Part shown: positions 1 through 64,000 of the stretch, in pieces | Numbering within the stretch: position 1 is the stretch's first letter | Layout: each line of letters begins with the position of its first letter | Assembly (NCBI GenBank): GCA_016214565.1 | Contig: JACROE010000002.1 | Span: forward strand, 280,007-344,006 | Reading direction: 5' to 3' | Length of the DNA: 64,000 nucleotides | From: Candidatus Kerfeldbacteria bacterium | Lineage (GTDB): Bacteria; Patescibacteriota; Patescibacteriia; UBA10025; JAHIVO01 | Notes under the pieces: generated by a model | The model's input: only the letters and a program-made list of their open reading frames with translations | What the model was told of the DNA's origin: nothing | The model's database searches: none | Translations under genes and position numbers: made by a program

Positions 1-1004
1 AGGGCGTCATACATTTCAGGCACCGTCACCTCCATTATCTCATGCGGATTGAAATGTGACCGGCGTGCGATTTCATGATACATGAAACTGGCACCATAAT
101 CGCCGAGAAAAAATGCTTCAACACGGCGATTGCGGGTATAGGAATGCAGACGTGCTTGCGTAATCAGCTTGCGGAAATCAGCATCGGGCTTCACCCGTCC
201 GACTGCCCACCGATACTCATGCAGTGCTTTGCGAGGAGAGGCGTCGCGTATCAACTGATCTATACCTTTGGCGTCTTGCCAAGCGGAACGAATACGACTA
301 ACTATATCAGCAGACGTATACGGCTTACTCGTTGCAAGTCCTCGATTAATATACCCATAGCGCGTCACGTGTCGCTCAATGGCGCGTCGACCAGCTGCTG
401 ACAATGCTGACAGTCGCTCTCCGGACTGCTTGAGCTTTTGAGCTAATTTCATCAGCTCCCATTTCTCCTGCGCCACGTCAGTCATGGCCTTCGGATCGGT
501 AAAGATCAAAACAATCTTTCGAAAATCTGGATGGGTTGCTGGTACATATCGAATTAATTGACTTTCAATTGCATCCTCAAAAAATATATCAATTGGATAC
601 TGCGCATACCACGGACACATTAATTCCCGATAAAAGGTAAGCAGCCGGTCAAGCGTGCGCCGCAGATACTCCGTATTCTTGGTTTGCCAATTAATTTTTT
701 GAAGAACGTGGCCCCACCGATACAGTCGCTCAGATTTGCGGAGTTCGCGCTGGCAATAGCGCTCAATCCACCCATCGTTACGCCGCAGATGACCAATCAC
801 TTCTTTTTCGAATAGATCATATTCCTTTGCCGGCCAATACATCATATGATGCAGGTACACGCGATTCAGTAGATAATGCCTAAATCCTACGCGCCGGGCT
901 ATCTCCTTGGCAAAAGAAGAATTAATGGTGAAACGCAAAAAAATCGGCAACTTGCTAGACGGCTTAATCCTCCATGGACCAAATCGGGCAACAGCAGACG
1001 ACAT
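1..1004 (-). CDS. hypothetical protein, partial (extends beyond window start). Last gene of the giant-protein gene cluster or a separately promoted gene.
   Basis: Hand translation of the reverse strand from ATG at 1004..1002 (MSSAVARFGPWRIKPSSKLPIFLRF...) reads open to position 1. It is absent from the ORF track only because no stop lies in the window. Plus-strand ORFs 75..401 and 876..1082 are shadow frames of it. No recognisable motif. Confidence 0.5.
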   Translation of the reverse strand, partial: MSSAVARFGPWRIKPSSKLPIFLRFTINSSFAKEIARRVGFRHYLLNRVYLHHMMYWPAKEYDLFEKEVIGHLRRNDGWIERYCQRELRKSERLYRWGHVLQKINWQTKNTEYLRRTLDRLLTFYRELMCPWYAQYPIDIFFEDAIESQLIRYVPATHPDFRKIVLIFTDPKAMTDVAQEKWELMKLAQKLKQSGERLSALSAAGRRAIERHVTRYGYINRGLATSKPYTSADIVSRIRSAWQDAKGIDQLIRDASPRKALHEYRWAVGRVKPDADFRKLITQARLHSYTRNRRVEAFFLGDYGASFMYHEIARRSHFNPHEIMEVTVPEMYDA

Positions 1005-1147
1005 AATATTACATTAATAATGAGATGCTCCTCATTTCAATTATACAATCATGGTATCAAATTCTCCCTTATTTTTCAATAAAAAAAGAAGGCACATGAG
1101 CGCCCTCCAGACACGCGGTCTCGCACCGCTAATACCTCACATGAGTG

Positions 1148-2419
1148 CTATTTCTCCGGTATCAGCTTTCCCCCTTCGAGACGAAACGTAGACCACATAA
1201 AGGTTCCGGTCTCCTGATTACCATAGGCAATCGGCTCGTAATCATGGCCGAGTAATTTGCCCAATTCTACCCCCACCAATGCGGAAGCGTTTTCTGACAA
1301 GCCTATCTTTTCTTTGAGGAGATATTGCAAAAATTCTGAAACTAACGGAATATTGACTGCCCCAGCCCGGATACTTGCCACCCAACGCGCTCGATCCTTA
1401 TGAGCAGATGCGCCTCGATATTTTGTGTCGACATACTCTGCCACTGCCTGCAACCAGGCGGGACTAGACTGGAGCGCTGGCACCAGCGCCCCCTCCCGTG
1501 CCAGCAATTTCAATGCAGCAACCAAGGTATTTGTGTCACGCTCGCGTGAAGCAGCGGAGAGTATGCGTTTAATTTTTTGCACATCCCCTTGAGTAGTGGC
1601 CATCAGCCGATCCTCTATCTCCAATACGGGCGCTCGTGATTCCCAATATCGCGCATACAAATTCTTAAGCATTGATAATGTTTCTACGTTGGTGTTAATC
1701 CCTGGCTTTTTGGCAGGAGATTTAATCAGCTCACTTTCTGCGTCCTCGAGTGCATAGTGCTCAAGTAATGGCGTAAAGAGAACATCGAGTAAGCCAGTGA
1801 GAAACACCGATTGAACTCGAGCAAAGAGCATGAGTAAACGTCGCACCATATCTTTGAGGTTGGGCGCGTGACTCAATACAGTTTGAGATTCAAGGAATTG
1901 GATAATCTCCAGAGTGCTAATGGCTTTCGTCGAACTATGAGTGCCGAGCAGCTTCTTAATCCACTCAGCGACGGTCAATACCGATTCGCCTACCTTCGTC
2001 TCATGAGTCCGCACTTCCTCAGTATTATGCGATATCGTCTCAACAATCTTTCTGACCAGAACACTATCCAGCTCGACATCGCGATACAACCGTAACCGCC
2101 GACCAATCAATTCTTCAATGATAACGCCTCTCCGTAAAGCGAGTAATAAATGTTTTTCAAGCAAACGCAATGCAGGCGCTTCATCAAGGAGGGGGAAAGC
2201 AAGATACATCAGTACGATAAAATCATCGCCAATAGCTTCTTTTACCTCTTCGGCACGAGCTAAGGCTGGGTTGCTGAGCGTCCGATCCAAGGCCAAGTAT
2301 AAATCATGGGCATCACCAACCAAATAATTATGCTGAAACTCGTCGACTGCCGCGCGTAATCGCCGTCTGAAATCAGTCTGTTGAATTGAACTTACTGATA
2401 TATCGTTCGGTTCAAGCAT
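1148..2419 (-). CDS. hypothetical cytoplasmic protein, 423 aa, translationally coupled to the upstream VirB6-like gene
   Basis: Long ORF on the minus strand. Its start lies 3 bp after the stop of the 2422..5772 gene. No TM segments, no Walker motifs, no recognisable family. Confidence 0.6.
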   Translation of the reverse strand: MLEPNDISVSSIQQTDFRRRLRAAVDEFQHNYLVGDAHDLYLALDRTLSNPALARAEEVKEAIGDDFIVLMYLAFPLLDEAPALRLLEKHLLLALRRGVIIEELIGRRLRLYRDVELDSVLVRKIVETISHNTEEVRTHETKVGESVLTVAEWIKKLLGTHSSTKAISTLEIIQFLESQTVLSHAPNLKDMVRRLLMLFARVQSVFLTGLLDVLFTPLLEHYALEDAESELIKSPAKKPGINTNVETLSMLKNLYARYWESRAPVLEIEDRLMATTQGDVQKIKRILSAASRERDTNTLVAALKLLAREGALVPALQSSPAWLQAVAEYVDTKYRGASAHKDRARWVASIRAGAVNIPLVSEFLQYLLKEKIGLSENASALVGVELGKLLGHDYEPIAYGNQETGTFMWSTFRLEGGKLIPEK

Positions 2420-2421
2420 AC

Positions 2422-5400
2422 TTAGGATTCAGATGATGTAGTTTCCTCGTCGTCTTCATCTTCTGTTTCTTGTTCAGTCGCATCCCCTGCCTTCTCTTTT
2501 TGACCAGGACGCTGCAATTTTCTTAGCAAATCTCTCATTTCGCGCCAAATCTTCAATTGTTCACCTTGGGGCGCTTGGCGGAATGCTTGGAAATCATTTT
2601 GGCTTAACCCATCAAGTTTATTCCGCAGCGGGTCAATCATTTCATTTTGCATGCGCTTGGCAGTGGCACCAAATTTCTCCGTACCCATATCCCCAAGCGT
2701 CTTGGAAATATTCTCAAGCGCTTCTTGGGCTTTATCCAATGCTGCCACCATCTGATCCTGTGACACCACACTCTGATCCATGCGGGAAACCATAGCGTTC
2801 AAGGCTTGCATTGGAGACATAGCTGCTTGAACTTCAGGATTATCATACGCCTCATCCGGTAATGCGAGATCCTCTGTAGGTACATCAGCCACTAGTTGAT
2901 CACGTCCTTCTGCTGATGAACCGCTCGTGCCAGGGCCGCCGGGTACAACTTCCACCTTGGGTTGCGGGGCGCTCGGTTTGGCTTTAGATTTTTTCTTAGA
3001 CTTAGATGTTTCTTCGCCAGTATCGCTCGTATCTTCACCTTCTTCATTGTCAGCGCCTGCATCAGTCTCGTCATCTCCACCATCTTCTTTTTTGCCTTTA
3101 TCATCTTTTGCTTTCTTATCTTCTGACTTTTCAGTGGTAAATGCTTTAGCAATTGATTTTTCACTATCACCTAGCTTGCCAACTTCTTTACCATCGAGAT
3201 AGAAATCAGCAACAGCTTTTAGTTGCTCGGCGAGTTTTTGCTTTTCTTCATCAGAAACGTCTTTCCCGCTGATTACTCCAGTAGCTTTATCAACTTGTAG
3301 GTCAGCGTTAGGATTCTTATCTTTTGCTTTTTTCTGAGCATTTTCAATAATTAAATCAAAAATATTCTGCACGTTACCCTTTACCTCACCAGTTTCATAA
3401 TCTATTTCCTGGAACTTCACCAATCCATCACCGCCCATTTTCTTCCAGAATCCTGCTGGCGCTTGATACCACTCATCAATCATATGGAACATACGCTCTT
3501 TATCAACCTTATCCCCCAGCATCGCGCCTGTTTCTTTGTCAATTTCTTCATCAGTACCGCCCATCATGGCGCTGGCAGTACGAACCTGGGAGTGCTCATT
3601 GATCTTATTGGCTGGCTGAGAGCGGAACGTGGCGAGAAACGCCGCTTCATTAAAGCTATCCATCTCGCCCCCTGTCATCCGACGTATATTGGCGTTTGGA
3701 TCCTTCACTAGCTCGCCAGTCTTTTCATCTTTCAAAACCTTGCCATCTTTATCCCTCATGAATTCATCAACCACAAAACGGCCATTCTTTTTAACAAAAT
3801 TACCCTTATCGTCCTTTAAGAATTTCTTAACTTCGCGTAAATTAGTAAATGTATGCGGTGATGCGCCAAGCTGAGCACGGCCCGTACCCTTCTTGTATTC
3901 ACTCATGGCTTTGCTGACATCATCTTTGGCCAGCCATTTATAATGACCAGTCTTGGCATCGTAGGTATTATGCCCTCCATATTCCTCGTGCTTGACCTTC
4001 TTACCAATTTCCTCTAATTCATACACCAAACGATGTCCTTGCTCATCGTGTCCATCCGGACCACCGAGAGCATTACGTAAAAATAGATTGAGCTTTTCAC
4101 GCCCGTAAAACCCCTTCTCATCTGCAAATCCCACCTTTTCAACGCCGTTTTCATCCTTCCACTTCGCGTGCTTTTGAAAATATTCATCCTGCATGATGTC
4201 ATCTAAATGCCCTCCTTCAGCTGCAATCCGAATCAATGAGCGCATACGGCGCTGATATTCCGATTTCTTCGGATCCTTTTGCAAACCCTCATACAGTAGT
4301 CGAGCTGACTCCGCCTTTTCTTCTTTATTCATGCCGTGATAATCTTTGGCAAATTGGGACTCCAGCGCCGCCTCAGCCCGGTCTATGTGCGGAATCTTTA
4401 CTTTGCCGCCAGTTGAAACGCGTTCCCAAAACTGACGACCTTTTGCCTGAGCGACCGTACGAGTCATTCGATCAAGTTCTTCACCACGCTCTCGAGCACC
4501 TTTCACGATGTTCCACGGCTGCATCACCGCCGGCGCTCGATCCTCATACCAGCGCCGTACGCGTCGACCCTGGCTGGTAGCAAGCGCTTTTGCCCCGTCG
4601 CCCGCCCATTTAGCCGGAGCGGCAGCAATGCGCAATGACGACGAACCCGCTTTCTTCAATTTATCGCTAAACTGTCCGGCAATCCGACCAGCGGTTCCAC
4701 CCAAACTTGAGGCAACTGCCAATGAAATACCCAACATAGATATGCCCAGAATAAACCCGAGCATATTCTGAGAATTTGAAACATCCGAGATGGTGGCGGT
4801 CACAGTTGAAGTCGAATCAATAACATTGCTTTCCCCAATCTGAGTCGAACCAATAAGGTTTGGATGAGCCGTCATCACCGCTAGGGACAACCACAAGAAA
4901 AAGGCAAGTATTGGTCCGGTCGTCACCCATTTGCCAAACGTGCTCCACCACTGACTACTGTATTTGGACGTCATGGGGAACGATGCTGCTAAATAGGCAA
5001 GCGGCGATAAGACAACGAGTACCCATAGCGCAATCAATCGAATCAGTAACATAACTAATATGACCACCATGACCATCAGTGCCACAATCAGCAAAATAAC
5101 CGCGAGGGCTGGCGCCGCCACCATTTCAAATGGTGTAACACTTGAAAGATTTGGGTTATTACCCAAAAAATTCAACATATCCCGCAGTTTCAAGACCGAG
5201 GTAAAATTAGCCGCGGCAGTATCGGCAAATGCATTGACGAATGTCAGCATCACCACCTGACCAAAATCAATAAAGAAACCAGCGATCAATTTCGAAAAAT
5301 TAATCAGCACGGCCATGATGACGAGTTTCGGCAATAATCGCTGATAGCGATATGACTCAATTTTCAAAATAGTACCAAAAGCAATAACGAGCAGCACTAA

Positions 5401-5772
5401 CACAAAAAACATGTTCGACACGTCTCGCACGACAGTCCAGCCTTGTTCAATTACCGGCGATGTCGAAAAATCATTATATTGAGCGATGTCAACAATAATG
5501 TCGATAATCACAATCAGTAATTTCCCGAGCAGTGACGCGACCCACAATAATACATTAGCAAATGCAGACGCTAACGCACTGGTAACGATACCGCCAATGG
5601 TTGTATTAGTTGGCTCTTTTGTCTGCGCGATGGCCTGCCAACCAATGCCAAAAGTTCCGGCAACCACAAATACCAAAACCGCCGCGATGGCCAAGGTAAT
5701 TTTCAGCCGCGGACGGGTAGATATATAGCTCATGATGGTATGCACGAATTGGCGCATACGAATATTATTCAA
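2422..5772 (-). CDS. polytopic membrane protein, 1116 aa, with a VirB6/TrbL-like N-terminal domain (~330 aa, 6-8 predicted TM helices) and a ~780-aa hydrophilic, highly charged C-terminal tail
   Basis: The N-terminus has multiple long hydrophobic stretches (LAIAAVLVFVVAGTFGIGW; LLWVASLLGKLLIVIIDIIV; MFFVLVLLVIAFGTIL; LVIMAVLINFSKLIAGFFIDFGQVVMLTF; ALAVILLIVALMVMVVILVMLLIRLIALWVLVVLSPLAYL; ILAFFLWLSLAVM). This arrangement resembles TrbL/VirB6 family proteins. The tail is rich in K/D/E/G repeats (KDGKVLKDEKTGELVKD...; KKAKDDKGKKEDGGDDETDAGADNEEGEDTSD) and coiled-coil-like segments. Confidence 0.7.
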   Translation of the reverse strand: MNNIRMRQFVHTIMSYISTRPRLKITLAIAAVLVFVVAGTFGIGWQAIAQTKEPTNTTIGGIVTSALASAFANVLLWVASLLGKLLIVIIDIIVDIAQYNDFSTSPVIEQGWTVVRDVSNMFFVLVLLVIAFGTILKIESYRYQRLLPKLVIMAVLINFSKLIAGFFIDFGQVVMLTFVNAFADTAAANFTSVLKLRDMLNFLGNNPNLSSVTPFEMVAAPALAVILLIVALMVMVVILVMLLIRLIALWVLVVLSPLAYLAASFPMTSKYSSQWWSTFGKWVTTGPILAFFLWLSLAVMTAHPNLIGSTQIGESNVIDSTSTVTATISDVSNSQNMLGFILGISMLGISLAVASSLGGTAGRIAGQFSDKLKKAGSSSLRIAAAPAKWAGDGAKALATSQGRRVRRWYEDRAPAVMQPWNIVKGARERGEELDRMTRTVAQAKGRQFWERVSTGGKVKIPHIDRAEAALESQFAKDYHGMNKEEKAESARLLYEGLQKDPKKSEYQRRMRSLIRIAAEGGHLDDIMQDEYFQKHAKWKDENGVEKVGFADEKGFYGREKLNLFLRNALGGPDGHDEQGHRLVYELEEIGKKVKHEEYGGHNTYDAKTGHYKWLAKDDVSKAMSEYKKGTGRAQLGASPHTFTNLREVKKFLKDDKGNFVKKNGRFVVDEFMRDKDGKVLKDEKTGELVKDPNANIRRMTGGEMDSFNEAAFLATFRSQPANKINEHSQVRTASAMMGGTDEEIDKETGAMLGDKVDKERMFHMIDEWYQAPAGFWKKMGGDGLVKFQEIDYETGEVKGNVQNIFDLIIENAQKKAKDKNPNADLQVDKATGVISGKDVSDEEKQKLAEQLKAVADFYLDGKEVGKLGDSEKSIAKAFTTEKSEDKKAKDDKGKKEDGGDDETDAGADNEEGEDTSDTGEETSKSKKKSKAKPSAPQPKVEVVPGGPGTSGSSAEGRDQLVADVPTEDLALPDEAYDNPEVQAAMSPMQALNAMVSRMDQSVVSQDQMVAALDKAQEALENISKTLGDMGTEKFGATAKRMQNEMIDPLRNKLDGLSQNDFQAFRQAPQGEQLKIWREMRDLLRKLQRPGQKEKAGDATEQETEDEDDEETTSSES

Positions 5773-5792
5773 ACAAAATCATTTCAGTCTTC

Positions 5793-8700
5793 TTAGGGAT
5801 TCACGTTGGCAGTCACGCCGGTAGCAAACCAGCCCTGGTTGGCACATGGCGAGCCATCGACCTGATAGCGGCAATCACCGCTTGGACAGCTCGAACCGGT
5901 GCCCTTGAGCACGCCGCACCAGTCCCAATTATCAATCACCCTGATACGGATCGGATAGGCTCCGCCAGTGGTATATTCATGCGTGACAAACACCGTGCCA
6001 GAATCATAGGTTCCCACTGAGGAATAATCAGCATTACCGTCATTGTCGAAGTCTACTTCAATCAATTTAACCGGCTTCTGATTCGGATCGGCATTGACAT
6101 TGAAGGTCAGCTGAACCAATTGTCCGACACTGACATTCTGACAGCCGCTGGTTGATGGCTGTCCGCCCGCACCACACAAGACGGTATCAATCACTGGAGG
6201 CACGCCACAATAATCATTGGGATACAACGGACGCTCAGCGGCACCCTTAGGCGCACTATACGGACAGACGGACATATTCGCATATTGGCCAATCCAGGTC
6301 GCCGGCAAATTTGTTGCACCAACTAAATTGGTCGTATCTTCGACATACCCAGCCGTTGCGTTATCCCAGCGCCAGGCCAGGAAAGGCCGCGCAAATAACC
6401 GTCGGAGTCGATCATTACCCTGGGGAATAGTAGTGATAGGAGAAGCACCACCACCGCCCAAGAGGCACGGACCAAAATCATTAACTCCCGAAAGACAATC
6501 TGAATTAACCCGACAATATATTTCTGCATTATTTGAGCAGAACCCTTCACCCAACCCGAGACAATATCCATCATCTGACGAATCATCCGGATCGGGTCCC
6601 TCGAGACAGGCTCGCTGCAGCGATTGGGTCGAACAGTCATTATCTAAATTCCAGCTGCACATACGGCCAGCACAGCCACCACTGGGACAGCTATAGGATG
6701 ACCCTCCATGTGCCAGCGTGTCATCAGATTTATTTTCAATATAAATTGGTCCGCTGCCTACCCCATTATCCCAGCGCCAGGCAGAGGGTGTCGAAATCGC
6801 CGGACTCGGCTGAATGATGCCTCCATACGGAGTCGTGTGCTGATGATAGCGATACAGTAAATCAGGTAATAGATAGGGTGAATTCGTGTTCGTGCGCTCA
6901 AACCACGCTTTGTCATCATCCCAGGTTACCACTGAGGCAATCGACGTACACATTTCATTAAGTCTAAATATTCCCTGCACCCAAGCACCACCGCCGTTAT
7001 TGCCATCGGTCATGGTTACCGTATATGACTGCAATCGATTATTTGCTGCCCAATTTACCCGTACCCGAATGCTGTTACCCGAGCACGACCAAGTGGCATC
7101 CCAATTATTTCTAGCATTGAGAATAAAGATTGACCGACCTTCATCGGTAGCCGTAGTATTGCAATCCCAATCCGTATGTGCCCATCGTTGCATAACAAAA
7201 TTTATATCCCGGACTTCCCATTTATAATACTGATCCCCCACTGCGGCATTGTAGGTCGAATTAATGGCATTGCACGTCCCTCCATCACCTGCATCGCACG
7301 CGCCACAAACTCCCGTTTTAAATTGACAATTTGATGCAGGCACCGTTCCGGCCATATTACCCGCCTCATCACACTCACCCGTACCAGACTGATTAACGAT
7401 AATGGTCGACATGGGGCCGCGGTACCGATAGCTCAGATTGAGTAAGGGGGAGATGGGGAAAGAAATGCCACAATTACCCCGGGTAGTGCCCGCACTATCT
7501 GAATTTACCGTTGCCCCGGAAAAGGTTGTCTGATTTGCTCCGCGAATATCTTTTGGAGTCGAATAATTCCCTTCCGCACCCAGACACATATAGAGTGGGC
7601 GACGGCCGGAGTAGCCAGTAATTTTCAGTGAGCTAAATGCGCTTGAATCACCTTTCAATAAATCAACCGGCCACCAATTAAGGCAATATTTCGGATAGCG
7701 AGGATCATGTTCTAGACAATAACCTTCCCAGCCTTTATGGGTTGTGTTATTTTCGTCAGTGTAGGTACAATAGGGCGAATCGACTCCAGGGAATAAACGA
7801 CAATCTCGCGATAACAACCCCTGGTCGCTTTCTTTCGTTTGCAAAACTGGCTTCATAGAAACATCGTCCAGATAGAACTCAACGGAGGGAACCGTATCCC
7901 CACTTTGGAAATTGTGGACGATTTCCAAGCGAATACTATCAAAATCAACCGGTGCGCCACTATTGGTGTCTCCGATGCGAATTGGACCATACACATATTC
8001 TTTCCAATTCACCGTCGGCGCAAAGTCGCCAACTGTTTTATAATCAAGCTCATTTCCATTTGCATTGACATAGGCAAATTGTACGCGCACAGTATCATAG
8101 GCTGATGCAGGCACACCCCAGCGCAATCTGAAGGAAACGTAATACTCTTCTGATCGCTGAGCTGACTTATGCAGGTCATAATATATACCATTCCAGTTGG
8201 CAGTGCCGGCGCCAACATTACCGCTGGTTTTGACGCGAGCAACGTTGTTTTCATCTAAATTCCCGCTGGTGGATGGGATAGTGCCATTATTAATATCTTC
8301 CTCAGCCCAGGTAACGACCGCCGTGCCTCCCTGCAGATTGCGTGGCTGCCACGCCGTATCAAGGTTAACCAAGGCAATCTCAGTAGCATTAAATAATCCA
8401 GGCGTTTCTACGCAGGTATCGCTTGAGGCGCTCAGCGGGCATGATAATTTTTGATTGAGCGCGTAATCACGATCACCGAAATCCCCATCTTCAATAATTT
8501 CTCCATTAATACTGATAGAACCAACCTCTTCCATAGCCGCAACGGGCAAGCTTCCCTCATATATCTGCGGATCGTCGCAGGTGCCACTGCCGCACTGCGC
8601 GTCAGAGGTGCAGGTGATGGATGGATTATTAGTGCAGCGACGGTCCCAGTCCAGCCCTGCCATCACCAGCCCAGTGTAATTCTGAATCTTGCTCACGAAA

Positions 8701-11700
8701 GCGGGTGAATCGTACGTCTGATTCACACTTTCAAATTCGCCGACTTTGGTGCACTGCCCAGTCTCCGGATCCAATTCCTCACAGACGTATCGCGACAAAC
8801 ATAATTCCTCGACATTCCCCTCAGCGTCTTCCTGCCGGACTGACGTTTCACACTCAAGCCAGCGTTTGCACTCACGATCTCGAATAACCTTAATCACCGC
8901 GTTTGAATCGCACTCATTAGGATCAGCGCAGAGCGCGGGCGTTTCGCCATCAACTGAAAGAGTCGAAACATACGGCAATTCGGAATTCGACGTATCATTG
9001 AAGAGGCGACAGCCTTCCTCTCGATCCACCAGACCATTGCAACTCGCTTGATCAACAGTTTCATCAATATAATAGTACGGTACATAGTCAAAGACATCGG
9101 CCACTTCAACGATTGAAAAACTGTCAATCAAAATATCGCAGGTATTCGGGGAAGGCGAGAAACTGCCGGCTGGTACGCTCCGACGAATCACCATGGAGAA
9201 ATTATTCTGTAGTTCTTCGACAGAGCCGGACGTATTATACCAGTCGTCGGGGTCAACTGAACCAAAGGTAACGACATTTTCAAACGTGGTCCACGAATTC
9301 GTCGCATTAAAATTACTGTACGGTCGATAATCAGTTCGACCATTTGGCCAAGCGCGATTATCAATCGTTCGCACCAACCCAAATCCGATATCGGTGTTTC
9401 CGCTGTTTGACGGATCGCAGGTGGCATCATTTGGGTCAAGCCGCGCCTGGAACGACACTTTGAACGCACGATTATCAGTAATGCTATCAGTATTCACCCC
9501 ATACCAGATATAGCGCGCCTGGTCGCCGAGACAATAATCACTAGCGCCACAATCAGCGTCACTGGTACATGTCGTGGCACTATTAATCGCGCAATGGTAT
9601 GTGATTGAACTATTAACGCTCTTGCCGCAGGCATCATACGTCTTTACGCGCGCCGCCACATTGCCGGTATTCGATTGGGAATCAGCGTGCATGCGCAAAC
9701 CGCAGGCCACCCGCTGAGACGTGTCACACACCCCTGCGCCATGAGCACTACAGTTCACATTAGTATTACAGGTTCGATTGGCATCACCGGTACAGCGTCC
9801 TGCTGACGTCTGTGAGCTCGCCCACGGAGTGAACACATCCGGCAACGCGGTATCAATAACACCATCAGTGGCGATACTTGCATTAGCCGTAGTCGTAAAC
9901 GTTTCAAATCCGCCGTTCTCTGAATAATTGCGCGATACAATTTCCCCGCCGGTCTGCACTTGCTCTGGATCACGATACTCGGTGCAGCCCGAGGCGCCCG
10001 ATGAACACGCGCCGACCCAGCCATCAACTGGCTGCGGTACAATGTTTTGATTGCGGTTGCAGAAATTGCTATCACAGTCGCTGGAGGCATTGCATATTTT
10101 CCCGTCATTCGCTCCGCCACCCGAACAAATACCAATAGACACGGGGCAATTTGGCGCGCCTTGGTCGGTGCCGAGCTTGTACCAGCCAGATATATCTTGG
10201 CCGGATACTCGCTTGAATTCACACAGTTTTTGTCCCGGATCTTTGAAATAATATTGAGAGCCATTTGCCGAGGTGAAGGCATCACACTGATTCTCTGCGA
10301 AAACGCACATTTCCTGACCAAAGCGATCAGGATCAACCACGAGATAGGTATCAGTAAATGCAGTCACGTTACCATCACCATCCAAGCCGGGTTTTCCAAG
10401 CTGAGTACAGCCAGCTTGATTTGCACCACATACCTTCTCCGGATCATCCACGATATATACCGTCTCATCTTCAGGCGTGGTTCCTTCCTCGAAATAATAC
10501 GGTTCAGCGGGTGAGGTGCCATTATTGATGTGATTCAGGAGCGCGACGGCATCGGCAATATTAATCGCTCCATCAATATTCACATCGCCGACTGCAGGTG
10601 AAACATTAAGGAAGTAATTATCCGCCCCACTAAAATGTTCGTTCATGAGCGTGACATCGTCAGCCGACAGCCGCCCGTCATAATTAACGTCGCCGCGTAA
10701 ATAACGCTCACGAGTAAATGTCGAACTGTATGGACTGGTGCTCTGCTGCGTCGCAATCATCGCCGTGCAGCCAACTTTATCTTCACCACAGAGACGACTA
10801 AATGATTTCAGGAAATGCTGGTTGCCATCGCGGTCGCTATATTCATCACAACCTTCATAACCAGAGCACTCTTTGTACGATCCTTTTACTTTATAAATAT
10901 TTTCCACCACCTCGCTGATGACAATATTATCAATATAGAAAGCATTATTGGAGAAGAGGACTAATTGCGCGTTGGCTGGATCCGCACCAACAGGAACAAA
11001 GACGGGACCGACGGTAAATCGGTTCCACAATTCACCCGCTGACGCTTGGCCAGTGAAGCTCAGTGACGGCGTGGTGTTGAGGGCAAATGAAACATTGGTT
11101 GTGCCAGCGATCGCCGATCGCGCCCAGAAGGTAATGGTGTACTGGTTACCCGCGGCAAACCCAAGTGTGTCGCCTGCATTATTAATCGCCGCACTATTTG
11201 ACACCAGCATGGAGTGGCCACCGGCGCTGGTCGCCTCAGTGGAAATGCTGGCATTGCCCGTCCAGGCGCCGATTGATCCATCTTCAAAATCCTTCACATA
11301 GAGATCACGTGAATTATCACCGGCATTACCCTTATAGGCGCGGCATCCGGCATAGGCAGCCTGACAGCTGATACCTTGGCCGGGTACCATATGATACACC
11401 ATATTCGGGCCGTCATTCGAATTGCGGAAATTCTTACAGTCCTCCGAGGCAAAGATAACGCGCGAGCGCAGCAAATAATACGTGACACCCGCCGTATCAT
11501 AGTACTCAGTACAATCAGGATTGACGCCAACCTGATCAGGACTACAGGTCGCCGGATTATAGAATTCTTCATCCGTTCCGTTACCATCACGATCAACCGA
11601 ACCACCATCGATACAGGTGGGCCAGGTAGAACCGAGCTGCGCCTGAATGATCGGATCTCCTTCCGCTCCCATATTAGTACAGGGGCCATCATTTTGATTA

Positions 11701-14700
11701 CTCTTCTTCAGACTGTACTCACGTAATTGGAATCCAAATTCATTCGAACCCTCCCAGGTATAGTAGGTGCGCTGCTGTGGATCATCGCTCGGTACACACA
11801 TTCGAATATAACTATAGTACTCCTTCCCTTCGCCACCCTGGGCGACGGTTTCGAGATTCGTGTACTCCTCACAGCCGACGGCTGAAGCGGGGCAGGATTG
11901 TCCGCTGTCAGGCACGAATGAAACCGGATCACGCAGAGCGCGATACGGCGGACGCTCAATGGCTAATTCGCGGAAGGCTGAACACCCGACAAATTCCGCG
12001 GGGCACTGATCACACGAGCCAGGAACGTTCGGGTCGCACAGGCCCGGCGATGAGATAACGCCCGTCACGGTTCTGCCATTATTTACCGAGGTGTATGCCT
12101 GGCAACCAAGCTCCAACATGCTACACGAATCCGCCTGTTTCAAAAATGTTTTCGGATTCTGGTCGTATGACTTATAGGCGGTCAAATTGCCTTCTTCAAA
12201 CTGAATATTATCAACGATGATATCGCATTGATCTGTTTGGTCGCGATGAATTGATAAGGCGATGGCATTATATTCATCAGACGCTACCTCGGGTACGGTA
12301 AATGTACCTGAATATCGTGTCCAACCATCCGTTGCCGTCACCGTGCCAAAATTTGCCTCGGTACCGACCCCGCTGCCAAATGGCAAATAATATAACGTTG
12401 CCTTGCCGTTGCTCCCCGTACAATCCGTATCATCCGCAGCAGTCTTTGCATAAAACGATAAACTATAGCTGCGACCCTCCACTCGCTCACCCATGAGTAG
12501 CCCCGCTGGTTGATTTACATTCCAGAGCATCCGACCTCCATCAGTAAAGGTGCCGGTACCCGAAGCCGGGAAGCCTGGGCAATCAGCTGCGTGGGTGGCA
12601 AGCCGAATGGCGGTAAACCCTTCATAGGCATCGGAAACCGCTAGCGTCGACAAGCCGCAATTTGGAGTTCCGCTCAAGTCCTGACCGCTTACCCAACCCT
12701 GAAAATGATCAGCCACGGGACTATCCTTAAGCGCATCATAAATTCCAGCTGCAGTCCGATCGTACGTTTCAAAATCAGTATTCGTCAAAACGTTTGCGCC
12801 ACTGCCTAAACGCGGGATGTACTCAGTACAACCAGCAGCTGATGAATCACACTGTCTAATATCATTATTAAAACTAAGTTTGGCGCCGCTACCAGTAGCC
12901 CCTGGCGGTTTGCCATTACACTCAAAAGTCCGGGTAGTATTATTATAACTGGAACAATACCACTGACAGCCGGCGTTGTCGGCATTGCATCCATTGGTTT
13001 CAACTGTATTGAGCAAATATGAAACAACGGTACCGTCTGATTTCGTTAATGATTGACAGCTGGCAAACTGAGCATCACACTGGGTGCCACTAAATTTCCA
13101 GACTGGCTTGTCCTCCACACAATACCCATACCGAGCGCACGACCCATCGGCATTTTCCTGGAGACACAACTGTTCATCAGCGCAATAATCGCCCTGACGC
13201 TGAACGACAGCAGTGGCCGCGTCTTTAGTATCAATCCGACCATCGCCATTGGTATCTTCATTGCGGATCGGGGTATTGGCGATAATCTGCTCACCCGCAC
13301 CCTGGCGACGACAAAATACTTCGGGAGATTTGAGCACCCAATTCGGATCGACTAATTTATAGAACGGCGATTCGATATCATCATAGTCAGCGATGAGCGT
13401 ATTCAAACTATAGTTTCCTGAGGCAAACTGTTTGCCATACTGAGCAGCCAATTCCCAACCAACTGGAATGATCCGATATTTGCGCAAGATTAATAAGCTG
13501 CGATACGGGTACCCATTATAATATTCTGGCTCCAGCCCATTCGAATCAAAACCAAACGGCTTGCTTCCATCAATCAAGCCCTGCTCCAGAGCCTGCCGCA
13601 GGGTGAGCTCCTGCTCAATGGCAGTGCGGAAACGAGTATCAATCACGCAATTCGTCGGTGTCGGATTATTTGGATCAGGACAGCTCGATAGATTGCCTAA
13701 TATATCAGTGGTACCCGCTACTGAGTAATTGGTATTTTGTAAATCAGCAAACAAAAATTTTGCTGCCGTCACCCCAGGCGATGAGCCGCCCAAGAAACTG
13801 GCGATACCACTCCGGCCGCCGCTCCCGCTCGATGTAGCCGGATCGACACCGAAGATATACCGCTGGATGAGTTTGCTGGCAAGCGTATTGGTAAAGATAC
13901 CGACCGCGTCGGCGATGGCGGTACCCGTATAGGTCAAATACGGATCAATCGATTTACCAAATATGCTCGTGGCGGCATTACTAAGAAGACCAGCAGGCGT
14001 TTTCACCGCGCCGCTTATCTTGCTCTTAACCGGTTTGAATTCTCCGGCTAAACTCTGAGCAAATTTATTAATCTCAACTTCAGCGTCACTCGCAGCCTTA
14101 CCTTTATTCAAAATATCAAGGTAGGCGCCCAACTGAGTCGCCTCAGGATTAAATGTCTTAGAAAATTCTACTAAATACTGTTTATTAGGATTCGTCTTAC
14201 CTAGTAACCCCTCATAATTATCAATCGCAGTTCGGTATTCGTCATACTTATCGATAATGTCAGTCAGCGGACATCGGCCACTAATGCTCGCACCACCCTG
14301 ATCGGTTAACGCTTTTCGAGCCAAAACATTGAGCTTAATCTGAATCGAACGATCATTAGGACCGCCTGGGCCAGGCAGGTCACATAAACTAAAATTACTA
14401 GCACACTCTGGTGCGCCATATTCAAAATGATAATCATTCGATAAATCGCTGTCCACGATAGCGTCCACCTCAGGACAATCTTCGGTACTACAGGTAATTA
14501 AGCGACAACCAGCGGCAATACATTTATTTTTTTCCTCGATACTGGAGGTACAGCCCGTCACCTCGAGACTATCGGGACACAATAAATATGATTCAGGACA
14601 CGATGAATCCGCTTTACATTTGCTACCAGTGTACCCCGAGCACTCCGTCTTCCCCAGCCAATCTGAGGCAATTGAATCGAGAAAATCACCAGCTGCCGCA

Positions 14701-15056
14701 TCGCCTGCCTGTTTTAATAACTCCTCTGGCTTAGTGACGAAAAGCGGCTTTTGACCTTTTTCGCCTGTGGCGATTTGCACCGCGACATTGTATGCCAAAT
14801 TATTTAAATACGTACGCAATATATTTTTGAACCCGACGTCAGCCGCGGTCTTCAATGTCTTGCTCAAAATTTCATAAATGGTCCGTGGAATATCACCGAC
14901 GGTGATGCTCACATCCCCAATGCCAAACAACGCCCGTGCCTGCATCGGAACGACCAGAATCGGAATAGCTAATTGCAAAACAAAAAACACCATGGCTCCG
15001 GCGAGTATCAATCGCTGTCCTTTGCTCAAATGGTGATTTTGTTTTGTAGACGACAT
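5793..15056 (-). CDS. giant (3087 aa) cysteine-rich extracellular/surface protein. It has an N-terminal signal anchor, many Cys-rich modules, one dockerin-like calcium-binding repeat pair and a C-terminal PKD-like domain.
   Basis: Single uninterrupted ORF. The N-terminus has a hydrophobic anchor (LILAGAMVFFVLQLAIPILVVP). Paired cysteines are very frequent (e.g. CSGYTGSKCKADSSCPESYLLCPDSLEVTGCTSS...). The dockerin type-I-like tandem motif DVNYDGRLSADDVTLMNEHFSG...GDVNIDGAINIADAVALLNHIN is encoded near 10520..10700. The C-terminus reads VDFDNDGNADYSSVGTYDSGTVFVTHEYTTGGAYPIRIRVIDNWD (PKD-like), encoded near 5800..6100. Confidence 0.85.
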   Translation of the reverse strand: MSSTKQNHHLSKGQRLILAGAMVFFVLQLAIPILVVPMQARALFGIGDVSITVGDIPRTIYEILSKTLKTAADVGFKNILRTYLNNLAYNVAVQIATGEKGQKPLFVTKPEELLKQAGDAAAGDFLDSIASDWLGKTECSGYTGSKCKADSSCPESYLLCPDSLEVTGCTSSIEEKNKCIAAGCRLITCSTEDCPEVDAIVDSDLSNDYHFEYGAPECASNFSLCDLPGPGGPNDRSIQIKLNVLARKALTDQGGASISGRCPLTDIIDKYDEYRTAIDNYEGLLGKTNPNKQYLVEFSKTFNPEATQLGAYLDILNKGKAASDAEVEINKFAQSLAGEFKPVKSKISGAVKTPAGLLSNAATSIFGKSIDPYLTYTGTAIADAVGIFTNTLASKLIQRYIFGVDPATSSGSGGRSGIASFLGGSSPGVTAAKFLFADLQNTNYSVAGTTDILGNLSSCPDPNNPTPTNCVIDTRFRTAIEQELTLRQALEQGLIDGSKPFGFDSNGLEPEYYNGYPYRSLLILRKYRIIPVGWELAAQYGKQFASGNYSLNTLIADYDDIESPFYKLVDPNWVLKSPEVFCRRQGAGEQIIANTPIRNEDTNGDGRIDTKDAATAVVQRQGDYCADEQLCLQENADGSCARYGYCVEDKPVWKFSGTQCDAQFASCQSLTKSDGTVVSYLLNTVETNGCNADNAGCQWYCSSYNNTTRTFECNGKPPGATGSGAKLSFNNDIRQCDSSAAGCTEYIPRLGSGANVLTNTDFETYDRTAAGIYDALKDSPVADHFQGWVSGQDLSGTPNCGLSTLAVSDAYEGFTAIRLATHAADCPGFPASGTGTFTDGGRMLWNVNQPAGLLMGERVEGRSYSLSFYAKTAADDTDCTGSNGKATLYYLPFGSGVGTEANFGTVTATDGWTRYSGTFTVPEVASDEYNAIALSIHRDQTDQCDIIVDNIQFEEGNLTAYKSYDQNPKTFLKQADSCSMLELGCQAYTSVNNGRTVTGVISSPGLCDPNVPGSCDQCPAEFVGCSAFRELAIERPPYRALRDPVSFVPDSGQSCPASAVGCEEYTNLETVAQGGEGKEYYSYIRMCVPSDDPQQRTYYTWEGSNEFGFQLREYSLKKSNQNDGPCTNMGAEGDPIIQAQLGSTWPTCIDGGSVDRDGNGTDEEFYNPATCSPDQVGVNPDCTEYYDTAGVTYYLLRSRVIFASEDCKNFRNSNDGPNMVYHMVPGQGISCQAAYAGCRAYKGNAGDNSRDLYVKDFEDGSIGAWTGNASISTEATSAGGHSMLVSNSAAINNAGDTLGFAAGNQYTITFWARSAIAGTTNVSFALNTTPSLSFTGQASAGELWNRFTVGPVFVPVGADPANAQLVLFSNNAFYIDNIVISEVVENIYKVKGSYKECSGYEGCDEYSDRDGNQHFLKSFSRLCGEDKVGCTAMIATQQSTSPYSSTFTRERYLRGDVNYDGRLSADDVTLMNEHFSGADNYFLNVSPAVGDVNIDGAINIADAVALLNHINNGTSPAEPYYFEEGTTPEDETVYIVDDPEKVCGANQAGCTQLGKPGLDGDGNVTAFTDTYLVVDPDRFGQEMCVFAENQCDAFTSANGSQYYFKDPGQKLCEFKRVSGQDISGWYKLGTDQGAPNCPVSIGICSGGGANDGKICNASSDCDSNFCNRNQNIVPQPVDGWVGACSSGASGCTEYRDPEQVQTGGEIVSRNYSENGGFETFTTTANASIATDGVIDTALPDVFTPWASSQTSAGRCTGDANRTCNTNVNCSAHGAGVCDTSQRVACGLRMHADSQSNTGNVAARVKTYDACGKSVNSSITYHCAINSATTCTSDADCGASDYCLGDQARYIWYGVNTDSITDNRAFKVSFQARLDPNDATCDPSNSGNTDIGFGLVRTIDNRAWPNGRTDYRPYSNFNATNSWTTFENVVTFGSVDPDDWYNTSGSVEELQNNFSMVIRRSVPAGSFSPSPNTCDILIDSFSIVEVADVFDYVPYYYIDETVDQASCNGLVDREEGCRLFNDTSNSELPYVSTLSVDGETPALCADPNECDSNAVIKVIRDRECKRWLECETSVRQEDAEGNVEELCLSRYVCEELDPETGQCTKVGEFESVNQTYDSPAFVSKIQNYTGLVMAGLDWDRRCTNNPSITCTSDAQCGSGTCDDPQIYEGSLPVAAMEEVGSISINGEIIEDGDFGDRDYALNQKLSCPLSASSDTCVETPGLFNATEIALVNLDTAWQPRNLQGGTAVVTWAEEDINNGTIPSTSGNLDENNVARVKTSGNVGAGTANWNGIYYDLHKSAQRSEEYYVSFRLRWGVPASAYDTVRVQFAYVNANGNELDYKTVGDFAPTVNWKEYVYGPIRIGDTNSGAPVDFDSIRLEIVHNFQSGDTVPSVEFYLDDVSMKPVLQTKESDQGLLSRDCRLFPGVDSPYCTYTDENNTTHKGWEGYCLEHDPRYPKYCLNWWPVDLLKGDSSAFSSLKITGYSGRRPLYMCLGAEGNYSTPKDIRGANQTTFSGATVNSDSAGTTRGNCGISFPISPLLNLSYRYRGPMSTIIVNQSGTGECDEAGNMAGTVPASNCQFKTGVCGACDAGDGGTCNAINSTYNAAVGDQYYKWEVRDINFVMQRWAHTDWDCNTTATDEGRSIFILNARNNWDATWSCSGNSIRVRVNWAANNRLQSYTVTMTDGNNGGGAWVQGIFRLNEMCTSIASVVTWDDDKAWFERTNTNSPYLLPDLLYRYHQHTTPYGGIIQPSPAISTPSAWRWDNGVGSGPIYIENKSDDTLAHGGSSYSCPSGGCAGRMCSWNLDNDCSTQSLQRACLEGPDPDDSSDDGYCLGLGEGFCSNNAEIYCRVNSDCLSGVNDFGPCLLGGGGASPITTIPQGNDRLRRLFARPFLAWRWDNATAGYVEDTTNLVGATNLPATWIGQYANMSVCPYSAPKGAAERPLYPNDYCGVPPVIDTVLCGAGGQPSTSGCQNVSVGQLVQLTFNVNADPNQKPVKLIEVDFDNDGNADYSSVGTYDSGTVFVTHEYTTGGAYPIRIRVIDNWDWCGVLKGTGSSCPSGDCRYQVDGSPCANQGWFATGVTANVNP

Positions 15057-15085
15057 GTATGGGGAACGAAACGTGAGCTAAGTGC

Positions 15086-15955
15086 TTACTGTGAATTCGT
15101 ATTAGTACCCTGGGTGTTTTGCTCTAAACTTTCCTGAAAAATACTCAACAGCGTGGCATCGTCAACTTCTGCAAGCGTTTCCTCGGGCACTCCGCTCTCG
15201 ATCAAAAATTGTCTAATCTCTTCAACGGATAAATTCTGCAATGTCTCAAGAGTGATAGTGCCGCCAGTATTGTTTCCAGTTGCAGCATTGTTTGTATTTG
15301 TATCGCCACGTTCATTGAGCAATTGCTGATAGGTCTCAAGCAATTCGTCGTCGGGGATTTGACCTAATAATTCTTCAGATGCGCCAGCGTCGCGCAGAAT
15401 CTTCCGCAGTTCATCCGAGGTGAGATTCTCTGGATCAACCACACCGGCGGCAGAATTTGTATTGTCGTCCGGCTTTATATCACCAAAAATACCGTTAACC
15501 ACCGTGTTTACATTGCCCGCCACAGTCCGAGCGCAATTTTCACCAGATGGGCAATTTGGATCGGTTCCCTGATCAATTTCCTGCTTATCAGTCAATCCAT
15601 CGCTATCACTATCGGCGATGTAGGCGCTAGTTTTGTACCCATAGAACTCATTGTAGTCGGACAGCCCATCACCGTCGGTATCCTTAGTGCGGAGACCCTC
15701 GATACCCGTTAACTGGGTATTGGTGCTTTGGTCTCCCGTCGCCACTGAGCTATTCGCATTAACCTTAGGCCGGAATGGATCGCGCAATGCATCAGCGATA
15801 TACCAACTACCGAAGCCAAGCGCTAGAAAACTTAAAATAACGAGACTGATAAAAGCCCGCTTCTGGATGCGCTGTTCTTGCGCTGATTGCCCCACATACT
15901 CATCGGAAAATAGTTTACGGAGAACATTTTGCTTTTCATTTTTCTCCATCAGCAA
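15086..15955 (-). CDS. membrane-anchored protein (289 aa) with thrombospondin-type-3-like calcium-binding repeats and two ~35-aa helical internal repeats. It is the first gene of the giant-protein operon.
   Basis: N-terminal TM segment (ISLVILSFLALGFGSWYIA). DxDxDG motifs (DTDGDGLSDYNEF; DSDSDGLTDKQEID). Internal repeats LTSDELRKILRDAGASEELLGQIPDDELLETYQQLL and LSVEEIRQFLIESGVPEETLAEVDDATLLSIFQESL. GGAG ribosome-binding site 8 nt before the ATG. Confidence 0.7.
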   Translation of the reverse strand: MLMEKNEKQNVLRKLFSDEYVGQSAQEQRIQKRAFISLVILSFLALGFGSWYIADALRDPFRPKVNANSSVATGDQSTNTQLTGIEGLRTKDTDGDGLSDYNEFYGYKTSAYIADSDSDGLTDKQEIDQGTDPNCPSGENCARTVAGNVNTVVNGIFGDIKPDDNTNSAAGVVDPENLTSDELRKILRDAGASEELLGQIPDDELLETYQQLLNERGDTNTNNAATGNNTGGTITLETLQNLSVEEIRQFLIESGVPEETLAEVDDATLLSIFQESLEQNTQGTNTNSQ

Positions 15956-15975
15956 ATCTCCATTTATGTGTGCCC

Positions 15976-16004
15976 ATTATATCACAATCTGGCCGTAATG
16001 TCAA
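15976..16004 (-). promoter_or_regulatory. consensus sigma70 promoter (TTGACA - 17 nt - TATAAT) driving the giant-protein operon
   Basis: The minus-strand sequence reads tttgacattacggccagattgtgatataatggg. The -35 element is at 15999..16004 and the -10 element at 15976..15981. It lies 20 nt upstream of the 15955 start codon and immediately downstream of the rsmA stop. Confidence 0.6.
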
Positions 16005-16011
16005 ACAACGA

Positions 16012-16875
16012 CTACTGTTTTTTCATAAAGGCGTGCACCACCCTAATCCAGTCCCTGATGGTTAATGTTTGAGGTCGCGATTCTGGGCTAATCTTAGCCG
16101 ACAATAAGGTTTTTTGAACTTCCTGATTTGATAATTTCAGACCTGCCGCCAGGGTGTTATGGAGCTGCTTTCGCCGACCCGAGTAGCCGATCTTAACCAA
16201 TCGAAAAAAATCAGCCGCTGAATATGGCTTTAGTGTTTTCAAAAATCCGTGAACATCTGATCCAATCTTGGTGAGATGTAAAATTGCTGAAGTAACCGCC
16301 GGTGCCGGCCAAAAACTGGATGGCGGCACCAGACGGACTATCTCCGAATCAGCATACAATTGCACAGCAACGCTCAAAACGCTCATGGCGCCAGCCGGAG
16401 CAATGACTCGCTCCGCCACCTCCTGCTGGACTAATACGGTCACCGAGGTCGGCCGAGGCTGGGTCTCAAGAAATTCACGGAGTACCCGGGAAGTAATATT
16501 GTAAGGAAGATTTGAAACTAGCTGATAGGTGCCATCCTGAATAAGCAACGGGAGCGCACGCCGTACCTGAAAAATATCACCGGTTACCAGGTGAAGCGGC
16601 GGGTACACGCTGGTCAATTTGTGAAGCGCGGGTATCAGGCGCCGATCTTGCTCTACGGCAACCACGGTAGCCCCGGCCTCGAGCAAGGCTATGGTTAAAC
16701 TGCCAAACCCCGGACCAATTTCTAATACCCGAGCACCCGGTACAATGCCAGCGGCACGAACCATATCCGTTATAACTGTTTCATCAATTACAAAATTCTG
16801 ACCCTGGCTGCGATCAGGCTTCATACCATACTGCCGAGCTAATGTTTGAATTTCATTTTTTCCCAAATGTTTCAT
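16012..16875 (-). CDS. rsmA: 16S rRNA (adenine1518/1519-N6)-dimethyltransferase RsmA/KsgA
   Basis: Characteristic motifs QNFVID, LEIGPGFGSLT and NLPYNIT. Length 287 aa. Confidence 0.9.
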   Translation of the reverse strand: MKHLGKNEIQTLARQYGMKPDRSQGQNFVIDETVITDMVRAAGIVPGARVLEIGPGFGSLTIALLEAGATVVAVEQDRRLIPALHKLTSVYPPLHLVTGDIFQVRRALPLLIQDGTYQLVSNLPYNITSRVLREFLETQPRPTSVTVLVQQEVAERVIAPAGAMSVLSVAVQLYADSEIVRLVPPSSFWPAPAVTSAILHLTKIGSDVHGFLKTLKPYSAADFFRLVKIGYSGRRKQLHNTLAAGLKLSNQEVQKTLLSAKISPESRPQTLTIRDWIRVVHAFMKKQ

Positions 16876-16881
16876 CGATTT

Positions 16882-18084
16882 CTAAAGCGCCCGAATAAAA
16901 GGAAAGGGGCGCGGTTCATCTTTTTTAAAGAAATATAACAAGCTAAAGAACGCGGCAGTCATAAAGATGATATTCCATGGATCAGATAAATACGTGGCAC
17001 TATAGAAACCAATCAGCCCGGCAACAATTTTCCCCAATGCTAAGGACATTTCAAAAAAAATGGCGTAGGAAAGCGGCCCGACACGACGCGCTTTTTCTAG
17101 GCGTATTGACTCCATCGGAATGTACACCATTTCTTTTGCCAATCGAGCGCTGCCATGGAGCGCCAGGGCGGCCGGCACGCTCCGTATTAATCCGCGAACT
17201 AGCCAGGTGACGACATAGAGCAGAGTGCCTGCACGTAAAATATTTAATCGCGGATATTTATCTGTCAAATGACCAAACCAGAGCACCAACAGAGCCGTTG
17301 CCAGCGTTGCCGATGAAACAACCCACCCGACAGTTAAATAATTGCCGATCACAACATACAAAAAAACCGGCCAAGCCACCAACGCAATTAACTCCTCACC
17401 AAAACCAAAGAAGGCAAAGAAGCTGCGTCGGTGTTCCCGGGAAAATAACTGCAACACTGTTTCACGATACGAAAGTTGAACTCGCGCGTGAATTTCTTTG
17501 ATATGGAGCAGTGGCAGCGCCGAAAGCAGAATTAAACCAGTAACGACAATAAAAAGAACACTAAAATTAAACCATCCCAAAATCAATCCACCTGCCATGG
17601 GGCCAATAATCATCATGACCATACTAACCATCTCAATATACCCGACCTCTCGCCCGCGCTGTCCGGCTCGAGAAAAAATAGTTAAATCAGCATGATAGGC
17701 TGGCCAATACAAGGCTTTTTGTATAGCAAAAATCACCGGGGCCACATAATAGAGCGCACTTACCTCGGATATCCCAAATAAAGTTAAATAGGCGGCAATG
17801 AGAAAAAAATGACTGTAAAATATTGAATGCTCATACCCCAGACGCCCAACCCATGATCCAATAACCGGCAAAAGCACCAGGTACACCCCATATAAAATAA
17901 CATAAAAAAATAGTATCTCTGCTAATGTATACCCAATACTGAATAAAAAAATCGGCTCAAACAGCGAGATCGCGGCGATGCCAAAATCCATCAGCGAGAC
18001 AGCCCAATACAACCCATGTAAACCCCGCGATGGATCTTTTGAAAAATAGTGGGGGGAATGTGAGCGAAAGCGATTGAAAAGCAT
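16882..18084 (-). CDS. MFS-type transporter (about 12 TM helices)
   Basis: 400-aa, uniformly hydrophobic polytopic protein with a 6+6 helix arrangement and a short central loop. Confidence 0.55.
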   Translation of the reverse strand: MLFNRFRSHSPHYFSKDPSRGLHGLYWAVSLMDFGIAAISLFEPIFLFSIGYTLAEILFFYVILYGVYLVLLPVIGSWVGRLGYEHSIFYSHFFLIAAYLTLFGISEVSALYYVAPVIFAIQKALYWPAYHADLTIFSRAGQRGREVGYIEMVSMVMMIIGPMAGGLILGWFNFSVLFIVVTGLILLSALPLLHIKEIHARVQLSYRETVLQLFSREHRRSFFAFFGFGEELIALVAWPVFLYVVIGNYLTVGWVVSSATLATALLVLWFGHLTDKYPRLNILRAGTLLYVVTWLVRGLIRSVPAALALHGSARLAKEMVYIPMESIRLEKARRVGPLSYAIFFEMSLALGKIVAGLIGFYSATYLSDPWNIIFMTAAFFSLLYFFKKDEPRPFPFIRAL

Positions 18085-18087
18085 ACG

Positions 18088-18723
18088 CTATGCCGCTTTG
18101 GCAGGCTGCGCGCCGCGCACTTTCACCGGACCCTGACGAATAATAGTTATCTTCCCATTCTCCAGCCGCACCACGGTAGAAACGGGAACCTCGGGCAAAT
18201 CGCCCGCGTCAAGAATGAGATCAGGCTGCGCATCATTTGCCTGAAACATGCGCAAGACGCATTCAGCAGAATAGCAATTCCCTTTCCCGCTCAAATTGGC
18301 GCTCGTTGATGTGATCGGCGAACCCGCTGCTTTGACCAACATTTGAGCTGCTTGCAAATCAGGTATGCGGACACCAACCGTGGGTAACCCCAGAGTAAGG
18401 AACGGCGGCACGCTCTCCACTTTGTCAAAAATAATTGTCACCGCGCCCGGCCAATACGCATCCATAATTTTTTTCTCAGCAGCAGAAACGCGAGCAATTT
18501 TTTTCAGCATGGTGACCGAATCGACAATCACCGGCAATGGTTTTTGCACCCGTTGCTTGATAATAAATAATTTACCGATCGCGTTTTCATTCAGCGCATC
18601 GGCTGCCAAACCATAAGCAGTGTCGGTAGGATAGGCGACCACGCCGCCTTGCTTCAACACGGCTGCCGCTTGCTCAATAATATTTTTTTCAGGATTGGAG
18701 AGATTGAGACGTACGATATCCAT
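18088..18723 (-). CDS. tsaC: L-threonylcarbamoyladenylate synthase, YrdC/Sua5/TsaC family
   Basis: YrdC signature AYPTDTAYGLAAD. Length 211 aa. Confidence 0.85.
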   Translation of the reverse strand: MDIVRLNLSNPEKNIIEQAAAVLKQGGVVAYPTDTAYGLAADALNENAIGKLFIIKQRVQKPLPVIVDSVTMLKKIARVSAAEKKIMDAYWPGAVTIIFDKVESVPPFLTLGLPTVGVRIPDLQAAQMLVKAAGSPITSTSANLSGKGNCYSAECVLRMFQANDAQPDLILDAGDLPEVPVSTVVRLENGKITIIRQGPVKVRGAQPAKAA

Positions 18724-19199
18724 TATGAATGTGATAAATAATCTTTCACGGTCTTTGATGTTAGATCAATGGCAGGTGCGCGATTCTCGAGAAGATTCAG
18801 TCCGGCCAATACATGATCAACCACCGCCTGGGTATATGACTGCCTGAGCTCTTCGCTGGGAAATCCGAAATACATATTGCGGTGCGCCAGCTGGTAAATG
18901 CAGTCCTCCAGCATTTCTCCCGGTTCTTCATTCACTGCCAAGGTCAGCGGATGGGCAAACGACGGGGGCGTATTCACCAGATACATGGGAATAACCGCGT
19001 CTGCATGCTCCGCCCAATCATACCCACTGTACTGGGGGATGAGCTCGAGGATGCGAGCCTGCGTCTGCTCGAATATCTTTTCAAAATCAGCACCGATTCG
19101 AATAATGCGTTGCCAGGCATCAGCAAAAGGGTCATCCGAGACCGCTTGGAGCCGGCGAGCATACTCATAATTATACAAAAGTTCAATTTCGGGAAGCAT
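18723..19199 (-). CDS. hypothetical protein (158 aa)
   Basis: ORF between leuS and tsaC. The stop/start overlaps tsaC by 1 nt. No recognisable motif. Confidence 0.5.
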   Translation of the reverse strand: MLPEIELLYNYEYARRLQAVSDDPFADAWQRIIRIGADFEKIFEQTQARILELIPQYSGYDWAEHADAVIPMYLVNTPPSFAHPLTLAVNEEPGEMLEDCIYQLAHRNMYFGFPSEELRQSYTQAVVDHVLAGLNLLENRAPAIDLTSKTVKDYLSHS

Positions 19200-19236
19200 T
19201 GGTGTTTTTTCAGTATACCTTATTTAGTCAGAAACC

Positions 19237-22200
19237 TTAAACCACAAAATTCACCAGTTTTTTGGGAACAAAAATTACTTTTTTTGGTTCACCAGTCAGA
19301 TGCCGCTGCACGGCCACACTGGTTTTTGCTTTTTCAACGACCACTTCCTGAGGAGCATCAGTCGGCATTACCAGCGTGTCGCGAAGTTTGCCATTTACCT
19401 GGATAGCATAGGTGGCTTCTGTTTTAACGATTTTGGCTGGATCAAATTTCGGCCACCCCTCGTTTTCTATATACGTCGTGTGTCCCAGCTGGTGCCAGAG
19501 TTCTTGCGCCAAGTGCGGGGCAAATGGTGCGAGTAATTGTAAAAATCTTTCAAATGAAGTTTGTGCCACAGAAGCAGTGCCCCATTCATTGGTTAATTTC
19601 ATCAAATCACTAATGCAGGTATTAAAACGGAACAGCTCAATCTTTTCGCTGACTGATTGGATAGTCTGATGCAGTAATGTACTCCCAACCTCAGTTTTGC
19701 CCCGCTCAACCCGATCAAATATTTCCCAGACCCGCTCAACAAATCTCCGAACACCAATGATCCCCTTGGTACTCCACGGCTTCGCATCTTCAAACGGCCC
19801 CATGAACATTTCATACATGCGCAGCACATCCGCGCCGTATTCTTTGACGACATCGTCAGGATTAATCACATTGCCGCGCGACTTCGACATCTTCTGTCCA
19901 TCCTCGCCCAGGATAATCCCCTGATTCTTCAGTTTCACAAATGGTTCTTCACCGCATTCGTTCGGCACTGCGCCAATGTCAAACAAAAACTTATAAATGA
20001 AACGCGCGTACAAAAGATGCAGCACCGCATGCTCCGCACCACCCACATACATATCGACCGGCAACCAGGCTTTCAATTTTTCTGGATCAGCCAGCTGTTT
20101 GTCATTATGTGGATCGCAATAGCGTAAGAAATACCAGTTAGACCCAGCCCACTGCGGCATGGTATTTGTCTCGCGTTTGGCTGGTCCGCCGCACTCAGGG
20201 CAGGTCGTATTGACCCATGATTCAATTGCGGCCAGTGGCGATTCGCCGGTGCCGGTTGGTTCGTATTTCTCCACGTCGGGCAAGGTAACGGGCAAATCTT
20301 TTTCCGGGACTGCCGCCGCCTCGCATTTGGCGCAATGCACAATCGGGATTGGTTCGCCCCAGTACCGCTGGCGGGAAAATAACCAATCGCGCATTTTGTA
20401 ATTGATGGATGTTTTGCCTAAATCCTTTTTCTCCAGCCAGGCAATAATTTTTTTCTTGAACTCAACCGAATCCATGCCGTTATACTCGCCGGAATTGATC
20501 ATCTCACCATCACCCGTCCAGCAAGTGTACTCAATGTCGGAATCTAGGGTACCCCAAGCGCCGGCGCTTCCCATGGGCGGCTGCATCTTCGGCATCACCC
20601 GATCTGGCTGAATGACAGGCACAATCGGCAGTTTAAATTTCTGGGCAAAGGCGTGATCCCGCTCATCGTGCGCTGGCACGGCCATGATGGCGCCCGTACC
20701 ATAAGTGCTCAACACATAATCAGCTATCCAAATGGGCATCTTCTTATCATTAACGGGGTTGACTGCGTACGCGCCGGTAAAAACGCCAGTTTTATTTTTT
20801 GCCAAATCAGTGCGCTCCAGATCAGATTTGGCCGCCGCTTCTTTTTGGTATTGCTCAACAGCACTGCGTTGTTTGTCAGTCGTGATTAAACCAACTAATG
20901 AGTGCTCGGGTGACAGCACCACATACGTCGCGCCAAATATTGTATCCGGTCGGGTAGTAAATACCGTTACCTGTTGATTAGCTCCAGATGCAATTGCTGC
21001 CAACACCGTCGGCACGGCAAACGATCCGAGTTCGCGATTAGCATAATGCGGACGTGGCGCTTGTTCCATAATTAAGTGGGCGCCCAATAATTCCGCTAGC
21101 GCCTTTGGTTCAGCTGGTGCCACCAAGTCATCATGCGTATCGCCAATCACGGTAATCCGTGGCACCTGGCGATTAATTTTTTTCACATCATAATCATAGT
21201 CACTATACTGCGAAACTCCCGCGGGATAGGTGACATTCGGTTGAGCTGGAACATGGGGCGGTGCAAGCAATACCAACCCAGCTAATTTCAAACCTAATTG
21301 CTGGACGGCTTCCAATGCCAGCACGCAGCCAAGGCTATGCCCAAGAATAACCGTGTCTGAATCCGGTTTCAAGGATTTCACAATTTTAAGATTTTCCTCC
21401 AGGCTCGGCATCTCCTCGATTGATAGCTGTGGCGCGTCAACGCGCGTACCATGCTTCTCAAGTTCGGCGCGGAGCCATACTTTGAAACCCGTGTCCGGAC
21501 TGCCCTGGTACCCATGTAATATGATGACTCGTTTTGGCCACTGCGCTTCAATCGGAAAATGTATCGTCGCACCTTCGCTCCGACCAATCCAATTGCGCTG
21601 TAATAATTTGATTGACTCTGGCCAATCAACAGTATCCAATCCATGAAGCAATCGCTCGATATAGCGCTCGTCAGTAATTTTTACTAACCACTGTTTAATT
21701 TGTTTCTTGGTCACCGGCGTGCCGCAACGCTCGCATTTTCCGTCTACTACTTCTTCATTAGCTAAGCCGGTTTTATCTTTCGGACACCAATTGATCGGCG
21801 CGTCAGCTTCGTAGGCGAGGCCGTGCTTGAACAGCTGAACAAAAATCCACTGAGTCCAGCGGTAATATTTTGGATCAGACGTAATAACCTCGCGTGACCA
21901 ATCATAGGAAAACCCGAGACTTTGTATCTGCCGGCGCATGTTGGCAATGTTTTCTGCGGTGGTTTTGGCGGGGTGGGTGCCAGTTTTGATAGCGTAATTC
22001 TCTGCGGGCAGGCCAAATGAGTCAAACCCCATCGGGTGGAGCACCGATTTTCCCCGAGCGCGAAGATAGCGGGTATAGATATCGGATGCGGTGTACCCCT
22101 CTGGGTGGCCGACGTGCAAACCCTGCGCCGATGGATAGGGGAACATATCCAATACGTACGACGAATCACCCGATGCCGTATCCGAAACACGCCAAACCTG

Positions 22201-22263
22201 ATCCCGCTTCCAGGATTCCTGCCAGCGTTGCTCAACTTCCGAATGATTGTAGTGTTTCCGCAT
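19237..22263 (-). CDS. leuS: leucyl-tRNA synthetase carrying an inserted ~190-aa alpha/beta serine-hydrolase-like domain at the start of the CP1 editing domain
   Basis: HVGH (HIGH-class) motif at P-Y-P-S-A-Q-G-L-HVGH. KMSKS motif present (QKMSKSRGN). RNWIGRSEG...TTRPDT are the conserved CP1 flanks. Between them lies an extra segment (aa ~241-432; nt 20980..21555) with IILHGYQGSP and GHSLG motifs. The track start at 22275 is GTG. The ATG at 22263 (MRKHYNHSEVEQRW) is the more likely start. Confidence 0.93.
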   Translation of the reverse strand: MRKHYNHSEVEQRWQESWKRDQVWRVSDTASGDSSYVLDMFPYPSAQGLHVGHPEGYTASDIYTRYLRARGKSVLHPMGFDSFGLPAENYAIKTGTHPAKTTAENIANMRRQIQSLGFSYDWSREVITSDPKYYRWTQWIFVQLFKHGLAYEADAPINWCPKDKTGLANEEVVDGKCERCGTPVTKKQIKQWLVKITDERYIERLLHGLDTVDWPESIKLLQRNWIGRSEGATIHFPIEAQWPKRVIILHGYQGSPDTGFKVWLRAELEKHGTRVDAPQLSIEEMPSLEENLKIVKSLKPDSDTVILGHSLGCVLALEAVQQLGLKLAGLVLLAPPHVPAQPNVTYPAGVSQYSDYDYDVKKINRQVPRITVIGDTHDDLVAPAEPKALAELLGAHLIMEQAPRPHYANRELGSFAVPTVLAAIASGANQQVTVFTTRPDTIFGATYVVLSPEHSLVGLITTDKQRSAVEQYQKEAAAKSDLERTDLAKNKTGVFTGAYAVNPVNDKKMPIWIADYVLSTYGTGAIMAVPAHDERDHAFAQKFKLPIVPVIQPDRVMPKMQPPMGSAGAWGTLDSDIEYTCWTGDGEMINSGEYNGMDSVEFKKKIIAWLEKKDLGKTSINYKMRDWLFSRQRYWGEPIPIVHCAKCEAAAVPEKDLPVTLPDVEKYEPTGTGESPLAAIESWVNTTCPECGGPAKRETNTMPQWAGSNWYFLRYCDPHNDKQLADPEKLKAWLPVDMYVGGAEHAVLHLLYARFIYKFLFDIGAVPNECGEEPFVKLKNQGIILGEDGQKMSKSRGNVINPDDVVKEYGADVLRMYEMFMGPFEDAKPWSTKGIIGVRRFVERVWEIFDRVERGKTEVGSTLLHQTIQSVSEKIELFRFNTCISDLMKLTNEWGTASVAQTSFERFLQLLAPFAPHLAQELWHQLGHTTYIENEGWPKFDPAKIVKTEATYAIQVNGKLRDTLVMPTDAPQEVVVEKAKTSVAVQRHLTGEPKKVIFVPKKLVNFVV

Positions 22264-22488
22264 AGTACAATTCACTCTAACATTTCACTACTGCCAATTC
22301 AAGCGATATAATCAGTACCGATTGACATGGCTATATACCTATGGTATTGTTCGCAATTGAAACTTATGGAGATAAGGAGTGGCGCCAAATATACCTATTT
22401 GGCGGGTTAAACAGTAATTTATCATTGTTTGAGCCTCCGGTTTAAATCAATCATCATAACCGCATTATTGCGCGCCCTGGAAGGGGTG

Positions 22489-23757
22489 ATGATGGTTGGC
22501 GCGGTCTTGGGCTCAATGCTGAACTGGATCCTTGTGCGGCCGATTCGAGTAATTGGGCGTTTTTTATTGCGCCACGTATTTATTCACGCTTATAGCTTGT
22601 ATCGAACCGTCAAAAATCGATTGGATATAGTTTTTGCTCCCGCAAAGAATAAAATCATTTACCCACTGCTGAATAAATCATCCATCCACGCCATCATCGC
22701 TTTCCTGGCGGTCGCTGTTATTGTTAATAACTTCGTAATCAAAGAAACACGAGCAGAGGAATTTGGTCGGGATTTATTGCTTGGCGCGATGACCACAAAT
22801 ATTCAAGATGTCGAGATTACTGAAACGGCTATTCAAGACACGTACTCCACCCCCGACTATTTTCGAATCACCGGCACGGTTACCCCGCTGAATTCCGGCA
22901 CGCCGACCGCAGCCGATACCGGCACCAGCGCACTCCTGGCGAGCAGCGGCGCTCTAGTAAACCCAAATCTCTCCAGTACCACGGTCGGCGATCGACCGCG
23001 CGAATCTGTGGTGTATTACACCGTCGAGGGTGGCGATACGATTAGCGTCATTGCGGAAAAATTTGGCATTTCTACGGATACCATTCTCTGGGAAAACCGG
23101 CTTGGGGCACGTGATGTGATTAAACCCGGAAACAAACTAACTATTTTACCGATTTCCGGCGTATCACATCAGGTAAAAAAGAGCGAAACCCTCGAGGCAA
23201 TTGCCAAAAAGTATAAAGCTGATGTTAATGAAATAATTGAGTACAACGCGCTCGTTGACGCCACTGATATTGATATTGATCAAATTCTCATAATTCCTGG
23301 CGGTGAAGTAGAGCCGCCAAAGGTTCCTACGATCACCTCACCCCGTGGATCCAGCTTTGCTGGTGGCCCTATTCCTCCCTCATCAACACAGGGCGGTTCA
23401 TCAGGAAAATTACTCTGGCCAACCACCGGCCACCGCGTCAGCCAATATTTCAAATGGGGACATACGGGCCTCGATATTACCGGCCCCTATACGGCGCCGA
23501 CCTATGCCGCCGATGACGGCCGTGTCGAGGCAGTCGGTTGGGGTTCTGGCTATGGCAATCGCATCATCATCAATCACGGCAATGGCATCAAAACATTATA
23601 CGCGCACCACTCAAAAATGTTTGTCTCAGTAGGTGACAGCGTTTCCCGAGGACAGACTATCGGTATGATCGGCTGTACCGGCTGGTGCACCGGGCCGCAC
23701 GTCCATTTCGAAGTTATTGTGAATGGCGTCCAGGTCAATCCCTTGAGCTATCTATAA
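22489..23757 (+). CDS. LysM-domain M23 family metallopeptidase (cell-wall hydrolase)
   Basis: Two LysM repeats (YTVEGGDTISVIAEKFGIS...; HQVKKSETLEAIAKKYKAD...). C-terminal M23 motifs (GHTGLDI...; HxH in GPHVHFEV). One TM helix near the N-terminus. The track start at 22429 is TTG. The ATG at 22489 preceded by GGAAGG is preferred. Confidence 0.85.
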   Translation: MMVGAVLGSMLNWILVRPIRVIGRFLLRHVFIHAYSLYRTVKNRLDIVFAPAKNKIIYPLLNKSSIHAIIAFLAVAVIVNNFVIKETRAEEFGRDLLLGAMTTNIQDVEITETAIQDTYSTPDYFRITGTVTPLNSGTPTAADTGTSALLASSGALVNPNLSSTTVGDRPRESVVYYTVEGGDTISVIAEKFGISTDTILWENRLGARDVIKPGNKLTILPISGVSHQVKKSETLEAIAKKYKADVNEIIEYNALVDATDIDIDQILIIPGGEVEPPKVPTITSPRGSSFAGGPIPPSSTQGGSSGKLLWPTTGHRVSQYFKWGHTGLDITGPYTAPTYAADDGRVEAVGWGSGYGNRIIINHGNGIKTLYAHHSKMFVSVGDSVSRGQTIGMIGCTGWCTGPHVHFEVIVNGVQVNPLSYL

Positions 23758-23780
23758 ATCGAACGGAGCGCTCGCCAATC

Positions 23781-23809
23781 AAAAAACCTCAGCCGAATCT
23801 CGACTGAGG
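23781..23809 (-). terminator. rho-independent terminator for the response-regulator gene; the hairpin also works in the plus orientation for the peptidase gene
   Basis: Hairpin cctcagccgaatctcgactgagg at 23787..23809, followed on the minus strand by TTTTTT (plus aaaaaa at 23781..23786). Confidence 0.6.
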
Positions 23810-23830
23810 CGCTTTCGTATACGCAAGAAA

Positions 23831-24634
23831 TTAGCCAACCTGCTTCAACGTCTTCTGAATTTTTTCAATGATCTCATCAATGGTAAAATTCGACTTGATC
23901 AAATAATCATTAGCTCCCAAGTTACGCCCTTTCTCCACGTCAGCTTCTTGGCCGAGATTGGACAGCAAAATGACTGGCGTGCGCGCCATCTGCATATCAG
24001 TGTTATCCCGAATACGCTTCAGAATCTCAAATCCGTCCATGCCCGGCATGATAATATCGAGCAGTACGATTTCCGGACGTGTCGTCAAAATTTTCTCCAG
24101 GCCGCTGGGGCCGTCCATGGCCGCGGTCACATCAAACTTTTCTTTGGTCAATTTCGTCACCAGCAAATCCCGCAGGAACTGATCATCCTCGACTATTAAT
24201 ATTCGAGTCTGGTTTTCCTTCGGACTGGCGGTTGGCGAAGCGCTGGCTGGCTGGATACCACCGAGAATGCCGCGCACTTTTTCCAGCACCTCATCCGGCG
24301 TAAATTGAGCCTTAATGATGTAATCTCGAGCGCCCAGCGTTTTAACCTTTTCTAGTTCCACCGGCTGCCCTGAATTTGAAATAACCATGACGGCTGGCAT
24401 AGCCGATCCGTGCTTCTCTTTCAGTGCGGTCAGCACTTCATACCCATCCATTTTGGGCATGACAATATCCAGTAATATTAAATCCGGATGTACTTTTTCC
24501 GCCTGTACCAAACCGTCGGCGCCGTCCCGAGCCGAATATACCTGATATCCAACCTGCTCGAGTTTCTTGCTCAGAACATCGACGAGGATGTCTTCATCCT
24601 CAATTATGAGTATAGTTTGCTTAGAGTTGGTCAT
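23831..24634 (-). CDS. response regulator made of two tandem receiver (REC) domains and no output domain
   Basis: Two CheY-like modules (ILIIEDEDIL...DGADGL...LILLDIVMPKMDG; ILIVEDDQFL...DGPSGL...VLLDIIMPGMDG). Start chosen at MTNSKQ (24634). The longer ATG at 24688 would overlap the upstream gene by 68 nt. Confidence 0.8.
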   Translation of the reverse strand: MTNSKQTILIIEDEDILVDVLSKKLEQVGYQVYSARDGADGLVQAEKVHPDLILLDIVMPKMDGYEVLTALKEKHGSAMPAVMVISNSGQPVELEKVKTLGARDYIIKAQFTPDEVLEKVRGILGGIQPASASPTASPKENQTRILIVEDDQFLRDLLVTKLTKEKFDVTAAMDGPSGLEKILTTRPEIVLLDIIMPGMDGFEILKRIRDNTDMQMARTPVILLSNLGQEADVEKGRNLGANDYLIKSNFTIDEIIEKIQKTLKQVG

Positions 24635-25352
24635 AGGAGGTAGATGGTTGTGTCGGGGTCGCCCAGGGCTTCGGGCGCTCACGTCCATAGATTATACCAA
24701 AAAAGATAACTAAATACGACATGAGGGAAAATAAATCCGAAACCAGCACGCCGAGCGGGGTTAACGCCTCATAATACGTATAGGCGGTAACTAAGAGAAG
24801 GGTGAGTCCACCAGAAATAATAAATGAGCGCGTTTTTACTAATCGATGTTGAGTTCGAATGCCTTGCATAAAGAAAAATATGATACTGCAGAACAGCACG
24901 CCGCCAAGGATGATCAAACTCGCGATGCTCACGATCGGATGAATATCCCAGGTGGTAATACTCGTGACCGGATCAAACGATGGATTGCCCCGATACAATA
25001 CGGTCAACACCATGGCCACCGATGAAACGATCAAGATGAGATAAAATACCAGCTGCATACGCTGCACACTGATGAAGAACATTGAAACTTTCGAAAAATA
25101 AGCAACCGAGAGATAGAGACAGGCCTGTGCTCCGATAAATCCGATAGCAATCGCCATCGAACTATCCCACAGAAAAATGCGCGGGATGGAAAAAAACAAA
25201 TATGCCACCACCACCGCCAAATACCCCTGCGCAAAGAAATAGAGTACACGATTAGAAGCATCACGCTGGTAAGCCTGATACAGACGAACGCTGGCGAATG
25301 CGCAGATGATACCATTCAATAAATCAATGAATGGAACTAAAGGAAATGTCAT
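24621..25352 (-). CDS. integral membrane protein (243 aa, about 7 TM helices) encoded between the sensor kinase and the response regulator
   Basis: Hydrophobic throughout. Start 2 nt after the kinase stop. Stop overlaps the RR start. Confidence 0.6.
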   Translation of the reverse strand: MTFPLVPFIDLLNGIICAFASVRLYQAYQRDASNRVLYFFAQGYLAVVVAYLFFSIPRIFLWDSSMAIAIGFIGAQACLYLSVAYFSKVSMFFISVQRMQLVFYLILIVSSVAMVLTVLYRGNPSFDPVTSITTWDIHPIVSIASLIILGGVLFCSIIFFFMQGIRTQHRLVKTRSFIISGGLTLLLVTAYTYYEALTPLGVLVSDLFSLMSYLVIFFGIIYGRERPKPWATPTQPSTSYDQL

Positions 25353-25354
25353 GA

Positions 25355-26839
25355 TTAAATACTTTTAATAAATTGATCATATTGAGTCTCTGCCACCTGA
25401 TCATGAATGGGTAGAGAGAAATAGAAGGTGGTGCCGCGGCTTTCCAGACTCTCAAACCAGATCGTGCCTCGGTGATTCTCCACAATATTTTTTGCGATGA
25501 AGAGGCCCAAACCCGAACCATCCGTTTGCATCCGAATGACGTTATCCGCCCGGAAGAATTTCGAGAAAATGCGACCCTGCTGATCTACGGGAATGCCCAC
25601 GCCAGAGTCGCGGACGCTGAAAATTAATTGATTCTGATCCTCGGTAAGATGAACCGTTACGGTGCCGTCTGGCGGAGTATACTTGATGGCGTTATCCACG
25701 AGATTTTGTACCGCCAATCTAATTTTATCGGGATCAATGTTTGCTTTTGGCAATGCCCGCGTCGGTTTCACAAATGACAGCTTCACATTTTTCTTACGAG
25801 TAGCCGGCTGCAATTCGTCGCATATATGAGCGACTAATTCTTCCAGCGAAGCATGAACAAATCGATACTGGAAACGACCTTCCTCAATGCGGGACACATT
25901 CAAAAGGTCATTAATAAGTGAGATCATCCGCTCGTTCGTTTCATACCCTTTGAGCAGCATTTCCTTTTGCTGCTGATTAAGTTCACCCAAATCCCCATCC
26001 AAAATCATCCGCATCACCCACTTCACCCCGGAGAGTGGTGTCCGCATCTGGTGCGAGGCCACAGAAATAAATTCCGTCTTCATTTGATCAATCTCCTTCA
26101 ACCGGCGATTGACGCGTGAATAAATCTTATTCAACCGAACTAATTCTTGATTAGCTCGCAATAATTCCGCTTCAACCGTAGACAAGCTACGCACCACGTA
26201 ACCGCTGCGATACGTACTGATACCCATCAGACTGATCATGGTGATTGCCATTCCAAAAAGATACCGTTGATTGAGGAAAAGCGGCTCGGTAAAAATTCCA
26301 GTTGAAGCGTGAGGAATCCCGCCGGTGTATTCAGCCGTAATCAAGGCCACAAACATGCCACCGCCGAGCACCAAATTAATTGGTGCGGCAAGGGCGCTAA
26401 AGTGAACATTAGTACCAACTAATTGAATAAGGTACAACGGCAAAAATATACTCTCGATACCGCCCGTGGCATGCACAATCAAAGTAATAATGATCATGTC
26501 CAACACGATGCCGATATACGGCCAAAACCGCGGATAATAAATATTTTGAAAAACGAGATTTGACGTCAGATTGAAAATGAATCCAATAGTCGCGGCAATC
26601 AGCACCCCGATCAAGTCAAACCCAAAACCAATCTGGTATCCTACCAGCGTAATAATGCACACTGCGGAGATGACAATATACCGCACGGCGACAGACCAAC
26701 GGAGACGTTTTAATTTCTCTTCCTCACCTAAACGCGAGATGTCATGCTCGAGCTTGATATCTGCTTCTGATTTTGGCGCGGCTGGTTTTTCTTTTGTTTT
26801 GCTGGCCTGGACTTCCTCCACCATAGCCATGGCTTTCAT
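25355..26839 (-). CDS. sensor histidine kinase with a multi-TM N-terminal sensor domain, HisKA and HATPase_c
   Basis: H-box SHQMRTPL. N/G boxes (DNAIKYT; DSGVGIP; GSGLGLFIAKNIVE). N-terminal ~200 aa have 5-6 TM helices. Confidence 0.9.
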   Translation of the reverse strand: MKAMAMVEEVQASKTKEKPAAPKSEADIKLEHDISRLGEEEKLKRLRWSVAVRYIVISAVCIITLVGYQIGFGFDLIGVLIAATIGFIFNLTSNLVFQNIYYPRFWPYIGIVLDMIIITLIVHATGGIESIFLPLYLIQLVGTNVHFSALAAPINLVLGGGMFVALITAEYTGGIPHASTGIFTEPLFLNQRYLFGMAITMISLMGISTYRSGYVVRSLSTVEAELLRANQELVRLNKIYSRVNRRLKEIDQMKTEFISVASHQMRTPLSGVKWVMRMILDGDLGELNQQQKEMLLKGYETNERMISLINDLLNVSRIEEGRFQYRFVHASLEELVAHICDELQPATRKKNVKLSFVKPTRALPKANIDPDKIRLAVQNLVDNAIKYTPPDGTVTVHLTEDQNQLIFSVRDSGVGIPVDQQGRIFSKFFRADNVIRMQTDGSGLGLFIAKNIVENHRGTIWFESLESRGTTFYFSLPIHDQVAETQYDQFIKSI

Positions 26840-26863
26840 GTAGTACTTAGTTACAACAAATAT

Positions 26864-26892
26864 ATTTTAGCATTTTTTTAACGAAAAGTCAA
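26864..26892 (-). promoter_or_regulatory. sigma70-type promoter of the kinase operon (TTGACT - 17 - TAAAAT)
   Basis: Minus strand reads ttgacttttcgttaaaaaaatgctaaaatat. The -35 element overlaps the 3' arm of a 30-nt perfect hairpin (26890..26919). Confidence 0.5.
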
Positions 26893-27045
26893 CCGTGTAC
26901 CGATTCTGGTACACGGTTGTCCCGAGTGAAACGAGGGACCTCGTCGGTTGTTTTGTTGATATCAGAAAGCGATGCACCATTGCCCTGAGCAACGTCGAAG
27001 GGCATCATCATTAATCTGCACGGTTGTCCTCCCTCCAGTTATTTC

Positions 27046-27081
27046 AAAAAAAATCGACCCGCAGCTTATTGCTACGGGTCG
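27046..27081 (-). terminator. rho-independent terminator of the 27099..27602 gene
   Basis: Minus strand reads ccgacccgtagcaataagctgcgggtcg followed by tttttttt. Confidence 0.65.
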
Positions 27082-27098
27082 GGATCGTCAGACGAGAA

Positions 27099-27602
27099 CT
27101 ACTCCTGGATATGATATGAATCATTACTCAAATAGCCTACGGCAAGTATGATACTGGGAACTAATACCAGCGTAATGATTACACCGAGCCAATGCACAGA
27201 TGTGTTTGGTTGATACTCTACCATCGCCGCACCAGCTACCAGTATCAAAGCTGCCCCACCGGCCAGCAAACAGTGGTATCGAAAACCACCACGCCTTCGC
27301 CACAACTCCATCGTAGATCGCGCTCTCCAGCTTTTATTATCAAGCGAAAGAACGGAGATGATATAGCTAAGCCCAATAAGGACAAACGTGCCACTCACTA
27401 CCACAAACTGAGCGGCATTCCAGCGGAAGAGATGGACCTCACACCATAACGTCAAGCCGACAAACGCCAACGACAGGAAAGCTCTCCAATAGTCCAAGAA
27501 AATTAACAGCAGTAAGACGCATACCATTCTCATGAAGCCCATATCCATGGCATCACGAATCTGATCGTCACAGTCTGGACAGACGACTCTTTTCGTCTTC
27601 AT
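27099..27602 (-). CDS. small integral membrane protein (167 aa) with an N-terminal CxxC
   Basis: CPDCDD at the N-terminus, then 4 hydrophobic helices. No family recognised. Confidence 0.5.
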   Translation of the reverse strand: MKTKRVVCPDCDDQIRDAMDMGFMRMVCVLLLLIFLDYWRAFLSLAFVGLTLWCEVHLFRWNAAQFVVVSGTFVLIGLSYIISVLSLDNKSWRARSTMELWRRRGGFRYHCLLAGGAALILVAGAAMVEYQPNTSVHWLGVIITLVLVPSIILAVGYLSNDSYHIQE

Positions 27603-27686
27603 TGTACCCTCCTTGGGTATTATGTAGAGTGAACTGTTTTAAAAAGTTTTTAATACCCCCACTCTACTCCTCAGCGCGCGATCATG

Positions 27687-29207
27687 TCAATCAGTTTTCG
27701 ACCGATACTGCAGCGCCTCAGCCACATGATCGATCGATATGTTTGTATCGTTTTCCAAATCAGCAATCGTTCGGGCTACTTTGAGTATGCGAAAATATGC
27801 CCGACCCGAAAGATGAAATTGGTCAACTGCCTTTTTGAGCAACGCGGAGGTCGCTTCACCGACCTGACAGTGGGTCCGAATCTCACGCACGGTTATTTCT
27901 GCATTCATCGTTTGCCCGGTTCCTCGAAGTCGTTCAACCTGCCGTTGTCGCGCGGCGAGTACCCGCGCTCGAATTGCCGCTGACTCATCATGTGCTGACG
28001 GCTGCCCAATTTCGGTGAAATTCAATCGCGGAACTCGAATATGAATATCAATGCGATCGACGACTGGGCCGGATATTTTTTTATTGTACTTAATTATCTG
28101 AAAGGGTGCGCAGCTGCATGGCCGGTCGGGATCATTGAGATAGCCGCAGGGGCAAGGATTCTGCGCCGCCACGAGCATAAAACGTGCGGGAAACGACATC
28201 GCTGCCGCAGCGCGCGACACCGTTACCACGCCGTCCTCTAGAGGCTGACGTAAGCTCTCCACCACGTGTCGAGAAAATTCAGGAAATTCATCCAGAAAAA
28301 GCACGCCTCGATGTGCCAGAGAAATCTCACCCGGCCGGGGCGAGCTCCCGCCACCCACTAATGCCACGGCCGATGTCGTGTGATGCGGGGAGCGAAACGG
28401 CCGCTCCGTAACCAATGTCGGTTGATTTAATTTTCCCAATACGGAATAAATCTGCGTCACCTCCAGCGACTCAGTTGGCGTCAGGGGAGGTAAAATAGAC
28501 GGCAAACTCCGGGCTAACATAGTCTTACCCGAACCCGGTGGGCCTATCATGAGAATATTATGGCCGCCGGCCGCCGCTATCTCCAGCGCCCGCTTCGCTT
28601 GTATCTGCCCACGCACCTGACCAATGTCAAAATTTGAAGTGACGATGGGCTGCTCTTGATTGACTTGTTGATACGGAGAAATTATTATTCGCTTATTTAA
28701 ATGTTCGGCAACATCAGTCAAATGCCGAACCGGATACACCCGAGGACCAGCTACTGCCGCTGCTTCCCCGGCTACGGCTACCGGCACAAAAAGCTCGCGA
28801 ATACCGCGACGAGCTGCCATGATCGCCATGGACAATACGCCTGGCACCGGCCGCACGCTACCATCAAGCGCTAATTCACCAACGAATAATTTATCAGTGA
28901 GATTCACCCGAGCATGAATTTCACCTCGAGCGCGTAAGATTGCGATTGCTATGGGCAAATCAAAACCAGACCCTTCTTTACGGATGTCAGCCGGCGCTAA
29001 ATTCACCGTCACCACACCGGCGGGAAAATCAAAGCCACTATTGCGGATACCGGAGCGCACCCGCTCCTTCGCTTCCTGAACCGCGGTATCCGGTAATCCG
29101 ACGATGAACATTTTAGGCAAACCACGCGCCACATCTGCTTCGACCTCGACGGGCTGCGCTTCGAGACCAAAAATAGTTGCCGAGGGAACAATGATTGATA
29201 CAGACAT
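27687..29207 (-). CDS. comM: YifB/ComM family Mg-chelatase-like AAA+ ATPase
   Basis: N-terminal Lon-like domain (VNLAPADIRKEGSGFDLPIAIAIL). Walker A motif ILMIGPPGSGKTMLA. Length 506 aa. Confidence 0.9.
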   Translation of the reverse strand: MSVSIIVPSATIFGLEAQPVEVEADVARGLPKMFIVGLPDTAVQEAKERVRSGIRNSGFDFPAGVVTVNLAPADIRKEGSGFDLPIAIAILRARGEIHARVNLTDKLFVGELALDGSVRPVPGVLSMAIMAARRGIRELFVPVAVAGEAAAVAGPRVYPVRHLTDVAEHLNKRIIISPYQQVNQEQPIVTSNFDIGQVRGQIQAKRALEIAAAGGHNILMIGPPGSGKTMLARSLPSILPPLTPTESLEVTQIYSVLGKLNQPTLVTERPFRSPHHTTSAVALVGGGSSPRPGEISLAHRGVLFLDEFPEFSRHVVESLRQPLEDGVVTVSRAAAAMSFPARFMLVAAQNPCPCGYLNDPDRPCSCAPFQIIKYNKKISGPVVDRIDIHIRVPRLNFTEIGQPSAHDESAAIRARVLAARQRQVERLRGTGQTMNAEITVREIRTHCQVGEATSALLKKAVDQFHLSGRAYFRILKVARTIADLENDTNISIDHVAEALQYRSKTD

Positions 29208-29298
29208 AAAAACCTTCCGTGTTTAGGGGGAAGGCTTTTGATGTTAATTCTTCTCGATGGGTGTATCCTAGCAAACCATTCGGGACTGTCAAGATTTG

Positions 29299-29967
29299 CT
29301 ATTTCTTAAATTCGCGAAACGAACCCTCAGCCAGATTCCCCAGCTGATAATCGTCAATCCGCCTACGGACCAGACTGACCACCTGAGCGCCAACCGCCTC
29401 CACCATCCGACGTATCTGACGTTTCCACCCCTGATGCAAAATAATTTGATAGGTTGATCCATGTACTCTGGTCAACCGATCGACACGGGCCACACCCTCT
29501 TCGAGCCGTACGCCCTGGTGCAATTCGCTACTTTGCTGAGCGTTTAACGGCCGGGAGAGTGTCGCCTCGTATTCTTTTTCTTTGGTGTACCGCGGGTGGA
29601 CCAATTCATTTATAAAATTGCCATCATCGGATAATATCAGCAGTCCCGATGAATCTTTATCCAGGCGACCAGCGATAGCTAAATGCCGATACGTCTCGGG
29701 CAATAACTCAAATATGGATTGTTCACCATGATGCCGGGCATGCGTACACACATACCCAACTGGTTTGTGAAACAAAAGATAAGTAGGCGTTGACGCAGCA
29801 CTAATCTCGCGTCCGGAAACCGTCACACGATCATGATCAGGGTCAATCTCAGTACCGAGCGTTTGCTGAACAATACCGTTCACCATCACCTGACCTGCCA
29901 CAATCAAAGCGTCGGCCTTGCGGCGCGAAGCAATCCCACTGGCAGCGATAAATTTATTGATACGCAT
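29299..29967 (-). CDS. RsuA/RluB-family pseudouridine synthase (S4 domain + catalytic domain)
   Basis: S4 motif at MRINKFIAASGIASRRKADALI. Catalytic aspartate motif GRLDKDSSGLLILSDDG. Confidence 0.85.
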   Translation of the reverse strand: MRINKFIAASGIASRRKADALIVAGQVMVNGIVQQTLGTEIDPDHDRVTVSGREISAASTPTYLLFHKPVGYVCTHARHHGEQSIFELLPETYRHLAIAGRLDKDSSGLLILSDDGNFINELVHPRYTKEKEYEATLSRPLNAQQSSELHQGVRLEEGVARVDRLTRVHGSTYQIILHQGWKRQIRRMVEAVGAQVVSLVRRRIDDYQLGNLAEGSFREFKK

Positions 29968-30060
29968 ATCAAGTAGTATATCGCTTCTCAGTATAAATAA
30001 TAAAGGGCCGCCAGATGACAGCCCTTAGAACAAAGATAGCGACGTGAGAGAAAGCAGATG

Positions 30061-30819
30061 CTACCCGACTCGAGTGAGCCAGAAGATATACTCGCGTAAG
30101 AGTACCGGTGAAACCGCACTCGGATAGGCTATGGCGAGATATCGTTTAGATTCTCTCAAAAGCACCGTCTGAATTGGCGGATACAATGCGCTCTGTGAAG
30201 CGGCGTAATAATACTTTGCCCACGTTAATTGAACAAAGAAATACACAGCCGAATCGCTCTGCGGCACATGCTCTTGGAGCCACGTCAGATCAGCCGTCGC
30301 CTCATCCATCAATTCTGGTAAAAATCCCAATGCCTCTGCTGCTGCTGTAGCACGAATCAATCGCAACTGCACCTGATGGTGACCACCCAGTGAATCGCGA
30401 ATCAACGCCTCGGTGATTTTTTTGAAGCCGTCGCGTGCTTCATCGTACGCCGAGCCAGAGACTCCAAAAAGTTTGCCAATTCCGCGCAGCGCATTGCCAG
30501 CTTTCCCCCGATCGCTCACCTTGATCATCGCCAGTGAACCACGATACGCCTGCACCAAAGTAGTAGTGTCATGCTTGAACGACTTTTTGAGGAGTCGCTC
30601 AGCCTGATCCCGACTGTCGGGATAATGATGAAAAGCAAGATTGTGCAGCACGATGAGCTGTGCCATGCCAGTCGTATCACCGACCTGACTCAATGAATCA
30701 AGCGCCGTGCGCGCTTCTTCCTGAAATCGTAGATACAATGGCACCGGCGCCGCCTGTCCCAGTCTCACCATGATCGCCATCAGCAATGCCAACATTAGTG
30801 TTCGCACGTAAACCTCCAT
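30061..30819 (-). CDS. hypothetical secreted protein (252 aa)
   Basis: N-terminal signal-peptide-like segment (LMLALLMAIMVRLGQAAP). Hairpin terminator downstream. Confidence 0.55.
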   Translation of the reverse strand: MEVYVRTLMLALLMAIMVRLGQAAPVPLYLRFQEEARTALDSLSQVGDTTGMAQLIVLHNLAFHHYPDSRDQAERLLKKSFKHDTTTLVQAYRGSLAMIKVSDRGKAGNALRGIGKLFGVSGSAYDEARDGFKKITEALIRDSLGGHHQVQLRLIRATAAAEALGFLPELMDEATADLTWLQEHVPQSDSAVYFFVQLTWAKYYYAASQSALYPPIQTVLLRESKRYLAIAYPSAVSPVLLREYIFWLTRVG

Positions 30820-30950
30820 CGGATGTTAATACAATGAACTCTTTTAAATTGCTCTATCCTAGCATGCCCACCTTCTTTAGGCAATAATAAATACGCCCCG
30901 CACAATCATGGTGATGGTGAGGGGCGCATAATGGGAAATGGCGAAAGCGA

Positions 30951-31640
30951 CTACTGATAATGTTCATCGAAGATTTTCAACGAGTGGCGGAACCGCCGCA
31001 CCAGATTGATAATCGTCGGCAGCGACACACAGAGGGTCACCGACCAGAAAAAAAATTCATGACGCCACGGTCCGTTGATCAGCCACATACCGATGATGAC
31101 GAAACCAAGCGCCACGTGAAGACCCGCTCGCGTCAGCGGTTTCTTCTGCTGAAATCGCAGATTGAGCGATTCGATGCGCGCCCGATAATACGACGAGATA
31201 GGATGAGCGATCGCAGCTGCAATAAGCGCGATGAGGAAAAAACGATATCCCCCTAAATGCGTCGGCCAAACACTAATGATCTCTTCAACCCCGTAGAGAA
31301 TCAAACCGATGAATAAGAAACCATCATTGATGCGATCGACTGCTGGATCGAGGAAGGCTCCCTTTTGGCGCAACCGCTCAGATCGCTCTGGCATTGATCG
31401 CGCGAGTATTCCGTCCAATACGTCGCAGGCTCCGTTGCAGAGCAAAAAAATTCCCGCAAGAAACCAATGATCCAACCAAATCATGACCGCGGAAAAAGCG
31501 GCGAACCCAACGCTCGTATAGGTAAATACGTTCGGATCGATACCCACTCGTGCGCACCACCGGGCTAACGGCCCAAACACTCGAGCCATCAATTCATGCA
31601 GATGCGTGGCTTTGAATTCAGTAACTGGCCCTGTTTCCAT
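30951..31640 (-). CDS. CDP-alcohol phosphatidyltransferase family protein (phospholipid synthesis)
   Basis: Signature D-x2-D-G-x2-A-R...G-x3-D-x3-D in CDVLDGILARSMPERSERLRQKGAFLDPAVDRINDG. Multiple TM helices. Confidence 0.8.
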   Translation of the reverse strand: METGPVTEFKATHLHELMARVFGPLARWCARVGIDPNVFTYTSVGFAAFSAVMIWLDHWFLAGIFLLCNGACDVLDGILARSMPERSERLRQKGAFLDPAVDRINDGFLFIGLILYGVEEIISVWPTHLGGYRFFLIALIAAAIAHPISSYYRARIESLNLRFQQKKPLTRAGLHVALGFVIIGMWLINGPWRHEFFFWSVTLCVSLPTIINLVRRFRHSLKIFDEHYQ

Positions 31641-31685
31641 ACTATCCTCCTATAATAATGCCTAAAGTACTATTCTAATCAGAGC

Positions 31686-32159
31686 CTAGGCTACTTGCTC
31701 CGGCGCGTCAAGACGCCGGTGCCATAAGAAACTCAACCACAACACCACCCCTCCAGTAATCATAAGGTCGGCTACATTGAAGCGTGGCATGCCCGTAATA
31801 TAAAAATAATCAATGACGGATCCATACTGAATCCGATCAACCATGTTTGAAAGGGCTCCCATGATAATACTGGCCACCCCCACCGCCTCCAGCCGTTGGC
31901 GCCGCATGCATAATCGAGCGCCATAAGCACTCAGCCCGAGCACTGCCCCACATATTAATGCAATCACTACCCAGGGGCGTCCGATTGTTAATCCATAGGC
32001 AATGCCCGTATTGTATTCTAATCGAATGCCCAGTATATCACCAAACACAAACCACCCTTCTGCCGGAATGACGTGCAGGGCAATAATTTTGAGTATACGA
32101 TCAGCGCAACCGAGTACCACCAGCACCGCACCGATTATGACAACTGTGCGGGTACGCAT
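31686..32159 (-). CDS. lspA: lipoprotein signal peptidase II
   Basis: Conserved boxes NTGIAYG, GGALSNMVDR and FNVADL. Four TM helices. Length 157 aa. Confidence 0.85.
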   Translation of the reverse strand: MRTRTVVIIGAVLVVLGCADRILKIIALHVIPAEGWFVFGDILGIRLEYNTGIAYGLTIGRPWVVIALICGAVLGLSAYGARLCMRRQRLEAVGVASIIMGALSNMVDRIQYGSVIDYFYITGMPRFNVADLMITGGVVLWLSFLWHRRLDAPEQVA

Positions 32160-32168
32160 ATGAATGCA

Positions 32169-32550
32169 TTAACGCTTCGAGGCGCACGTCATGCATTTGG
32201 TCGCTCCAGGATAGGCGCGTAGGCGATCTTCTTCAATCGCGTTACCACACACCTCGCAGACGCCATACCGATCGTCTTCCATCCGAGCCAATGCGGAATT
32301 AACCTGTTCCAATTGCTCTTCGAGATTCCGCTCCAGGGAGATCGAATCCTGAAATTGAGCCACTTCAATCGCATTGTCTTCTTCTTTATCGCCCATATCG
32401 CTCCAGTGCGACTCGGCCGTATCTTTATCAAAAGAATCGCCGCCGGTCATGCCGTGAAGCTGCTTTTCCAAACGCTCTTTTTCTTGCTCTAAACGTTCTT
32501 TTTGCTCGTCGATAAACGCCTGATCAATTGACTGGGTACCGCTTGCCATA
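32169..32550 (-). CDS. DksA/TraR-family C4 zinc-finger protein
   Basis: C-terminal CEVCGNAIEEDRLRAYPGATKCMTC with a coiled-coil N-terminus. Start set at MASGTQ (32550). The longer track ORF has no support. Confidence 0.75.
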
Positions 32551-32656
32551 CGATTAGAATGGTAATAAATAATGAAGAGCCTTCTGCGGCTCGGGAGCAT
32601 TATAGCACACCTCCACAATTGTGCACTATGGTCTATCCACAACCCACGCCAGCGCC

Positions 32657-33931
32657 CTACGAATGCCGTTTCTGCATCGCAGCCGCGATCCGCTCAAGGG
32701 CGATGTGGTAAGCGGCTTGGCGCAGCGTGAGCCCCTGATCTAGGGCTCGTTTCCAGATAGCATCAAAGGTGGTCACCATCACCTCGCGCAGCTTACGCTG
32801 CACTTTTTCTTCCTCCCAGGATTCCGCATACGTATTTTGGAACCACTCAAAATAGCTGACCGTGACTCCCCCGGCATTCGCCAGGGAATCCGGCACCACC
32901 ACGCGGTTCCGAGCAAAGAGCGCCGCATCCGCTTCCGGGGTCAGCGCGCCATTTGCCACCTCCAAAATAATATCCGCTTGAACACGTTCAACATTATCTG
33001 CGGTAATTTGATTTTCCAGCGCCGCCGGGACCAGAATGTCGACGTCTAATTCGAGTAAAGCGTCATTGGTAATTTTTTGATAATTCTCACAATCACAAAC
33101 CGTACCGGCGCAGTAGCAACCGCCAATTTCTCCCTTTTCTTCTTTGGTCAGCATTATGTTTTTTGGATCCATGCCCTGGTGCCGTTTATCATAGATCGCG
33201 CCACGCGAATCAGACACGGCCACCACCCGGTATCCCGCATCATGCAAAATCTGCGCAATATGATATCCGGCGTTGCCAAAACCCTGAACCGCTACCGTTG
33301 TTTCCCGAGGAACAATGCCACGATGCGCCGCCAGAGCTTCAAGTACATAATACGCACCTTGTCCAGTCGCCGTATCCCGCCCTTGTGATCCACCCGCACT
33401 GATCGGCTTGCCGGTAAATGTAGCCGGCGTTGGCTTACCAGCCAGCTTCGAATACTCATCGGCCATCCAGGCCATAATCGTCGGATTGGTGTACACGTCC
33501 GGAGCTGGGATATCTTTCTCCGGACCGATATCTTTGAAAAATGCGCGAACCCAGGCTCGCGACAACCGTTCTAATTCTGCAGCTGACAATTCTTTTGGAT
33601 TTACCTGAATACCTCCCTTGCCGCCACCCATCGGAATATCCACCACCGCACACTTGATGGCCATGAGAAACGCCAGCGTTTTCACCTCATCGAGATTTGC
33701 TTCAGGATGAAATCTGATGCCGCCTTTGTACGGCCCTCGCGCATTATTAAATTGTACTCGATACCCACGAAAAACTTTTACTTCTCCTGAATCCATCGTG
33801 ATGGAAAGTTCTCGCTCAAGGATAGCATCAGGCATACCAATTTTCTCAATCTGCTCATCGGTCAGGCCGAGCGCACTGCCGGACTGTCGGAGATTATGCA
33901 TGGCATTATCAAACGGATTAATGGATGGCAT
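32657..33931 (-). CDS. gdhA: NAD(P)-dependent glutamate dehydrogenase
   Basis: GDH active-site region KGGIRFHPEANLDEVKTLAFLMAIKCAVVDIPMGGGKGG. Rossmann motif GFGNAGY. Start at MPSINPFDN (33931). Confidence 0.9.
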   Translation of the reverse strand: MPSINPFDNAMHNLRQSGSALGLTDEQIEKIGMPDAILERELSITMDSGEVKVFRGYRVQFNNARGPYKGGIRFHPEANLDEVKTLAFLMAIKCAVVDIPMGGGKGGIQVNPKELSAAELERLSRAWVRAFFKDIGPEKDIPAPDVYTNPTIMAWMADEYSKLAGKPTPATFTGKPISAGGSQGRDTATGQGAYYVLEALAAHRGIVPRETTVAVQGFGNAGYHIAQILHDAGYRVVAVSDSRGAIYDKRHQGMDPKNIMLTKEEKGEIGGCYCAGTVCDCENYQKITNDALLELDVDILVPAALENQITADNVERVQADIILEVANGALTPEADAALFARNRVVVPDSLANAGGVTVSYFEWFQNTYAESWEEEKVQRKLREVMVTTFDAIWKRALDQGLTLRQAAYHIALERIAAAMQKRHS

Positions 33932-35135
33932 AGCGGGGAAATTGTAAATGATAAGCGGACAAAGCAAGACCAATAATGTTGACAGCGCGTCTGAGTAGCG
34001 CCGGCGATAATACAAAGGCGATGCGCACCTCATGCTTCCCGGCTCTCGGCGTTTGATAAAAACCAGATCCCGGGGCGATCAATACGGTCTCACCCTGATA
34101 TGTATATTTCGATACCAGCCATTCAGCAAAGTGCGCCACATCGCGAACGGGCAATCCCGCCATCACATACAGTCCTCCTTCTGGCACATACGTCGTCACA
34201 CCTGGCAACTTTTTGAGCGCACGCACTACCGCATCGCGACGAGTGCGATAAATCAATCGTACTGAATGCAAATATTTTTTATTCTGCCGCAGGAGCGGAA
34301 TGACAGACAGCTGCTCTATGGTCGCAGCGGACAAGCGACTCTGGGCAAATCGCTCACATGATTCGAGTACCTGCCGATTACGACTGACCAAGGCGCCCAC
34401 CCGCGCACCGCACAGATTGAATCGTTTGGAAACGCTATCGACAACGATCAATTGCTTTTGAATTGACCGCATGTTTAGAAAACTATGCGTCACGGACGCG
34501 CGAAAATTAAATTCTCGATACACTTCATCAGCTATGATAAATAATGAATGTTGCCGCGCGAGGCGCGCGAGGCGGTGCATCTCGGCATCGGATAAAATTG
34601 TCCCCGTGGGATTCGACGGATTGCAAATAATGATGGCGCGTGTTCGTTTCGAAATATGTCGTTCAATTTCCTTGGTTGACGGCAGGTGATAACCATTGGT
34701 AATTGATAACGGAATCGGAACGGTTTTCACGCCGAGCATTCGGGCGAACGAAATATAGCTTGGATAGGTTGGTTCAAATATCAGCACCTCATCTCCGGGA
34801 TCAGCCACGCTCATCAAAGCAAATTGCAACGCTTCGCTGCCGCCCACGGTGGCAATGATATTATCAATCGAAACGTGAATCTTAGCTTGGAGATAATACT
34901 GTTGCCAGGCCTGCCGCACCTCAGGATATCCCAGTGATGGAGCGTAGCCGACTACCGCGCCACGATACCGGCGAAGTGCATGAGTAAATGACGCCGGTGT
35001 CGGGAGATCCGGCTGGCCAATATTAACAAAATGTACGGCTACCCCCTGCCGCTGAGCGCGCATTGCTTTAGCATGAAACGTCCGCATGGGAGAGGCGGGA
35101 ACGGTTCTGCCGCGTTGTGAGATACGCAGTGTCAT
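33918..35135 (-). CDS. PLP-dependent class I/II aminotransferase (aspartate aminotransferase family)
   Basis: Family-conserved SKRFNLCGARVG (PLP-lysine) and NPSNPTG motifs. Start set at MTLRISQ (35135). The track extension MFHVEHIASS is encoded by the palindromic motif at 35152..35167 and is probably non-coding. Confidence 0.8.
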   Translation of the reverse strand: MTLRISQRGRTVPASPMRTFHAKAMRAQRQGVAVHFVNIGQPDLPTPASFTHALRRYRGAVVGYAPSLGYPEVRQAWQQYYLQAKIHVSIDNIIATVGGSEALQFALMSVADPGDEVLIFEPTYPSYISFARMLGVKTVPIPLSITNGYHLPSTKEIERHISKRTRAIIICNPSNPTGTILSDAEMHRLARLARQHSLFIIADEVYREFNFRASVTHSFLNMRSIQKQLIVVDSVSKRFNLCGARVGALVSRNRQVLESCERFAQSRLSAATIEQLSVIPLLRQNKKYLHSVRLIYRTRRDAVVRALKKLPGVTTYVPEGGLYVMAGLPVRDVAHFAEWLVSKYTYQGETVLIAPGSGFYQTPRAGKHEVRIAFVLSPALLRRAVNIIGLALSAYHLQFPRYAIH

Positions 35136-35151
35136 AGTAGATGAGGCAATA

Positions 35152-35167
35152 TGTTCCACGTGAAACA
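35152..35167. repeat. palindromic 16-mer family copy a (TGTTCCACGTGAAACA, one mismatch), 17 bp upstream of the aminotransferase ATG
   Basis: Direct reading of the sequence. Members: 35152..35167, 37111..37126, 37818..37833, 38139..38154. Confidence 0.8.
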
Positions 35168-35205
35168 CGCAGGTAGTGTAGCTATGCCCCGATGGATGAA
35201 TAAAA

Positions 35206-36132
35206 TTATGAAGCGTGGAGAGCGGCTAAGTATTTTTCTGCATCGAGCGCCGCCATACAGCCCAAACCTGCCGCGGTCACTGCCTGCCGGTATTTCCAAT
35301 CTTGAGCATCCCCTCCAGCAAATACACCCTCAACCGACGTTTTGGTATTATCGGTCACCTTGATATACCCCTTAGTTAATTCAAGCGCTCCGCCTAAAAA
35401 TTCAGTATTTGGTTTATGCCCAATCGCCACAAACAACCCCTGTACGGGCACTGTTTCGACATCGCCTGACTCAATGTTCTTAACGCGAACCCCCGTCACA
35501 ACCGTGTCGCCCAATACTTCCTCCACGACGGTAGAGAACCGCATGGTAATCTTTGGGTTTGATTGAGCTCGCTCAATCATAATGCGGCTCGCTGCCATCT
35601 TTTCCTTCGGCCCTCGGACAATGACGGTGACTGATTTCGCAAATTTAGTCAAAAAGGTGGCCTCCTCCATCGCCGTATCACCGCCGCCGACGATAGCCAC
35701 ATCCTTATTTTTGAAGAAAAAAGCATCACAGGTAGCACAGGCGGAGACTCCTTTGCCCCGCAACCGCTGTTCACTCTCTAAACCAATCCACTTGGCACTG
35801 GCGCCGGTGGCAACGATAACCGTATCAGCGGTATATGATGTATTCGCTGTATTAATCGTAAAGGGTTTTTTGGTGAAATCAACGCTGGTGACATTGTCCA
35901 TCACGATCTCCGTGCCAAACCGTTTGGCCTGCTGCATCATCCGATCCATCAGGACCGGACCGGCAATGTCTTCGGTAAAGCCTGGATAATTCCCAACGTC
36001 AGAAGTCGTGGTTAACTGGCCGCCAGGCTGTTCCCCGGCAATTAATAATGGTTTAAGAGAGGCCCGACCTAAATAAATACCGGCGGTTAACCCCGCTGGT
36101 CCTGAACCAATGATAATAACTTGATGATGCAT
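35206..36132 (-). CDS. trxB: thioredoxin reductase
   Basis: FAD motif GSGPAG. Redox-active CATC. NADPH motif GGGDTA. Length 308 aa. Confidence 0.9.
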   Translation of the reverse strand: MHHQVIIIGSGPAGLTAGIYLGRASLKPLLIAGEQPGGQLTTTSDVGNYPGFTEDIAGPVLMDRMMQQAKRFGTEIVMDNVTSVDFTKKPFTINTANTSYTADTVIVATGASAKWIGLESEQRLRGKGVSACATCDAFFFKNKDVAIVGGGDTAMEEATFLTKFAKSVTVIVRGPKEKMAASRIMIERAQSNPKITMRFSTVVEEVLGDTVVTGVRVKNIESGDVETVPVQGLFVAIGHKPNTEFLGGALELTKGYIKVTDNTKTSVEGVFAGGDAQDWKYRQAVTAAGLGCMAALDAEKYLAALHAS

Positions 36133-36144
36133 ACAGATATAAAG

Positions 36145-36468
36145 TTACGCCAGCGCCGCATTCAGCTGGCTAGCCATGGTTTCTTTAGTCTGAATGCCTG
36201 AGGCTTGCCAAACTATTTTACCGCCCTTAAATACGGCCAGGGTAGGAATACTCATGATGCCGTATTCCTGCGCCTTGACCGGGCTCTCGTCTACTTCGAG
36301 TTTTGCAACTTTTGCTTTGCCTTCAAATTCTCCAGCAACCTGCTCAATAATCGGTGCCTGTACCTGACACGGTCCGCACCACTCTGCCCAAAAATCAACC
36401 AAAACTGGTTTGTCAGATTTGAGGACTTCTTGATCAAAGGTTTCATCGGTCACATGTACTGCTGACAT
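36145..36468 (-). CDS. trxA: thioredoxin
   Basis: WAEWCGPCQ active site. Length 107 aa. Confidence 0.92.
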   Translation of the reverse strand: MSAVHVTDETFDQEVLKSDKPVLVDFWAEWCGPCQVQAPIIEQVAGEFEGKAKVAKLEVDESPVKAQEYGIMSIPTLAVFKGGKIVWQASGIQTKETMASQLNAALA

Positions 36469-36490
36469 AGAATAATGAAATAATAAATTA

Positions 36491-36745
36491 TTAACTAAAT
36501 TTTAATAAGGTCGACGCCACTTTATTCAGGCGCTGCATGTCTTTCTTTGAACTGGAACGCAAGCAGCTGTCCGTCTCTTGTTGTAACAATTTCAAAGTGG
36601 CTTGTTCAATCGAGGAACGTGCGGCCATCAGCTGGATAATCACTTCGTCGCAATTGCGGCAATCCTGAACCATCCGCTCGACGCCATCGAGCTGGCCTTT
36701 GATACGGTGAATATGATTAATAAACTGTTGATCGTCTTTCTTCAT
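36491..36745 (-). CDS. CsoR/RcnR/FrmR-family (DUF156) transcriptional repressor with a two-cysteine, no-histidine sensor fingerprint (CstR-like)
   Basis: HRIKGQLDGVERMVQ...CRNCDEVIIQLMAARSSIEQATLKLLQQ...DSCL follows the CsoR-family fold signature. Start at MKKDDQQ (36745). The upstream track extension is encoded by the operator palindrome. Confidence 0.8.
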   Translation of the reverse strand: MKKDDQQFINHIHRIKGQLDGVERMVQDCRNCDEVIIQLMAARSSIEQATLKLLQQETDSCLRSSSKKDMQRLNKVASTLLKFS

Positions 36746-36747
36746 AG

Positions 36748-36792
36748 ATATACCCCCTGGGGGTATATTACCACGTCTCTTCAATTTGTCAA
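36748..36792 (-). promoter_or_regulatory. csoR-family gene promoter (TTGACA-16-TAATAT) with an overlapping 21-bp perfect palindromic operator ATATACCCCCTGGGGGTATAT
   Basis: Palindrome at 36748..36768 overlaps the -10 (36765..36770). The -35 is at 36787..36792. GC-rich interrupted palindromes of this type (TACCC...GGGTA) are the known CsoR-family operator architecture. Confidence 0.65.
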
Positions 36793-36976
36793 CACCCGCC
36801 ATATCCTGGCAACAATACAAAAAGAAACGTTTTACTTCTTACTAATATATGTCAGACTTTTTTCTTCGGGGCACCCCGTCCGGCCCTGCCGGATGGGGAA
36901 AAGCGGGCACATTGCTGACGTGCGGAGTGGGACGAACTTGATTCGTCACACGAAGGACGAAGTAATTGTGAACGCG

Positions 36977-37052
36977 TGGTGGACCTCAGGGGAGTCGAAC
37001 CCCTCACCTCTTCCATGCCATGGAAGCGCTCTACCAGATGAGCTAGAGGCCC
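36977..37052 (-). tRNA. tRNA-Ala (anticodon GGC), CCA encoded
   Basis: Cloverleaf drawn by hand. Acceptor GGGCCTC/GAGGTCC with G3:U70. Anticodon loop ATGGCAT. T-loop TTCGACT. 76 nt. Confidence 0.85.
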
Positions 37053-37108
37053 AAGGTGAATGTAACTAGTAGATTATCATAATTATAATTCTTGGCAATC
37101 TTTTAATA

Positions 37109-37128
37109 AAATGTTCCACGTGGAACAT
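37109..37128. repeat. palindromic motif copy b (AATGTTCCACGTGGAACATT, perfect), about 60 bp upstream of the tRNA-Ala(GGC) 5' end
   Basis: Perfect 20-bp palindrome with a CACGTG core. Confidence 0.85.
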
Positions 37129-37234
37129 TAAAAAGATTTATGTTAAACTTTGCAACTAATGAGAAAGTTCATAAATTTATTTAAAGAAACAAAGAAACCA
37201 AATAGAACAAACTCTCAAATGAAAGGTTTAAACC

Positions 37235-37738
37235 ATGAAAGCGTTAACCATCAGAATTGGTGTTACGCCTCGTTCGAAACAGTACCTTCCAGCGGAAATT
37301 TTCCATCCATCTGTCCCAACGGTACTTAAGGTTACCTTGCCGAAAAGACGAGGAAAAGGTAAAGAGCACTTTCGCCTAACCTTAGAGGTAGTCACTTTCT
37401 GCCATCAACGGTCGGAATGGCCGACTGTCTTAAATTTGAAAAGGTCAAAATGCCACTTTTCCTTTGTTGCAAGTGATGAATCCTCTGAAAACCCCGGTGG
37501 AATCTTTGCACGCATTGCAATGAACCGATATCAGCGGGGCTTAACCAAAAGAGGTACAAGGTGGATCTACCGCTACGGATCATTACATTGGGAAAGCAGA
37601 CATGCTTTTATTCACCAAAGTGACACTTTGAAACCTCCCACCGAGGCCAAGGTGTCGAAATGGATCATGATTAGCATCGTCAACCTCAGTACCGAATTCT
37701 ACGACTGGCTCGAGGAAGTTGAAAAAGTTAGTGCTTAA
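37235..37738 (+). CDS. hypothetical basic protein (167 aa) lying between the two tRNA-Ala genes
   Basis: AAAGG ribosome-binding site 8 nt upstream of ATG. Clean ORF followed by a perfect hairpin terminator. No family recognised. Confidence 0.5.
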   Translation: MKALTIRIGVTPRSKQYLPAEIFHPSVPTVLKVTLPKRRGKGKEHFRLTLEVVTFCHQRSEWPTVLNLKRSKCHFSFVASDESSENPGGIFARIAMNRYQRGLTKRGTRWIYRYGSLHWESRHAFIHQSDTLKPPTEAKVSKWIMISIVNLSTEFYDWLEEVEKVSA

Positions 37739-37760
37739 AATAGCAATTTTTTCTAAACTC

Positions 37761-37790
37761 AAAAGACTCCTGATTTCAGGAGTCTTTTTC
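37761..37790. terminator. bidirectional rho-independent terminator
   Basis: Hairpin aaaagactcctgatttcaggagtctttt, an 11-bp perfect stem flanked by A-run and T-run. Confidence 0.7.
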
Positions 37791-37813
37791 TATTATCTAA
37801 ATAAATGGTTTTC

Positions 37814-37837
37814 AAATTGTTCCACGTGGAACAATTT
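37814..37837. repeat. palindromic motif copy c (AAATTGTTCCACGTGGAACAATTT, perfect 24 bp), between the terminator and the tRNA-Ala(CGC) 3' end
   Basis: Perfect palindrome. Confidence 0.85.
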
Positions 37838-37947
37838 ATAAGCTAAAATAACCACTGCCGTTGTTTTTCCAAAAAATCATAAAAACATAATAACACATAG
37901 CCCCAATGCTTTCTGCTACTATATATTTCAGAACATGTATGCGTAAT

Positions 37948-38020
37948 TGGACCAAAGGGGAGTCGAACCCCTGACCTCTGCAATGCGAATGCAGCGCTCT
38001 ACCAACTGAGCTATTGGCCC
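37948..38020 (-). tRNA. tRNA-Ala (anticodon CGC), CCA not encoded
   Basis: Acceptor GGGCCAA/TTGGTCC with G3:U70. Anticodon loop TTCGCAT. The T-arm is identical to that of the GGC isoacceptor. 73 nt, followed by ATT. Confidence 0.85.
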
Positions 38021-38040
38021 ACAGTTCTAAATAAATATCG

Positions 38041-38115
38041 TGGTACCCCCACCAGGAATCGAACCTAGATCCATCCCTTAGGACGGGATTGTTCTATCCA
38101 TTGAACTATGGGGGC
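38041..38115 (-). tRNA. tRNA-Arg (anticodon CCT), CCA encoded
   Basis: Anticodon stem ATCCC/GGGAT with loop GTCCTAA. T-arm CTAGG-TTCGATT-CCTGG. G1:U72 wobble at the acceptor end. Confidence 0.8.
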
Positions 38116-38135
38116 AAAAATTTAAAATGCTTTTA

Positions 38136-38157
38136 ATATGTTCCACATGGAACATAT
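38136..38157. repeat. palindromic motif copy d (ATATGTTCCACATGGAACATAT, one central mismatch), 24 bp upstream of the tRNA-Arg 5' end
   Basis: Direct reading of the sequence. Confidence 0.8.
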
Positions 38158-38264
38158 GCAGTGTATATTTTTGTGTTATGTATTTTTTCTCTTAAATTAG
38201 CCAAAAAAATGAGTTTAAAATAGTTATTTGGCCAACTTTATTTAAAAAATTGAGTCGTAAAAGA

Positions 38265-38528
38265 CTAGTTAACAAATAGCTCGGTAATTGTGTGTGCCCA
38301 ATTATTTACCAGGTTTGAATTCCGGTCAATTTCCATAATTACTGCCAGACCAATAAAAAGGACAAGGAGTATGCCAATGACCCAAATAAGATCATGTCTG
38401 ATCTGTTTTCGCATTAGCTTGTCTGAAACCTCATCAGACGTGGGAACGTGCGTCGCAGTTCCATCAGTCGTAGTGGCGGGCTGTAAATGCTCCATTCCCT
38501 GAAAATATCGCTTTTTTTCTTTGCTCAT
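38265..38528 (-). CDS. small membrane protein (87 aa), hypothetical
   Basis: Single TM helix (LIWVIGILLVLFIGLAVIM). Confidence 0.45.
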   Translation of the reverse strand: MSKEKKRYFQGMEHLQPATTTDGTATHVPTSDEVSDKLMRKQIRHDLIWVIGILLVLFIGLAVIMEIDRNSNLVNNWAHTITELFVN

Positions 38529-38623
38529 AGTGGCTATGATGTCTTTTTAAGTAGTATTGAGTGTATACTATCACTTCTAATTATTCAATTGTTCATTGAC
38601 GGTACTGCATTACTGATACTAGA

Positions 38624-39088
38624 ATGAAGGGACGCAATCTAATATTTAACGTTTTAACGAGTATGGCCTTATTCCCCAACTCTCAAAGCAACGCCTCACA
38701 CCCCGGACAGGCAGAAACAATTATCGGCCCATCCGTCAAAGTAGAAGGTATTTTTCATGGTGAGGGCAACGTCACGGTCGAAGGAATCGTACAGGGTACC
38801 CTCAAGACAAACCATGATTTAACCATTGGCCAATCAGCAAAAGTCAAAGCTGAAGTATCGGCAAAAAATTTAATTCTCTCCGGGGAAATTCGCGGGAATG
38901 TCACCATCAGTGAACACACCCGACTCTCCAGCACAGCGAAAGTATACGGCAATCTTCAGACTACTCGGCTCGCGGTCGAAGAAGGTGCTATCATTCAGGG
39001 AAAAATAATGATGGGTGTTGATACCGAACGAGAAACGTCTGAGCAGCGGCCAGAACGAATGGATAAAAAAATTAATCACGGCAAATAG
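38624..39088 (+). CDS. bactofilin-family cytoskeletal protein
   Basis: Repetitive beta-helical segments typical of the bactofilin/DUF583 core (VKVEGIFHGEGNVTVEGIVQGTLKTNHDLTIGQSAKVKAEVSAKNLILSGEIRGNVTI...KVYGNLQTTRLAVEEGAIIQGKI). Confidence 0.6.
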   Translation: MKGRNLIFNVLTSMALFPNSQSNASHPGQAETIIGPSVKVEGIFHGEGNVTVEGIVQGTLKTNHDLTIGQSAKVKAEVSAKNLILSGEIRGNVTISEHTRLSSTAKVYGNLQTTRLAVEEGAIIQGKIMMGVDTERETSEQRPERMDKKINHGK

Positions 39089-39099
39089 TTTACGGTTCC

Positions 39100-39849
39100 A
39101 TGTACTGCTACATTGTCGACAGTTTCTTGACGGAAAAAAAGAATATCAGCGTGATGCATCAGATTGAAAATCGCATCATGCAGCTTGGTATTAACGGATA
39201 TCTTGAACGGGTTACGATGCTGAAAAGTATTCCTGATATGGTTGCGGCTGCAGTAAAACGCGGTGCCAAAACCATTGTCGCGATTGGCAACGATGACACC
39301 GTTAGTAAAATTATTAGCGTATTACCGCGCCACAAACTGACGTTTGGCATTATTCCCGTCGGGGAACCACAATCAATTGCCCGCCATCTCGGCATCCCGA
39401 TGGGCGTAGCTGCCTGCGACACAATTTCTGCTCGCATCACTACCAAGATTGATTTAGGCAAGGCAAATAATACCTATTTTATTGGCTCGCTACACATTCC
39501 TGATCACACCAGCGTTTCAATGAAAGTGGGCAGCTACACGATCAGCCCTACCACCACGACCAGTACCATACAAATATATAATATCGACGGTGCGGTCGCC
39601 CATTCGAATCCAACTGATGGAAAATTAGAAGCAGTCATTCATGATATTCCCACGCGCTCTGGATTATTCGGCATGCGCAAAACGTACACGCGCGCCAGCG
39701 TGTTTCCCATCACCAAACTCACCATTACTGCCGAAACGGCCAGCGTGCCCGTGATGGCGGATGGACAGCTCTTGGTAAAAACTCCTGTGACCGTCGAAGT
39801 CGTCCCTCAATCTCTCAAAGTCATCGTCGGCAAACAACGTATGTTTTAA
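39100..39849 (+). CDS. DAGK_cat/YegS-like lipid-kinase-fold protein with a degenerate GGDGT motif (AIGNDDT)
   Basis: KTIVAIGNDDTVSKIISVL aligns to the diacylglycerol-kinase catalytic-domain nucleotide-binding loop, but the Gly-Gly-Asp-Gly-Thr signature is altered. Confidence 0.5.
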   Translation: MYCYIVDSFLTEKKNISVMHQIENRIMQLGINGYLERVTMLKSIPDMVAAAVKRGAKTIVAIGNDDTVSKIISVLPRHKLTFGIIPVGEPQSIARHLGIPMGVAACDTISARITTKIDLGKANNTYFIGSLHIPDHTSVSMKVGSYTISPTTTTSTIQIYNIDGAVAHSNPTDGKLEAVIHDIPTRSGLFGMRKTYTRASVFPITKLTITAETASVPVMADGQLLVKTPVTVEVVPQSLKVIVGKQRMF

Positions 39850-39976
39850 TCCTAAATACCTACAGCACCGGATACACTTTGCAGACGAGATGCGCCCTGA
39901 GCACCCTCGTTTTGTTTTTCAGCAAAGGCTCCGACTGGACAAAACCGCCTAATAACGCTACCCTACACGTAATTCT

Positions 39977-41959
39977 ATGAATGTTACCGAACTTGCTCGC
40001 CGAATCAAAGTATCACCAAATGAGATGCGGGATCTCCTGCCCCGCCTCGGTTTTGATATTGGCAGAAAAGCAATCAAAGTAGACGATGTTTCTGCACGCA
40101 AAATCATAAATATGATTGAGATGGACGCTTCTCTGATCACTAAGTATCGAAAAGAAAAACTTGGTGTCGTCGAAACGCCCGTTGAAACATCCACCGCCGC
40201 GCCAATCCACATCACCATCCCGCCGATCATTACTGTCAGGGATTTTGCCGGGCTGATCAATAAACCAGTTGCCGCGGTAATTCAAGAACTGATGAAAAAC
40301 GGCATCCTGGCAAATTTGAATGAGCGCATAGATTTTGATACTGCAAGCATTATTGCTCAAGATTTCGGATACACCACGGCGCAGGCAACGGCAGAACAAG
40401 CCGAAGCCCATACCGATGACCAGCGTGAAGCAATTCTCAAAGACAGCACTGATACCCAGACTCGTCCGCCGATCGTGGTGGTGATGGGCCATGTCGATCA
40501 CGGCAAAACCATGCTCCTCGACACTATCCGAAAAACCAATGTGGTGGGAGGGGAGTCAGGTGGCATCACCCAGCACATCGGCGCCTATCAAACAATCCGC
40601 AATGGCAAATCAATTACTTTCATTGATACGCCTGGCCACGAAGCTTTTACCACCATGCGTTCACGGGGCGCACGCGTAGCCGATATAGCAATACTGGTGG
40701 TGGCCGCAGATGATGGCATCAAGCCGCAAACCGAAGAAGCGCTCAGTATTATCCAAAGCGCTAAATTGCCTTTTGTCGTGGCGCTGAATAAAGTAGACAA
40801 GCCCGACGCAGACGTGCAAAAAGTCCAGCAACAGCTCGCTCAAAAAAATCTACTCCCCGAAGAATGGGGCGGCAAAACCATTGTCGTGCCCGTATCCGCC
40901 AAAACCGGCGCGGGAATTGACCAGCTGCTTGAGAGCGTGCTCTTGGTCGCAGAAATGGAGAAGGAAACAATTGTGGCAAATCCAAATCGTGCCGCCGCTG
41001 GCACCGTCATCGAAGCGCACGTCGATAAAGGCGAAGGACCGGTAGCAACCGTCATCATCCAAACCGGCACGCTGCGACGCGGCGATCCGATCCAAGTCGG
41101 CAATGTCGTAGGAAAAATCCGCGCCATGAAAAACCACCGTGGCGTAGATATTACTGAAGCCCCACCCGCCACGCCGGTCAAACTGCTTGGACTTAAACAA
41201 TCGCCCGAAGTAGGGGATATTCTCCAGGTGACAACTGACACTCGTTCGCTGCGCAAAATCGAAAAACAACTGCACCATCAGGCGCGACGCTACCACGACC
41301 AACAAACCTGGAAACAGGTACAACCGACGACCCCGACTGACGAATTAGATACCAGCGCCACCGTCCATATCATTCTCAAAACTGATACCCTCGGCTCCCA
41401 AGAAGCAATTACGCAATCCTTAGAAAAAGTTGTTGCACGAGACGTGAACGTAGAAATTGTAAAAAAGGGGTTGGGTAATATTTCTGACAACGATATCCTG
41501 GAGGCGGCCAGCACTGGCGCGCGCATTTATGGTTTTAACGTCAAGATGAGTCCGCATGCGCAAACCATGGCTCAAGAAAATAATGTATACACGCGGACTG
41601 ATTCTATCATCTACAATCTGATTGATGACGTACAAAACTATGTCGACTCGCTGGTGACTATTGAAAAAGTGCGCGTCGAACTCGGCCGTGCCAAAGTGCT
41701 CGCCATCTTCCGCACCGACCGCAAACAGATGATTGTCGGCGCACAAATTACCAAAGGCAAAGCAGTAGTAGAAGCACGGGCTCAAATATTCCGCGACGAT
41801 GCCCTGATCGCGGATGTCACCATCACCGGACTGCAAAAAGGCAAAGAACCAGTCAAAGAAATGCCCTCCGGCACCGAATGCGGCATCGCACTGAAAGGCA
41901 CGGGCGACCTCAAGCCCAACGACATTCTGGAGATATATTCGATTGAATTAAAATCGTAA
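39977..41959 (+). CDS. infB: translation initiation factor IF-2
   Basis: G-domain VVVMGHVDHGKTMLLD, DTPGHEAF and NKVDK. Length 660 aa. Confidence 0.95.
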   Translation: MNVTELARRIKVSPNEMRDLLPRLGFDIGRKAIKVDDVSARKIINMIEMDASLITKYRKEKLGVVETPVETSTAAPIHITIPPIITVRDFAGLINKPVAAVIQELMKNGILANLNERIDFDTASIIAQDFGYTTAQATAEQAEAHTDDQREAILKDSTDTQTRPPIVVVMGHVDHGKTMLLDTIRKTNVVGGESGGITQHIGAYQTIRNGKSITFIDTPGHEAFTTMRSRGARVADIAILVVAADDGIKPQTEEALSIIQSAKLPFVVALNKVDKPDADVQKVQQQLAQKNLLPEEWGGKTIVVPVSAKTGAGIDQLLESVLLVAEMEKETIVANPNRAAAGTVIEAHVDKGEGPVATVIIQTGTLRRGDPIQVGNVVGKIRAMKNHRGVDITEAPPATPVKLLGLKQSPEVGDILQVTTDTRSLRKIEKQLHHQARRYHDQQTWKQVQPTTPTDELDTSATVHIILKTDTLGSQEAITQSLEKVVARDVNVEIVKKGLGNISDNDILEAASTGARIYGFNVKMSPHAQTMAQENNVYTRTDSIIYNLIDDVQNYVDSLVTIEKVRVELGRAKVLAIFRTDRKQMIVGAQITKGKAVVEARAQIFRDDALIADVTITGLQKGKEPVKEMPSGTECGIALKGTGDLKPNDILEIYSIELKS

Positions 41960-41965
41960 CTAACC

Positions 41966-42310
41966 GTGTCATTCGAACGAGTCCAGCGGATTAATGCACT
42001 CATCCGAGAAGAACTCGGCGCATTAATCATACGCGAGCTCGAACTCCCGCCGAACCTCATGATTACTATCACCGGTGTCAACACCAGTGCTGATTTGAGC
42101 TACGCGGACATTTCCATCAGCGCCCTGCCTATCGACCGCGGCGAAGACGCGCTGCTGCTGATGACCCGTGCCCATAAGCTGCTGCGCAAAGAATTAGCAA
42201 AAAAACTACGATTTTGGAAAATGCCCTCACTCCGATTTACGCTCGATACCACAGCTTCGCACGTCGACCAGATAGACGCACTTATTGACAAAATACACGA
42301 AGAGGGGTAG
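41966..42310 (+). CDS. rbfA: ribosome-binding factor A
   Basis: RVQRINALIREELGALI...ITITGVNTSADLSYADISIS pattern and the conserved infB-rbfA synteny. Confidence 0.8.
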   Translation: MSFERVQRINALIREELGALIIRELELPPNLMITITGVNTSADLSYADISISALPIDRGEDALLLMTRAHKLLRKELAKKLRFWKMPSLRFTLDTTASHVDQIDALIDKIHEEG

Positions 42311-42327
42311 GGTGAGCGGTCAACCAT

Positions 42328-43317
42328 ATGACCCAATTACACCCCCAATTTAATAAGATCAAAGAAGCGCTCGATGGAGCCGCTTCGGTTATTGTGATTG
42401 GGCACCAAAATCCCGATGGCGACGCCATCGGCTCAATGATTGGCATGGGGCACTACCTGACCCACGCCGGCATTAACCATCGGCTGTTCTGCATGACGCC
42501 GGTTCCCGCGTATCTGACGTTCCTCCCGGAAACAGAACGGATGGTCTTCGATGAACGTGAACTGCTCGAATCAACCCACGATGTGGTGATCGTGCTTGAT
42601 TCGGGCGATCTCAGGTACGCCGGTGTCCACGAACACATTCCGCGCATGACCGGTACGCCCGTGGTCATTAATATCGACCACCACCACACCAACACGAATT
42701 TCGGGCATATCAATGTGGTGAACCCGCAAGCATCATCTACCGCGGAAATCATTTTCCATTTTCTCGATTACTTCCGACTACCCTTATCCAAAGAGACGGC
42801 CACCGCGCTCTTGACCGGCATCCTGACTGACACCGGCAGTTTCTCAAATCTCGGCACCACGCCATCGTCCATGGACGTATCGTCCAAACTCTTAGCCGCC
42901 GGCGCTCGCGTCAAAGACATCATCCGACATACTTTTCAAACTAAATCGCTGGAACAATTACAGCTCTGGGGCCGCGCCCTGTCTCGATTGAAGAAAAATG
43001 AAGCCACAGGTATTGTCACCACTATTCTCACTAAAAAAGATTTTGAAGAACTCGGGGTCGAAGAAAGCTCCGAAGGCATTGCCAATTTCCTGAACAGTGT
43101 GGAAAAGGCCAAAGCCATCATGGTGCTCTACGAAAAAGGTGATGGACTGGTGAAGGGGAGCCTGCGTACCACCCAGGATGGTGTGGACGTTTCCAAAATC
43201 GCCAAATATTTTGGTGGCGGCGGACATCCGAAAGCCGCTGGCTTCACGATTAAGGGCACGCTCAAGGAAACTGAAAACGGGTGGGAAGTGGTTGCGACAA
43301 AGGAGCAACCATCCTGA
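42328..43317 (+). CDS. nrnA: DHH/DHHA1 phosphoesterase (NrnA-type oligoribonuclease/pAp phosphatase)
   Basis: VIGHQNPDGDAIGS, DHHH and GGGHPKAAG motifs. Confidence 0.85.
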   Translation: MTQLHPQFNKIKEALDGAASVIVIGHQNPDGDAIGSMIGMGHYLTHAGINHRLFCMTPVPAYLTFLPETERMVFDERELLESTHDVVIVLDSGDLRYAGVHEHIPRMTGTPVVINIDHHHTNTNFGHINVVNPQASSTAEIIFHFLDYFRLPLSKETATALLTGILTDTGSFSNLGTTPSSMDVSSKLLAAGARVKDIIRHTFQTKSLEQLQLWGRALSRLKKNEATGIVTTILTKKDFEELGVEESSEGIANFLNSVEKAKAIMVLYEKGDGLVKGSLRTTQDGVDVSKIAKYFGGGGHPKAAGFTIKGTLKETENGWEVVATKEQPS

Positions 43318-43362
43318 GTGGCAGCGAAGGATCTGGCACCCAAATAATGACCTCCACGTTTG

Positions 43363-43386
43363 ACGGGCGAGAAAAGCCCGTTTTTG
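43363..43386 (+). terminator. rho-independent terminator after nrnA
   Basis: acgggcgagaaaagcccgt followed by ttttt. The 3' half is part of the 25-nt direct repeat. Confidence 0.6.
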
Positions 43387-43396
43387 GCTGAGGATT
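43372..43396 (+). repeat. 25-nt direct repeat copy 1 (AAAAGCCCGTTTTTGGCTGAGGATT); copy 2 is at 44152..44176
   Basis: Exact 25/25 identity. The two copies bracket the 43546..44085 gene together with its terminator. Confidence 0.8.
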
Positions 43397-43545
43397 AACC
43401 CCGTAAGTGGCGGCATGGGTGGAACCAAAGCTTTATTTATTTGAATTTTAAAATAGTAGACAGAGACGCATTTTTTTGTCACACTGACCAAAGATATTGG
43501 AACAAAAAAACAAAAGATACACAACGTTCATACCAGGAGGATGTC

Positions 43546-44085
43546 ATGTCCAGGACTCGCATTGGACTCTCTGTCATTACGGTGGCACTGCTCGTGCTGT
43601 TCAGTACAAATTTTGGCCCACAGGTTTTTCCGACCTTCGTGGACCATTCCAGAACCCCCAGCCAGCACATTCTCGCGGCGCATTTCACAAAGATCGACGT
43701 CTATACGACAGACACGAGCACCAATAGTATTTTGTGGGGCTTACGCGACACATTTGATATGCGCTTATTCCATTTCGATGACTCAATCACAGTGAGCGAT
43801 GCTCGCTGGGCGATTCACGATGCCGGTTACCAGCCAGCAACTGTCATCGAACTTGTTGCGTTCGTTACCCAGCACCCGAGCGCATGTGAACACAAACGCA
43901 TTGTCGCGCTGCGTGAATGGAATCATGGGGAGGGTAAATACCCTATGATCGGCTATGAGGATCGGAGAATCTGGACTATGGTGCCACCAAAGAAAATTTG
44001 GCACGACCCAAATGTCTATTCTGAAGAGCCTGACCCGCTCGACCTGAACTCATATTACTTGGGAGTTAAACCACAAACAGAATAA
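43546..44085 (+). CDS. hypothetical secreted/membrane-anchored protein (179 aa) flanked by 25-nt direct repeats
   Basis: AGGAGG ribosome-binding site 6 nt before ATG at 43546. Signal anchor IGLSVITVALLVLFS. Strong terminator at 44109..44142. Confidence 0.6.
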   Translation: MSRTRIGLSVITVALLVLFSTNFGPQVFPTFVDHSRTPSQHILAAHFTKIDVYTTDTSTNSILWGLRDTFDMRLFHFDDSITVSDARWAIHDAGYQPATVIELVAFVTQHPSACEHKRIVALREWNHGEGKYPMIGYEDRRIWTMVPPKKIWHDPNVYSEEPDPLDLNSYYLGVKPQTE

Positions 44086-44108
44086 CCCACTCTTATCCCT
44101 ACACACCA

Positions 44109-44142
44109 CCGCCGTCATACCACCCAGACGGCGGTTTTCTTA
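44109..44142 (+). terminator. rho-independent terminator
   Basis: ccgccgtc-ataccacccaga-cggcgg followed by ttttcttattctttt. Confidence 0.7.
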
Positions 44143-44174
44143 TTCTTTTAAAAAAGCCCGTTTTTGGCTGAGGA

Positions 44175-44204
44175 TTGACAAAAGGGGGTGGACATCACTA
44201 TACT
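44175..44204 (+). promoter_or_regulatory. clpP promoter (TTGACA-18-TATACT)
   Basis: ttgacaaaagggggtggacatcactatact. The -35 abuts copy 2 of the 25-nt repeat. Confidence 0.55.
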
Positions 44205-44235
44205 AGAGACTACCTTTTAATAAATAACGACCTCA

Positions 44236-44817
44236 ATGCAACTCATTCCCACTGTTATTGAAAAGTCATCGTTCGGTGAACGAGCGTATGACATTTACTC
44301 TCGGCTCCTGAAAGAACGGATTATCTTTCTCGGTAACCCGGTGAGTGATGTAGTGGCAAACACCGTGATTGCCCAACTCTTGTTTTTGGAATCCGAAGAC
44401 AAGACGAAGGACATCAAGCTCTACATCAACACCCCGGGTGGTTCAGTGACTGCGGGCATGGCTATCTACGATACCATGCAGTATGTCAAACCTGACGTCG
44501 CCACTATTTGTGTCGGCATGGCCGCCTCGATGGGCGCCGTCTTGCTGGCTGCAGGTGCAGCCGGCAAACGGTGCGCGCTCCCGAATGCGGAAATCATGCT
44601 CCATCAAGTAATGGGCGGCGCCGAAGGTCAAGCCTCGGATGTCAAAATCCGCGCTGAACACATCCTCCGCATCCGCGATCGCCTCGACCACATCCTCGCC
44701 CAGCATACGGGCAAGCCGGTTACCGCGATCCAGAAAGATACTGACCGTGATTTCTTCATGAGTGCTGACCAAGCGAAAAAATACGGAATTATCGACAAGA
44801 TAATCCAGAATAAATAG
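44236..44817 (+). CDS. clpP: ATP-dependent Clp protease proteolytic subunit
   Basis: Catalytic Ser/His motifs ([14 protein letters not shown]; MLHQVMGG). Length 193 aa. Confidence 0.95.
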
Positions 44818-44927
44818 TCGCGGCAGCAATCAGACATGAGCTCGAGGGTAACACAATACCAGTGTCACCCTGATTTGCATTAACAATCTACTACTTACTA
44901 ACTTACTAAATACTACTTACTACCCCT

Positions 44928-46460
44928 ATGGCAGACGGACTACTCATCTGGATCATCCTCACCGCAGTAAGCATCCCCGGCGGCATGATCGTCGGCTGGT
45001 GGGGTCGCAAAGTCTGGGCAGTGAAACAAATCAACACTGCCGAGGCGCGACTCAATCAGCAAATCATTGACACTAAAAATAAACAGCGCGAGCTCCTCAT
45101 CCAAGCCAAAGACAAGGCGCTGGAGATCACTGAGGAAGCATCGAAAGAGGCGGAACGCTCGAAGAAAGAGCTGCGCCACCTGCAGGAACGCTTGGAAAAT
45201 CGAGAAACCCTCTTCGACAAGAAATTGATCGAACTCGAAGATCGCCAGACCAAAATCCAGGAAAAAAATGAACAGCTGGAACACGCCAAAGTGGAAATCG
45301 GTAAAATCCGCGAAGAGCAAATCGCCAAATTGGAGCGCATTGCCGAATTGACCAAAGAAGATGCCAAACGCGTCCTCATGGAAAACACCCAAAACGAAAT
45401 CAAGGATGAACTGGCTCGCCGCATTATCAAACTCCAGCAAGAATCCCAGGAAAACCTTGAGCGGGAAGCTAAGAATCTCTTGAGCAGCGTCATCCAGCGC
45501 ACCGCCAGCTCGCACGCGGCAGAAACCACCACCACCGTGGTGCATTTGCCCAATGACGAAATGAAAGGACGCATCATCGGTAAAGAAGGTCGTAATATCA
45601 AAGCGCTCGAGCAGCAAACCGGCGTGGAAATCATCGTGGATGAAACGCCTGAATCAATTATCATTTCCGGCTTCTCGCCGATCCGCCGCCACCTGGCCAA
45701 ACGCGCCCTGGAAATCCTGATCCAGGACGGTCGGATCCACCCAGGACGCATCGAAGAAGCAATTGATAAAGCGCGCAAAGACCTGTCGCTCGACATCAAG
45801 AAAGCCGGCGAAGAAGCCGCCTACGAAGTCGGCATTGCTGGCCTCCCGCCCAAACTCATTCAAATCATTGGCCGCCTCAAATACCGCACCAGCTACGGCC
45901 AAAATATCTTGCGCCACTCTATCGAGGTTTCCAATCTCGCCACCTTGCTGGCTGAGGAACTCGGTGCCAATGTGGCCATCGCCAAGAAAGGCGCTTTCCT
46001 CCACGACATCGGTAAAGCAGTCGATCACGACGTCCAGGGTACCCACATGGGTATCGGCGGAGACATCGGTCGCAAATTCGGACTGTCACAAGAAATTATC
46101 GATTGTATCGAAGGGCACCATGAAGATACTCCGAAATCACTGGAAGCAATTATCGTCCAAGTGGCTGACGCCATCTCTGGTGCACGGCCGGGCGCGCGCA
46201 AAGACACCTACGAGCAATACATCAAACGGCTTGATGAACTCGAGGGCATTGCCAAGAGCTTCGAAGGTGTGGAGAAAACCTACGCCATCCAAGCTGGCCG
46301 TGAAGTACGTGTCTTCGTGGTACCGGACAAAATCGATGACTTCGCCGCAGTAGAATTAGCTCGCGCCATTGCCAAGAAGATCGAAGATGAATTGAAGTAT
46401 CCGGGTGAAATCAAAGTCACGCTGATCCGCGAGAAACGCATTATCGAGTACGCCAGATAA
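44928..46460 (+). CDS. rny: ribonuclease Y
   Basis: N-terminal TM, coiled coil, KH domain (IIGKEGRNIKALEQQTGVEII) and HD domain (HSIEVSNLA...FLHDIGK...H). Confidence 0.9.
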   Translation: MADGLLIWIILTAVSIPGGMIVGWWGRKVWAVKQINTAEARLNQQIIDTKNKQRELLIQAKDKALEITEEASKEAERSKKELRHLQERLENRETLFDKKLIELEDRQTKIQEKNEQLEHAKVEIGKIREEQIAKLERIAELTKEDAKRVLMENTQNEIKDELARRIIKLQQESQENLEREAKNLLSSVIQRTASSHAAETTTTVVHLPNDEMKGRIIGKEGRNIKALEQQTGVEIIVDETPESIIISGFSPIRRHLAKRALEILIQDGRIHPGRIEEAIDKARKDLSLDIKKAGEEAAYEVGIAGLPPKLIQIIGRLKYRTSYGQNILRHSIEVSNLATLLAEELGANVAIAKKGAFLHDIGKAVDHDVQGTHMGIGGDIGRKFGLSQEIIDCIEGHHEDTPKSLEAIIVQVADAISGARPGARKDTYEQYIKRLDELEGIAKSFEGVEKTYAIQAGREVRVFVVPDKIDDFAAVELARAIAKKIEDELKYPGEIKVTLIREKRIIEYAR

Positions 46461-46662
46461 AAAGGGACAGAAGGCAGTAACGGGATTCAGAAGACAATAC
46501 GGCAAAACGAGCTTAAGTGCTCCTAACAATTGTCATTCTGAACGAAGTGAAGAATATATCCTTCCCCTTCGACTCACTCGTTCGCTCAGGGTCAGGATGA
46601 CAAACCACCTTTACTCAACACTCCTTCTCATTCCCTAAAGCCCTATTCCCTTATAAACCTTT

Positions 46663-47469
46663 ATGCCCTCTCAAGCCCTATCAATCCTCTTCTTCGGCGA
46701 TATCGTCGGCAAACCAGGCCGTAAGGCGGTCATTGCGGCGCTCCCCGAATTGAAGAAAAAATACCAGCCAGATCTCGTCATCGCCAATGTCGAGAATCTG
46801 GCCCATGGCATCGGCGTGACCAAGAAAACGCTGGATGAAATCAAGTCAGCTGGCGTGGAATTCTTCACCTCGGGCAATCATATCTGGGGCAAACCTGAGG
46901 TCTATGACATCTTCAAAGACGCTGACTACCCCTTGATCCGGCCCGATAACTACGGCACTTCCGTGCCCGGCACTGGTGCCCGGGAGGTGCGCGTTGGCGA
47001 GCATACCCTGCTTGTGATAAACTTACATGGACAGGTATTTATTCCCGAAGAACTTGAAAATCCATTCACTGCCCTCGACCATATCCTGACTGACCATCGC
47101 GGCCCCTACGCTGGTATCATCGTGGATTTCCACGCCGAGGCCACCTCGGAGAAAGTCGCCTTTGGCTGGCACTCCGATGGCCGGGTGAGCGCGGTGCTCG
47201 GCACGCATACCCATGTGCCCACGGCTGATGAGCGCATCCTGCCCCAGGGGACAGCCTATCTCTCCGACGTCGGCATGTGTGGATTGCGCAATTCTGTCAT
47301 CGGCATCGACACCGACGTGATTCTGGATAAATTCCGCGGGGTGGACTCACGGGCGCACGAGATCACTGACCATGGTGAGGCGGTCGTAAACGCTGTTATC
47401 CTGACCATCGACCCCACCACCGGCCACACAATAACTATTGATCGCATTCAACAATTTCTAACTGTATAA
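46663..47469 (+). CDS. ymdB: YmdB-family metallophosphoesterase (2',3'-cyclic nucleotide phosphodiesterase)
   Basis: Calcineurin-like motifs (ILFFGDIVG; ANVENLAHG; GNH). Conserved rny-ymdB synteny as in Bacillus. Confidence 0.85.
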   Translation: MPSQALSILFFGDIVGKPGRKAVIAALPELKKKYQPDLVIANVENLAHGIGVTKKTLDEIKSAGVEFFTSGNHIWGKPEVYDIFKDADYPLIRPDNYGTSVPGTGAREVRVGEHTLLVINLHGQVFIPEELENPFTALDHILTDHRGPYAGIIVDFHAEATSEKVAFGWHSDGRVSAVLGTHTHVPTADERILPQGTAYLSDVGMCGLRNSVIGIDTDVILDKFRGVDSRAHEITDHGEAVVNAVILTIDPTTGHTITIDRIQQFLTV

Positions 47470-47476
47470 TGCTCGT

Positions 47477-47776
47477 ATGAATAAAGCAGAACTCATCAAT
47501 CGCATAGCCCAAAAAGTGGGTGTCTCAAAAAAACAAGCAGAAGATATGCTTGACGCGTTCGAGCATATTACGATTGAATCACTCCAGCACGGTGAAGAGG
47601 TGACCCTGACCGGGTTTGGCACCTTCATCGCCAAGCTTCGCACTGCCCGCGGCGGCGTCAATCCGCAGAAGCCATCCGAGCGCATCCAGATCCCGCAGGT
47701 AACCATCCCGAAATTCCGCGCTGGTAAGACCCTCAAGGACGCCCTGAAGAAAAAACCCGACGCGCCACAGCAGTAA
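47477..47776 (+). CDS. hup: HU-family DNA-binding protein
   Basis: MNKAELINRIAQKVGVSKKQAE...GFGTF...R.G.NPQ arm. Length 99 aa. Confidence 0.9.
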   Translation: MNKAELINRIAQKVGVSKKQAEDMLDAFEHITIESLQHGEEVTLTGFGTFIAKLRTARGGVNPQKPSERIQIPQVTIPKFRAGKTLKDALKKKPDAPQQ

Positions 47777-47798
47777 TACATTTCCATGCATTCCCCAA

Positions 47799-47830
47799 GC
47801 CCCGTTCATCAGAGCGGGGTTTTTGGTTTT
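47799..47830 (+). terminator. rho-independent terminator after hup
   Basis: ccccgttcatcagagcgggg followed by tttttggtttt. Confidence 0.7.
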
Positions 47831-47930
47831 GCAAAAACGCCCGTAGATCGTTTTCACACGGTATATTGACAATGTTGTTTATATGTACTAAGGTCAGGTG
47901 AAACCAAAACCATTTGCTTCGGAGGGAATA

Positions 47931-48257
47931 ATGAACATTCAAACACATGCCGAAATCTGTAGCGTGCTCTGTGAGTTCTTCGGTAAAACAAAACCAGCCG
48001 AAGAAACGATTTTCACAATTCGTCAGCCGATTAGAAACTCGGATGCGATACTTGATTTCAGATTCCTAAATCACTTAGGAATTGAAGCGGATTACTACGT
48101 AGGCAGTGGGAAAGGGCATGCTCGTATTGCGCACCTCGCCATGAAATCAGTATGGTTCGCGGGGTTCGATGAGTGCGATCTCCTCATTCTCGGGCAAAAT
48201 ACAAACGGCATTCCTATGACCGTAACAATCAAGAAAGATTATTCGATGGAGCTCTGA
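47931..48257 (+). CDS. hypothetical protein (about 108 aa)
   Basis: GGAGG 6 nt upstream of the ATG at 47931. TAAGGT-type promoter at 47866..47894. Hairpin terminator at about 48326..48352. Confidence 0.5.
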   Translation: MNIQTHAEICSVLCEFFGKTKPAEETIFTIRQPIRNSDAILDFRFLNHLGIEADYYVGSGKGHARIAHLAMKSVWFAGFDECDLLILGQNTNGIPMTVTIKKDYSMEL

Positions 48258-48426
48258 ACGCCGGAGGCACTCGAACATCTCGTCAGGAAAAAATTGAAAA
48301 AGTAACAACCGAATACCTCGGTAAACCGTCGGCACCTTGCTGACGGTTTTATTTTACTAAAGAAATTAAAAAAGCCCGCCGATAGAAACTACCGACAGGC
48401 TTTTGATTTGTGATGAATCGACTGGA

Positions 48427-49173
48427 TTAGAGTCGAACCACCAACGCGGTGCAATTATCCATACTGCCCTGAGTCAGGGCGACACTGACTAACCATTCGG
48501 CCAACACCCGCGGCGAACGCTTGCGCTTAGCCAAGGTATTCATCTTTTCCGGTGAGACGAATTCCCAGACGCCATCACAGACGAGGCAGATGAAACGAGC
48601 TGAGAGCTCATTGGTGAAATGGATTACCTCCGGATCCGGAATAACGCCGGGAGCATACTGAGGATTGTTCAGGGCGCGGGTCACCATGAGGCCGCGTGTG
48701 CCGTCATTCCTGAGAACGCGATACGTACCACTGAGTAGAACAATGGTACCGCCCGCCTGCGCCACCCGATCACGCTCAATTTCGTGAGTAAGTCGATGCG
48801 GCTCATTTATGACGAGCTCACCACCGAGCGCAAGCATGACGCACTGGCTATCACCCGCCACAGCGCAGGTAAGCTGGTCATGGTGACGAATAACCACGAG
48901 TGCGGTTGTGCCACCGATTTTGCCGGCCAGCTCCTGATTGACCTGACGAAACAAATCCGTCAAATACTCCCTAGTCGGTGGATGCTGCTGTCCGGAAGAC
49001 AGTTTGAGAGCAAAAAGGCGCGCTGCCTCAGCCGATCCCTCACCGCCGACGTGCCCATCGAAAAGCCCAGCGATCCACCCCTGTGGTGTTTCGAAAAAGA
49101 AATAAGCGTCCTCCATAGTCGGACGCGGACCTTTCTGTGAAGCAACGCCCCACAGCTTTTTTTGGATACTCAT
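48427..49173 (-). CDS. PP2C-family Ser/Thr protein phosphatase
   Basis: Metal-binding motifs GLFDGHVGG and DNCTALVV. Length 248 aa. Confidence 0.85.
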   Translation of the reverse strand: MSIQKKLWGVASQKGPRPTMEDAYFFFETPQGWIAGLFDGHVGGEGSAEAARLFALKLSSGQQHPPTREYLTDLFRQVNQELAGKIGGTTALVVIRHHDQLTCAVAGDSQCVMLALGGELVINEPHRLTHEIERDRVAQAGGTIVLLSGTYRVLRNDGTRGLMVTRALNNPQYAPGVIPDPEVIHFTNELSARFICLVCDGVWEFVSPEKMNTLAKRKRSPRVLAEWLVSVALTQGSMDNCTALVVRL

Positions 49174-49406
49174 TATTTCCTCCTCCGGAAATATATTAAA
49201 AACAGTTAATGTGCAATTAATGTGCTAACCTACCATATCTGCATACCAGAAGTCAACCCTCATAGACTTAAGGTAGGTTTCATTCAGTTTTCATAAAATG
49301 GGGTACCCCATCGAGCTCGGCTCGATGGGGAAAGGGGCACACGAGCTGAGGGTGGAGTGGGGAGACGCAAAGTCTCCACACGTAATCCGAACCTCGTGAT
49401 GACCCG

Positions 49407-49482
49407 TGGTGGGCGCGCTAGGACTCGAACCTAGGACATGGTGTGTATAAGACACCCGCTCTACCAACTGAGCTACGCGCCC
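49407..49482 (-). tRNA. tRNA-Ile with a UAU anticodon (reads AUA), CCA encoded
   Basis: Acceptor GGGCGCG/CGCGCCC. Anticodon stem GGTGT/ACACC with loop CTTATAC. T-arm CTAGG-TTCGAGT-CCTAG. 76 nt. Confidence 0.75.
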
Positions 49483-49666
49483 TTAATGCTTGCAGGGACA
49501 TTTAACGGGCTTACCAATTCCGACGTTTCAGTCGGAATCCCGACCGCTTCGCGTCGGGACTGAGCTACGCGCCCTTAATGCTTGCAGGGACATTTAACGG
49601 GCTTACCAATTCCGACGTTTCAGTCGGAATCCCGACCGCTTCGCGTCGGGACTGAGCTACGCGCCC
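49483..49666. repeat. two perfect tandem copies of a 92-bp unit directly upstream (tRNA sense) of tRNA-Ile; each unit ends with the tRNA 5' terminal 16 nt (GGGCGCGTAGCTCAGT in tRNA sense)
   Basis: The fragment gagctacgcgccc recurs at 49470..49482 (the real tRNA), 49562..49574 and 49654..49666. The intervening 76 nt are identical and contain ccgac...gtcgg hairpins. A third, degenerate copy with similar hairpins runs to about 49830 and ends in actacgcgcccgtaatta. Confidence 0.85.
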
Positions 49667-49912
49667 GTAATTATTACATTATACTACTTGCTACCAACCC
49701 CGACGTTCCTGCAGCTCGGGAAGTCGGGGCTCCGACCTTGCGTCGGAGCTGAGTCCCGTCCCGACGCAGTAGCGTCGTGGACGTGGATCCTCGATCCGGC
49801 TTTGCCGGATCGGGACTACGCGCCCGTAATTATGAACTTCACTATATCAAAATAACGCAAAAAACCGCCTTACCGGTATACACCTATTGTGGTGAAACGG
49901 CAAGCGATGAGC

Positions 49913-50923
49913 CTAGGCCGTGCGTATGCCTAATCGATTCAATAGCCGGACGACTTTGCTCTCGGCGCGGGATTTATCTAATTCAGTGAAGAGGAGTGTC
50001 CAGGCAGAATACTGGAAGGCCACATACATTGAACCAACCAGAGCGGCCACGAGGAACCAAACAATCGTCATGGCCACCACCGCAACGGCGAAGCCTGAAG
50101 CAGAGCCGAAGAAGGTAGCGGCGATGCCGATCAAGATAAACGGCACCGAGGCAAGCCCGATACCAATGGCGATCACTAATCCTGCCACCAAGCCGAGGAC
50201 CACAATCAGTAAGGCCATCTCCACACTAATAATCCAATTAGCTTTGAATAATTGCCAGCCGAGACGGACCGCCTCTATGGCTGATTTCTCCTTCAGCACG
50301 ATATAGGCAACCGCGTACCGCAGCATGAAGGACACAATCACCGAAATCGGAATCAGGATCAGGAAGATAAAGAATATAAATGCAATCCCGCCGGCCAAAC
50401 TCTCCCGCTCGAGGAACCAGGAAACCAAGACGCTGCCCAAAACCGCCAGCAGGGCATACCAGAGCCCGCGGAGAAGCAGTGTCACCCCCAGTACTGAACC
50501 GAAATGGCGATTACCAACTTGATAGGCCTCTTGGTAAACCACCTTTTTATTCGCGTTTAATTTTTTGGCACTATCGAAGAGGGCGATTTGCGAAACAATT
50601 GATAGCCAGAGGATCAAAATCGTCACCACGAAGAGCAGCAGAAGGAAAAGAAACCCCTGCGCGGGATAAGCGCCGAAGAATTCGCGAATGTTTCCAAAAA
50701 TGGTACCAAAAATTCCATCCTGATAGAATGTCTGGATGCTCAAGATCGTCTTCGAGGTGCCCGTGACACTGGAGTAATTCTGGAACAATGATTCCAGCTC
50801 TCCACCCACGCCGAGGAAGGCGGCAAAGAAGCCAAAAAACCACAGAATCTTATTCTTCTTAGTCAGTTCATACGCGCGCTTGAGAATAGCGCGGTAGGAA
50901 AACGAATTGCGCAATGGGCTCAT
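49913..50923 (-). CDS. polytopic membrane protein (336 aa), hypothetical
   Basis: About 8 hydrophobic helices. No recognisable motif. Confidence 0.55.
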   Translation of the reverse strand: MSPLRNSFSYRAILKRAYELTKKNKILWFFGFFAAFLGVGGELESLFQNYSSVTGTSKTILSIQTFYQDGIFGTIFGNIREFFGAYPAQGFLFLLLLFVVTILILWLSIVSQIALFDSAKKLNANKKVVYQEAYQVGNRHFGSVLGVTLLLRGLWYALLAVLGSVLVSWFLERESLAGGIAFIFFIFLILIPISVIVSFMLRYAVAYIVLKEKSAIEAVRLGWQLFKANWIISVEMALLIVVLGLVAGLVIAIGIGLASVPFILIGIAATFFGSASGFAVAVVAMTIVWFLVAALVGSMYVAFQYSAWTLLFTELDKSRAESKVVRLLNRLGIRTA

Positions 50924-50960
50924 ACTTTTTTCCTCCTAATGTTTGTTAGCACAGGCCAGC

Positions 50961-52787
50961 TCAGGCTGAGACCCGAATTGGCTTAAGGTCAGTCATAAGC
51001 TTTTCGAATTCCTGACGCTCCAGCGTCTCCTGTTTCAGCAATGTTTCAGCGATCCGATTCAAATACACGCGGTATTTCTTGATCAGGCGCTCGGCCGTGG
51101 CATAGGCGTCTTGGACCAGGGTCAGGACTTCTTGGTCAATGAGCTGAGCGGTTTTTTCGCTGTAATCGCGGCGCTCGTGGATCTCACGCCCTAAGAATAC
51201 CATTTCTTCGCGTTCTCCGTAAGTGCGGGCGCCTAATTTCTTGCTCATGCCGTAGCGCGTCACGATTTGGTTCGCCAGCAGGGTGACATTCTGCAAATCA
51301 TTGCTGGCGCCGGTGGTAATCTCGCCAAACACCTCGGCTTCGGAAACGCGACCGCCGAGCATCACCGCCAATTCATCAACGAATTCAGAACGTGAGTGCA
51401 GCCGTTTATCCTGGGAGGGGACTTTCAGGGTGTAGCCGCCAGCTTTGCCGCGCGAGATGATAGAAACCTTATGTACGGGATCAGCATGGGGTAAAACATG
51501 AGCGACCAAGGCATGGCCAGCCTCATGATAAGCAATGATTTTCTTTTCCTCGGGAGTAATGACGCGGCTCTTGCGTTCCGGCCCGAGCATAACTTTTTCA
51601 ATGCTCTCCAGGCACTCCGTCTGGCTGATCTGTTTTTTCTCTCGGCGGGCGGCCAATAATGCCGCTTCATTTAACACATTGGCTAAATCAGCACCGGAGA
51701 AACCGGGGGTCCGTTCCGCCACTTCCCGCAGTCTGACGGTTTGGTCAAGCGGTTTTTTGCGGGCGTGTACCTTGAGAATGTCTTCTCGGTCATTAATATC
51801 CGGATCGTCTAATACCACGCGGCGATCAAACCGGCCCGGGCGCAATAACGCTGGATCAAGCACATCGGGACGATTGGTGGCGGCCATCACAATGACATTG
51901 GTATCGGTATCAAATCCGTCCATCTCCACCAAAATCTGATTCAGGGTTTGCTCCCGCTCATCATGCGAACCGCCCATACCCGTGCCGCGCTGGCGGCCGA
52001 CCGCATCAATTTCATCCACGAAGACAATGCAGGGCGCGGCGCGCTTGGCGCGTTTGAAGAGGTCGCGCACGCGGGAGGCGCCCACACCCACGAACATTTC
52101 TACGAATTCCGAGCCAGACATATGGAAGAACGGCACATTAGCTTCACCAGCCACTGCTTTGGCCAATAACGTCTTACCGGTACCGGGAGAACCAATCAGC
52201 AGGACGCCCTTAGGAATCGTGGCGCCCAAAGCGAGGAATTTCGCCGGGTTCTTCAGGAAGTCAATCACCTCTTTCAGCTCTTCTTTGGCTTCTTTGACGC
52301 CGGCCACGTCTTTAAATAATACTTTCTTCTTCGGCGCTTGATCTTTTGAATCCCGAGCCGTGCTCTGACCAAATGACATGGCGCGGGAATTCGCTCCTTG
52401 CACCTGACGCATCATGATCCAGAAGAAAAGGATAATCAGCAAAAAGGGAAAGGCAAATGGCAGAATCGCCCCGATCCAAAAGCCGAAGCCCGCTTCACTC
52501 TTTACTTCAATATTCACCGCCTGGATTTGCTCCGGGAGCACACCGTAATCAGCCAATAAGGCGGGTACGCTATCGGATTCCTTGGTTGACTCAAAGGTTT
52601 GGCCGTCGCGCGTTTTAATCGTCAAGGTGTTCGCATCGACCGTGATCGTTTCGATGGTACCCTCTCGGACTTTCTGCACTACACCACTGAAGGCCAGCGG
52701 TTCGGGCTTGTTTGACTGGTTATTAAAAATGCTAAATACCAGCATCACGCCGATAAATACGGTGATAAAGATCAGTACATTTTTCAT
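50961..52787 (-). CDS. ftsH: ATP-dependent zinc metalloprotease FtsH
   Basis: Walker A motif [18 protein letters not shown] region. Zinc motif HEAGHALV. Start set at ATG 52787 ([13 protein letters not shown] helix). The track start at 52817 is TTG. Confidence 0.9.
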
Positions 52788-52865
52788 TAGATTTCTGCCC
52801 ATGGGAAGTGTTTCCAAGCCAATAATTAAATGCGAAAACGACGAATGCGTCGGAGTACAGTATAA

Positions 52866-52921
52866 CCAAAAAACGCACGTTCTGCAATCCTCCGCAAGCG
52901 GAGAATCAAAAACGTGCGTTT
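52866..52921 (-). terminator. rho-independent terminator after rpsA (nested hairpin + T6)
   Basis: Minus strand reads aaacgcacgtttttgattctccgcttgcggaggattgcagaacgtgcgtttttt. Confidence 0.65.
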
Positions 52922-52945
52922 AAATGAATTGAAGTGAAGTCAATC

Positions 52946-54187
52946 CTACTCAGCCGGTGCTTCAGTCGATGACGGCGCGGCTGGCTCTGCGGTTGCTTCG
53001 GGTGCTGCCACTGGAGTTTCCGCAGTCACTGGTGCAGCTGCTGACGTTTCAGCGGTTGCCGCTGCCTCAGGTTTCTCGGCAGACTCCTTTTTCTCATGAG
53101 CCGCCTTCAGGGATAGGCCTAAGCGATGGTCGCGGGGTTCAATGGAGAGAATCTTAAAATCATACGTTTGCCCAACGGCAATCACTTCGGCGGGATCGCT
53201 GATCCGTTTGTCCGAGAGCTCGGAGATATGGGCTAGGCCATGAATGTCTTTATCTAATTCAACAAAGGCGCCAAATGGATTCGTTTTGAGGACAATGCCC
53301 GAAACAACTTGACCAACTTTATATTTCTCCACGACATTCTTCCAGGGATCATCATGCAATGCTTTGATCGACAATGAAATGCGAGATTTGTCGAGGCTAA
53401 TTATTTTCGCCTGCACGTTGTCACCGACTTTGATATAATCTTTCGGATTGTCGATGCGTTGCCAGGCTAATTCGGAAATATGTACCAAACCTTCCAAATT
53501 TTCGCCGAACTCAATGAATGCGCCGAAATCAACCACACCCGTCACGCGCCCTTCAATGACGTCGCCGACATGATAGGCAGAGATAATCTTCTGCTGTTTT
53601 TCTTCCCAGGCGGCTTTTTCTGAAACAATCAGCTTGTTTTCCACTTCATTCACGTCTAATACTTTTACTTTCAGTGCCGTGCCGATGAAGGCTGATAAAA
53701 GTTCAAGAATCTTATTTTTATCTCCACCTTCCACGCGGGGATAGTGCTCGACGGTCAGCTGAGAAACAGGTAAGAACCCATCGATGTTGCCGATCTTCAC
53801 CATCAATCCGCCTTTATTCGCTTCGGTAATCGGCGCGTCAATGACGGTGCCTTCTTTCTGCAGCCGTTCCAATTCGGTCCAGGCCTTCTGATGGCCGGCT
53901 TGGCGGAACGATAATTCCATTTCACCGCGTTCATTTTCTAAATCCAAAACGGTCGCCTCGACGGCATCGCCGACTTTCAGATTGCTGTAGGTGCCGGATT
54001 CATCAATCATTTCTTTGCCGCGCACCACGCCGGTCGTGATACCGTCAATATCCAAATTAACCTCATTGCTTGAGGCATTAATCACGGTAGCAGTAACCAC
54101 GTCGCCAACCGCAGGTAATTTCGGCTGGTCGCCGCTATCAAGTAAATCCTGCATGGCTGAGCGCACAACTGTCGTATCGGTTGTCAT
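52946..54187 (-). CDS. rpsA: 30S ribosomal protein S1 homologue (four S1 domains plus an Ala/Pro/Glu-rich C-terminal tail)
   Basis: Repeated S1-domain motifs (GDVVTATV...; VGDAVEATVLD; GDVIEGRVTGVVDFGAFIEF; VGQVVSGIVLKTNPFGAFVEL). Confidence 0.85.
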   Translation of the reverse strand: MTTDTTVVRSAMQDLLDSGDQPKLPAVGDVVTATVINASSNEVNLDIDGITTGVVRGKEMIDESGTYSNLKVGDAVEATVLDLENERGEMELSFRQAGHQKAWTELERLQKEGTVIDAPITEANKGGLMVKIGNIDGFLPVSQLTVEHYPRVEGGDKNKILELLSAFIGTALKVKVLDVNEVENKLIVSEKAAWEEKQQKIISAYHVGDVIEGRVTGVVDFGAFIEFGENLEGLVHISELAWQRIDNPKDYIKVGDNVQAKIISLDKSRISLSIKALHDDPWKNVVEKYKVGQVVSGIVLKTNPFGAFVELDKDIHGLAHISELSDKRISDPAEVIAVGQTYDFKILSIEPRDHRLGLSLKAAHEKKESAEKPEAAATAETSAAAPVTAETPVAAPEATAEPAAPSSTEAPAE

Positions 54188-54358
54188 AATATGATGTATG
54201 TTTGAGGGGCAAACCGGAGATGGCAGAATAAACTGAGATAGATGCCTATCCAGCGCTCCTCAAAGGGAGTTAATAATTAGATTAGTAATGTGTACCGGAT
54301 ACCGTACACCAAAGCCTATTTTTTGGCAAGGGGGGGTTGTGGGGGGTATACTATATCT

Positions 54359-55459
54359 ATGCCCAAGCAAAATCTCCCCAAAATCCAAATCGGCACCGCA
54401 CGAAATGTGGCGAAAAATTTGATTTCCGATAAATACGGTCACGCAGTGAGCGACACCAAGCTGAAGCAATTCCTGAAGACAGACAAAGATCTCCAGCGCT
54501 ATGTGTACAAAAACGACCGGGGCACCTTGTCCAAATTTCAGGCAAGCAAATTTTTTAATAAAGTGGTGGATACCGCCAAAACCAGCGGCTCATTTAAAGT
54601 CAGCCGCCTAGCGCAAAAGATGGGCATCAAGCCCAACGCCCCGCGCACAACCAATATCCAGCTGAATAAAATTTACCAGCACGCCAGCCAAACTGAATAC
54701 GATGCCACGCCACATCAAACCGGCCCGACGCCCGCAGAGCAAGCGAAAGCTCACCGCCGTGAAAAAATGCTAAAGACCCTCCATAAACAAGACCGGGCGT
54801 ACGAAAACCAGCGCGAACAAGCAGCGGCCGATGCCGCCAAGGAAAAGCAAAATCCCCAATCAAGCAAATCGAGTAATGCTGCCCCGCCTCGTGTCAGCGG
54901 CATTGGGTCAGTCGGTGCGCCGCCGCATGATGCCGCATCCAGCACCGCGCCGACACTTGATGAAGATAGTGCTTCGACAACCGACCCGCGGCTTCCCTGC
55001 CTCGTATATCCGCTGGAAAACCAAACGCCCAATGTCCCCGGATTTGAGCTGACCGTCAGTAAATTCAACACCTTTATCAAGCAACATCTCACCACCACGC
55101 GGCTCTTCCGTATCATCAGTGATGAAAAATTATGGAATCTCCTCGGCTCTCGCTCGCTCGATACCATACCATCGGTGGTTGAGACCGACGCCCGTCGCGC
55201 GTTGGCCCATGGGGCTGGTGCGACGGTATATATCGACGGCGCAATACGACAATTCGGTCAAAAAACTGAATTGAGACTGACGTTGCGATCAATAACCAAT
55301 GCGACAGAAGTGACCCTGGCACATCTGACCGAACCCATGGCAGACCGATTCGAATTCCAGCGGAAAATCGCTTGGCAAATCGACGCCGCATTGGCCAACC
55401 ACCGCGACCAGGACACCACCACGCCATCGAGTACACCCGCGATTGAACTGCCCATTTAG
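54359..55459 (+). CDS. hypothetical low-complexity protein (366 aa)
   Basis: ORF with TTGGCA-18-TATACT immediately upstream. The ATG at 54359 lies 7-8 nt after the -10, so the mRNA may be leaderless. Pro/Ala/Ser-rich central region. Confidence 0.5.
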   Translation: MPKQNLPKIQIGTARNVAKNLISDKYGHAVSDTKLKQFLKTDKDLQRYVYKNDRGTLSKFQASKFFNKVVDTAKTSGSFKVSRLAQKMGIKPNAPRTTNIQLNKIYQHASQTEYDATPHQTGPTPAEQAKAHRREKMLKTLHKQDRAYENQREQAAADAAKEKQNPQSSKSSNAAPPRVSGIGSVGAPPHDAASSTAPTLDEDSASTTDPRLPCLVYPLENQTPNVPGFELTVSKFNTFIKQHLTTTRLFRIISDEKLWNLLGSRSLDTIPSVVETDARRALAHGAGATVYIDGAIRQFGQKTELRLTLRSITNATEVTLAHLTEPMADRFEFQRKIAWQIDAALANHRDQDTTTPSSTPAIELPI

Positions 55460-55523
55460 GCAATAAATGGTCTTTACCGGAACGACTTTTTGTGGTACGC
55501 TCTAGGTCACTAACGGACTCTAT

Positions 55524-56165
55524 TTGGTTATGTATATTACCTGGCTCGGCCAATCGTGTTTCAAAATTCAAACAAAAAATGCCACCCTGATCATGGATCC
55601 CTATGACCAGAAGCTTGGGTTAAAATTACCCCGGTTGCAAGCAGATATCGTCACGATTAGCCACGACCACTACGACCATAATAATGCAGAAGGTATCGGC
55701 GGCGAACCGTTCATTATTTCTAATCCGGGAGAATACGAAGTCAAAGGCATCAGCATCCGCGGCATTCCCTCATGGCACGATACGAGCGAAGGCGCTGAAC
55801 GAGGAGCAAATACCATCTATATCATCGAGGCAGAAGATATAAAGATTGCCCATGTGGGTGATTTAGGAACCCAATTATCGGAAGTTCAGGTCGAGCAGCT
55901 CGATAACATTGACGTACTGATGGTGCCGGTCGGTGGCACCTATACCCTCGATGCGGCTGGAGCGGCCAAAGTGGTTAATGATATTGAACCGCGCATTATC
56001 ATCCCGATGCACTATAAATTGCCAGGACTGAAAGTCAGTCTTGCCGGTGTCGAACCATTCTGCAAAGAAATGGGAGTGAAGCCCAATGGTGCTGAAGAAA
56101 AACTGCGCGTGGTGAAAAAAGAGCTGCCGACTGATGATTCCCAAGTAGTTATTCTCAAAGCGTAA
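55524..56165 (+). CDS. metallo-beta-lactamase-fold hydrolase
   Basis: HDHYDH (HxHxDH) motif, downstream H and D ligands. Length 213 aa. Confidence 0.8.
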   Translation: MVMYITWLGQSCFKIQTKNATLIMDPYDQKLGLKLPRLQADIVTISHDHYDHNNAEGIGGEPFIISNPGEYEVKGISIRGIPSWHDTSEGAERGANTIYIIEAEDIKIAHVGDLGTQLSEVQVEQLDNIDVLMVPVGGTYTLDAAGAAKVVNDIEPRIIIPMHYKLPGLKVSLAGVEPFCKEMGVKPNGAEEKLRVVKKELPTDDSQVVILKA

Positions 56166-56176
56166 TCAATATTCGC

Positions 56177-56632
56177 ATGACGCCTGTCGATGGAATCCAA
56201 GCCCCTCGCCGCAAACGCGCGCCTACTGCGCGAACCCCTCGGGCAACCCGAAAAACGACGCCAGCGCCCGTACCAAGCGCGCCCACTCAACCCCAAGCAA
56301 CCGCCCTGCCCATTCCTGAGCCCCATACCGCCGGGGGAGGGCGCGAACGGCTGGTTTGGGCAATTGCCATCGGCATCACCGCAGTCATCTTCATCAGCTG
56401 GGTCATCCTGTTCAGCGGTGGTAGCCTCAAGAGCGCCGACACCGATTCGTCCTTCTGGTCGCGCATCAGTAATCGGCTCGGGAGCTTCATCGAAACAGTC
56501 CAGACTGATTGGTTCCATCTCAAAAGCGACCTCAATACGACAAATACGAACGCCACCACCGTAGATGAGGAGCGCATTAAACAACTCGAAGAGCAAGTCT
56601 TTCCTCAATTCACCGATCCTACCAAACAATAA
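56177..56632 (+). CDS. hypothetical membrane-anchored protein with a Pro/Arg/Thr-rich N-terminus
   Basis: One TM helix (LVWAIAIGITAVIFISWVILF). 151 aa. Confidence 0.5.
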   Translation: MTPVDGIQAPRRKRAPTARTPRATRKTTPAPVPSAPTQPQATALPIPEPHTAGGGRERLVWAIAIGITAVIFISWVILFSGGSLKSADTDSSFWSRISNRLGSFIETVQTDWFHLKSDLNTTNTNATTVDEERIKQLEEQVFPQFTDPTKQ

Positions 56633-56638
56633 TTCCCT

Positions 56639-59134
56639 ATGGCCAAACTGAAAAAAAATCCTAAAGCAGAAAAGCCGATTGTTGAGCCCGCGCGACAGCT
56701 GGCGCAGGTACAAAAGCAACCCATCGTTACCGAGATGCAATCGTCCTACATCGACTATGCCATGTCGGTGATTGTTTCGCGTGCCTTGCCAGACGTCCGC
56801 GATGGGATGAAGCCCGTCCACCGCCGTATCCTCTATGCTATGTGGACCATCGGCCTCCGGGCTGGTGCTAAATTCCGCAAATCCGCTACCGTGGTTGGTG
56901 AGGTGCTCGGTAAATACCATCCTCATGGCGACTCCGCCGTCTACGACTCGATGGTTCGTATGGCACAGTGGTTTGCTATGCGCTATACGCTGGTCAATGG
57001 CCAAGGCAACTTCGGCTCCATGGACGGCGACGGCGCCGCAGCCATGCGCTACACCGAAGCAAAACTCTCTCGCATTTCCGAAGAACTCCTTTTTGATATT
57101 GAAAAAGAGACGGTCAATTTTATTCCAAACTACGACGGTTCACAGCAAGAGCCACAAGTGCTCCCGGCCAAGCTGCCCAACCTTCTACTCAATGGCACCG
57201 TGGGCATTGCCGTGGGTATGGCCACCTCCATCCCACCGCACAACCTAACGGAAATTATTGATGGCACCATCCACCTGATTGAGCACCCCGACGCGTCAAT
57301 TGAAGATCTGATGGAATTCATCAAAGGCCCGGACTTCCCCACCGGCGGTATTATTTTCAACAAACGAGATATCGCGCATGCCTATGGCACCGGTAAAGGC
57401 TCAATCGTCATGCGCGCCAAAACCGATATTGTGGAAGAGGCGAATGGCCAATTCCGTATTATCGTGACTGAGATACCCTACCAGGTGAATAAATCCACCT
57501 TGATCGAGCATATTGCTCAGCTGGTCACCGATAAAAAACTAGATGGTATCAAAGACCTGCGCGATGAATCTGACAAAGATGGCGTACGCATTGTGATTGA
57601 ACTAAAAAAAGACGCCTATCCGAAAAAAGTCCTCAATCGCTTATTCAATCTGACCAATTTACAGACCTCGTTCCACGTGAACATGTTGGCCTTGGTGGAC
57701 GGCATCCAGCCACGCGTGCTGAATCTGAAAATGGTGCTCGAAGAATACATCAAGCACCGCGAAATCGTCATCAAACGCCGCACTCAATACGATTTAGATA
57801 AAGCCAAAGCCCGCGCCCATATCCTCGAGGGGTTGGTCAAAGCCGTGGATAAGATTGATGCGGTGATTAAAGTTATTAAAGCATCGAAGGACAAAGACCA
57901 AGCCCGGACAAACTTGATGCAGAAATTTAAATTTACCGAAGCGCAAGCCATCGCCATCCTGGAAATGAAGCTCTCCCAGCTGGCTAATCTGGAACGGCTC
58001 AATATCCAAGGCGAACTCAAAGAAAAACGCGCTTTGATCAAAGAATTGGAACTGATTCTTGCCTCACGCAAGCGCATCCTCGGCATTATCACCACCGAAC
58101 TCAAAGAAATTAAGGACAAATTTGGCGACGAGCGCAAAACGCATATCAATGCCGGCGCCATCAATGAATTCACTCAGGAAGACCTGATCCCGAATGAATC
58201 AACGGTCATCATGGTGACCCGCGATGGCTATCTCAAACGCGTACCGCCAGAAACATTCCGCGTGCAGAAACGCGGCGGCCGGGGCGTGATTGGATTGACC
58301 ACCAAAGAACAAGACTCCGTCGAACAACTGATAACAACCACCACGCATGCCGACCTGCTTTTCTTCACCACCAAAGGCCGGGTCTTCCAGCTCAAAGGCT
58401 ACGATGTCCCGCCTGCTTCCCGTACGTCAAAAGGTCAGGCCATCGTTAATTTCCTCCAGCTCGGGCAAGAAGAAAAAGTTACCGCAACGCTGTCATTAGC
58501 TGACTTGGGTGATTTCAAATTCCTGGTGATGGTGACCCGCAATGGCGTCATCAAGAAAGTAGACATGGAAGATTTCAAAGTCGTCCGCCGCTCAGGCTTG
58601 ATCGCCGTGAAACTGAAATCAAACGACACGCTCGAATGGGTCAAACCATCCACGGGTGGCGATGATATTCTCATCGTTACTGAACAGGGTCAATCAATCC
58701 GCTTCCGCGAGAAACAACTGCGTGCCATGGGTCGCAATGCCGCGGGCGTACGTGCCGTCAAACTGAAAGGAACTGACCATATCGCCGGCATGGACATGAT
58801 TACTGACGGCAAAGCCATGCAAAATGAACAACTCTTGGTCGTCATGGAAAAGGGATACGGCAAACGCACCAACCTCTCCAACTATCGCGTCCAGGGTCGT
58901 GGCGGTTCGGGCATCAAAACTGCCAAGATCACGCCGAAGACCGGCAAGATTGTGTCCGCCTTCATCGTCAATGCGAAACTTGAGCAAGAAGATCTGATCA
59001 TCATTTCTGACAAAGGCCAAGTCATCCGCATGCCCTTGAAAACCGTGTCCGTCCTCGGCCGCGCCACCCAGGGTGTCCGCTTGATGCGCCTGTCTGACGA
59101 CAAAGACGGCGTCGCCACCGTGACGTTTGTGTAA
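56639..59134 (+). CDS. gyrA: DNA gyrase subunit A
   Basis: [28 protein letters not shown] with the active-site Tyr region. C-terminal beta-pinwheel repeats. Length 831 aa. Confidence 0.95.
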
Positions 59135-59162
59135 ATCACCTACAACTTTTTAAAATCTAAAG

Positions 59163-59187
59163 ACCTTCCCTCTAAAGGAAGGTTTTT
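59163..59187 (+). terminator. rho-independent terminator after gyrA. Its 3' arm contains the ribosome-binding site of the next gene.
   Basis: accttccctctaaaggaaggt followed by tttt and then ATG at 59188. Confidence 0.6.
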
Positions 59188-59502
59188 ATGTATACCTATT
59201 ACGTTTATATCATGACAAATAAGAGAAACCATATTCTATATATTGGCGTCACTCGAAATTTAGAATACCGAGTGTGGGAACATAAGAATAAAGCCAAACC
59301 TGGATTTACCAGCCGATACAACGTTACCAATCTAGTATATTATGAAGAATTTGCAATGCTGATGGATGCGATACAAAGAGAAAAACAGCTCAAGAACTGG
59401 CATCGCGGCTGGAAGTTTAACTTAATCCGGAAGTGTAACCCGAAAATGGTTGACCTGGCAGCTGAGTGGTATGAGAGAGATCCTGAAACAAGTTCAGGAT
59501 GA
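59188..59502 (+). CDS. small stand-alone GIY-YIG nuclease-domain protein (YhbQ-like)
   Basis: YYVYIMTNKRNHILYIGVTRNLEYRVWEH matches the GIY-YIG core (YIG...R...E). Length 104 aa. Confidence 0.75.
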   Translation: MYTYYVYIMTNKRNHILYIGVTRNLEYRVWEHKNKAKPGFTSRYNVTNLVYYEEFAMLMDAIQREKQLKNWHRGWKFNLIRKCNPKMVDLAAEWYERDPETSSG

Positions 59503-59636
59503 GGACAAAAATAATCCCTCATGCCGAACTTGTTTCGGCATCTCAAACCAATAATAAAAGCCGCTCAATTCTTAGTGATACTGAGCGGCTACTTTCCCTT
59601 GTGCACGATTCCTATGTGCAGTCTATGACTCGCTTC

Positions 59637-60011
59637 CTATGCGGTCGTGGCAATAATGAGTTCGCGGAATTCCGCGAGCTGGAACGGTTTCCCGATGGTA
59701 CGGATTGTACATCCGCTTAGTTCGACCGTGGCTTGGCCGAGCTTCTGGGGGTTCCCAGACATCAGGATGATCGGCACCTGCGAGCCCTGTTCACGCAATG
59801 CGTGAATGAGCTCCGGCCCCGTCATGGAGGGCATTTCCAGGTCGGTGATCACGAGTGATATGTCGTCGGGAGACTGCTGGACCAATTCCAGCGCTTGACG
59901 GCCATTCACGCATGTCGTAACCTGAAACCCTTCCAGTTCCGCGATCTCCGTGACCAAGTCACGAAGAATCTCCTCATCATCAACCACCAGCGCTTTTCGC
60001 GGTGACTGCAT
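59637..60011 (-). CDS. stand-alone receiver (REC) domain response regulator
   Basis: ALVVDDEEIL...D...LVITDLEMPSMTG...K fits a CheY-like fold. AGGAG 8 nt upstream of ATG at 60011. The track start at 60074 is not supported. Confidence 0.75.
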   Translation of the reverse strand: MQSPRKALVVDDEEILRDLVTEIAELEGFQVTTCVNGRQALELVQQSPDDISLVITDLEMPSMTGPELIHALREQGSQVPIILMSGNPQKLGQATVELSGCTIRTIGKPFQLAEFRELIIATTA

Positions 60012-60160
60012 ACAAATACTCCTTTCTGGAGATTCGAGTGTTGCACTACAGGAAATAAGGAAGAAAACTGACAACGAGCAATACGATAAGCGAGTATAGG
60101 CTCAGCCTGCCCCCTTGTCAAGACACGAAAAAAACAGTATACTAATTATTGAATACACAT

Positions 60161-60394
60161 ATGGTTCAAGCAAAACGACGCACCAAACAGCAAAAACGAG
60201 AACGCCGCTCCCATCATGCCATGAAAGTGCAAACGCTTTCTCACAGCACCAAGAGTGGTAAACCGCATCTGCCCCACCACGTCAATCCGTTTGATGGATT
60301 TTACCGTGGCCGGGACGTGCTCCAGCTTGACGCGAAGGCCTCACGCAAAGAAAAACGCGCCAAGAAAAAAGAAGACCGGGCAAAAAATAAATAA
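60161..60394 (+). CDS. rpmF: 50S ribosomal protein L32 with a Lys-rich C-terminal extension
   Basis: MVQAKRRTKQQKRERRSHHAM...KPHLPHHVNPFDGFYRGRDV parallels bL32 (RRSHDAL...HLRHH...YYRGRKV). TTGTCA-17-TATACT promoter at about 60112..60141. Confidence 0.8.
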   Translation: MVQAKRRTKQQKRERRSHHAMKVQTLSHSTKSGKPHLPHHVNPFDGFYRGRDVLQLDAKASRKEKRAKKKEDRAKNK

Positions 60395-60427
60395 AGAGTC
60401 CGGGTAACCCCCGTACGCACGAAGCCT

Positions 60428-60925
60428 ATGTCCAATCGCCATTTGTCTCGTACGATCGCCATGCAGTCTCTGTATGAGTGGGATTTTAATAAACTCAATG
60501 CAGCTGAATTGCCGCACCTGGCAGACACCAATATGAAGGCGTTTGCGCCTGATTTCAATGACAATGGCTTTGCCAAACATATTATTAAGGGCGTGGTTAA
60601 TTACTTAACTGACATCAATAATCTCATTACCACGTACGCGCCGGAATGGCCGCTCGAGCAAATCACCGTCGTGGATCGCAACGTATTACGCATCGGCATT
60701 TACGAATTAAAATTTTCAAAAGGCGAAATTCCGCCGAAGGTGGCGATCAACGAAGCCATAGAGCTAGCTAAAACCTTTGGTGGCGAATCATCCGGCAAGT
60801 TTGTGAATGGCGTCCTCGGGAGTATATTCAAAGACATGGTTGAGCGTGGTGAAGTCGCCATTGGCGAGGAAACACCAGCCAAACCCCACGAAGCAACACC
60901 GCCAGCCGCCACCCCATCATCCTAG
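60428..60925 (+). CDS. nusB: transcription antitermination factor NusB
   Basis: [17 protein letters not shown]...[13 protein letters not shown]...[15 protein letters not shown]...FVNGVLGSI. Confidence 0.85.
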
Positions 60926-60980
60926 ACGAGCGGGCGCCTACGACGCGCACCCGATGGTTTGGGATGATCGACATACGTAA

Positions 60981-61676
60981 TTGTGTATGAACGATCAATC
61001 AGCATTAGCATCACGACTCGGCGTCACCTTCCGTGACCCCAATCTACTCCAGCAAGCGCTGGTGCACCGTTCGTATTTGAATGAAAATCGCAATTTCAGC
61101 CTGGGAAATAATGAACGCCTCGAATTCCTGGGTGACGCCGTGCTGGAATTAGTCGTGACCGAATTTCTCTATCTCAATTACCCCAATCCCGAAGGCGAGC
61201 TGACGAACTGGCGCGCGGCCTTGGTCAACGCCAAAATGCTGTCTGACATTGCCGAGACATTCAGTATCTACGAACACCTCTATCTCTCCCGCGGCGAAGC
61301 TAAAGATTCAAATGGCAAAGCACGCGGCTATATCCTGGCGAATGCCTTTGAAGCAATCATCGGTGCCATCTACCTAGACCAGGGCTGGGATGCGGCCAAG
61401 AAATTCATCACTGATCATGTGCTATCGCGGCTCACCGCAATACTGGATAATAAACTCCACATTGACCCGAAGAGCCGCTTCCAGGAAGTCAGCCAAGAGC
61501 GCCTGGGCGTGACGCCGTCATACCGGGTGATTGAGGAATCCGGCCCTGACCATGCCAAGAAATTTATCGTCGGTGTCTATACCGGCACTGAACTCGTGGC
61601 TCAGGGTGAAGGAACGTCAAAGCAAGAAGCGCAGGTTGCAGCTGCGGAAAAAGCCCTCCAGGCAAAAGGTTGGTAA
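60981..61676 (+). CDS. rnc: ribonuclease III
   Basis: Signature ERLEFLGDAVLELVVTEFL. The dsRBD lies at the C-terminus. Confidence 0.9.
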   Translation: MCMNDQSALASRLGVTFRDPNLLQQALVHRSYLNENRNFSLGNNERLEFLGDAVLELVVTEFLYLNYPNPEGELTNWRAALVNAKMLSDIAETFSIYEHLYLSRGEAKDSNGKARGYILANAFEAIIGAIYLDQGWDAAKKFITDHVLSRLTAILDNKLHIDPKSRFQEVSQERLGVTPSYRVIEESGPDHAKKFIVGVYTGTELVAQGEGTSKQEAQVAAAEKALQAKGW

Positions 61677-61685
61677 TTGCCATTG

Positions 61686-61727
61686 CTTGACCAATTAAAT
61701 AGTTTGCAGTACGGTAGTGACGAAACC
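61686..61727 (+). promoter_or_regulatory. promoter cassette P1 of the TAAGGT family (TTGACC-18-TACGGT, then GTGACGAAACC)
   Basis: cttgaccaattaaatagtttgcagtacggtagtgacgaaacc. Confidence 0.5.
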
Positions 61728-61771
61728 GATCTTTTTGCTTTCTTCACCCCAACGTTCAAGGAGGATGTACC

Positions 61772-62170
61772 ATGACCGGACCTCAGTCCGGCGGCATGCC
61801 GGTAATGAAAGAGGTGGGAAAAGTTATCAGACTCTTCCCCAATCTCGGATGCGTTGGCATTCAGGTCAAAAAACAGGTGTGTAAAGGCGACCAGCTCCTC
61901 TGTGAGACTCATCGCCAGACACACCTCGACCAAGAGGTCGTCGTCGATTCGATGGAAGTTGATCACCATGTCCGTCAGCTGGTTCGCGCCGGCGAACGCT
62001 GCGCCATCAAAGTTGGTGATACAACAAACTTCCACTCTGGCATGACCGTCTTCTGCATCCAAGCGGTTGATGCCCCGTTCACATCAGAGGCGAGCGCTGT
62101 GCCTGCTGAAACTGCCGGCGGATCAACATATGAAGATCCGGACAATGAAGCGCTCCGCTTAGCCACCTAG
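61772..62170 (+). CDS. hypothetical small protein (132 aa)
   Basis: Strong ribosome-binding site (AAGGAGG). Own promoter and terminator (62266..62306). Confidence 0.55.
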   Translation: MTGPQSGGMPVMKEVGKVIRLFPNLGCVGIQVKKQVCKGDQLLCETHRQTHLDQEVVVDSMEVDHHVRQLVRAGERCAIKVGDTTNFHSGMTVFCIQAVDAPFTSEASAVPAETAGGSTYEDPDNEALRLAT

Positions 62171-62265
62171 CTCCGAACAACTCGGACTCCGGGGCATGCC
62201 ACAGATCCTTCCATCAGACATCGCGCGTTTTCCCGCACAACGCTACGCATCTCTGATGGATTCCG

Positions 62266-62306
62266 GTGCCGCCCTAACCTGCTGAAAAAGGGGCGGCACT
62301 TTTTAT
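62266..62306 (+). terminator. rho-independent terminator
   Basis: gtgccgccc...gggcggcac followed by tttttattt. Confidence 0.7.
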
Positions 62307-62338
62307 TTGCCCACGATTAAACCGTCTCTCATTTGATT

Positions 62339-62378
62339 TGACCCGACCAATATCAGATGGTAAGGTGTGAGGAAACTA
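62339..62378 (+). promoter_or_regulatory. promoter cassette P2 (ATTTGACCC-17-TAAGGT, then GTGAGGAAAC)
   Basis: gatttgacccgaccaatatcagatggtaaggtgtgaggaaac. Nearly identical to P3. Confidence 0.55.
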
Positions 62379-62431
62379 AACAGAAACCCAAAAATAGTCC
62401 TTCAAAACAACCAAACACATGGAGGTGTACC

Positions 62432-62827
62432 ATGGCTAGTGGCAATCTCGTGCCCGTTGGCCACGTCTTCGCAGTATTTCCGGCGCATAACGAACATGAC
62501 ATTATTCTCGGCATTGCCGTCGAATCAAACGGTTTTGGCACCAAGAATGAATTGGTCATCTTCAATCCGGAAAAACCGGGAGAACCATTGACCATCCGGG
62601 TCCACACGCTCGAACATGAACGCAAGCGGACCAATGTTGCCCAGCCCGGCAAAGAATATGGTGTCAAACCGTTCCGCGTCGGCAGCGAAACGCTGACCGT
62701 CAATCCGACCGACTGGCTCGTCTATGCGCTAGAACATCAGTCACGGGGCGCTGCCCAACGCACCCCGAGGACATGGAACCGCCCGCCGCGCCCGACTCGA
62801 AAGGTCTCCTTCTGCCAGGTAAAATAG
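62432..62827 (+). CDS. hypothetical small protein (131 aa)
   Basis: GGAGG 7 nt upstream of ATG at 62432. The track start at 62357 lies in the 5' leader. Confidence 0.55.
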   Translation: MASGNLVPVGHVFAVFPAHNEHDIILGIAVESNGFGTKNELVIFNPEKPGEPLTIRVHTLEHERKRTNVAQPGKEYGVKPFRVGSETLTVNPTDWLVYALEHQSRGAAQRTPRTWNRPPRPTRKVSFCQVK

Positions 62828-62853
62828 TCTGCTATTTGTACCTACCTAAATGT

Positions 62854-62888
62854 AACGCGTCAGCCCCCAACTGACGCGTTCTTTTATT
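62854..62888 (+). terminator. rho-independent terminator
   Basis: aacgcgtcagcccccaactgacgcgtt followed by cttttattt. Confidence 0.7.
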
Positions 62889-62928
62889 TGACCCAACCTT
62901 TACCTAATGTTAAGGTGTGGTGAAACCT
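62888..62928 (+). promoter_or_regulatory. promoter cassette P3 (ATTTGACCC-17-TAAGGT, then GTGGTGAAACC) for pyrF
   Basis: tatttgacccaacctttacctaatgttaaggtgtggtgaaacc. Confidence 0.55.
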
Positions 62929-62987
62929 AAATAAACGCTAGAAATAGCCCTATCACAATTCAACCCTTTCTTTTCAAGGAGGAACGC

Positions 62988-63821
62988 ATGTCCCGATTCG
63001 TTGATCGCCTCACAGCGATACAAACACGGCAGAATAGCATCATCTGCGTCGGTTTGGACTTTGACCGTAAAAAAGTCCCGCTGCACATCGCTGAACTGTA
63101 CGGCATTCGTGCCGACGTCGGTATCGAGATGTTCAATCGGCGCATCATTGACGCCGTGGCGCCGTACTGCAGTGTCTTCAAGCCAAACCTTGCCTTCTAC
63201 GAAAGTAGCGGCAAAAAGGGCTGGGGCGCACTTGCTCGTACCGTGGCGTACATTCGTGAACGCCATCCTGATCACCTGGTGATCGGGGACGGTAAGCGTA
63301 ATGATATCGGCAATACTGCTGAGCACTACGCCGAAGGTCTGGCTCAGTTAGGTTTCCACGCCGTTACGTGGAATCCGTACATGGGCAATGAAACCGCGCA
63401 CCCCTTCTTCAAGGCCGGTCTCGCCGTCATCGCTTTGTGTCTCACGTCAAACCCCGGCGCCGCTGACTATCAGCTCCTGGAATGCGACGGCAAACCGCTC
63501 TACATGCACGTGGCGGAAAAAACCGTCGCTGACTTCGGCGCTTCTGGCCACTTTGGCCTCGTCGTCGGTGCCACCAAGCCCGAACAGCTCGGGCGTGTCC
63601 GTGACGCTATCGGCCTCGACATCCCCATCCTCATCCCGGGTTTGAAAACCCAGGGTGGTGATGCCGCTGCAACCATGCAGCATAACAAGGGTGGACAGGC
63701 CATCATCAATTTCTCGAGAAACGTGCTCTATGCTTCAGCTGGCCCTGATTTCGATCAGGCCGCTGAGCGTGAAGCGCAGAATTCCAACGACGAAGTGAAC
63801 GCGCTGCGCAATGCAGTATAA
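62988..63821 (+). CDS. pyrF: orotidine-5'-phosphate decarboxylase (long, type-2 form)
   Basis: ICVGLDFD motif. Conserved Lys/Asp residues. 277 aa. AAGGAGG ribosome-binding site. Confidence 0.8.
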   Translation: MSRFVDRLTAIQTRQNSIICVGLDFDRKKVPLHIAELYGIRADVGIEMFNRRIIDAVAPYCSVFKPNLAFYESSGKKGWGALARTVAYIRERHPDHLVIGDGKRNDIGNTAEHYAEGLAQLGFHAVTWNPYMGNETAHPFFKAGLAVIALCLTSNPGAADYQLLECDGKPLYMHVAEKTVADFGASGHFGLVVGATKPEQLGRVRDAIGLDIPILIPGLKTQGGDAAATMQHNKGGQAIINFSRNVLYASAGPDFDQAAEREAQNSNDEVNALRNAV

Positions 63822-63834
63822 GGAGGTGATTCAT

Positions 63835-64000
63835 TTGTCAACCAAGAATCTGAAAACAACGCGTGATTTCTGCGTGTTCAACAACCGCCCGCAGATTGAG
63901 GCGATCCTCAAGGGCTTCCCGCTACCGCAGGAAGAAATTCTCCGGCTTATCGGCATCGCTGAAGCACACTGGTACTTCGACTACGGCGGCGATCCGACCC
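63835..64000 (+). CDS. partial ORF, hypothetical (TTG start, runs off the window end)
   Basis: AAGGAGG 7 nt upstream of TTG at 63835. Open to the end of the window. The stop of pyrF overlaps its ribosome-binding site. Confidence 0.4.
   Translation, partial: MSTKNLKTTRDFCVFNNRPQIEAILKGFPLPQEEILRLIGIAEAHWYFDYGGDPT

Follow-up and report, generated by a model that had tools for sequence, protein, structure and literature searches.

The window analyzed here is a 64-kb stretch of a 1,116,013-bp Kerfeldbacteria contig, and the sequence examined consisted of the window together with 7.6 kb beyond its start. Four ORFs, all on the minus strand, occupy positions 15086-15955 (gene A), 5793-15056 (gene B), 2422-5772 (gene C), and 1148-2419 (gene D). 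Neighboring genes are separated by 29, 20, and 2 bp, and the second of these distances extends to 35 bp with the ATG start used by NCBI for gene C (1111-aa product). A sigma-70 promoter, TTGACA-17-TATAAT with a TG extended -10 element, is located ~20 nt upstream of gene A (15976-16004, minus strand). It scores 12/12 and is the single perfect occurrence of TTGACA-17-TATAAT in 64 kb, against an expectation of 0.04. In all 12 related loci in which the region was visible, a promoter with a 17-bp spacer and the TG element precedes the gene A orthologue, scoring 12/12 in seven loci, 11/12 in four, and 10/12 in one. At the opposite end, an intrinsic-terminator-like hairpin of 9 pairs followed by a T-run (1087-1108, minus strand) lies directly after gene D and closes the operon. 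The next gene past the terminator is a PEP-utilizers paralog, which starts at approximately position 1004 of the window and has its own promoter-like site (1079-1051). These results agree with the first-pass annotation of this DNA, which had described four minus-strand genes with these positions and spacings as a single operon behind one strong, textbook promoter.

The operon is flanked by housekeeping genes (ksgA, tsaC, leuS, and MFS), and the GC content is even. ksgA lies directly upstream of the operon here and in all 6-7 relatives in which this position was visible. [quoted passage not shown] As had been noted earlier for the operon, it contains no ATPase, pilin, or secretin gene, and none was found elsewhere in the window. 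Genes for VirB4, VirB3, a TraC-like protein, or pilins were likewise absent from both the 64-kb window and the 7.6 kb beyond its start.

The gene C product is related, as described below, to VirB6, whose gene belongs classically to conjugation, and in MAGs a giant ORF such as gene B can be a chimera. The locus could for these reasons be taken for what is left of an integrated conjugative element, or for an annotation or assembly artefact, with no present cellular function. We consider this highly improbable. An independent Logan assembly is identical over positions 422-15757 of the window with 0 mismatches, so that two assemblies agree base for base and the concern that the giant ORF might be an assembly chimera is removed. 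Intact giant ORFs, many of >2,500 aa, are present in dozens of related genomes. In addition, the promoter is conserved, the position adjoining ksgA is kept across divergent lineages, the flanks are housekeeping genes of even GC, and no relaxase, integrase, or coupling protein was found among the larger window ORFs scanned with Pfam.

Products of genes A and B

Gene A (15086-15955, minus strand) encodes a single-pass membrane protein of 289 aa, or probably 287 aa from the ATG at 15949. It has one TM segment (aa 35-53), Ca-binding TSP3 repeats that are predicted to be extracellular, and two acidic helical repeats, with D and E making up 17% of its residues. The Pfam family TSP3_bac (PF18884) was matched in two stretches at 28.1 bits, above the gathering cutoff (GA) of 25, in line with the earlier description of a TM-anchored protein with TSP3-like repeats. 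In NCBIfam, only local repeat matches to MtsD/CglD were obtained, far under their cut-offs. The gene A orthologue lies directly upstream of the giant gene in 19 of the 22 loci in which its position was visible.

Gene B (5793-15056, minus strand) encodes a secreted or membrane-anchored, cysteine-rich giant protein of 3087 aa with an N-terminal TM segment (aa 17-35). It contains 122 Cys residues (3.95%), an even number, and 12 copies of the motif C-x6-(G)C-x2-[YF]. Conserved blocks were found at aa 300-750, 960-1450, 1520-1700, 2000-2100, and 2300-2850, and aa 1700-2000 are hypervariable. Homologues of the giant, with a median Cys content of 4.0%, are encoded upstream of virB6 in 52 of 57 loci with enough flanking sequence.

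Three domain matches were examined in the giant. A CBM_4_9 (PF02018)-like domain, overlooked in the first-pass annotation, was detected by Pfam in two stretches at 39.4 bits (GA 25.9), the best of which spans aa 1253-1328 (11073-11300, minus strand; E 9.8e-10); CBM_4_9 is also recorded on the giants of related loci L001, L002, L003, and L004. A putative dockerin-type duplicated Ca-binding F-hand pair is located at aa 1455-1511 (10524-10694, minus strand). It matches Dockerin_1 (PF00404) over profile positions 2-57 of 57 at 22.2 bits, just under the GA of 22.9, and matches dockerin chains in the PDB sequence search at E 0.0098-0.26. Its F-hand motifs, GDVNYDGRLSADDVTLMNEHF and GDVNIDGAINIADAVALLNHI, can both be read in the translation as DxNxDGxxxxxD loops. 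No cohesin family was matched by any of the four operon proteins in Pfam. At the C-terminus, a weak PKD/Ig-like match (PKD_4, below GA) covers aa 2972-3043 (5928-6143, minus strand). The PKD threshold (PF00801/PF18911; GA 27) was not reached, with 14.3 bits for the whole giant and 17.9 bits for its C-terminal 250 aa, and a PKD match at E<=0.01 was found in just 2 of 22 orthologous giant C-termini. The cysteine richness and the dockerin-like pair that had been reported for this protein were therefore retained, whereas the PKD-like domain was not.

The cysteine content of the giant implies oxidative folding outside the cytoplasm, and its N-terminal signal-anchor helix points to export by Sec and not by a T4SS. 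Both features argue against the giant being a T4SS substrate or effector, such as a toxin or host-manipulating protein delivered into the host, as does the absence of any enzymatic or toxin domain in Pfam, NCBIfam, PHROGs, and PDB sequence searches. Its 3087 aa are also far above the usual size of T4SS substrates. The gene does adjoin virB6, the central region is hypervariable, and effector export has been proposed for the Patescibacterial T4SS (PMC10633639, PMC11665869); on balance, we regard a substrate role as improbable. No adhesin family was matched by the giant in Pfam, NCBIfam, or PDB sequence searches, and from its domain content and genomic position we infer that it may act as an adhesin.

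Products of genes C and D

Gene C (2422-5772, minus strand) encodes a polytopic VirB6/TrbL-like protein of 1116 aa from a TTG start, or 1111 aa from the ATG at 5757, which corresponds to NCBI HZC01_01400. It contains no Cys. In T4SS channels, VirB6 is the polytopic component that makes up the inner-membrane and stalk portion. The VirB6 membrane domain (aa ~30-360; 4693-5685, minus strand) has ~7-8 hydrophobic helices by hydropathy (between aa 25 and 355) and AlphaFold, where five or more were taken to define a polytopic protein. Long helices were predicted at aa 55-92, 101-130, 138-182, 209-257, 264-296, and 329-351 with pLDDT of ~90. This domain is the only part of gene C conserved in all relatives, being alignable in 83 of 83 loci, with F97, G106, W107, R111, D112, N115, N153, S155, D164, R240, W245, P252, G281, P282, and W289 invariant.

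The last TM helix is followed by a folded alpha/beta domain (aa ~415-875 of the ORF; 3148-4530, minus strand) predicted by AlphaFold at aa 410-870 with pLDDT >90 and presumed to be cytoplasmic. It evolves fast, the number of pairwise alignable loci dropping along the domain from 37 of 83 to 3, and among the matches listed there was no Pfam, PDB sequence, or fold match to it. A disordered acidic/basic linker of ~80 aa (aa 880-961) then leads to a predicted C-terminal helical bundle (aa 962-1085; 2503-2874, minus strand). This protein had previously been described as VirB6/TrbL-like with a ~780-aa K/D/E-rich tail; the VirB6 assignment stands, but the tail is mostly a folded domain in the AlphaFold model and not low-complexity sequence.

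Gene C itself gave no match to Pfam TrbL (PF04610) at E<=0.1 and none in NCBIfam, a result that had been named in advance as speaking against the assignment. It was overturned at the level of the family and by two fold searches. TrbL was matched at E<=0.01 by 10 of 39 gene C relatives, which align to gene C at E<=1e-77, and four of the relatives (P0025, P0060, P0084, and P0093) reached the TrbL GA of 25.9 with 26.0-29.4 bits over profile positions ~20-185 of 215. As these matches come from relatives, TrbL membership of gene C rests on transitivity. Both fold searches of the predicted structure recovered the fold of solved VirB6, and Foldseek placed TrwI at ranks 1-4 with probability 0.98-1.0, at modest E values of 5e-3 to 1.6e-2 and TM-scores of 0.28-0.45 normalized to the target. 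These results identify the gene C product, at the level of sequence family and structural model, as a divergent extended VirB6.

Gene D (1148-2419, minus strand; NCBI HZC01_01395) begins 2 bp past the virB6 stop and is probably translationally coupled to virB6. Its 423-aa product is predicted to be a cytoplasmic, all-helical protein of two domains with no Cys; the absence of a TM segment fits its earlier description as soluble. The family has 1828 database representatives and is present in 31 of 83 related loci, and neither a Pfam family nor a PDB fold relative was found for it.

Conservation among related loci

In 48 of 83 related Patescibacterial loci, genes for VirB3 (PrgI), a TraC-like protein, and VirB4 lie downstream of the module on the same strand, with VirB4 at 3.1-8.2 kb. 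In L001 and L002, for example, the same gene order continues into PrgI, the TraC-like protein, and VirB4 (DUF87/P-loop_TraG). VirB2-like pilin genes are also co-oriented with the VirB6 module in relatives. These arrangements indicate that the published Patescibacterial T4SS is the parent system. The earlier claim that the gene combination corresponds to no described system is therefore not upheld, the operon being the virB6-proximal part of the MPF-FATA-like T4SS of Patescibacteria (PMC10633639, PMC12102498). That part was already known, and the accessory set around virB6 seems to be undescribed. Genes A, B, and D are conserved neighbors of virB6 across the ABY1 lineages sampled and in at least one Paceibacteria-type genome. 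One pattern scan matched at least 553 species genomes; the phylum-wide survey reports 480 VirB6 homologues and 2,474 virB4 genes in Patescibacteria (PMC12102498).

A detached layout, in which arrays of PEP-utilizers paralogs take the place of virB3/virB4, recurs in 12 related loci. This layout, the operon's own promoter and terminator, and the absence of VirB4 from the window and the 7.6 kb beyond would all suit an autonomous adhesion or attachment apparatus, in which a VirB6-like protein has been recruited as the membrane platform or exporter of the giant and works with no T4SS ATPase. The first-pass annotation took essentially this view. We consider such an apparatus rather unlikely, because in the 48 loci described above the module forms one contiguous, co-oriented stretch with virB3, the TraC-like gene, and virB4. 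Moreover, the loci with the detached layout are those most closely related to the window, and one rearrangement could account for all of them. VirB4 is widespread in Patescibacteria, and T4SS genes are often split among loci elsewhere, for example in Rickettsia, as a passage of the same survey states (PMC12102498).

Discussion

The operon is probably the membrane and cell-surface (host-contact) module of the Patescibacterial (CPR) T4SS. Counted against this reading are its own promoter and terminator, with which the module could work alone, and the absence of the giant from the T4SS cluster of Saccharibacteria, the only lineage with genetics. The cell-surface or host-interaction role first suggested for this small-genome CPR bacterium is plausible.

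In a T4SS module of this kind, the strong conserved sigma-70 promoter would drive all four genes, and Sec would export A and B via their N-terminal signal-anchor helices. Outside the cell, the giant would form ~61 disulfides and fold as a long chain of three kinds of modules, namely CBM-like beta-sandwiches, dockerin-like Ca-binding units, and Cx6C hairpins. It may then serve as the host-contact arm of the T4SS, in a role like that of PrgB-type adhesins in Gram-positive T4SSs, by binding host cell-wall glycans, with the hypervariable aa 1700-2000 setting host specificity. The acidic, Ca-binding, single-pass protein A may help to hold or organize B at the membrane. C would form the membrane channel, and docking of the ATPase or substrates may fall to its folded domain, its helical bundle, and D, a helical-repeat protein. 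In this clade, the module would be transcribed separately from virB4 and lie far from it, and the two halves would come together in trans.

A more far-reaching version of this proposal can be offered tentatively and is, in our judgment, doubtful as a whole. The giant and its Ca-anchor may be a true structural part of the T4SS in many non-Saccharibacterial CPR, as an arm or conduit outside the cell that takes the place of both the Gram-positive adhesin and the diderm outer core, with host range set by the hypervariable middle. In this Kerfeldbacteria clade the VirB6-giant module would be independent of VirB4 and lie beside PEP-utilizers paralog arrays, which hints that a VirB6 channel may have a second use that does not depend on VirB4.

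These results show that in many CPR lineages the giant, the anchor, and the D family go together with virB6, behind a promoter that is conserved and nearly perfect. They supply candidates for the host-contact part, for determinants of host range (the hypervariable region), and for cytoplasmic docking partners. The D family and the conserved blocks of the giant can serve as genomic markers for finding virB6 loci missed by HMM surveys, and the detached layout raises the question of whether a VirB6 module acts without an adjacent VirB4.

The function of the Patescibacterial T4SS has been called completely unknown (PMC11665869). The MPF-FATA-like system of Southlakia epibionticum (SEML1_0006-0019; Wang et al. 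2023, PMC10633639) is essential, and its VirB6-like proteins are ~1000-1090 aa (PMC10633639 Tables S1/S2). According to the only phylum-wide survey (Quinonero-Coronel et al. 2025, PMC12102498), adhesins were not detected, and its text mentions neither a giant or large protein nor Kerfeldbacteria. The present locus resembles these systems in belonging to the same phylum, in being chromosomal and adjoining ksgA and housekeeping genes with no relaxase near, and in encoding a VirB6/TrbL-like protein of ~1000-1100 aa with a large hydrophilic C-terminal part. It differs in that the Saccharibacterial cluster lacks a giant Cys-rich protein, a TSP3 anchor, and a recognizable D gene, and in that the virB6 module here stands apart from virB4.

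'Extended VirB6' has been named in a review as a class of unknown function (PMC12857230). The extended VirB6 proteins of Rickettsiales, RvhB6 and VirB6-4 of Anaplasma, reach 4,322 aa (PMC7648143, PMC2653234) and are built like gene C, with a large hydrophilic extension after the polytopic TrbL/VirB6 core. The bacteria that encode them are likewise obligately host-dependent organisms with small genomes, whose T4SS genes may be spread over several loci. However, those organisms are diderms with a VirB7/9/10 core complex, whereas the giant hydrophilic mass here is not a VirB6 fusion but a separate, upstream-encoded, disulfide-rich protein that is probably exported by Sec.

Compared with TrwI/VirB6 of R388 (PDB 7o3v, 8rt9), gene C has just 13-15% identity, and TrwI, at ~260-270 residues as solved, has no cytoplasmic domain. 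No VirB5 partner was seen here. In Gram-positive systems, the VirB6 of pCF10 is PrgH. PrgB-type adhesins and the giant would be alike as large, Sec-exported surface proteins that are encoded in a T4SS cluster and contact the target cell; no homology was detected between them, so that any likeness is functional and inferred. The giant is at least 5 times the size of a typical adhesin domain set, is disulfide-rich and without LPXTG, and carries CBM-like and dockerin-like modules. Giant surface proteins have been described in Vampirococcus (PMC8080830), and large Cys-rich extracellular proteins in Peribacteria (Anantharaman et al. 2016, PMC4736985). By description these CPR proteins resemble the giant as large Cys-rich proteins, ~1,650 aa on average, with a signal peptide and a proposed role in attachment to other cells, but both reports describe clusters of such genes that are not linked to VirB6 or a T4SS.

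RESULTS

A four-gene operon behind a single consensus promoter

The minus strand carries a run of four open reading frames (ORFs) in tandem, separated by gaps of 29, 20, and 2 bp: gene A, encoding a 289-aa TSP3-repeat anchor (15086-15955); gene B, encoding the 3087-aa Cys-rich giant (5793-15056); gene C, encoding a VirB6/TrbL-like protein of 1116 aa from a TTG codon or 1111 aa from NCBI's ATG (2422-5772); and gene D, encoding a 423-aa protein (1148-2419). The NCBI locus tags at the operon are HZC01_01395 and HZC01_01400, on a 1,116,013-bp contig of a Candidatus Kerfeldbacteria bacterium. A motif scan identified a TTGACA-17-TATAAT promoter with a TG ahead of the -10 element on the minus strand at 16004-15976. 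This is the sole perfect match in the 64 kb of sequence (0.04 in shuffles). A GGAG sequence is located 8 nt 5' of the ATG of gene A at 15949. Directly after gene D, a 9-pair hairpin followed by a T-run was found at 1108-1087 (minus strand); the gene beyond this terminator starts near 1004 and has its own promoter-like site. Inside the operon, promoter-like and terminator-like matches were at chance level. The ORFs, their gaps, and the unique perfect promoter bear out the four-gene minus-strand operon proposed in the first-pass annotation. Furthermore, run SRR12113407, the DNA of the source groundwater, has been assembled independently by Logan, and that assembly was identical to positions 422-15757, so that the 9.3-kb ORF of the giant is not one assembler's chimera, and the reading of the operon as an assembly artefact was rejected. 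These results show a genuine operon with a strong promoter.

Protein C is a divergent, extended VirB6

Protein C contains seven to eight hydrophobic helices within aa 25-355 and no Cys. It gave no direct match in Pfam, NCBIfam, PHROGs, or PDB sequence searches, and when the full-length VirB6 profile was searched against the PDB, the output was nothing but coiled-coil or low-complexity noise originating in the tail. Among its aligned relatives, 10 of 39 matched TrbL (PF04610) at E ≤ 0.01, and four of nine relatives tested individually reached the Pfam gathering cutoff (GA) of 25.9 (26.0-29.4). The match spans residues ~115-290, a family-invariant block also present in protein C. In a Foldseek search against the PDB, ranks 1-4 were four chains of TrwI, the VirB6 of R388, in the R388 type IV secretion system (T4SS). 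Because of the TrbL matches of the relatives and the top ranks of TrwI/VirB6, we accept protein C as a divergent, extended VirB6; the initial VirB6/TrbL-like call was therefore correct, by these two routes and with no direct match.

In the AlphaFold model of protein C (65 homologs, mean pLDDT 78.7), the membrane bundle is predicted with confidence, as is an alpha/beta domain at aa 410-870 (pLDDT >90); a disordered, charged linker (880-961) then leads into a helical bundle (962-1085). The ~780-aa K/D/E-rich region initially described as a charged tail is thus mostly a folded domain. The hits listed in the two fold searches included no relative of this domain, which diverges fast: the number of related loci (of 83) that phmmer can align drops along its length, from 37 to 3. 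Since the ORFs of the C homologs are nearly all 820-2190 aa long, and the few shorter ones are truncated by contig ends, a tail is present in every case.

Proteins A, B, and D

Protein A has a single transmembrane helix (aa 35-53), followed by TSP3_bac Ca-binding repeats (28.1 bits versus a Pfam GA of 25) and two acidic helical repeats. The giant, protein B, has a hydrophobic helix near its N-terminus (aa 17-35), an even number of Cys residues (122, 3.95%), and 12 copies of a C-x6-(G)C-x2-[YF] motif flanking larger modules. Two stretches of it matched CBM_4_9 over the Pfam threshold (39.4 bits), a feature absent from the first-pass annotation. The dockerin-like repeat pair claimed there was recovered as a dockerin-type F-hand pair slightly below threshold (22.2 bits versus a GA of 22.9); solved dockerins also match it at E 0.01, and the motifs are legible by eye. 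The C-terminal PKD-like domain also claimed gave only a weak Pfam match and was not upheld when tested across the giant family.

Conserved blocks of the giant are located at aa 300-750, 960-1450, 1520-1700, 2000-2100, and 2300-2850, and no more than 3-10 of 54 loci could be aligned over aa 1700-2000. Loci of the Nomurabacteria type have the giant divided into two or three consecutive genes (L002:1-9967, L036:5264-9910, and L051:5338-9978, where L numbers denote the loci fetched for comparison; example sizes, >2046, 1523, and 1545 aa), the last of which corresponds to residues ~2040-2850 of the window giant.

Protein D has no transmembrane segments and no Cys, and direct sequence searches of Pfam, NCBIfam, PHROGs, and the PDB gave no match. 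Its AlphaFold model (116 homologs, pLDDT 91.2) consists of two all-helical domains (1-215 and 243-397) with a disordered linker between them and a small C-terminal beta-sheet. An exhaustive search of representatives placed 1828 members in the D family.

Gene context across relatives

A pattern scan using one genome per species detected relatives of protein C in at least 553 genomes, and the C-bearing genomes listed were all Patescibacteria as judged by title or content. This Patescibacteria-specific cluster is also carried by many binchicken co-assembly MAGs titled 'uncultured Gammaproteobacteria bacterium' and by one MAG titled Planctomycetota (together L010, L011, L019, L020, and ~20 others); these titles look like mislabels.

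ORFs were called in 84 fetched loci, with the window proteins and neighbours from L001 and L002 as queries; counts out of 83 omit L004, this genome's own copy. A giant homolog was located upstream of virB6 in 52 of the 57 loci having at least 9 kb of flank, with a median Cys content of 4.0% (range, 2.3-5.5%). Of 22 loci in which the position can be seen, 19 have the TSP3 anchor adjoining the giant on its upstream side. The anchor in turn has ksgA upstream of it in every locus where this can be seen, and its gene is preceded by a near-perfect promoter (17-bp spacer, TG) in each of the 12 loci that show this region. Of 83 related loci, 31 have a detectable ortholog of D directly 3' of virB6; in others, such as L002, a gene of the same size occupies this position, and the L002 copy was confirmed as D by profile search. 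In 48 of 83 loci, genes for a ~445-aa conserved protein, PrgI/VirB3, a TraC-like protein, and VirB4 (DUF87, P-loop_TraG) were found in the same orientation 3.1-8.2 kb downstream, and T4SS pilin genes were found in 13 loci. The first-pass annotation had stated that the operon matched no described system; this was wrong, as the virB6 operon probably belongs to a known T4SS and runs into virB3/virB4 in those 48 loci. These results show an ancient origin and conservation of the A-B-C-D unit, which most lineages have within the virB3-virB4 cluster, and a mobile element or artefact was rejected as an explanation.

The ~445-aa protein, which has no Pfam family, is encoded directly upstream of PrgI/VirB3 in 50 loci (including L001:18837-20171 and L002:15113-16450). 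In some loci its gene is enlarged to 2-2.9 kb and abuts virB6 in the place of D. It represents another uncharacterised T4SS-linked family. In Falkowbacteria-type loci, a perfect TTGACA-N17-TATAAT lies immediately past the giant-homolog ORF, at ~5 kb from virB6 on its upstream side (L033:4268-4296, L049:5099-5127, L058:4635-4663, and L083:2631-2659), which suggests a different operon break, with extra genes between giant and virB6. In the Nomurabacteria genome of L002, the last gene of the T4SS cluster encodes a DsbA/Thioredoxin_4 protein (L002:22655-23189), which fits the need for extracellular oxidation of the cysteines of the giant.

Detached layout and surroundings of the operon

No homolog of VirB4, PrgI, the TraC-like protein, the pilin, or the ~445-aa protein was found within the 64-kb window, whose other large ORFs are housekeeping genes. 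Directly after the operon, on the minus strand, lies an array of four to five paralogs of ~475-525 aa (window 1-1004, continuing into L004:14754-23336), in which nothing was recognisable apart from a PEP-utilizers mobile domain (PF00391) at the C-terminus. On the Logan contig, the array extends past the window start and is interspersed with a HAD hydrolase gene and two unknown genes. This detached arrangement, in which D is followed by PEP-utilizers arrays and virB4 is not nearby, was shared by 12 related loci, which are also the closest relatives of the window. The main rival to a T4SS assignment is that VirB6 and the giant form an autonomous adhesion device. We favor the T4SS reading, under which the two halves of the system would be encoded apart in this clade.

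Other features of the window were also recorded. A LysM and Peptidase_M23 protein is encoded on the opposite strand 6.5 kb upstream of the operon (22429-23757, plus strand); VirB1-like candidates of Patescibacteria often have LysM/Peptidase_M23 domains (PMC12102498). The leucyl-tRNA synthetase (19237-22275, minus strand, 1012 aa) has a Ser_hydrolase/alpha-beta-hydrolase match at aa 250-404 (E 1.4e-12) that separates the N-terminal catalytic part from the editing domain (aa 431-615), an insertion unusual in this enzyme. A tRNA-Ile with anticodon TAT is located at 49407-49482 (minus strand); in most bacteria, AUA is instead read by a CAT tRNA carrying lysidine. The region 36000-40000 has a GC content of 0.43 versus ~0.50 elsewhere and carries three tRNA genes (Ala-GGC, Ala-CGC, and Arg-CCT).

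DISCUSSION

Proteins A and B would be exported via Sec, and B may act as a disulfide-stabilised, glycan- and Ca-binding surface arm of the T4SS, organised at the membrane by A. Such an arm could fill the role of the missing adhesin, with its hypervariable segment possibly serving host recognition. On the inner side, the folded domain of C, taken as cytoplasmic, might form a docking platform together with D. Alternatively, the giant could be a T4SS effector, which is unlikely because it carries a signal-anchor helix and numerous cysteines. The interpretation in the first-pass annotation is partly borne out: its list of parts holds and the host-interaction role is plausible, but the operon does match a described system.

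The Patescibacteria T4SS is essential in Southlakia epibionticum (SEML1_0006-0019), where it was described as Gram-positive-like, with extra pilins and without a relaxase or coupling protein (PMC10633639). The Southlakia tables list two VirB6-like/T4SS proteins of ~1000-1090 aa whose C-terminal parts contain helical repeats, along with a VirB8-like protein, PrgI, VirB4, and cell-wall hydrolases; they contain no giant, in contrast to the window operon (PMC10633639). A 2025 survey, which places the Patescibacteria system near MPF-FATA, counts no more than 480 VirB6 homologs, points to KsgA in the vicinity of virB4, detected no adhesins such as PrgB, and makes no mention of a giant or large protein (PMC12102498); its supplement places Kerfeldbacteria in class ABY1. 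The 'extended VirB6' was named as a class of unknown function in a 2025 review (PMC12857230). Large Cys-rich extracellular proteins with a proposed attachment role have been reported in CPR bacteria (PMC4736985, PMC8080830) without a T4SS link, whereas the window giant adjoins virB6. A full-text literature search for the combination found nothing closer. The T4SS itself is already known; what appears undescribed is the conserved accessory surface and cytoplasmic module around virB6, which in the lineage of the window is separated from the ATPase genes.

What the first reader, a model, noticed from the sequence alone, without database searches (positions are those of the whole stretch)
20980..21555. 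Leucyl-tRNA synthetase with a serine-hydrolase (GHSLG) domain inserted at the entry to the CP1 editing domain
About 190 extra residues lie between the conserved RNWIGRSEG and TTRPDT motifs, which flank the start of the CP1 editing domain in bacterial LeuS. The insert contains IILHGYQGSP and the nucleophile elbow GHSLG. Acidic and histidine residues follow downstream. This pattern is typical of the small alpha/beta serine hydrolases of the RBBP9/YdeN family. A hydrolase module grafted next to the editing site of an aminoacyl-tRNA synthetase is unusual. It could provide extra trans-editing or deacylation activity, or be an unrelated moonlighting esterase.
Basis: partly seen in the sequence, partly recalled or inferred. 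Interest (0 to 1): 0.75.

Follow-up and report, generated by a model that had tools for sequence, protein, structure and literature searches.

The report
Serine hydrolase nested inside leucyl-tRNA synthetase
A small serine esterase domain with its catalytic residues intact sits in a surface loop of the editing domain of an otherwise normal leucyl-tRNA synthetase; the same arrangement recurs across the ultra-small Patescibacteria (also in Ile- and Val-tRNA synthetases), I found no paper describing it, and its function is untested.

Summary
Window 19237-22275 (-) encodes a complete bacterial LeuRS (NCBI MBI5037358.1, Candidatus Kerfeldbacteria). Residues 241-433 are a discrete RBBP9/YdeN-type alpha/beta serine hydrolase: Pfam PF06821 at 52.7 bits against a cut-off of 22, and an AlphaFold model whose best PDB matches are RBBP9 and YdeN. 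The predicted triad is Ser314-Asp382-His410. The domain sits at the tip of the first CP1 hairpin, just before the TTRPDT editing motif.

It is not an assembly artefact. Of the 80 best loci from other genomes, 39 carry the domain inside LeuRS, at five or more different sites. Eight carry it in IleRS at the homologous hairpin, and one carries it in ValRS. Ser and His are kept in every embedded copy examined. The CP1 editing motifs, HIGH and KMSKS are intact, so the hydrolase adds to editing rather than replacing it.

Function is unresolved. The same domain is also nested in UvrB, fused to a SecA fragment, and fused to NUDIX, Ham1, a peptidase and other enzymes. Patescibacterial LeuRS loops also host NUDIX, Ham1-like and ASCH-like domains. 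I therefore favour an autonomous aminoacyl/short-acyl ester hydrolase carried by LeuRS (about 0.5). Functional coupling to the synthetase's own chemistry, meaning mischarged tRNA or homocysteine thiolactone and aminoacyl thioesters, has about 0.35. No description was found in the searchable literature. I class it as a new variant of a known kind.

The parts
19237..22275 (-). leuS: complete bacterial-type leucyl-tRNA synthetase, 1012 aa from GTG (1008 aa from the ATG at 22263 as annotated by NCBI, MBI5037358.1)
   Evidence: ORF. NCBIfam TIGR00396 scores 1032 bits against cut-off 548. PDB LeuRS matches reach E 2e-225. Exact match to P0010. Full-length AF2 model has pLDDT 89.2 and pTM 0.80, with TM 0.87 to 4AQ7.
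22105..22116 (-). HIGH signature (HVGH, aa 54-57) of the class I catalytic core
21571..21597 (-). RNWIGRSEG motif (aa 227-235), the last conserved core element before CP1
   Evidence: aligned to Tth 'RAWIGRSEG'
21556..21570 (-). Outgoing beta-strand of the first CP1 hairpin (ATIHF, aa 236-240)
   Evidence: Aligned to Tth 'AEILF'. Predicted as a strand in both AF2 models.
20977..21555 (-). Nested RBBP9/YdeN-type alpha/beta serine hydrolase domain (aa 241-433), about 190 aa with no lid
   Evidence: PF06821 52.7 bits. YdeN 1UXO E 8e-9. AF2 model pLDDT 87, pTM 0.84. Foldseek best hits are RBBP9 2QS9/7OEX and YdeN 1UXO, E 1e-13 to 1e-11, TM 0.73-0.77. It is the only copy in the window.
21511..21516 (-). 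HG dipeptide (His254-Gly255) after strand 1 of the hydrolase; assigning it to the oxyanion hole is inference from the general alpha/beta-hydrolase pattern
   Evidence: Invariant or nearly invariant in alignments A3/A4. HG is present in most copies of every class.
21328..21342 (-). Nucleophile elbow GHSLG; Ser314 codon at 21334-21336
   Evidence: Ser is present in all 125 domain copies examined. It aligns with RBBP9 Ser75.
21130..21132 (-). Predicted catalytic acid Asp382 (in THDDLV)
   Evidence: Aligns with RBBP9 Asp138 and the YdeN acid. This column is D or E in 46 of the 50 site-A copies counted (one search gives 45 of 49 without the duplicate P0010).
21046..21048 (-). Predicted catalytic base His410 (in RPHY)
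   Evidence: Aligns with RBBP9 His165. His is present in every copy examined.
20941..20970 (-). Return strand of the hairpin plus the Thr-rich editing motif (VTVFTTRPDT, aa 436-445)
20416..20976 (-). Remainder of the CP1 editing domain (aa 434 to about 620), including GTGAIM-AVPAHDERD (aa 526-540, 20656-20700)
   Evidence: PF13603 204 bits, with its best stretch at 431-615 covering profile positions 18-185. Editing motifs are intact.
19879..19893 (-). KMSKS signature (aa 795-799)

Best explanation
What it is (shown; confidence about 0.95). The gene encodes a full-length, editing-competent bacterial LeuRS from a Candidatus Kerfeldbacteria genome. A complete, lid-less RBBP9/YdeN-type alpha/beta serine hydrolase (aa 241-433; Ser314, Asp382, His410) is nested at the tip of the first beta-hairpin of the CP1 editing domain. 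Its envelope ends six residues before the TTRPDT editing motif. Short linkers of about 5-7 residues join it to the two hairpin strands. The arrangement is inherited and conserved. Relatives at 25-80% identity across Patescibacteria carry the same domain in LeuRS at five or more different loops, in IleRS at the homologous hairpin, and in ValRS. The nucleophile and the histidine are kept in every case examined.

How it most likely works (inferred; confidence about 0.5). The module is an autonomous Ser-Asp-His hydrolase that cleaves small soluble acyl or alpha-aminoacyl esters, thioesters, or N-terminal residues of peptides. These are the activities reported for characterised family members: RBBP9 (aminopeptidase needing a free alpha-amine, and valacyclovir esterase) and the YdeN homologue ML-005 (short-chain esterase). 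It works beside the synthetic site and the CP1 editing site, not in place of either. LeuRS serves as a constitutively expressed, insertion-tolerant scaffold in a reduced genome. On this view, precise geometry relative to the tRNA 3' end is not required. That fits the many insertion sites and the occurrence of the same domain in UvrB and a SecA fragment. The strong bias toward Leu/Ile/Val synthetases suggests that its substrates are hydrophobic aminoacyl compounds, but this is not shown.
For: Identity and fold:
- PF06821 52.7 bits, cut-off 22.
- YdeN 1UXO E 8e-9.
- AF2 domain model pLDDT 87, pTM 0.84.
- Foldseek top hits RBBP9/YdeN, E 1e-13 to 1e-11.

Host intact:
- HIGH, KMSKS, TTRPDT and GTGAIM-AVPAHDERD are present.
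- leuS_bact 1032 bits.
- Full-length model pLDDT 89, TM 0.87 to E. coli LeuRS-tRNA 4AQ7.

Not an artefact:
- The same architecture appears in P0011 (81% identity), P0012 (66%) and P0021 (58%), from other assemblies.
- It appears in 39 LeuRS of GTDB species representatives from about 12 candidate phyla.

Selection on catalysis:
- Ser and His are present in all embedded copies (LeuRS, IleRS, ValRS).
- The acid is Asp or Glu in most copies.

Family chemistry:
- RBBP9 activates valacyclovir (Shenoy 2020, cited in PMC7730578).
- ML-005 is a short-chain esterase, and YdeN has no lid (PMC6119806).

Autonomy:
- The domain is also nested in UvrB (P0217; next to uvrC; 12 contigs).
- It is fused to a SecA wing/scaffold fragment (P0233), inositol monophosphatase, NUDIX, Ham1-like, Peptidase_S51 and a methyltransferase.
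- About 98 of the top 150 representatives are stand-alone proteins of about 190 aa.
- The same LeuRS loops carry NUDIX, Ham1 or ASCH-like inserts in other Patescibacteria.
- Embedded domains show no basic charge bias; the window's domain has net charge -5.
Against: - LeuRS is by far the commonest host. It accounts for 29 of 52 long representatives and 39 of 48 embedded GTDB hits. The other recurrent hosts are exactly the two paralogous CP1-editing synthetases.
- In both LeuRS and IleRS the favoured site is the hairpin immediately before the Thr-rich editing motif.
- All five LeuRS sites lie in or next to CP1 in the sequence.
- That non-random pattern is what functional coupling would predict. 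A pure passenger model explains it only by assuming that these loops are unusually permissive.
- Host counts are biased, because the search profiles were built mostly from LeuRS-embedded copies.
- No activity, substrate or 3D distance was measured. The tools return no model coordinates.
Confidence: 0.5

Rival explanations
1. Extra cis-editing site. The hydrolase deacylates mis-aminoacylated tRNA-Leu, or another aminoacyl-tRNA ester. It would receive the flexible CCA end from the neighbouring CP1 or synthetic site and so widen the proofreading range of a class Ia synthetase.
For: - It is inserted in the first CP1 hairpin, just before TTRPDT.
- IleRS carries it at the homologous hairpin before WTTTPWT, and ValRS carries it at the CP1 exit.
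- All five LeuRS sites flank or lie in CP1.
- RBBP9-type enzymes accept alpha-aminoacyl groups with a free amine, including an aminoacyl ester of a nucleoside analogue.
- The triad is strictly kept.
Against: - The CP1 editing motifs are intact in the window and in about 90% of hydrolase-bearing LeuRS, so no editing gap is evident.
- Five different insertion sites are hard to reconcile with one required geometry.
- The same domain occurs in UvrB, a SecA fragment and many non-tRNA fusions.
- There is no basic surface bias.
- The only fusion to a YbaK trans-editing domain (P0008) is a singleton, in a lineage where YbaK is fused to many unrelated proteins.
- There is no sequence or fold relation to known aa-tRNA deacylases.
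Confidence: 0.22
2. Clean-up of the synthetase's own reactive by-products. LeuRS, IleRS and ValRS misactivate homocysteine and release homocysteine thiolactone, and they also make aminoacyl thioesters. The tethered hydrolase would destroy these aminoacyl thioesters or esters at their source.
For: - Homocysteine is misactivated and cyclised by MetRS, LeuRS, IleRS and ValRS, which also aminoacylate thiols (PMC5370406).
- The alpha/beta hydrolase BPHL (valacyclovirase) is an efficient homocysteine thiolactonase (PMC4198189).
- RBBP9 is a second valacyclovir hydrolase.
- YdeN was proposed to act on soluble esters or thioesters.
- This reading explains the Leu/Ile/Val host range, tolerance of many insertion sites, and co-insertion with other 'house-cleaning' hydrolases such as NUDIX and Ham1.
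Against: - The link rests entirely on analogy. BPHL belongs to a different alpha/beta-hydrolase family.
- No MetRS host was seen, although MetRS is the main thiolactone producer.
- The RBBP9 pocket residues (Tyr99, Leu103, Glu108, Phe140) are not conserved in the embedded copies, and the loop alignment there is unreliable.
- It does not explain the UvrB and SecA hosts.
- Homocysteine metabolism in this organism was not examined.
Confidence: 0.13
3. The domain has lost or never uses catalysis here. It would act as a structural, regulatory or protein-docking module, comparable to the CAAD membrane anchor inserted in cyanobacterial aaRSs.
For: - There is a precedent for a non-catalytic domain recurrently inserted in Val/Ile/Leu and other class I aaRSs (PMC4893482).
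- In some copies the acid position is Phe, Tyr, His or Gln.
Against: - Ser and His are invariant in all embedded copies despite 25-40% overall identity.
- GHSLG and HG motifs are retained.
- The window's copy has all three triad residues.
Confidence: 0.06
4. Artefact: an assembly chimera or frameshift joins a hydrolase gene to leuS.
For: One related metagenomic record (P0001/L081) does show a break, with the ORF ending right after the hydrolase.
Against: - That break is a frameshift in a single old contig, and the LeuRS continues in another frame.
- In the window the frame is continuous on both sides, with LeuRS sequence before and after the insert.
- Composition is uniform.
- The architecture is present in dozens of independent assemblies.
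Confidence: 0.01

Closest known systems
RBBP9 / YdeN family of small serine hydrolases (Pfam PF06821; human RBBP9 2QS9/7OEX, B. subtilis YdeN 1UXO, esterase ML-005)
   Same: About 190 aa, lid-less alpha/beta hydrolase fold. GHS(L/S)G nucleophile elbow, with Asp and His at the aligned triad positions. These are the best sequence and fold matches.
   Different: Known members are stand-alone proteins, whereas this copy is nested inside another enzyme's domain. The residues that hold the substrate in RBBP9 (Tyr99, Leu103, Glu108, Phe140) are not conserved, so substrate preference cannot be transferred. Identity is only 23-25%.
Canonical bacterial LeuRS (T. thermophilus 1H3N/2BYT, E. coli 4AQ7/4ARC)
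   Same: Same domain order, HIGH/KMSKS signatures, CP1 with Thr-rich, GTG and HDxRD editing motifs, and the same anticodon-binding and C-terminal domains. 36% identity, TM 0.82-0.87.
   Different: About 187 extra residues at the tip of the first CP1 hairpin (Tth position 239). The leucine-specific domain (Tth about 581-636) is absent.
CAAD-containing aminoacyl-tRNA synthetases of cyanobacteria (PMC4893482)
   Same: A lineage-specific domain, homologous to stand-alone proteins, was recruited repeatedly as an internal insertion into ValRS, IleRS, LeuRS and other class I aaRSs. It sits at alternative sites and shows signs of transfer between aaRSs, and the synthetase stays active.
   Different: [quoted passage not shown] Here the recruit is an enzyme with a conserved triad, placed in or next to the editing domain.
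IleRS with an inserted GNAT domain (NCBIfam NF040702 'ileS_w_GNAT')
   Same: It is a curated precedent for an enzyme domain embedded in a class Ia synthetase (listed).
   Different: The inserted fold and chemistry differ (acetyltransferase). It was not examined further here.
BPHL valacyclovirase / homocysteine thiolactonase
   Same: A serine alpha/beta hydrolase that cleaves alpha-aminoacyl esters of nucleoside analogues and an aminoacyl thioester made by class I aaRSs. It is a possible functional analogue.
   Different: It belongs to a different alpha/beta-hydrolase family, is stand-alone and is eukaryotic. No homology beyond the superfamily fold was shown here.

Membership tests
Bacterial-type leucyl-tRNA synthetase (TIGR00396 leuS_bact) | Whole-protein score above the curated equivalog cut-off | tested here: met
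   1032 bits against a cut-off of 548
Bacterial-type leucyl-tRNA synthetase (TIGR00396 leuS_bact) | Class I signatures HIGH and KMSKS | tested here: met
   HVGH aa 54-57, KMSKS aa 795-799
Bacterial-type leucyl-tRNA synthetase (TIGR00396 leuS_bact) | CP1 editing domain with Thr-rich motif, GTG motif and the conserved Asp (HDxRD) | tested here: met
   PF13603 204 bits; TTRPDT at 440, GTGAIM at 526, AVPAHDERD at 532
Bacterial-type leucyl-tRNA synthetase (TIGR00396 leuS_bact) | Overall LeuRS fold including anticodon-binding and C-terminal domains | tested here: met
   AF2 pLDDT 89.2; TM 0.87 to 4AQ7, 0.82 to 2BTE; PF08264
Bacterial-type leucyl-tRNA synthetase (TIGR00396 leuS_bact) | Leucylation and editing activity | not testable with these tools
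   Requires enzyme assays
RBBP9/YdeN serine hydrolase (Pfam PF06821) | Score above Pfam gathering threshold | tested here: met
   52.7 bits (insert alone) and 48.3 bits (whole protein) against a cut-off of 22
RBBP9/YdeN serine hydrolase (Pfam PF06821) | Nucleophile elbox G-x-S-x-G with Asp and His at the family's triad positions | tested here: met
   Ser314, Asp382 and His410 align with RBBP9 Ser75, Asp138 and His165 and with the YdeN triad
RBBP9/YdeN serine hydrolase (Pfam PF06821) | Compact lid-less alpha/beta hydrolase fold of about 190 residues | tested here: met
   AF2 pLDDT 87, pTM 0.84; top Foldseek hits 2QS9, 7OEX, 9FCR, 1UXO with TM 0.73-0.77
RBBP9/YdeN serine hydrolase (Pfam PF06821) | Substrate-pocket residues of RBBP9 (Tyr99, Leu103, Glu108, Phe140, Leu141) | tested here: not met
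   These columns are variable in embedded copies, and the loop alignment is unreliable. The residues define RBBP9's specificity, not family membership.
RBBP9/YdeN serine hydrolase (Pfam PF06821) | Hydrolase activity | not testable with these tools
   Requires esterase/aminopeptidase assays or activity-based probes
Known aminoacyl-tRNA trans-editing / deacylase families (YbaK/ProX PF04073, AlaX, DTD, Pth) | Sequence or fold homology of the insert to one of these families | tested here: not met
   No such Pfam hit at E <= 0.1. All top fold matches are alpha/beta hydrolases. The one hydrolase-YbaK fusion found (P0008) is a singleton.
Recurrent lineage-specific insertions in class I aaRS (CAAD-like phenomenon) | Same accessory domain found in several aaRSs and at several sites within one lineage, with stand-alone homologues | tested here: met
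   LeuRS sites A-E, IleRS and ValRS; stand-alone copies in the same phyla

The most novel reading that the evidence does not exclude
The nested serine hydrolase is functionally coupled to the chemistry of the branched-chain class Ia synthetases. It would be a third hydrolytic site of the serine-hydrolase type, beside the synthetic and CP1 sites. Its substrates would be aminoacyl esters or thioesters that these enzymes make in error: mischarged tRNA, homocysteine thiolactone, or aminoacyl-thiol adducts. On this reading it was recruited independently several times in Patescibacteria because these reduced genomes lack other quality-control factors.
Probability: 0.33. Interest if true: 0.85.

Novelty: new variant of a known kind. 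Interest (0 to 1): 0.62.

Why it matters
Class Ia synthetases are the textbook case of two-site proofreading, with a synthetic site and a CP1 site. A conserved enzyme of a different catalytic class, nested in CP1 of LeuRS and IleRS and beside it in ValRS across a whole bacterial radiation, poses a directly testable question. Either it is an unrecognised quality-control or by-product clean-up activity, or it is a clear example of how extremely reduced genomes pack small housekeeping hydrolases into loops of essential proteins. LeuRS in these organisms also carries NUDIX, Ham1-like and ASCH-like inserts. Either answer bears on translation fidelity and genome economy in Patescibacteria. The finding also affects annotation, since these proteins are currently labelled simply 'leucine--tRNA ligase' or, in one case, 'alpha/beta fold hydrolase'. 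Finally, it bears on the still unknown physiological role of the bacterial YdeN/RBBP9 family.

Tried and rejected
1. Hydrolase-YbaK fusion as evidence for a tRNA-editing link. P0008 (Kineococcus) is a singleton. Its YbaK relatives are fused to permeases, OPRTase, aminotransferase and other proteins. The lead was dropped.
2. A naturally split LeuRS at the insertion point (P0001). The break is a frameshift in one old metagenomic contig, and the LeuRS continues in another frame.
3. The hydrolase replacing a degenerate CP1. The CP1 motifs are intact in the window and in nearly all hydrolase-bearing LeuRS. Apparent misses are minor motif variants, except the Thr-rich motif of L036.
4. A basic, RNA-binding surface on embedded copies. 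Mean net charges resemble those of stand-alone copies, and the window's domain is -5.
5. Stand-alone hydrolase genes lying next to class Ia aaRS genes. None was found within 4 kb in 32 loci.
6. Transferring RBBP9's substrate pocket to the insert. The residues are not conserved and the loop alignment is unreliable.
7. A table of insertions from global pairwise alignments. The aligner split the inserts into pieces, so site assignment rests on flank mapping instead.
8. The afdb50 fold library was unavailable.
9. Seven literature searches were run, counting those that returned results. The four aimed at this architecture and the broader aaRS/Patescibacteria search found no description of it. The library lacks most subscription journals, so absence is not proof.
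10. The distance from Ser314 to the editing pocket or the tRNA path could not be measured. The structure tools return no coordinates.
Full report
**1. Observation**

The region lies in a single uninterrupted ORF, window 19237-22275 on the minus strand (1012 aa from a GTG). The product is identical, from the ATG at 22263, to NCBI protein MBI5037358.1. That record is annotated only as 'leucine--tRNA ligase', from a Candidatus Kerfeldbacteria MAG on a 1.116 Mb contig.

- RNWIGRSEG, aa 227-235
- IILHGYQGSP, aa 251-260
- GHSLG, aa 312-316
- TTRPDT, aa 440-445

Against Thermus thermophilus LeuRS (1H3N, E 2e-225), the alignment runs query 8-245 to Tth 3-239 and resumes at query 432 to Tth 239. About 187 residues are therefore inserted at one point, the turn of the hairpin that precedes the Thr-rich editing motif. 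Pfam's LeuRS editing-domain model (PF13603) matches in two stretches, and the larger one covers profile positions 18-185 at residues 431-615. The insert therefore interrupts the start of the editing-domain model.

**2. What the insert is**

Alone, residues 241-432 score 52.7 bits (E 6e-14) on PF06821 Ser_hydrolase, whose gathering cut-off is 22. Only weaker hits to generic alpha/beta-hydrolase families follow. The best solved relative by sequence is B. subtilis YdeN (1UXO, E 8e-9 over 177 residues), followed by human RBBP9.

An AlphaFold2 model of aa 227-455, built on 24 aligned sequences, is confident (mean pLDDT 87, pTM 0.84). It shows the alternating strand-helix pattern of an alpha/beta hydrolase, bracketed by two strands that correspond to the LeuRS hairpin. 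Its best matches among solved structures are RBBP9 (2QS9, 7OEX, 9FCR) and YdeN, with E 1e-13 to 1e-11 and target-normalised TM 0.73-0.77. These are well ahead of other esterases.

Profile alignment places Ser314, Asp382 and His410 on RBBP9 Ser75, Asp138 and His165. The window holds no second copy of this domain.

**3. The host is an ordinary, complete LeuRS**

- HVGH, KMSKS, the Thr-rich motif, GTGAIM and AVPAHDERD (with the conserved editing Asp) are all present.
- NCBIfam leuS_bact scores 1032 bits against a cut-off of 548.
- A full-length AF2 model has mean pLDDT 89.2 and pTM 0.80, with the hydrolase region at 87-97. It superposes on E. coli LeuRS-tRNA (4AQ7, TM 0.87) and Thermus LeuRS (2BTE, TM 0.82).
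- The leucine-specific domain of Thermus (about 581-636) has no counterpart.
- Base composition of the insert matches the rest of the gene (GC 0.511 against 0.494).

**4. It is a lineage-wide feature, not an accident**

A scan of one genome per GTDB species, using the insert alignment, returned 80 loci. In 48 of them the hydrolase lies inside a 600-1700 aa ORF:
- 39 are bacterial LeuRS.
- 8 are IleRS of Saccharibacteria (ileS equivalog 734 bits for L027).
- 1 is ValRS (L004).

The record titles of the LeuRS hosts span Curtiss-, Doudna-, Sacchari-, Parcu-, Magasanik-, Falkow-, Kaiser-, Taylor- and Gracilibacteria, Minisyncoccia and Paceibacterota.

Among the 120 closest LeuRS relatives of the window protein, 30 carry PF06821 in the precomputed Pfam column (my own profile found one more, P0035), 15 carry NUDIX, 2 carry Ham1 and 1 carries ASCH. 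Many close relatives, such as P0014 (833 aa, 74-83% identical), carry nothing.

**5. Insertion sites**

I mapped the flanks of each embedded copy onto the insert-free relative P0014. This gives five distinct sites for the same domain in LeuRS:

| Site | Position in P0014 | Location | Examples |
|---|---|---|---|
| E | about 200-212 | Before the 'DWP' loop, about 25 residues upstream of RNWIG | L001, L059 |
| A | 236-262 | The hairpin used in the window; the majority site | window, most others |
| B | 377-408 | A variable CP1 loop | |
| C | 433-441 | CP1 exit | |
| D | 472-474 | The HCxxC hairpin | |

Some proteins carry two copies (P0015, P0026, P0031, P0061).

In IleRS the domain sits between 'SVYVKFRL' and 'FLLAWTTTPWTLPAN'. 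This is the hairpin homologous to LeuRS site A, directly before the Thr-rich editing motif. Some IleRS have a second, divergent copy about 30 residues further on. In ValRS L004, a histidine-phosphatase domain and three tandem hydrolase copies lie between CP1 and 'RDEDTLDTWFSS'.

A rough neighbour-joining tree on identities suggests several origins:
- The Kerfeldbacteria clade (window, P0011, P0012, P0015 copy 1) is separate from the main site-A clade.
- Site-D copies fall in two places.
- IleRS copy 1 nests within the LeuRS site-A clade.

At 25-40% identity this tree is only indicative.

**6. Conservation of catalytic residues**

Across 125 domain copies, every embedded copy keeps the nucleophilic Ser and the His. 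The acid column varies more:

| Class | Acid-column residue |
|---|---|
| LeuRS site A (49 copies) | Asp 32, Glu 13 |
| LeuRS site C | Asp in all |
| IleRS/ValRS copies | Asp in all |
| LeuRS site B (5 copies) | Asp 4, Glu 1 |
| LeuRS site D (16 copies) | Phe/Tyr/His in 6, each with another Asp three to four positions upstream |

This points to selection on hydrolytic activity, not just on a folded spacer.

The CP1 editing motifs are retained in the window and in about 90% of hydrolase-bearing LeuRS. Most apparent misses are small variants such as GTGSLFG-DAHDDRD. Only L036 has a degenerate Thr-rich motif. The hydrolase therefore does not replace CP1.

**7. Evidence bearing on function**

Known chemistry of the family:
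- RBBP9 forms acyl-enzymes with single Leu/Ile, Met, Phe, Tyr or Trp residues. [quoted passage not shown]
- RBBP9 also activates valacyclovir, a valyl ester of a nucleoside analogue (Shenoy 2020, cited in PMC7730578).
- The bacterial YdeN homologue ML-005 is a short-chain esterase. YdeN's lack of a lid suggested soluble esters or thioesters as substrates (PMC6119806).

This chemistry is compatible with an aminoacyl-ester hydrolase next to an editing domain. The host range (Leu, Ile, Val) and the position next to the Thr-rich motif in two paralogues are non-random.

Against a tRNA-directed role:
- An exhaustive profile search found 12,453 relatives at E <= 1e-3, mostly stand-alone proteins of about 190 aa.
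- Of the 52 longer proteins among the best 150, 29 are LeuRS.
- The others include UvrB with the domain nested between its helicase domains. That gene lies next to uvrC and is seen on 12 contigs.
- Further partners are a SecA wing/scaffold fragment, inositol monophosphatase, NUDIX (several), Ham1-like, Peptidase_S51, a methyltransferase and other alpha/beta hydrolases.
- Patescibacterial LeuRS loops also carry NUDIX (mostly site B), Ham1-like (site A) and a roughly 130-aa weakly ASCH-like insert (site D).
- Saccharibacterial IleRS adds a low-molecular-weight phosphatase and NUDIX.
- Embedded copies are not more basic than free ones.
- Free copies are not next to class Ia aaRS genes.
- The single YbaK fusion is incidental.

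These host counts are biased toward LeuRS, because my profiles were built largely from LeuRS-embedded copies.

**8. Interpretation**

Shown:
- A folded hydrolase of the RBBP9/YdeN family, with Ser, Asp and His at the aligned triad positions, is nested in CP1 of a complete LeuRS.
- The arrangement is conserved and recurrent in Patescibacteria.
- The host's own catalytic and editing motifs are intact.

Inferred:
- The domain is active.
- Most likely (about 0.5) it works autonomously on small acyl or aminoacyl esters, thioesters or peptide N-termini, with LeuRS as an insertion-tolerant, constitutively expressed carrier.

Functional coupling to the synthetase has a combined probability of about 0.35. 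The two forms are an additional deacylase for mischarged tRNA and a sink for homocysteine thiolactone or aminoacyl thioesters. LeuRS, IleRS and ValRS are known to make the latter (PMC5370406), and another valacyclovirase, BPHL, hydrolyses homocysteine thiolactone efficiently (PMC4198189). The by-product idea accounts for the host range and for the tolerance of many sites, but it rests on analogy only. A purely structural role is unlikely given the invariant Ser and His. An assembly artefact is excluded for practical purposes.

**9. Comparison with what is known, and novelty**

The two parts are members of known families (LeuRS; PF06821). The combination is not described in any paper I could find, and public annotation ignores it.

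The closest described phenomenon is the CAAD domain of cyanobacteria. It was repeatedly recruited from stand-alone Curt1 proteins into ValRS, IleRS, LeuRS and other class I aaRSs, at alternative sites (PMC4893482). CAAD is a membrane anchor placed away from the tRNA. Here the recruit is an enzyme placed in or beside the editing domain. NCBIfam also curates an IleRS with a GNAT domain.

I therefore rate this as a new variant of a known kind: a lineage-specific accessory domain in a class I synthetase. Its interest is moderate to high. The architecture is striking, widespread and directly testable, but the evidence that the domain is promiscuous lowers the odds that it represents a new editing mechanism.

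**10. Limits**

- No coordinates were available, so the spatial relation of Ser314 to the editing pocket and of sites A-E to each other is unknown.
- The domain tree is crude.
- The host census is biased.
- The literature library lacks most subscription journals.
- No read data were available.

Noticed in passing
Related proteins P0050, P0053, P0055, P0057, P0069 (NUDIX only); P0024, P0027, P0028, P0031, P0045, P0058 and loci L002, L016 (NUDIX plus hydrolase); P0039, P0040 (Ham1); P0071 (ASCH): Patescibacterial LeuRS is a general hot spot for nested small enzyme domains. NUDIX sits mostly in a CP1 loop (site B), Ham1-like in the site-A hairpin, and two tandem NUDIX domains plus the hydrolase occur in L016. 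About half of the window protein's 120 closest relatives carry at least one insert of 60 aa or more.
   Followed up: partly
P0011 aa 646-785, P0018 aa 479-618 and about 19 other close LeuRS relatives (site D, the HCxxC hairpin; equivalent to window aa 652-656): A recurrent insert of about 130 aa with only a weak ASCH-domain match (PF04266, E 0.0027, below the cut-off). The window's LeuRS lacks it.
   Followed up: partly
L007, L013, L015, L018, L021, L022, L027 (Saccharibacteria IleRS, up to 1702 aa): IleRS carries a low-molecular-weight phosphotyrosine phosphatase domain, sometimes a NUDIX domain, and one or two PF06821 hydrolases. All are inserted around the entry to CP1.
   Followed up: partly
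L004:1469-5170 (bin labelled Gammaproteobacteria): A ValRS (truncated by the contig end) with a histidine-phosphatase (His_Phos_1) domain and three tandem PF06821 hydrolase domains between CP1 and the 'DTWFSS' core motif.
   Followed up: partly
P0217 = L082:3001-5538 (and L083): UvrB with the same serine hydrolase nested between the UvrB interaction domain and the C-terminal helicase domain. It lies next to uvrC and is seen on 12 contigs from several sources.
   Followed up: partly
P0184, P0192, P0226, P0219, P0225, P0253, P0233 (from the representative search): Free-standing fusions of PF06821 with Ham1-like, NUDIX, a second alpha/beta hydrolase, Peptidase_S51, inositol monophosphatase, a methyltransferase and a SecA wing/scaffold fragment. 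The repeated pairing with nucleotide 'house-cleaning' enzymes may hint at the substrate class.
   Followed up: partly
window 19237-22275 (aa about 791-795): The LeuRS has no leucine-specific domain; Thermus residues about 581-636 have no counterpart.
   Followed up: no
window 49407-49482 (-): tRNA-Ile with anticodon UAU. From my own knowledge, this is unusual for bacteria, which normally read AUA with a lysidine-modified CAU tRNA.
   Followed up: no
window 5793-15056 (-) and 2422-5772 (-): Two very large ORFs (3087 aa and 1116 aa). The 1116-aa one has no Pfam match, and the 3087-aa one was not examined.
   Followed up: no
window 18723-19199 (-), 18088-18723 (-), 16012-16875 (-): Downstream of leuS on the same strand lie a 158-aa ORF with no Pfam match, a Sua5/YrdC-family gene (from my own knowledge, the tRNA t6A pathway), an MFS transporter and a KsgA-type rRNA dimethylase. 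None is related to the hydrolase.
   Followed up: partly
L081:60-2818 (JGI YNP7 contig): A related LeuRS appears split just after the hydrolase domain. The downstream part continues in another frame ('ITIETFTTRVDT...'), which is consistent with a sequencing frameshift and not a natural split.
   Followed up: yes
L004, L011, L037 (labelled uncultured Gammaproteobacteria); L041 (labelled Woesearchaeota): These bins carry Patescibacteria-like LeuRS or ValRS with the nested hydrolase, or (L037) a free hydrolase. The taxonomic labels of the records are probably wrong.
   Followed up: no

Follow-up and report, generated by a model that had tools for sequence, protein, structure and literature searches.

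Putative chromosomal parS sites clustered among tRNA genes in a Candidatus Kerfeldbacteria genome

In the chromosomal ParABS system, dimers of the helix-turn-helix protein ParB bind parS, the cis-acting centromere, which is expected in the origin-proximal domain; this domain extends around oriC and makes up about 20% of the chromosome. Palindromic sites of 14-16 bp for dimers of helix-turn-helix proteins with a ParB fold are also known from ParB paralogues, among them the Noc-binding sites (NBS) with the sequence ATTTCCCGGGAAAT. The highly conserved chromosomal parS, represented by the Spo0J sites of B. subtilis, has the sequence TGTTNCACGTGAAACA (PMC7022226). The parS sequence of P. putida and P. 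aeruginosa is listed as TGTTCCACGTGGAACA, and the published genomes contain 2-22 sites each (PMC7022226, Table 1). The parS sites of secondary chromosomes include gTTTATGCGCATAAAc on chromosome II of B. cenocepacia and NTTTACANTGTAAAN on chromosome II of V. cholerae (PMC7022226). Several closely spaced parS sites, distributed over a few to tens of kb, form the clusters of Caulobacter crescentus and Corynebacterium glutamicum, where they jointly nucleate one ParB-SMC loading zone and for which experiments have established a position next to oriC and parB.

A comparable cluster of four palindromes, most probably chromosomal parS sites (probability about 0.93), was identified in the chromosome of Candidatus Kerfeldbacteria (Patescibacteria). 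The analysed stretch of DNA, referred to as the window, has a length of 64 kb and belongs to a metagenome-assembled genome (MAG) from groundwater samples (SRR12113407 series) with the locus tag prefix HZC01; its source contig has 1,116,013 nt and carries the protein MBI5037375.1. The earlier note had described four copies of a palindromic element near two tRNA-Ala genes, a tRNA-Arg gene and the start of an aminotransferase gene, two of them perfect (20 and 24 bp) and two with a single mismatch, and this description was confirmed by a motif scan of the window with TGTTCCACGTGGAACA, which yielded four copies with 0-1 mismatch (Table 1). The copies upstream of the tRNA-Ala(GGC) gene, the tRNA-Arg(CCT) gene and the aminotransferase ATG were found where the note had placed them, with 59, 23 and 16 nt in between, and the copy assigned to the region between a terminator and the tRNA-Ala(CGC) gene is indeed located past the terminator hairpin of ORF167. 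Each of the four sites occupies an intergenic gap, and the three tRNA genes are interspersed among them.

Table 1. Putative parS sites, further motif matches and neighbouring features in the window, and corresponding sites in the closest relative
Feature	Position	Strand	Sequence	Location or remark
Putative parS site 1	35152-35167		TGTTCCACGTGAAACA; one mismatch to TGTTCCACGTGGAACA	gap between thioredoxin reductase (TrxR) and aminotransferase genes; 16 nt 5' of the called aminotransferase ATG
Putative parS site 2	37110-37129		core TGTTCCACGTGGAACA (37112-37127) in the 20-bp perfect palindrome AATGTTCCACGTGGAACATT	gap between tRNA-Ala(GGC) and ORF167
Putative parS site 3	37814-37837		perfect core (37818-37833) in the 24-bp perfect palindrome AAATTGTTCCACGTGGAACAATTT	convergent gap between ORF167 terminator and 3' end of tRNA-Ala(CGC)
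Putative parS site 4	38137-38158		TGTTCCACATGGAACA (38139-38154); one central mismatch; AT flanks palindromic	23 nt upstream of tRNA-Arg(CCT); about 110 nt from 3' end of small membrane-protein gene
Fifth match	33299		3 mismatches to TGTTCCACGTGGAACA	within glutamate dehydrogenase gene
Partial match	57669-57681		GTTCCACGTGAAC	inside gyrA
tRNA-Ala(GGC)	36977-37052	minus		5' end 59 nt from the 37112 site
ORF167	37235-37738			bracketed by both perfect palindromes
ORF167 terminator hairpin	37761-37788			terminator scan
tRNA-Ala(CGC)	37947-38021	minus		3' end faces the 37818 site
tRNA-Arg(CCT)	38041-38115	minus		23 nt from the 38139 site
Small membrane-protein gene	38265-38528	minus		
Relative, site at 10980	10980		TGTTTCACATGGAACA	TrxR/aminotransferase junction; orthologue of site 1
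Relative, site at 8434	8434			between tRNA-Ala(GGC) and a different ORF; counterpart of site 2
Relative, site at 7158	7158		perfect core	gap between small membrane-protein gene and tRNA-Arg, 131 nt from tRNA; counterpart of site 4

The two perfect copies are identical to the Pseudomonas parS, and the copy at 35152 agrees at every position with the B. subtilis-type consensus TGTTNCACGTGAAACA. Relative to TGTTCCACGTGGAACA, the fully symmetric form of this consensus, two copies have no mismatch and the other two have one. In a full-text literature search, the 12-mer core occurred in 17 papers, and 12 of the 15 among them that were listed deal with parS/ParB or ParB-like systems. A fifth match in the window, within the glutamate dehydrogenase gene, has three mismatches and looks like noise, and the partial match that the earlier note had mentioned in gyrA is real. 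By chance, 0.15 matches to TGTTCCACGTGGAACA with up to three mismatches are expected per 64-kb window, and none of 100 shuffled sequences contained five matches. No copy with up to three mismatches was detected in the added flanks of about 20 kb in all; accordingly, all four copies fall inside 3 kb, and the contiguous sequence of about 84 kb contains no others.

With respect to other genomes, a search of 165 fetched loci (2.17 Mb) yielded matches with up to two mismatches only in the genome's own contigs, in its closest relative and in one chance hit. These loci stem from diverse bacteria and from some archaea, and the metagenome scan with IF-2 that contributed to them returned mostly distant bacteria, as the universal GTPase motif swamped its matches. 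The cluster resembles the chromosomal parS sites of ParABS systems in the 16-bp inverted repeat itself, in the small number of clustered copies and in their retention between related genomes. It differs from them in that the host is an uncultivated member of the Patescibacteria/CPR, that three tRNA genes lie among the sites and that neither parAB nor oriC was found in about 84 kb. Read as parS, the element is one that has already been described, and the sites are ordinary parS that happen to sit among tRNA genes. A literature search found no publication that names parS or ParB together with Patescibacteria.

The closest genome found is another Patescibacteria MAG (JBMOKY010000001.1), whose TrxR is 75% identical to that of the window. 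The earlier note had proposed to map the motif in related genomes, and this comparison showed that three of the syntenic slots of the window retain a site in the relative, while site 3 is without a counterpart. Beyond the 16-mer, the flanking sequences of the two genomes show no conservation, and the distance between site and tRNA gene changes from 23 to 131 nt for tRNA-Arg and from 59 to 186 nt for tRNA-Ala(GGC). The relative therefore shows the conserved core in drifting surroundings that characterizes parS. Sites that are retained while their spacing to the tRNA genes shifts and the intervening gene is exchanged, together with one copy placed between converging transcription units in the window, fit a conserved site for protein loading; they do not suit an operator at a promoter, a REP/MITE element or a site of recombination.

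The suggestion of the earlier note that the palindromes are binding sites of a dimeric transcription factor can be upheld with respect to their general nature, since parS is likewise a site for a dimeric DNA-binding protein, whereas the more specific idea of an operator at tRNA or rRNA promoters was not sustained. An operator that controls the three tRNA genes and the aminotransferase gene would be compatible with the fact that all sites but the one at 37818 precede a transcription unit, at the distances given above, and with the perfect palindromes, which suit a dimeric regulator; moreover, chromosomal ParB can affect the expression of parS-adjacent genes in some species, as discussed in PMC7022226. 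This explanation is nevertheless highly improbable, as the sequence equals the universal parS instead of a lineage-specific operator, and as the site at 37818 is located between converging units, where there is no promoter to serve. Consensus scans detected no terminator-like match on any site and no sigma-70-like promoter match common to the sites on the tRNA strand; one weak promoter-like match overlaps site 4 (38142, plus strand) and is directed away from the tRNA gene. A search of Rfam with a permissive threshold yielded the three tRNAs and sub-threshold noise, with no RNA family at the sites. The several-fold shift of the site-tRNA distances in the relative indicates that the sites keep no constant register with a promoter, and neither a constant promoter position nor a restriction to regions upstream of regulated units, as expected of an operator, was observed. 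The link to the tRNA genes is one of position, in that the AT-rich intergenic gaps of this locus hold the sites, which are not parts of tRNA promoters.

ORF167 lies between the two perfect palindromes in a stretch with a GC content of 0.40, compared with about 0.50, and it has neither a Pfam match nor a homologue, the sole database match being itself. The earlier note had considered a REP/MITE-like mobile palindrome or a site-specific recombination site; in that case, an orphan, low-GC gene bracketed in this way could be a cassette, and the palindromes could be short mobile elements or mark where a site-specific recombination event took place or ended. The corresponding slot of the relative holds another gene and lacks the copy at 37818, and tRNA genes are classic integration targets. 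Such an origin is scarcely credible, since only four copies are present, confined to 3 kb and not forming a dispersed family in about 84 kb, since transposase, RAYT and integrase domains are absent from ORF167 and its neighbours according to Pfam, and since the flanks share no terminal repeats or duplications beyond the palindrome. The many dispersed copies and the RAYT or transposase gene that would mark a REP/MITE family were thus not found within this region. Additionally, the relative has kept sites to the left and to the right of the variable slot, which indicates that they predate the gene swap. The assignment of ORF167 to a RAYT/IS200-type transposase flanked by its own hairpins was rejected because of the missing Pfam match and homologues.

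The search for the cognate protein was directed at both partners of the ParABS system. Neither parB nor parA was detected in the window by a Pfam search of 58 ORFs, a set without the 3094-aa ORF, or by a scan for the GERR and KGGxGK motifs that covered every ORF of 80 aa or more, and both genes were also absent from the fetched flanks of about 9-10 kb. A scan for ParB signatures over the 165 fetched loci provided nothing usable as a lineage-specific query. A cognate ParB, which would combine a helix-turn-helix with the GERRxRA CTP-binding box and is usually accompanied by ParA, is assumed to be encoded elsewhere in the Kerfeldbacteria genome. The absence of parAB near the sites would also be in line with a diverged paralogue from the ParB family, such as a Noc-like protein or a different ParB-like CTPase, whose role is not segregation, and ParB-like clamps with other roles are known, for instance BisD. 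The chance of this is vanishingly small, since the known paralogues read altered sequences, whereas the canonical parS is kept to the base in the present cluster. In the same way, NBS and the parS of plasmids or secondary chromosomes differ in sequence, whereas the four sites match the consensus of primary chromosomes.

The gene orientation flips at the cluster, with 22 of 23 genes directed leftward on its left side and 19 of 24 directed rightward on its right side. The divergent orientation together with the AT-rich gaps hinted at an oriC at the cluster, and this was rejected because of DnaA boxes at chance level (14 found, 14.1 expected) and a GC skew that does not switch; a dnaA gene is likewise missing in the window. 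Both the bulk GC skew and that of four-fold sites keep a single sign across the window, the flanks and the relative, which indicates that the origin is not in the window and lies to its right. In the genome of the relative, the cluster is located at about 130 kb of a 1.148-Mb contig, a position that is compatible with proximity to the origin only if this contig begins near oriC. The interleaving with tRNA genes and the switch of gene orientation without a switch of GC skew are mildly unusual only.

A conserved bactofilin gene adjoins the cluster, and a gene encoding an SMC_N-domain protein is located about 3-6 kb past the right end of the window, so that a condensin-type partner is plausibly present. 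The Kerfeldbacteria cluster resembles those of C. crescentus and C. glutamicum in its several close sites, here with an SMC-family gene nearby, and differs from them in that its proximity to oriC and parB is putative. It is quite unlikely that the cluster is not linked to the origin, with a ParB/SMC loading site instead of oriC marking the point of transcription divergence, with ParB spreading doubling as a regulator of the three tRNA genes and with bactofilin acting as an anchor as in Myxococcus.

By analogy with the established ParB family (PMC7022226), each 16-bp inverted repeat identified as putative parS would be recognized by a ParB dimer via its helix-turn-helix domains, and this binding would stimulate the CTP-dependent closure of ParB into a clamp that may then leave parS and slide over the flanking DNA. 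Since the four sites are closely spaced, they would nucleate one large ParB complex over the tRNA cluster and its neighbours, through which ParA may drive segregation and at which SMC condensin may be loaded. The motif form TGTTNCACGTGNAACA with up to two mismatches is proposed for a genome-wide scan.

The recognition of the palindromes as parS has little importance beyond annotation, where it removes a false lead towards a regulator of tRNA genes or a novel palindromic mobile element. In this genome of an uncultivated member of the Kerfeldbacteria, the sites would mark the locus of chromosome partition, and a CPR lineage with a reduced genome would accordingly have kept, without a base change, the sequence that ParB universally recognizes. 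In such genomes, parS sites would thereby help to find the ori domain as well as the zone where SMC is loaded.

Searching the window with the 16-mer TGTTCCACGTGGAACA yielded five matches with up to three mismatches, compared with a chance expectation of 0.15 in 64 kb, and this number was attained by none of the shuffled sequences. The match at position 33299, which carries three mismatches and lies within the glutamate dehydrogenase gene, was taken as noise. The remaining four are the palindromes of the earlier note, whose copies, extended palindromes and distances were all reproduced by mismatch search, ARAGORN and direct reading; the partial copy inside gyrA is likewise real, with a length of 13 nt. 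The palindromes are located in AT-rich intergenic gaps and place no constraint on coding sequence.

Among the matches listed for the 12-nt core TTCCACGTGGAA in the full-text literature, most concern parS/ParB or ParB-like systems, including those of Pseudomonas, Myxococcus, Xanthomonas, Burkholderia and Bdellovibrio. According to Table 1 of PMC7022226, the parS sequence is TGTTCCACGTGGAACA in P. putida, TGTTCCACGtGGAACa in P. aeruginosa and TGTTCCACGTGGAACG in M. xanthus, and chromosomes carry 2 to 22 parS sites. Accordingly, the perfect copies at 37112 and 37818 are identical to the Pseudomonas parS, while the site at 35152 is an exact fit to the B. subtilis consensus and that at 38139 differs by one central base. 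By their sequence, the palindromes are the textbook and already known bacterial centromere parS, which is bound by ParB in the ParABS system. The consensus match, the few and clustered copies and the conservation in a related genome are all features of parS. Sites for a ParB paralogue are an unlikely alternative, because paralogues, such as those of secondary chromosomes, have diverged sites (PMC7022226, Table 1).

Features of the parS cluster, its counterpart L003 in the closest relative, and other elements of the window and flanks
Feature	Position (strand)	Description
parS site 1	35152	TGTTCCACGTGAAACA; 16 nt from the aminotransferase ATG called in contig L001
parS site 2	37112	0 mismatches to TGTTCCACGTGGAACA; perfect 20-bp palindrome at 37110-37129; 59 nt from tRNA-Ala(GGC)
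parS site 3	37818	0 mismatches to TGTTCCACGTGGAACA; perfect 24-bp palindrome at 37814-37837
parS site 4	38139	TGTTCCACATGGAACA; 23 nt from tRNA-Arg(CCT)
tRNA-Ala(GGC)	36977-37052 (-)	ARAGORN
tRNA-Ala(CGC)	37947-38021 (-)	ARAGORN
tRNA-Arg(CCT)	38041-38115 (-)	ARAGORN
ORF167	37235-37738 (+)	between sites 2 and 3
ORF167 terminator	37761-37788	strong hairpin
Bactofilin gene	38624-39088 (+)	L003: 6249-6668
L003 site	7158	perfect core; gap small membrane-protein gene/tRNA-Arg; slot of 38139
L003 site	8434	perfect core; gap ORF/tRNA-Ala(GGC); slot of 37112
L003 site	10980	TGTTTCACATGGAACA; junction trxB/aminotransferase; slot of 35152
L003 membrane-protein ORF	7689-8387	232 aa
SMC_N-domain protein	L083 5800-8460	about window 66983-69643; 886 aa
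PEP-utilizers array	L085 11416-21272	about window -8852 to 1000 (left)
Very large ORFs	1148-15077 (-)
Leucyl-tRNA synthetase	19237-22284 (-)
tRNA-Ile(TAT)	49407-49482 (-)	ARAGORN
GIY-YIG protein	59176-59502 (+)	108 aa

With the thioredoxin reductase as query and one genome per species, the closest relative was found at 75% identity in a Patescibacteria MAG (JBMOKY010000001.1, 123-144 kb of 1.148 Mb). This locus, L003, has the same gene order as the window, comprising infB, a DAGK-like kinase, bactofilin, a small membrane protein, tRNA-Arg(CCT), tRNA-Ala(CGC), an ORF, tRNA-Ala(GGC), an extra ORF, CsoR, trx, trxB and the aminotransferase. Three of the window's slots are occupied by sites in L003, and no counterpart of the site at 37818 was found there. 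Outside the 16-mer the bases are unconserved between the two loci, and the distance from site to tRNA gene is 23 nt in the window versus 131 nt in L003 for tRNA-Arg and 59 versus 186 nt for tRNA-Ala(GGC). A background set of 165 loci (2.17 Mb), drawn from diverse bacteria and a few archaea, was searched at up to two mismatches; the hits were confined to contigs of the organism itself, L003 and one chance occurrence, indicating that the 16-mer is rare and specific. The conserved unit is the 16-mer alone, not a promoter that contains it.

The earlier proposal of a transcription-factor operator near the tRNA genes is contradicted by this variable spacing, by the lack of a promoter match common to the sites on the tRNA strand and by the copy at 37818, which follows the ORF167 terminator and also lies downstream of the tRNA-Ala(CGC) 3' end, and thus occupies a convergent gap. 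The other proposal, a REP/MITE-like element or recombination site, is in conflict with the copy number and with the absence of transposase or integrase domains from ORF167 and its neighbours. The slot of ORF167, an ORF flanked on either side by a perfect parS copy, is nevertheless variable, judging from the orphan character, GC content and replacement of this ORF. ORF167 is a true orphan: a search of 5.8 billion proteins returned nothing but the ORF's own entry (MBI5037375.1, HZC01_01525, from a Candidatus Kerfeldbacteria MAG contig of 1,116,013 nt), which places the window in a Patescibacteria/CPR genome. No Pfam domain was found in it, it lies in a stretch with a GC content of 0.40 and has its own terminator, and in L003 it is replaced by an unrelated membrane-protein ORF. 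The bordering parS sites, however, predate this gene swap. As to an RNA element, Rfam returned only the tRNAs.

Housekeeping genes emerged from a Pfam search of 58 ORFs distributed over the window. To the left of the cluster, 22 of 23 genes are on the minus strand; this side holds leuS, ksgA, a two-component system, a Mg-chelatase-like ATPase, lspA, a DksA-type zinc-finger protein, glutamate dehydrogenase, the aminotransferase, thioredoxin reductase, thioredoxin and a CsoR-like repressor. To the right, 19 of 24 are on the plus strand, and this side holds bactofilin, the DAGK-like kinase, infB, rbfA, a DHH phosphoesterase, clpP, rny, ymdB, ftsH, rpsA, gyrA, nusB, rnc and pyrF. Neither ParB nor ParA nor DnaA was found in the window by Pfam on these ORFs and a signature-motif scan. 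Logan contigs of the same organism widened the readable sequence to window coordinates of about -8852 to 73821, and no ParB or additional parS-like site was found in these flanks. Past the right end, they encode an SMC_N-domain protein that might serve ParB-parS as a condensin partner; it lies about 30 kb from the cluster and is short for an SMC. The bactofilin gene is located about 470 bp from site 4, a position kept in the relative. In Myxococcus xanthus the ParABS system is scaffolded by bactofilins, and by analogy a functional link to parS is conceivable here.

The orientation switch at about 37000-38600 coincides with the tRNA/parS cluster and is not accompanied by a switch in GC skew. 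Whether taken in bulk or at four-fold degenerate sites, the skew has a single sign to the left and right of the cluster, and the same holds across the flanks and L003. Since DnaA boxes also occur at expectation (14 versus 14.1), the origin is absent from the window; the skew places it to the right. In L003 the origin side is toward the contig start, about 130 kb away if the contig begins near oriC. According to the skew, infB, rbfA, clpP, rny, gyrA, nusB and rnc would run head-on to replication. From the orientation switch without a skew switch it might be argued that gene orientation is organised by a ParB/SMC loading site instead of oriC, or that the cluster is far from oriC, a reading we regard as highly improbable.

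Further features were observed in the window and flanks. The leucyl-tRNA synthetase contains an inserted Ser_hydrolase/alpha-beta-hydrolase domain (PF06821, E=1.4e-12; residues about 253-407) between the catalytic and editing domains. The tRNA-Ile with anticodon UAU is of a type uncommon in bacteria, where AUA is normally read by a lysidine-modified CAU tRNA. The very large ORFs lack Pfam assignments and look like the giant surface or secretion-type proteins typical of CPR. This series includes a 3094-aa ORF, which was outside the Pfam scan and for which the Logan-contig gene at the same position gave a faint CBM_4_9 match, and ORFs of 1116 aa (multi-pass membrane N-terminus, highly charged C-terminus) and 423 aa, for both of which no Pfam match was found. 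The left flank contains six consecutive genes with a PEP-utilizers domain (PF00391), an unusual paralogue set interspersed with a HAD hydrolase, and a stand-alone GIY-YIG nuclease-domain protein is encoded directly 3' of gyrA.

No literature linking parS or ParB to Patescibacteria was found, and the new point is the host lineage only. By extension from the parS/ParB family, a ParB clamp would quit its parS site and slide along the DNA; in the family, the resulting ChIP peaks can span as much as tens of kb. ParB complexes together with ParA would compact and position the ori domain, and SMC loading might depend on them, as in several species. The four sites within 3 kb would seed one ParB complex across the tRNA cluster.
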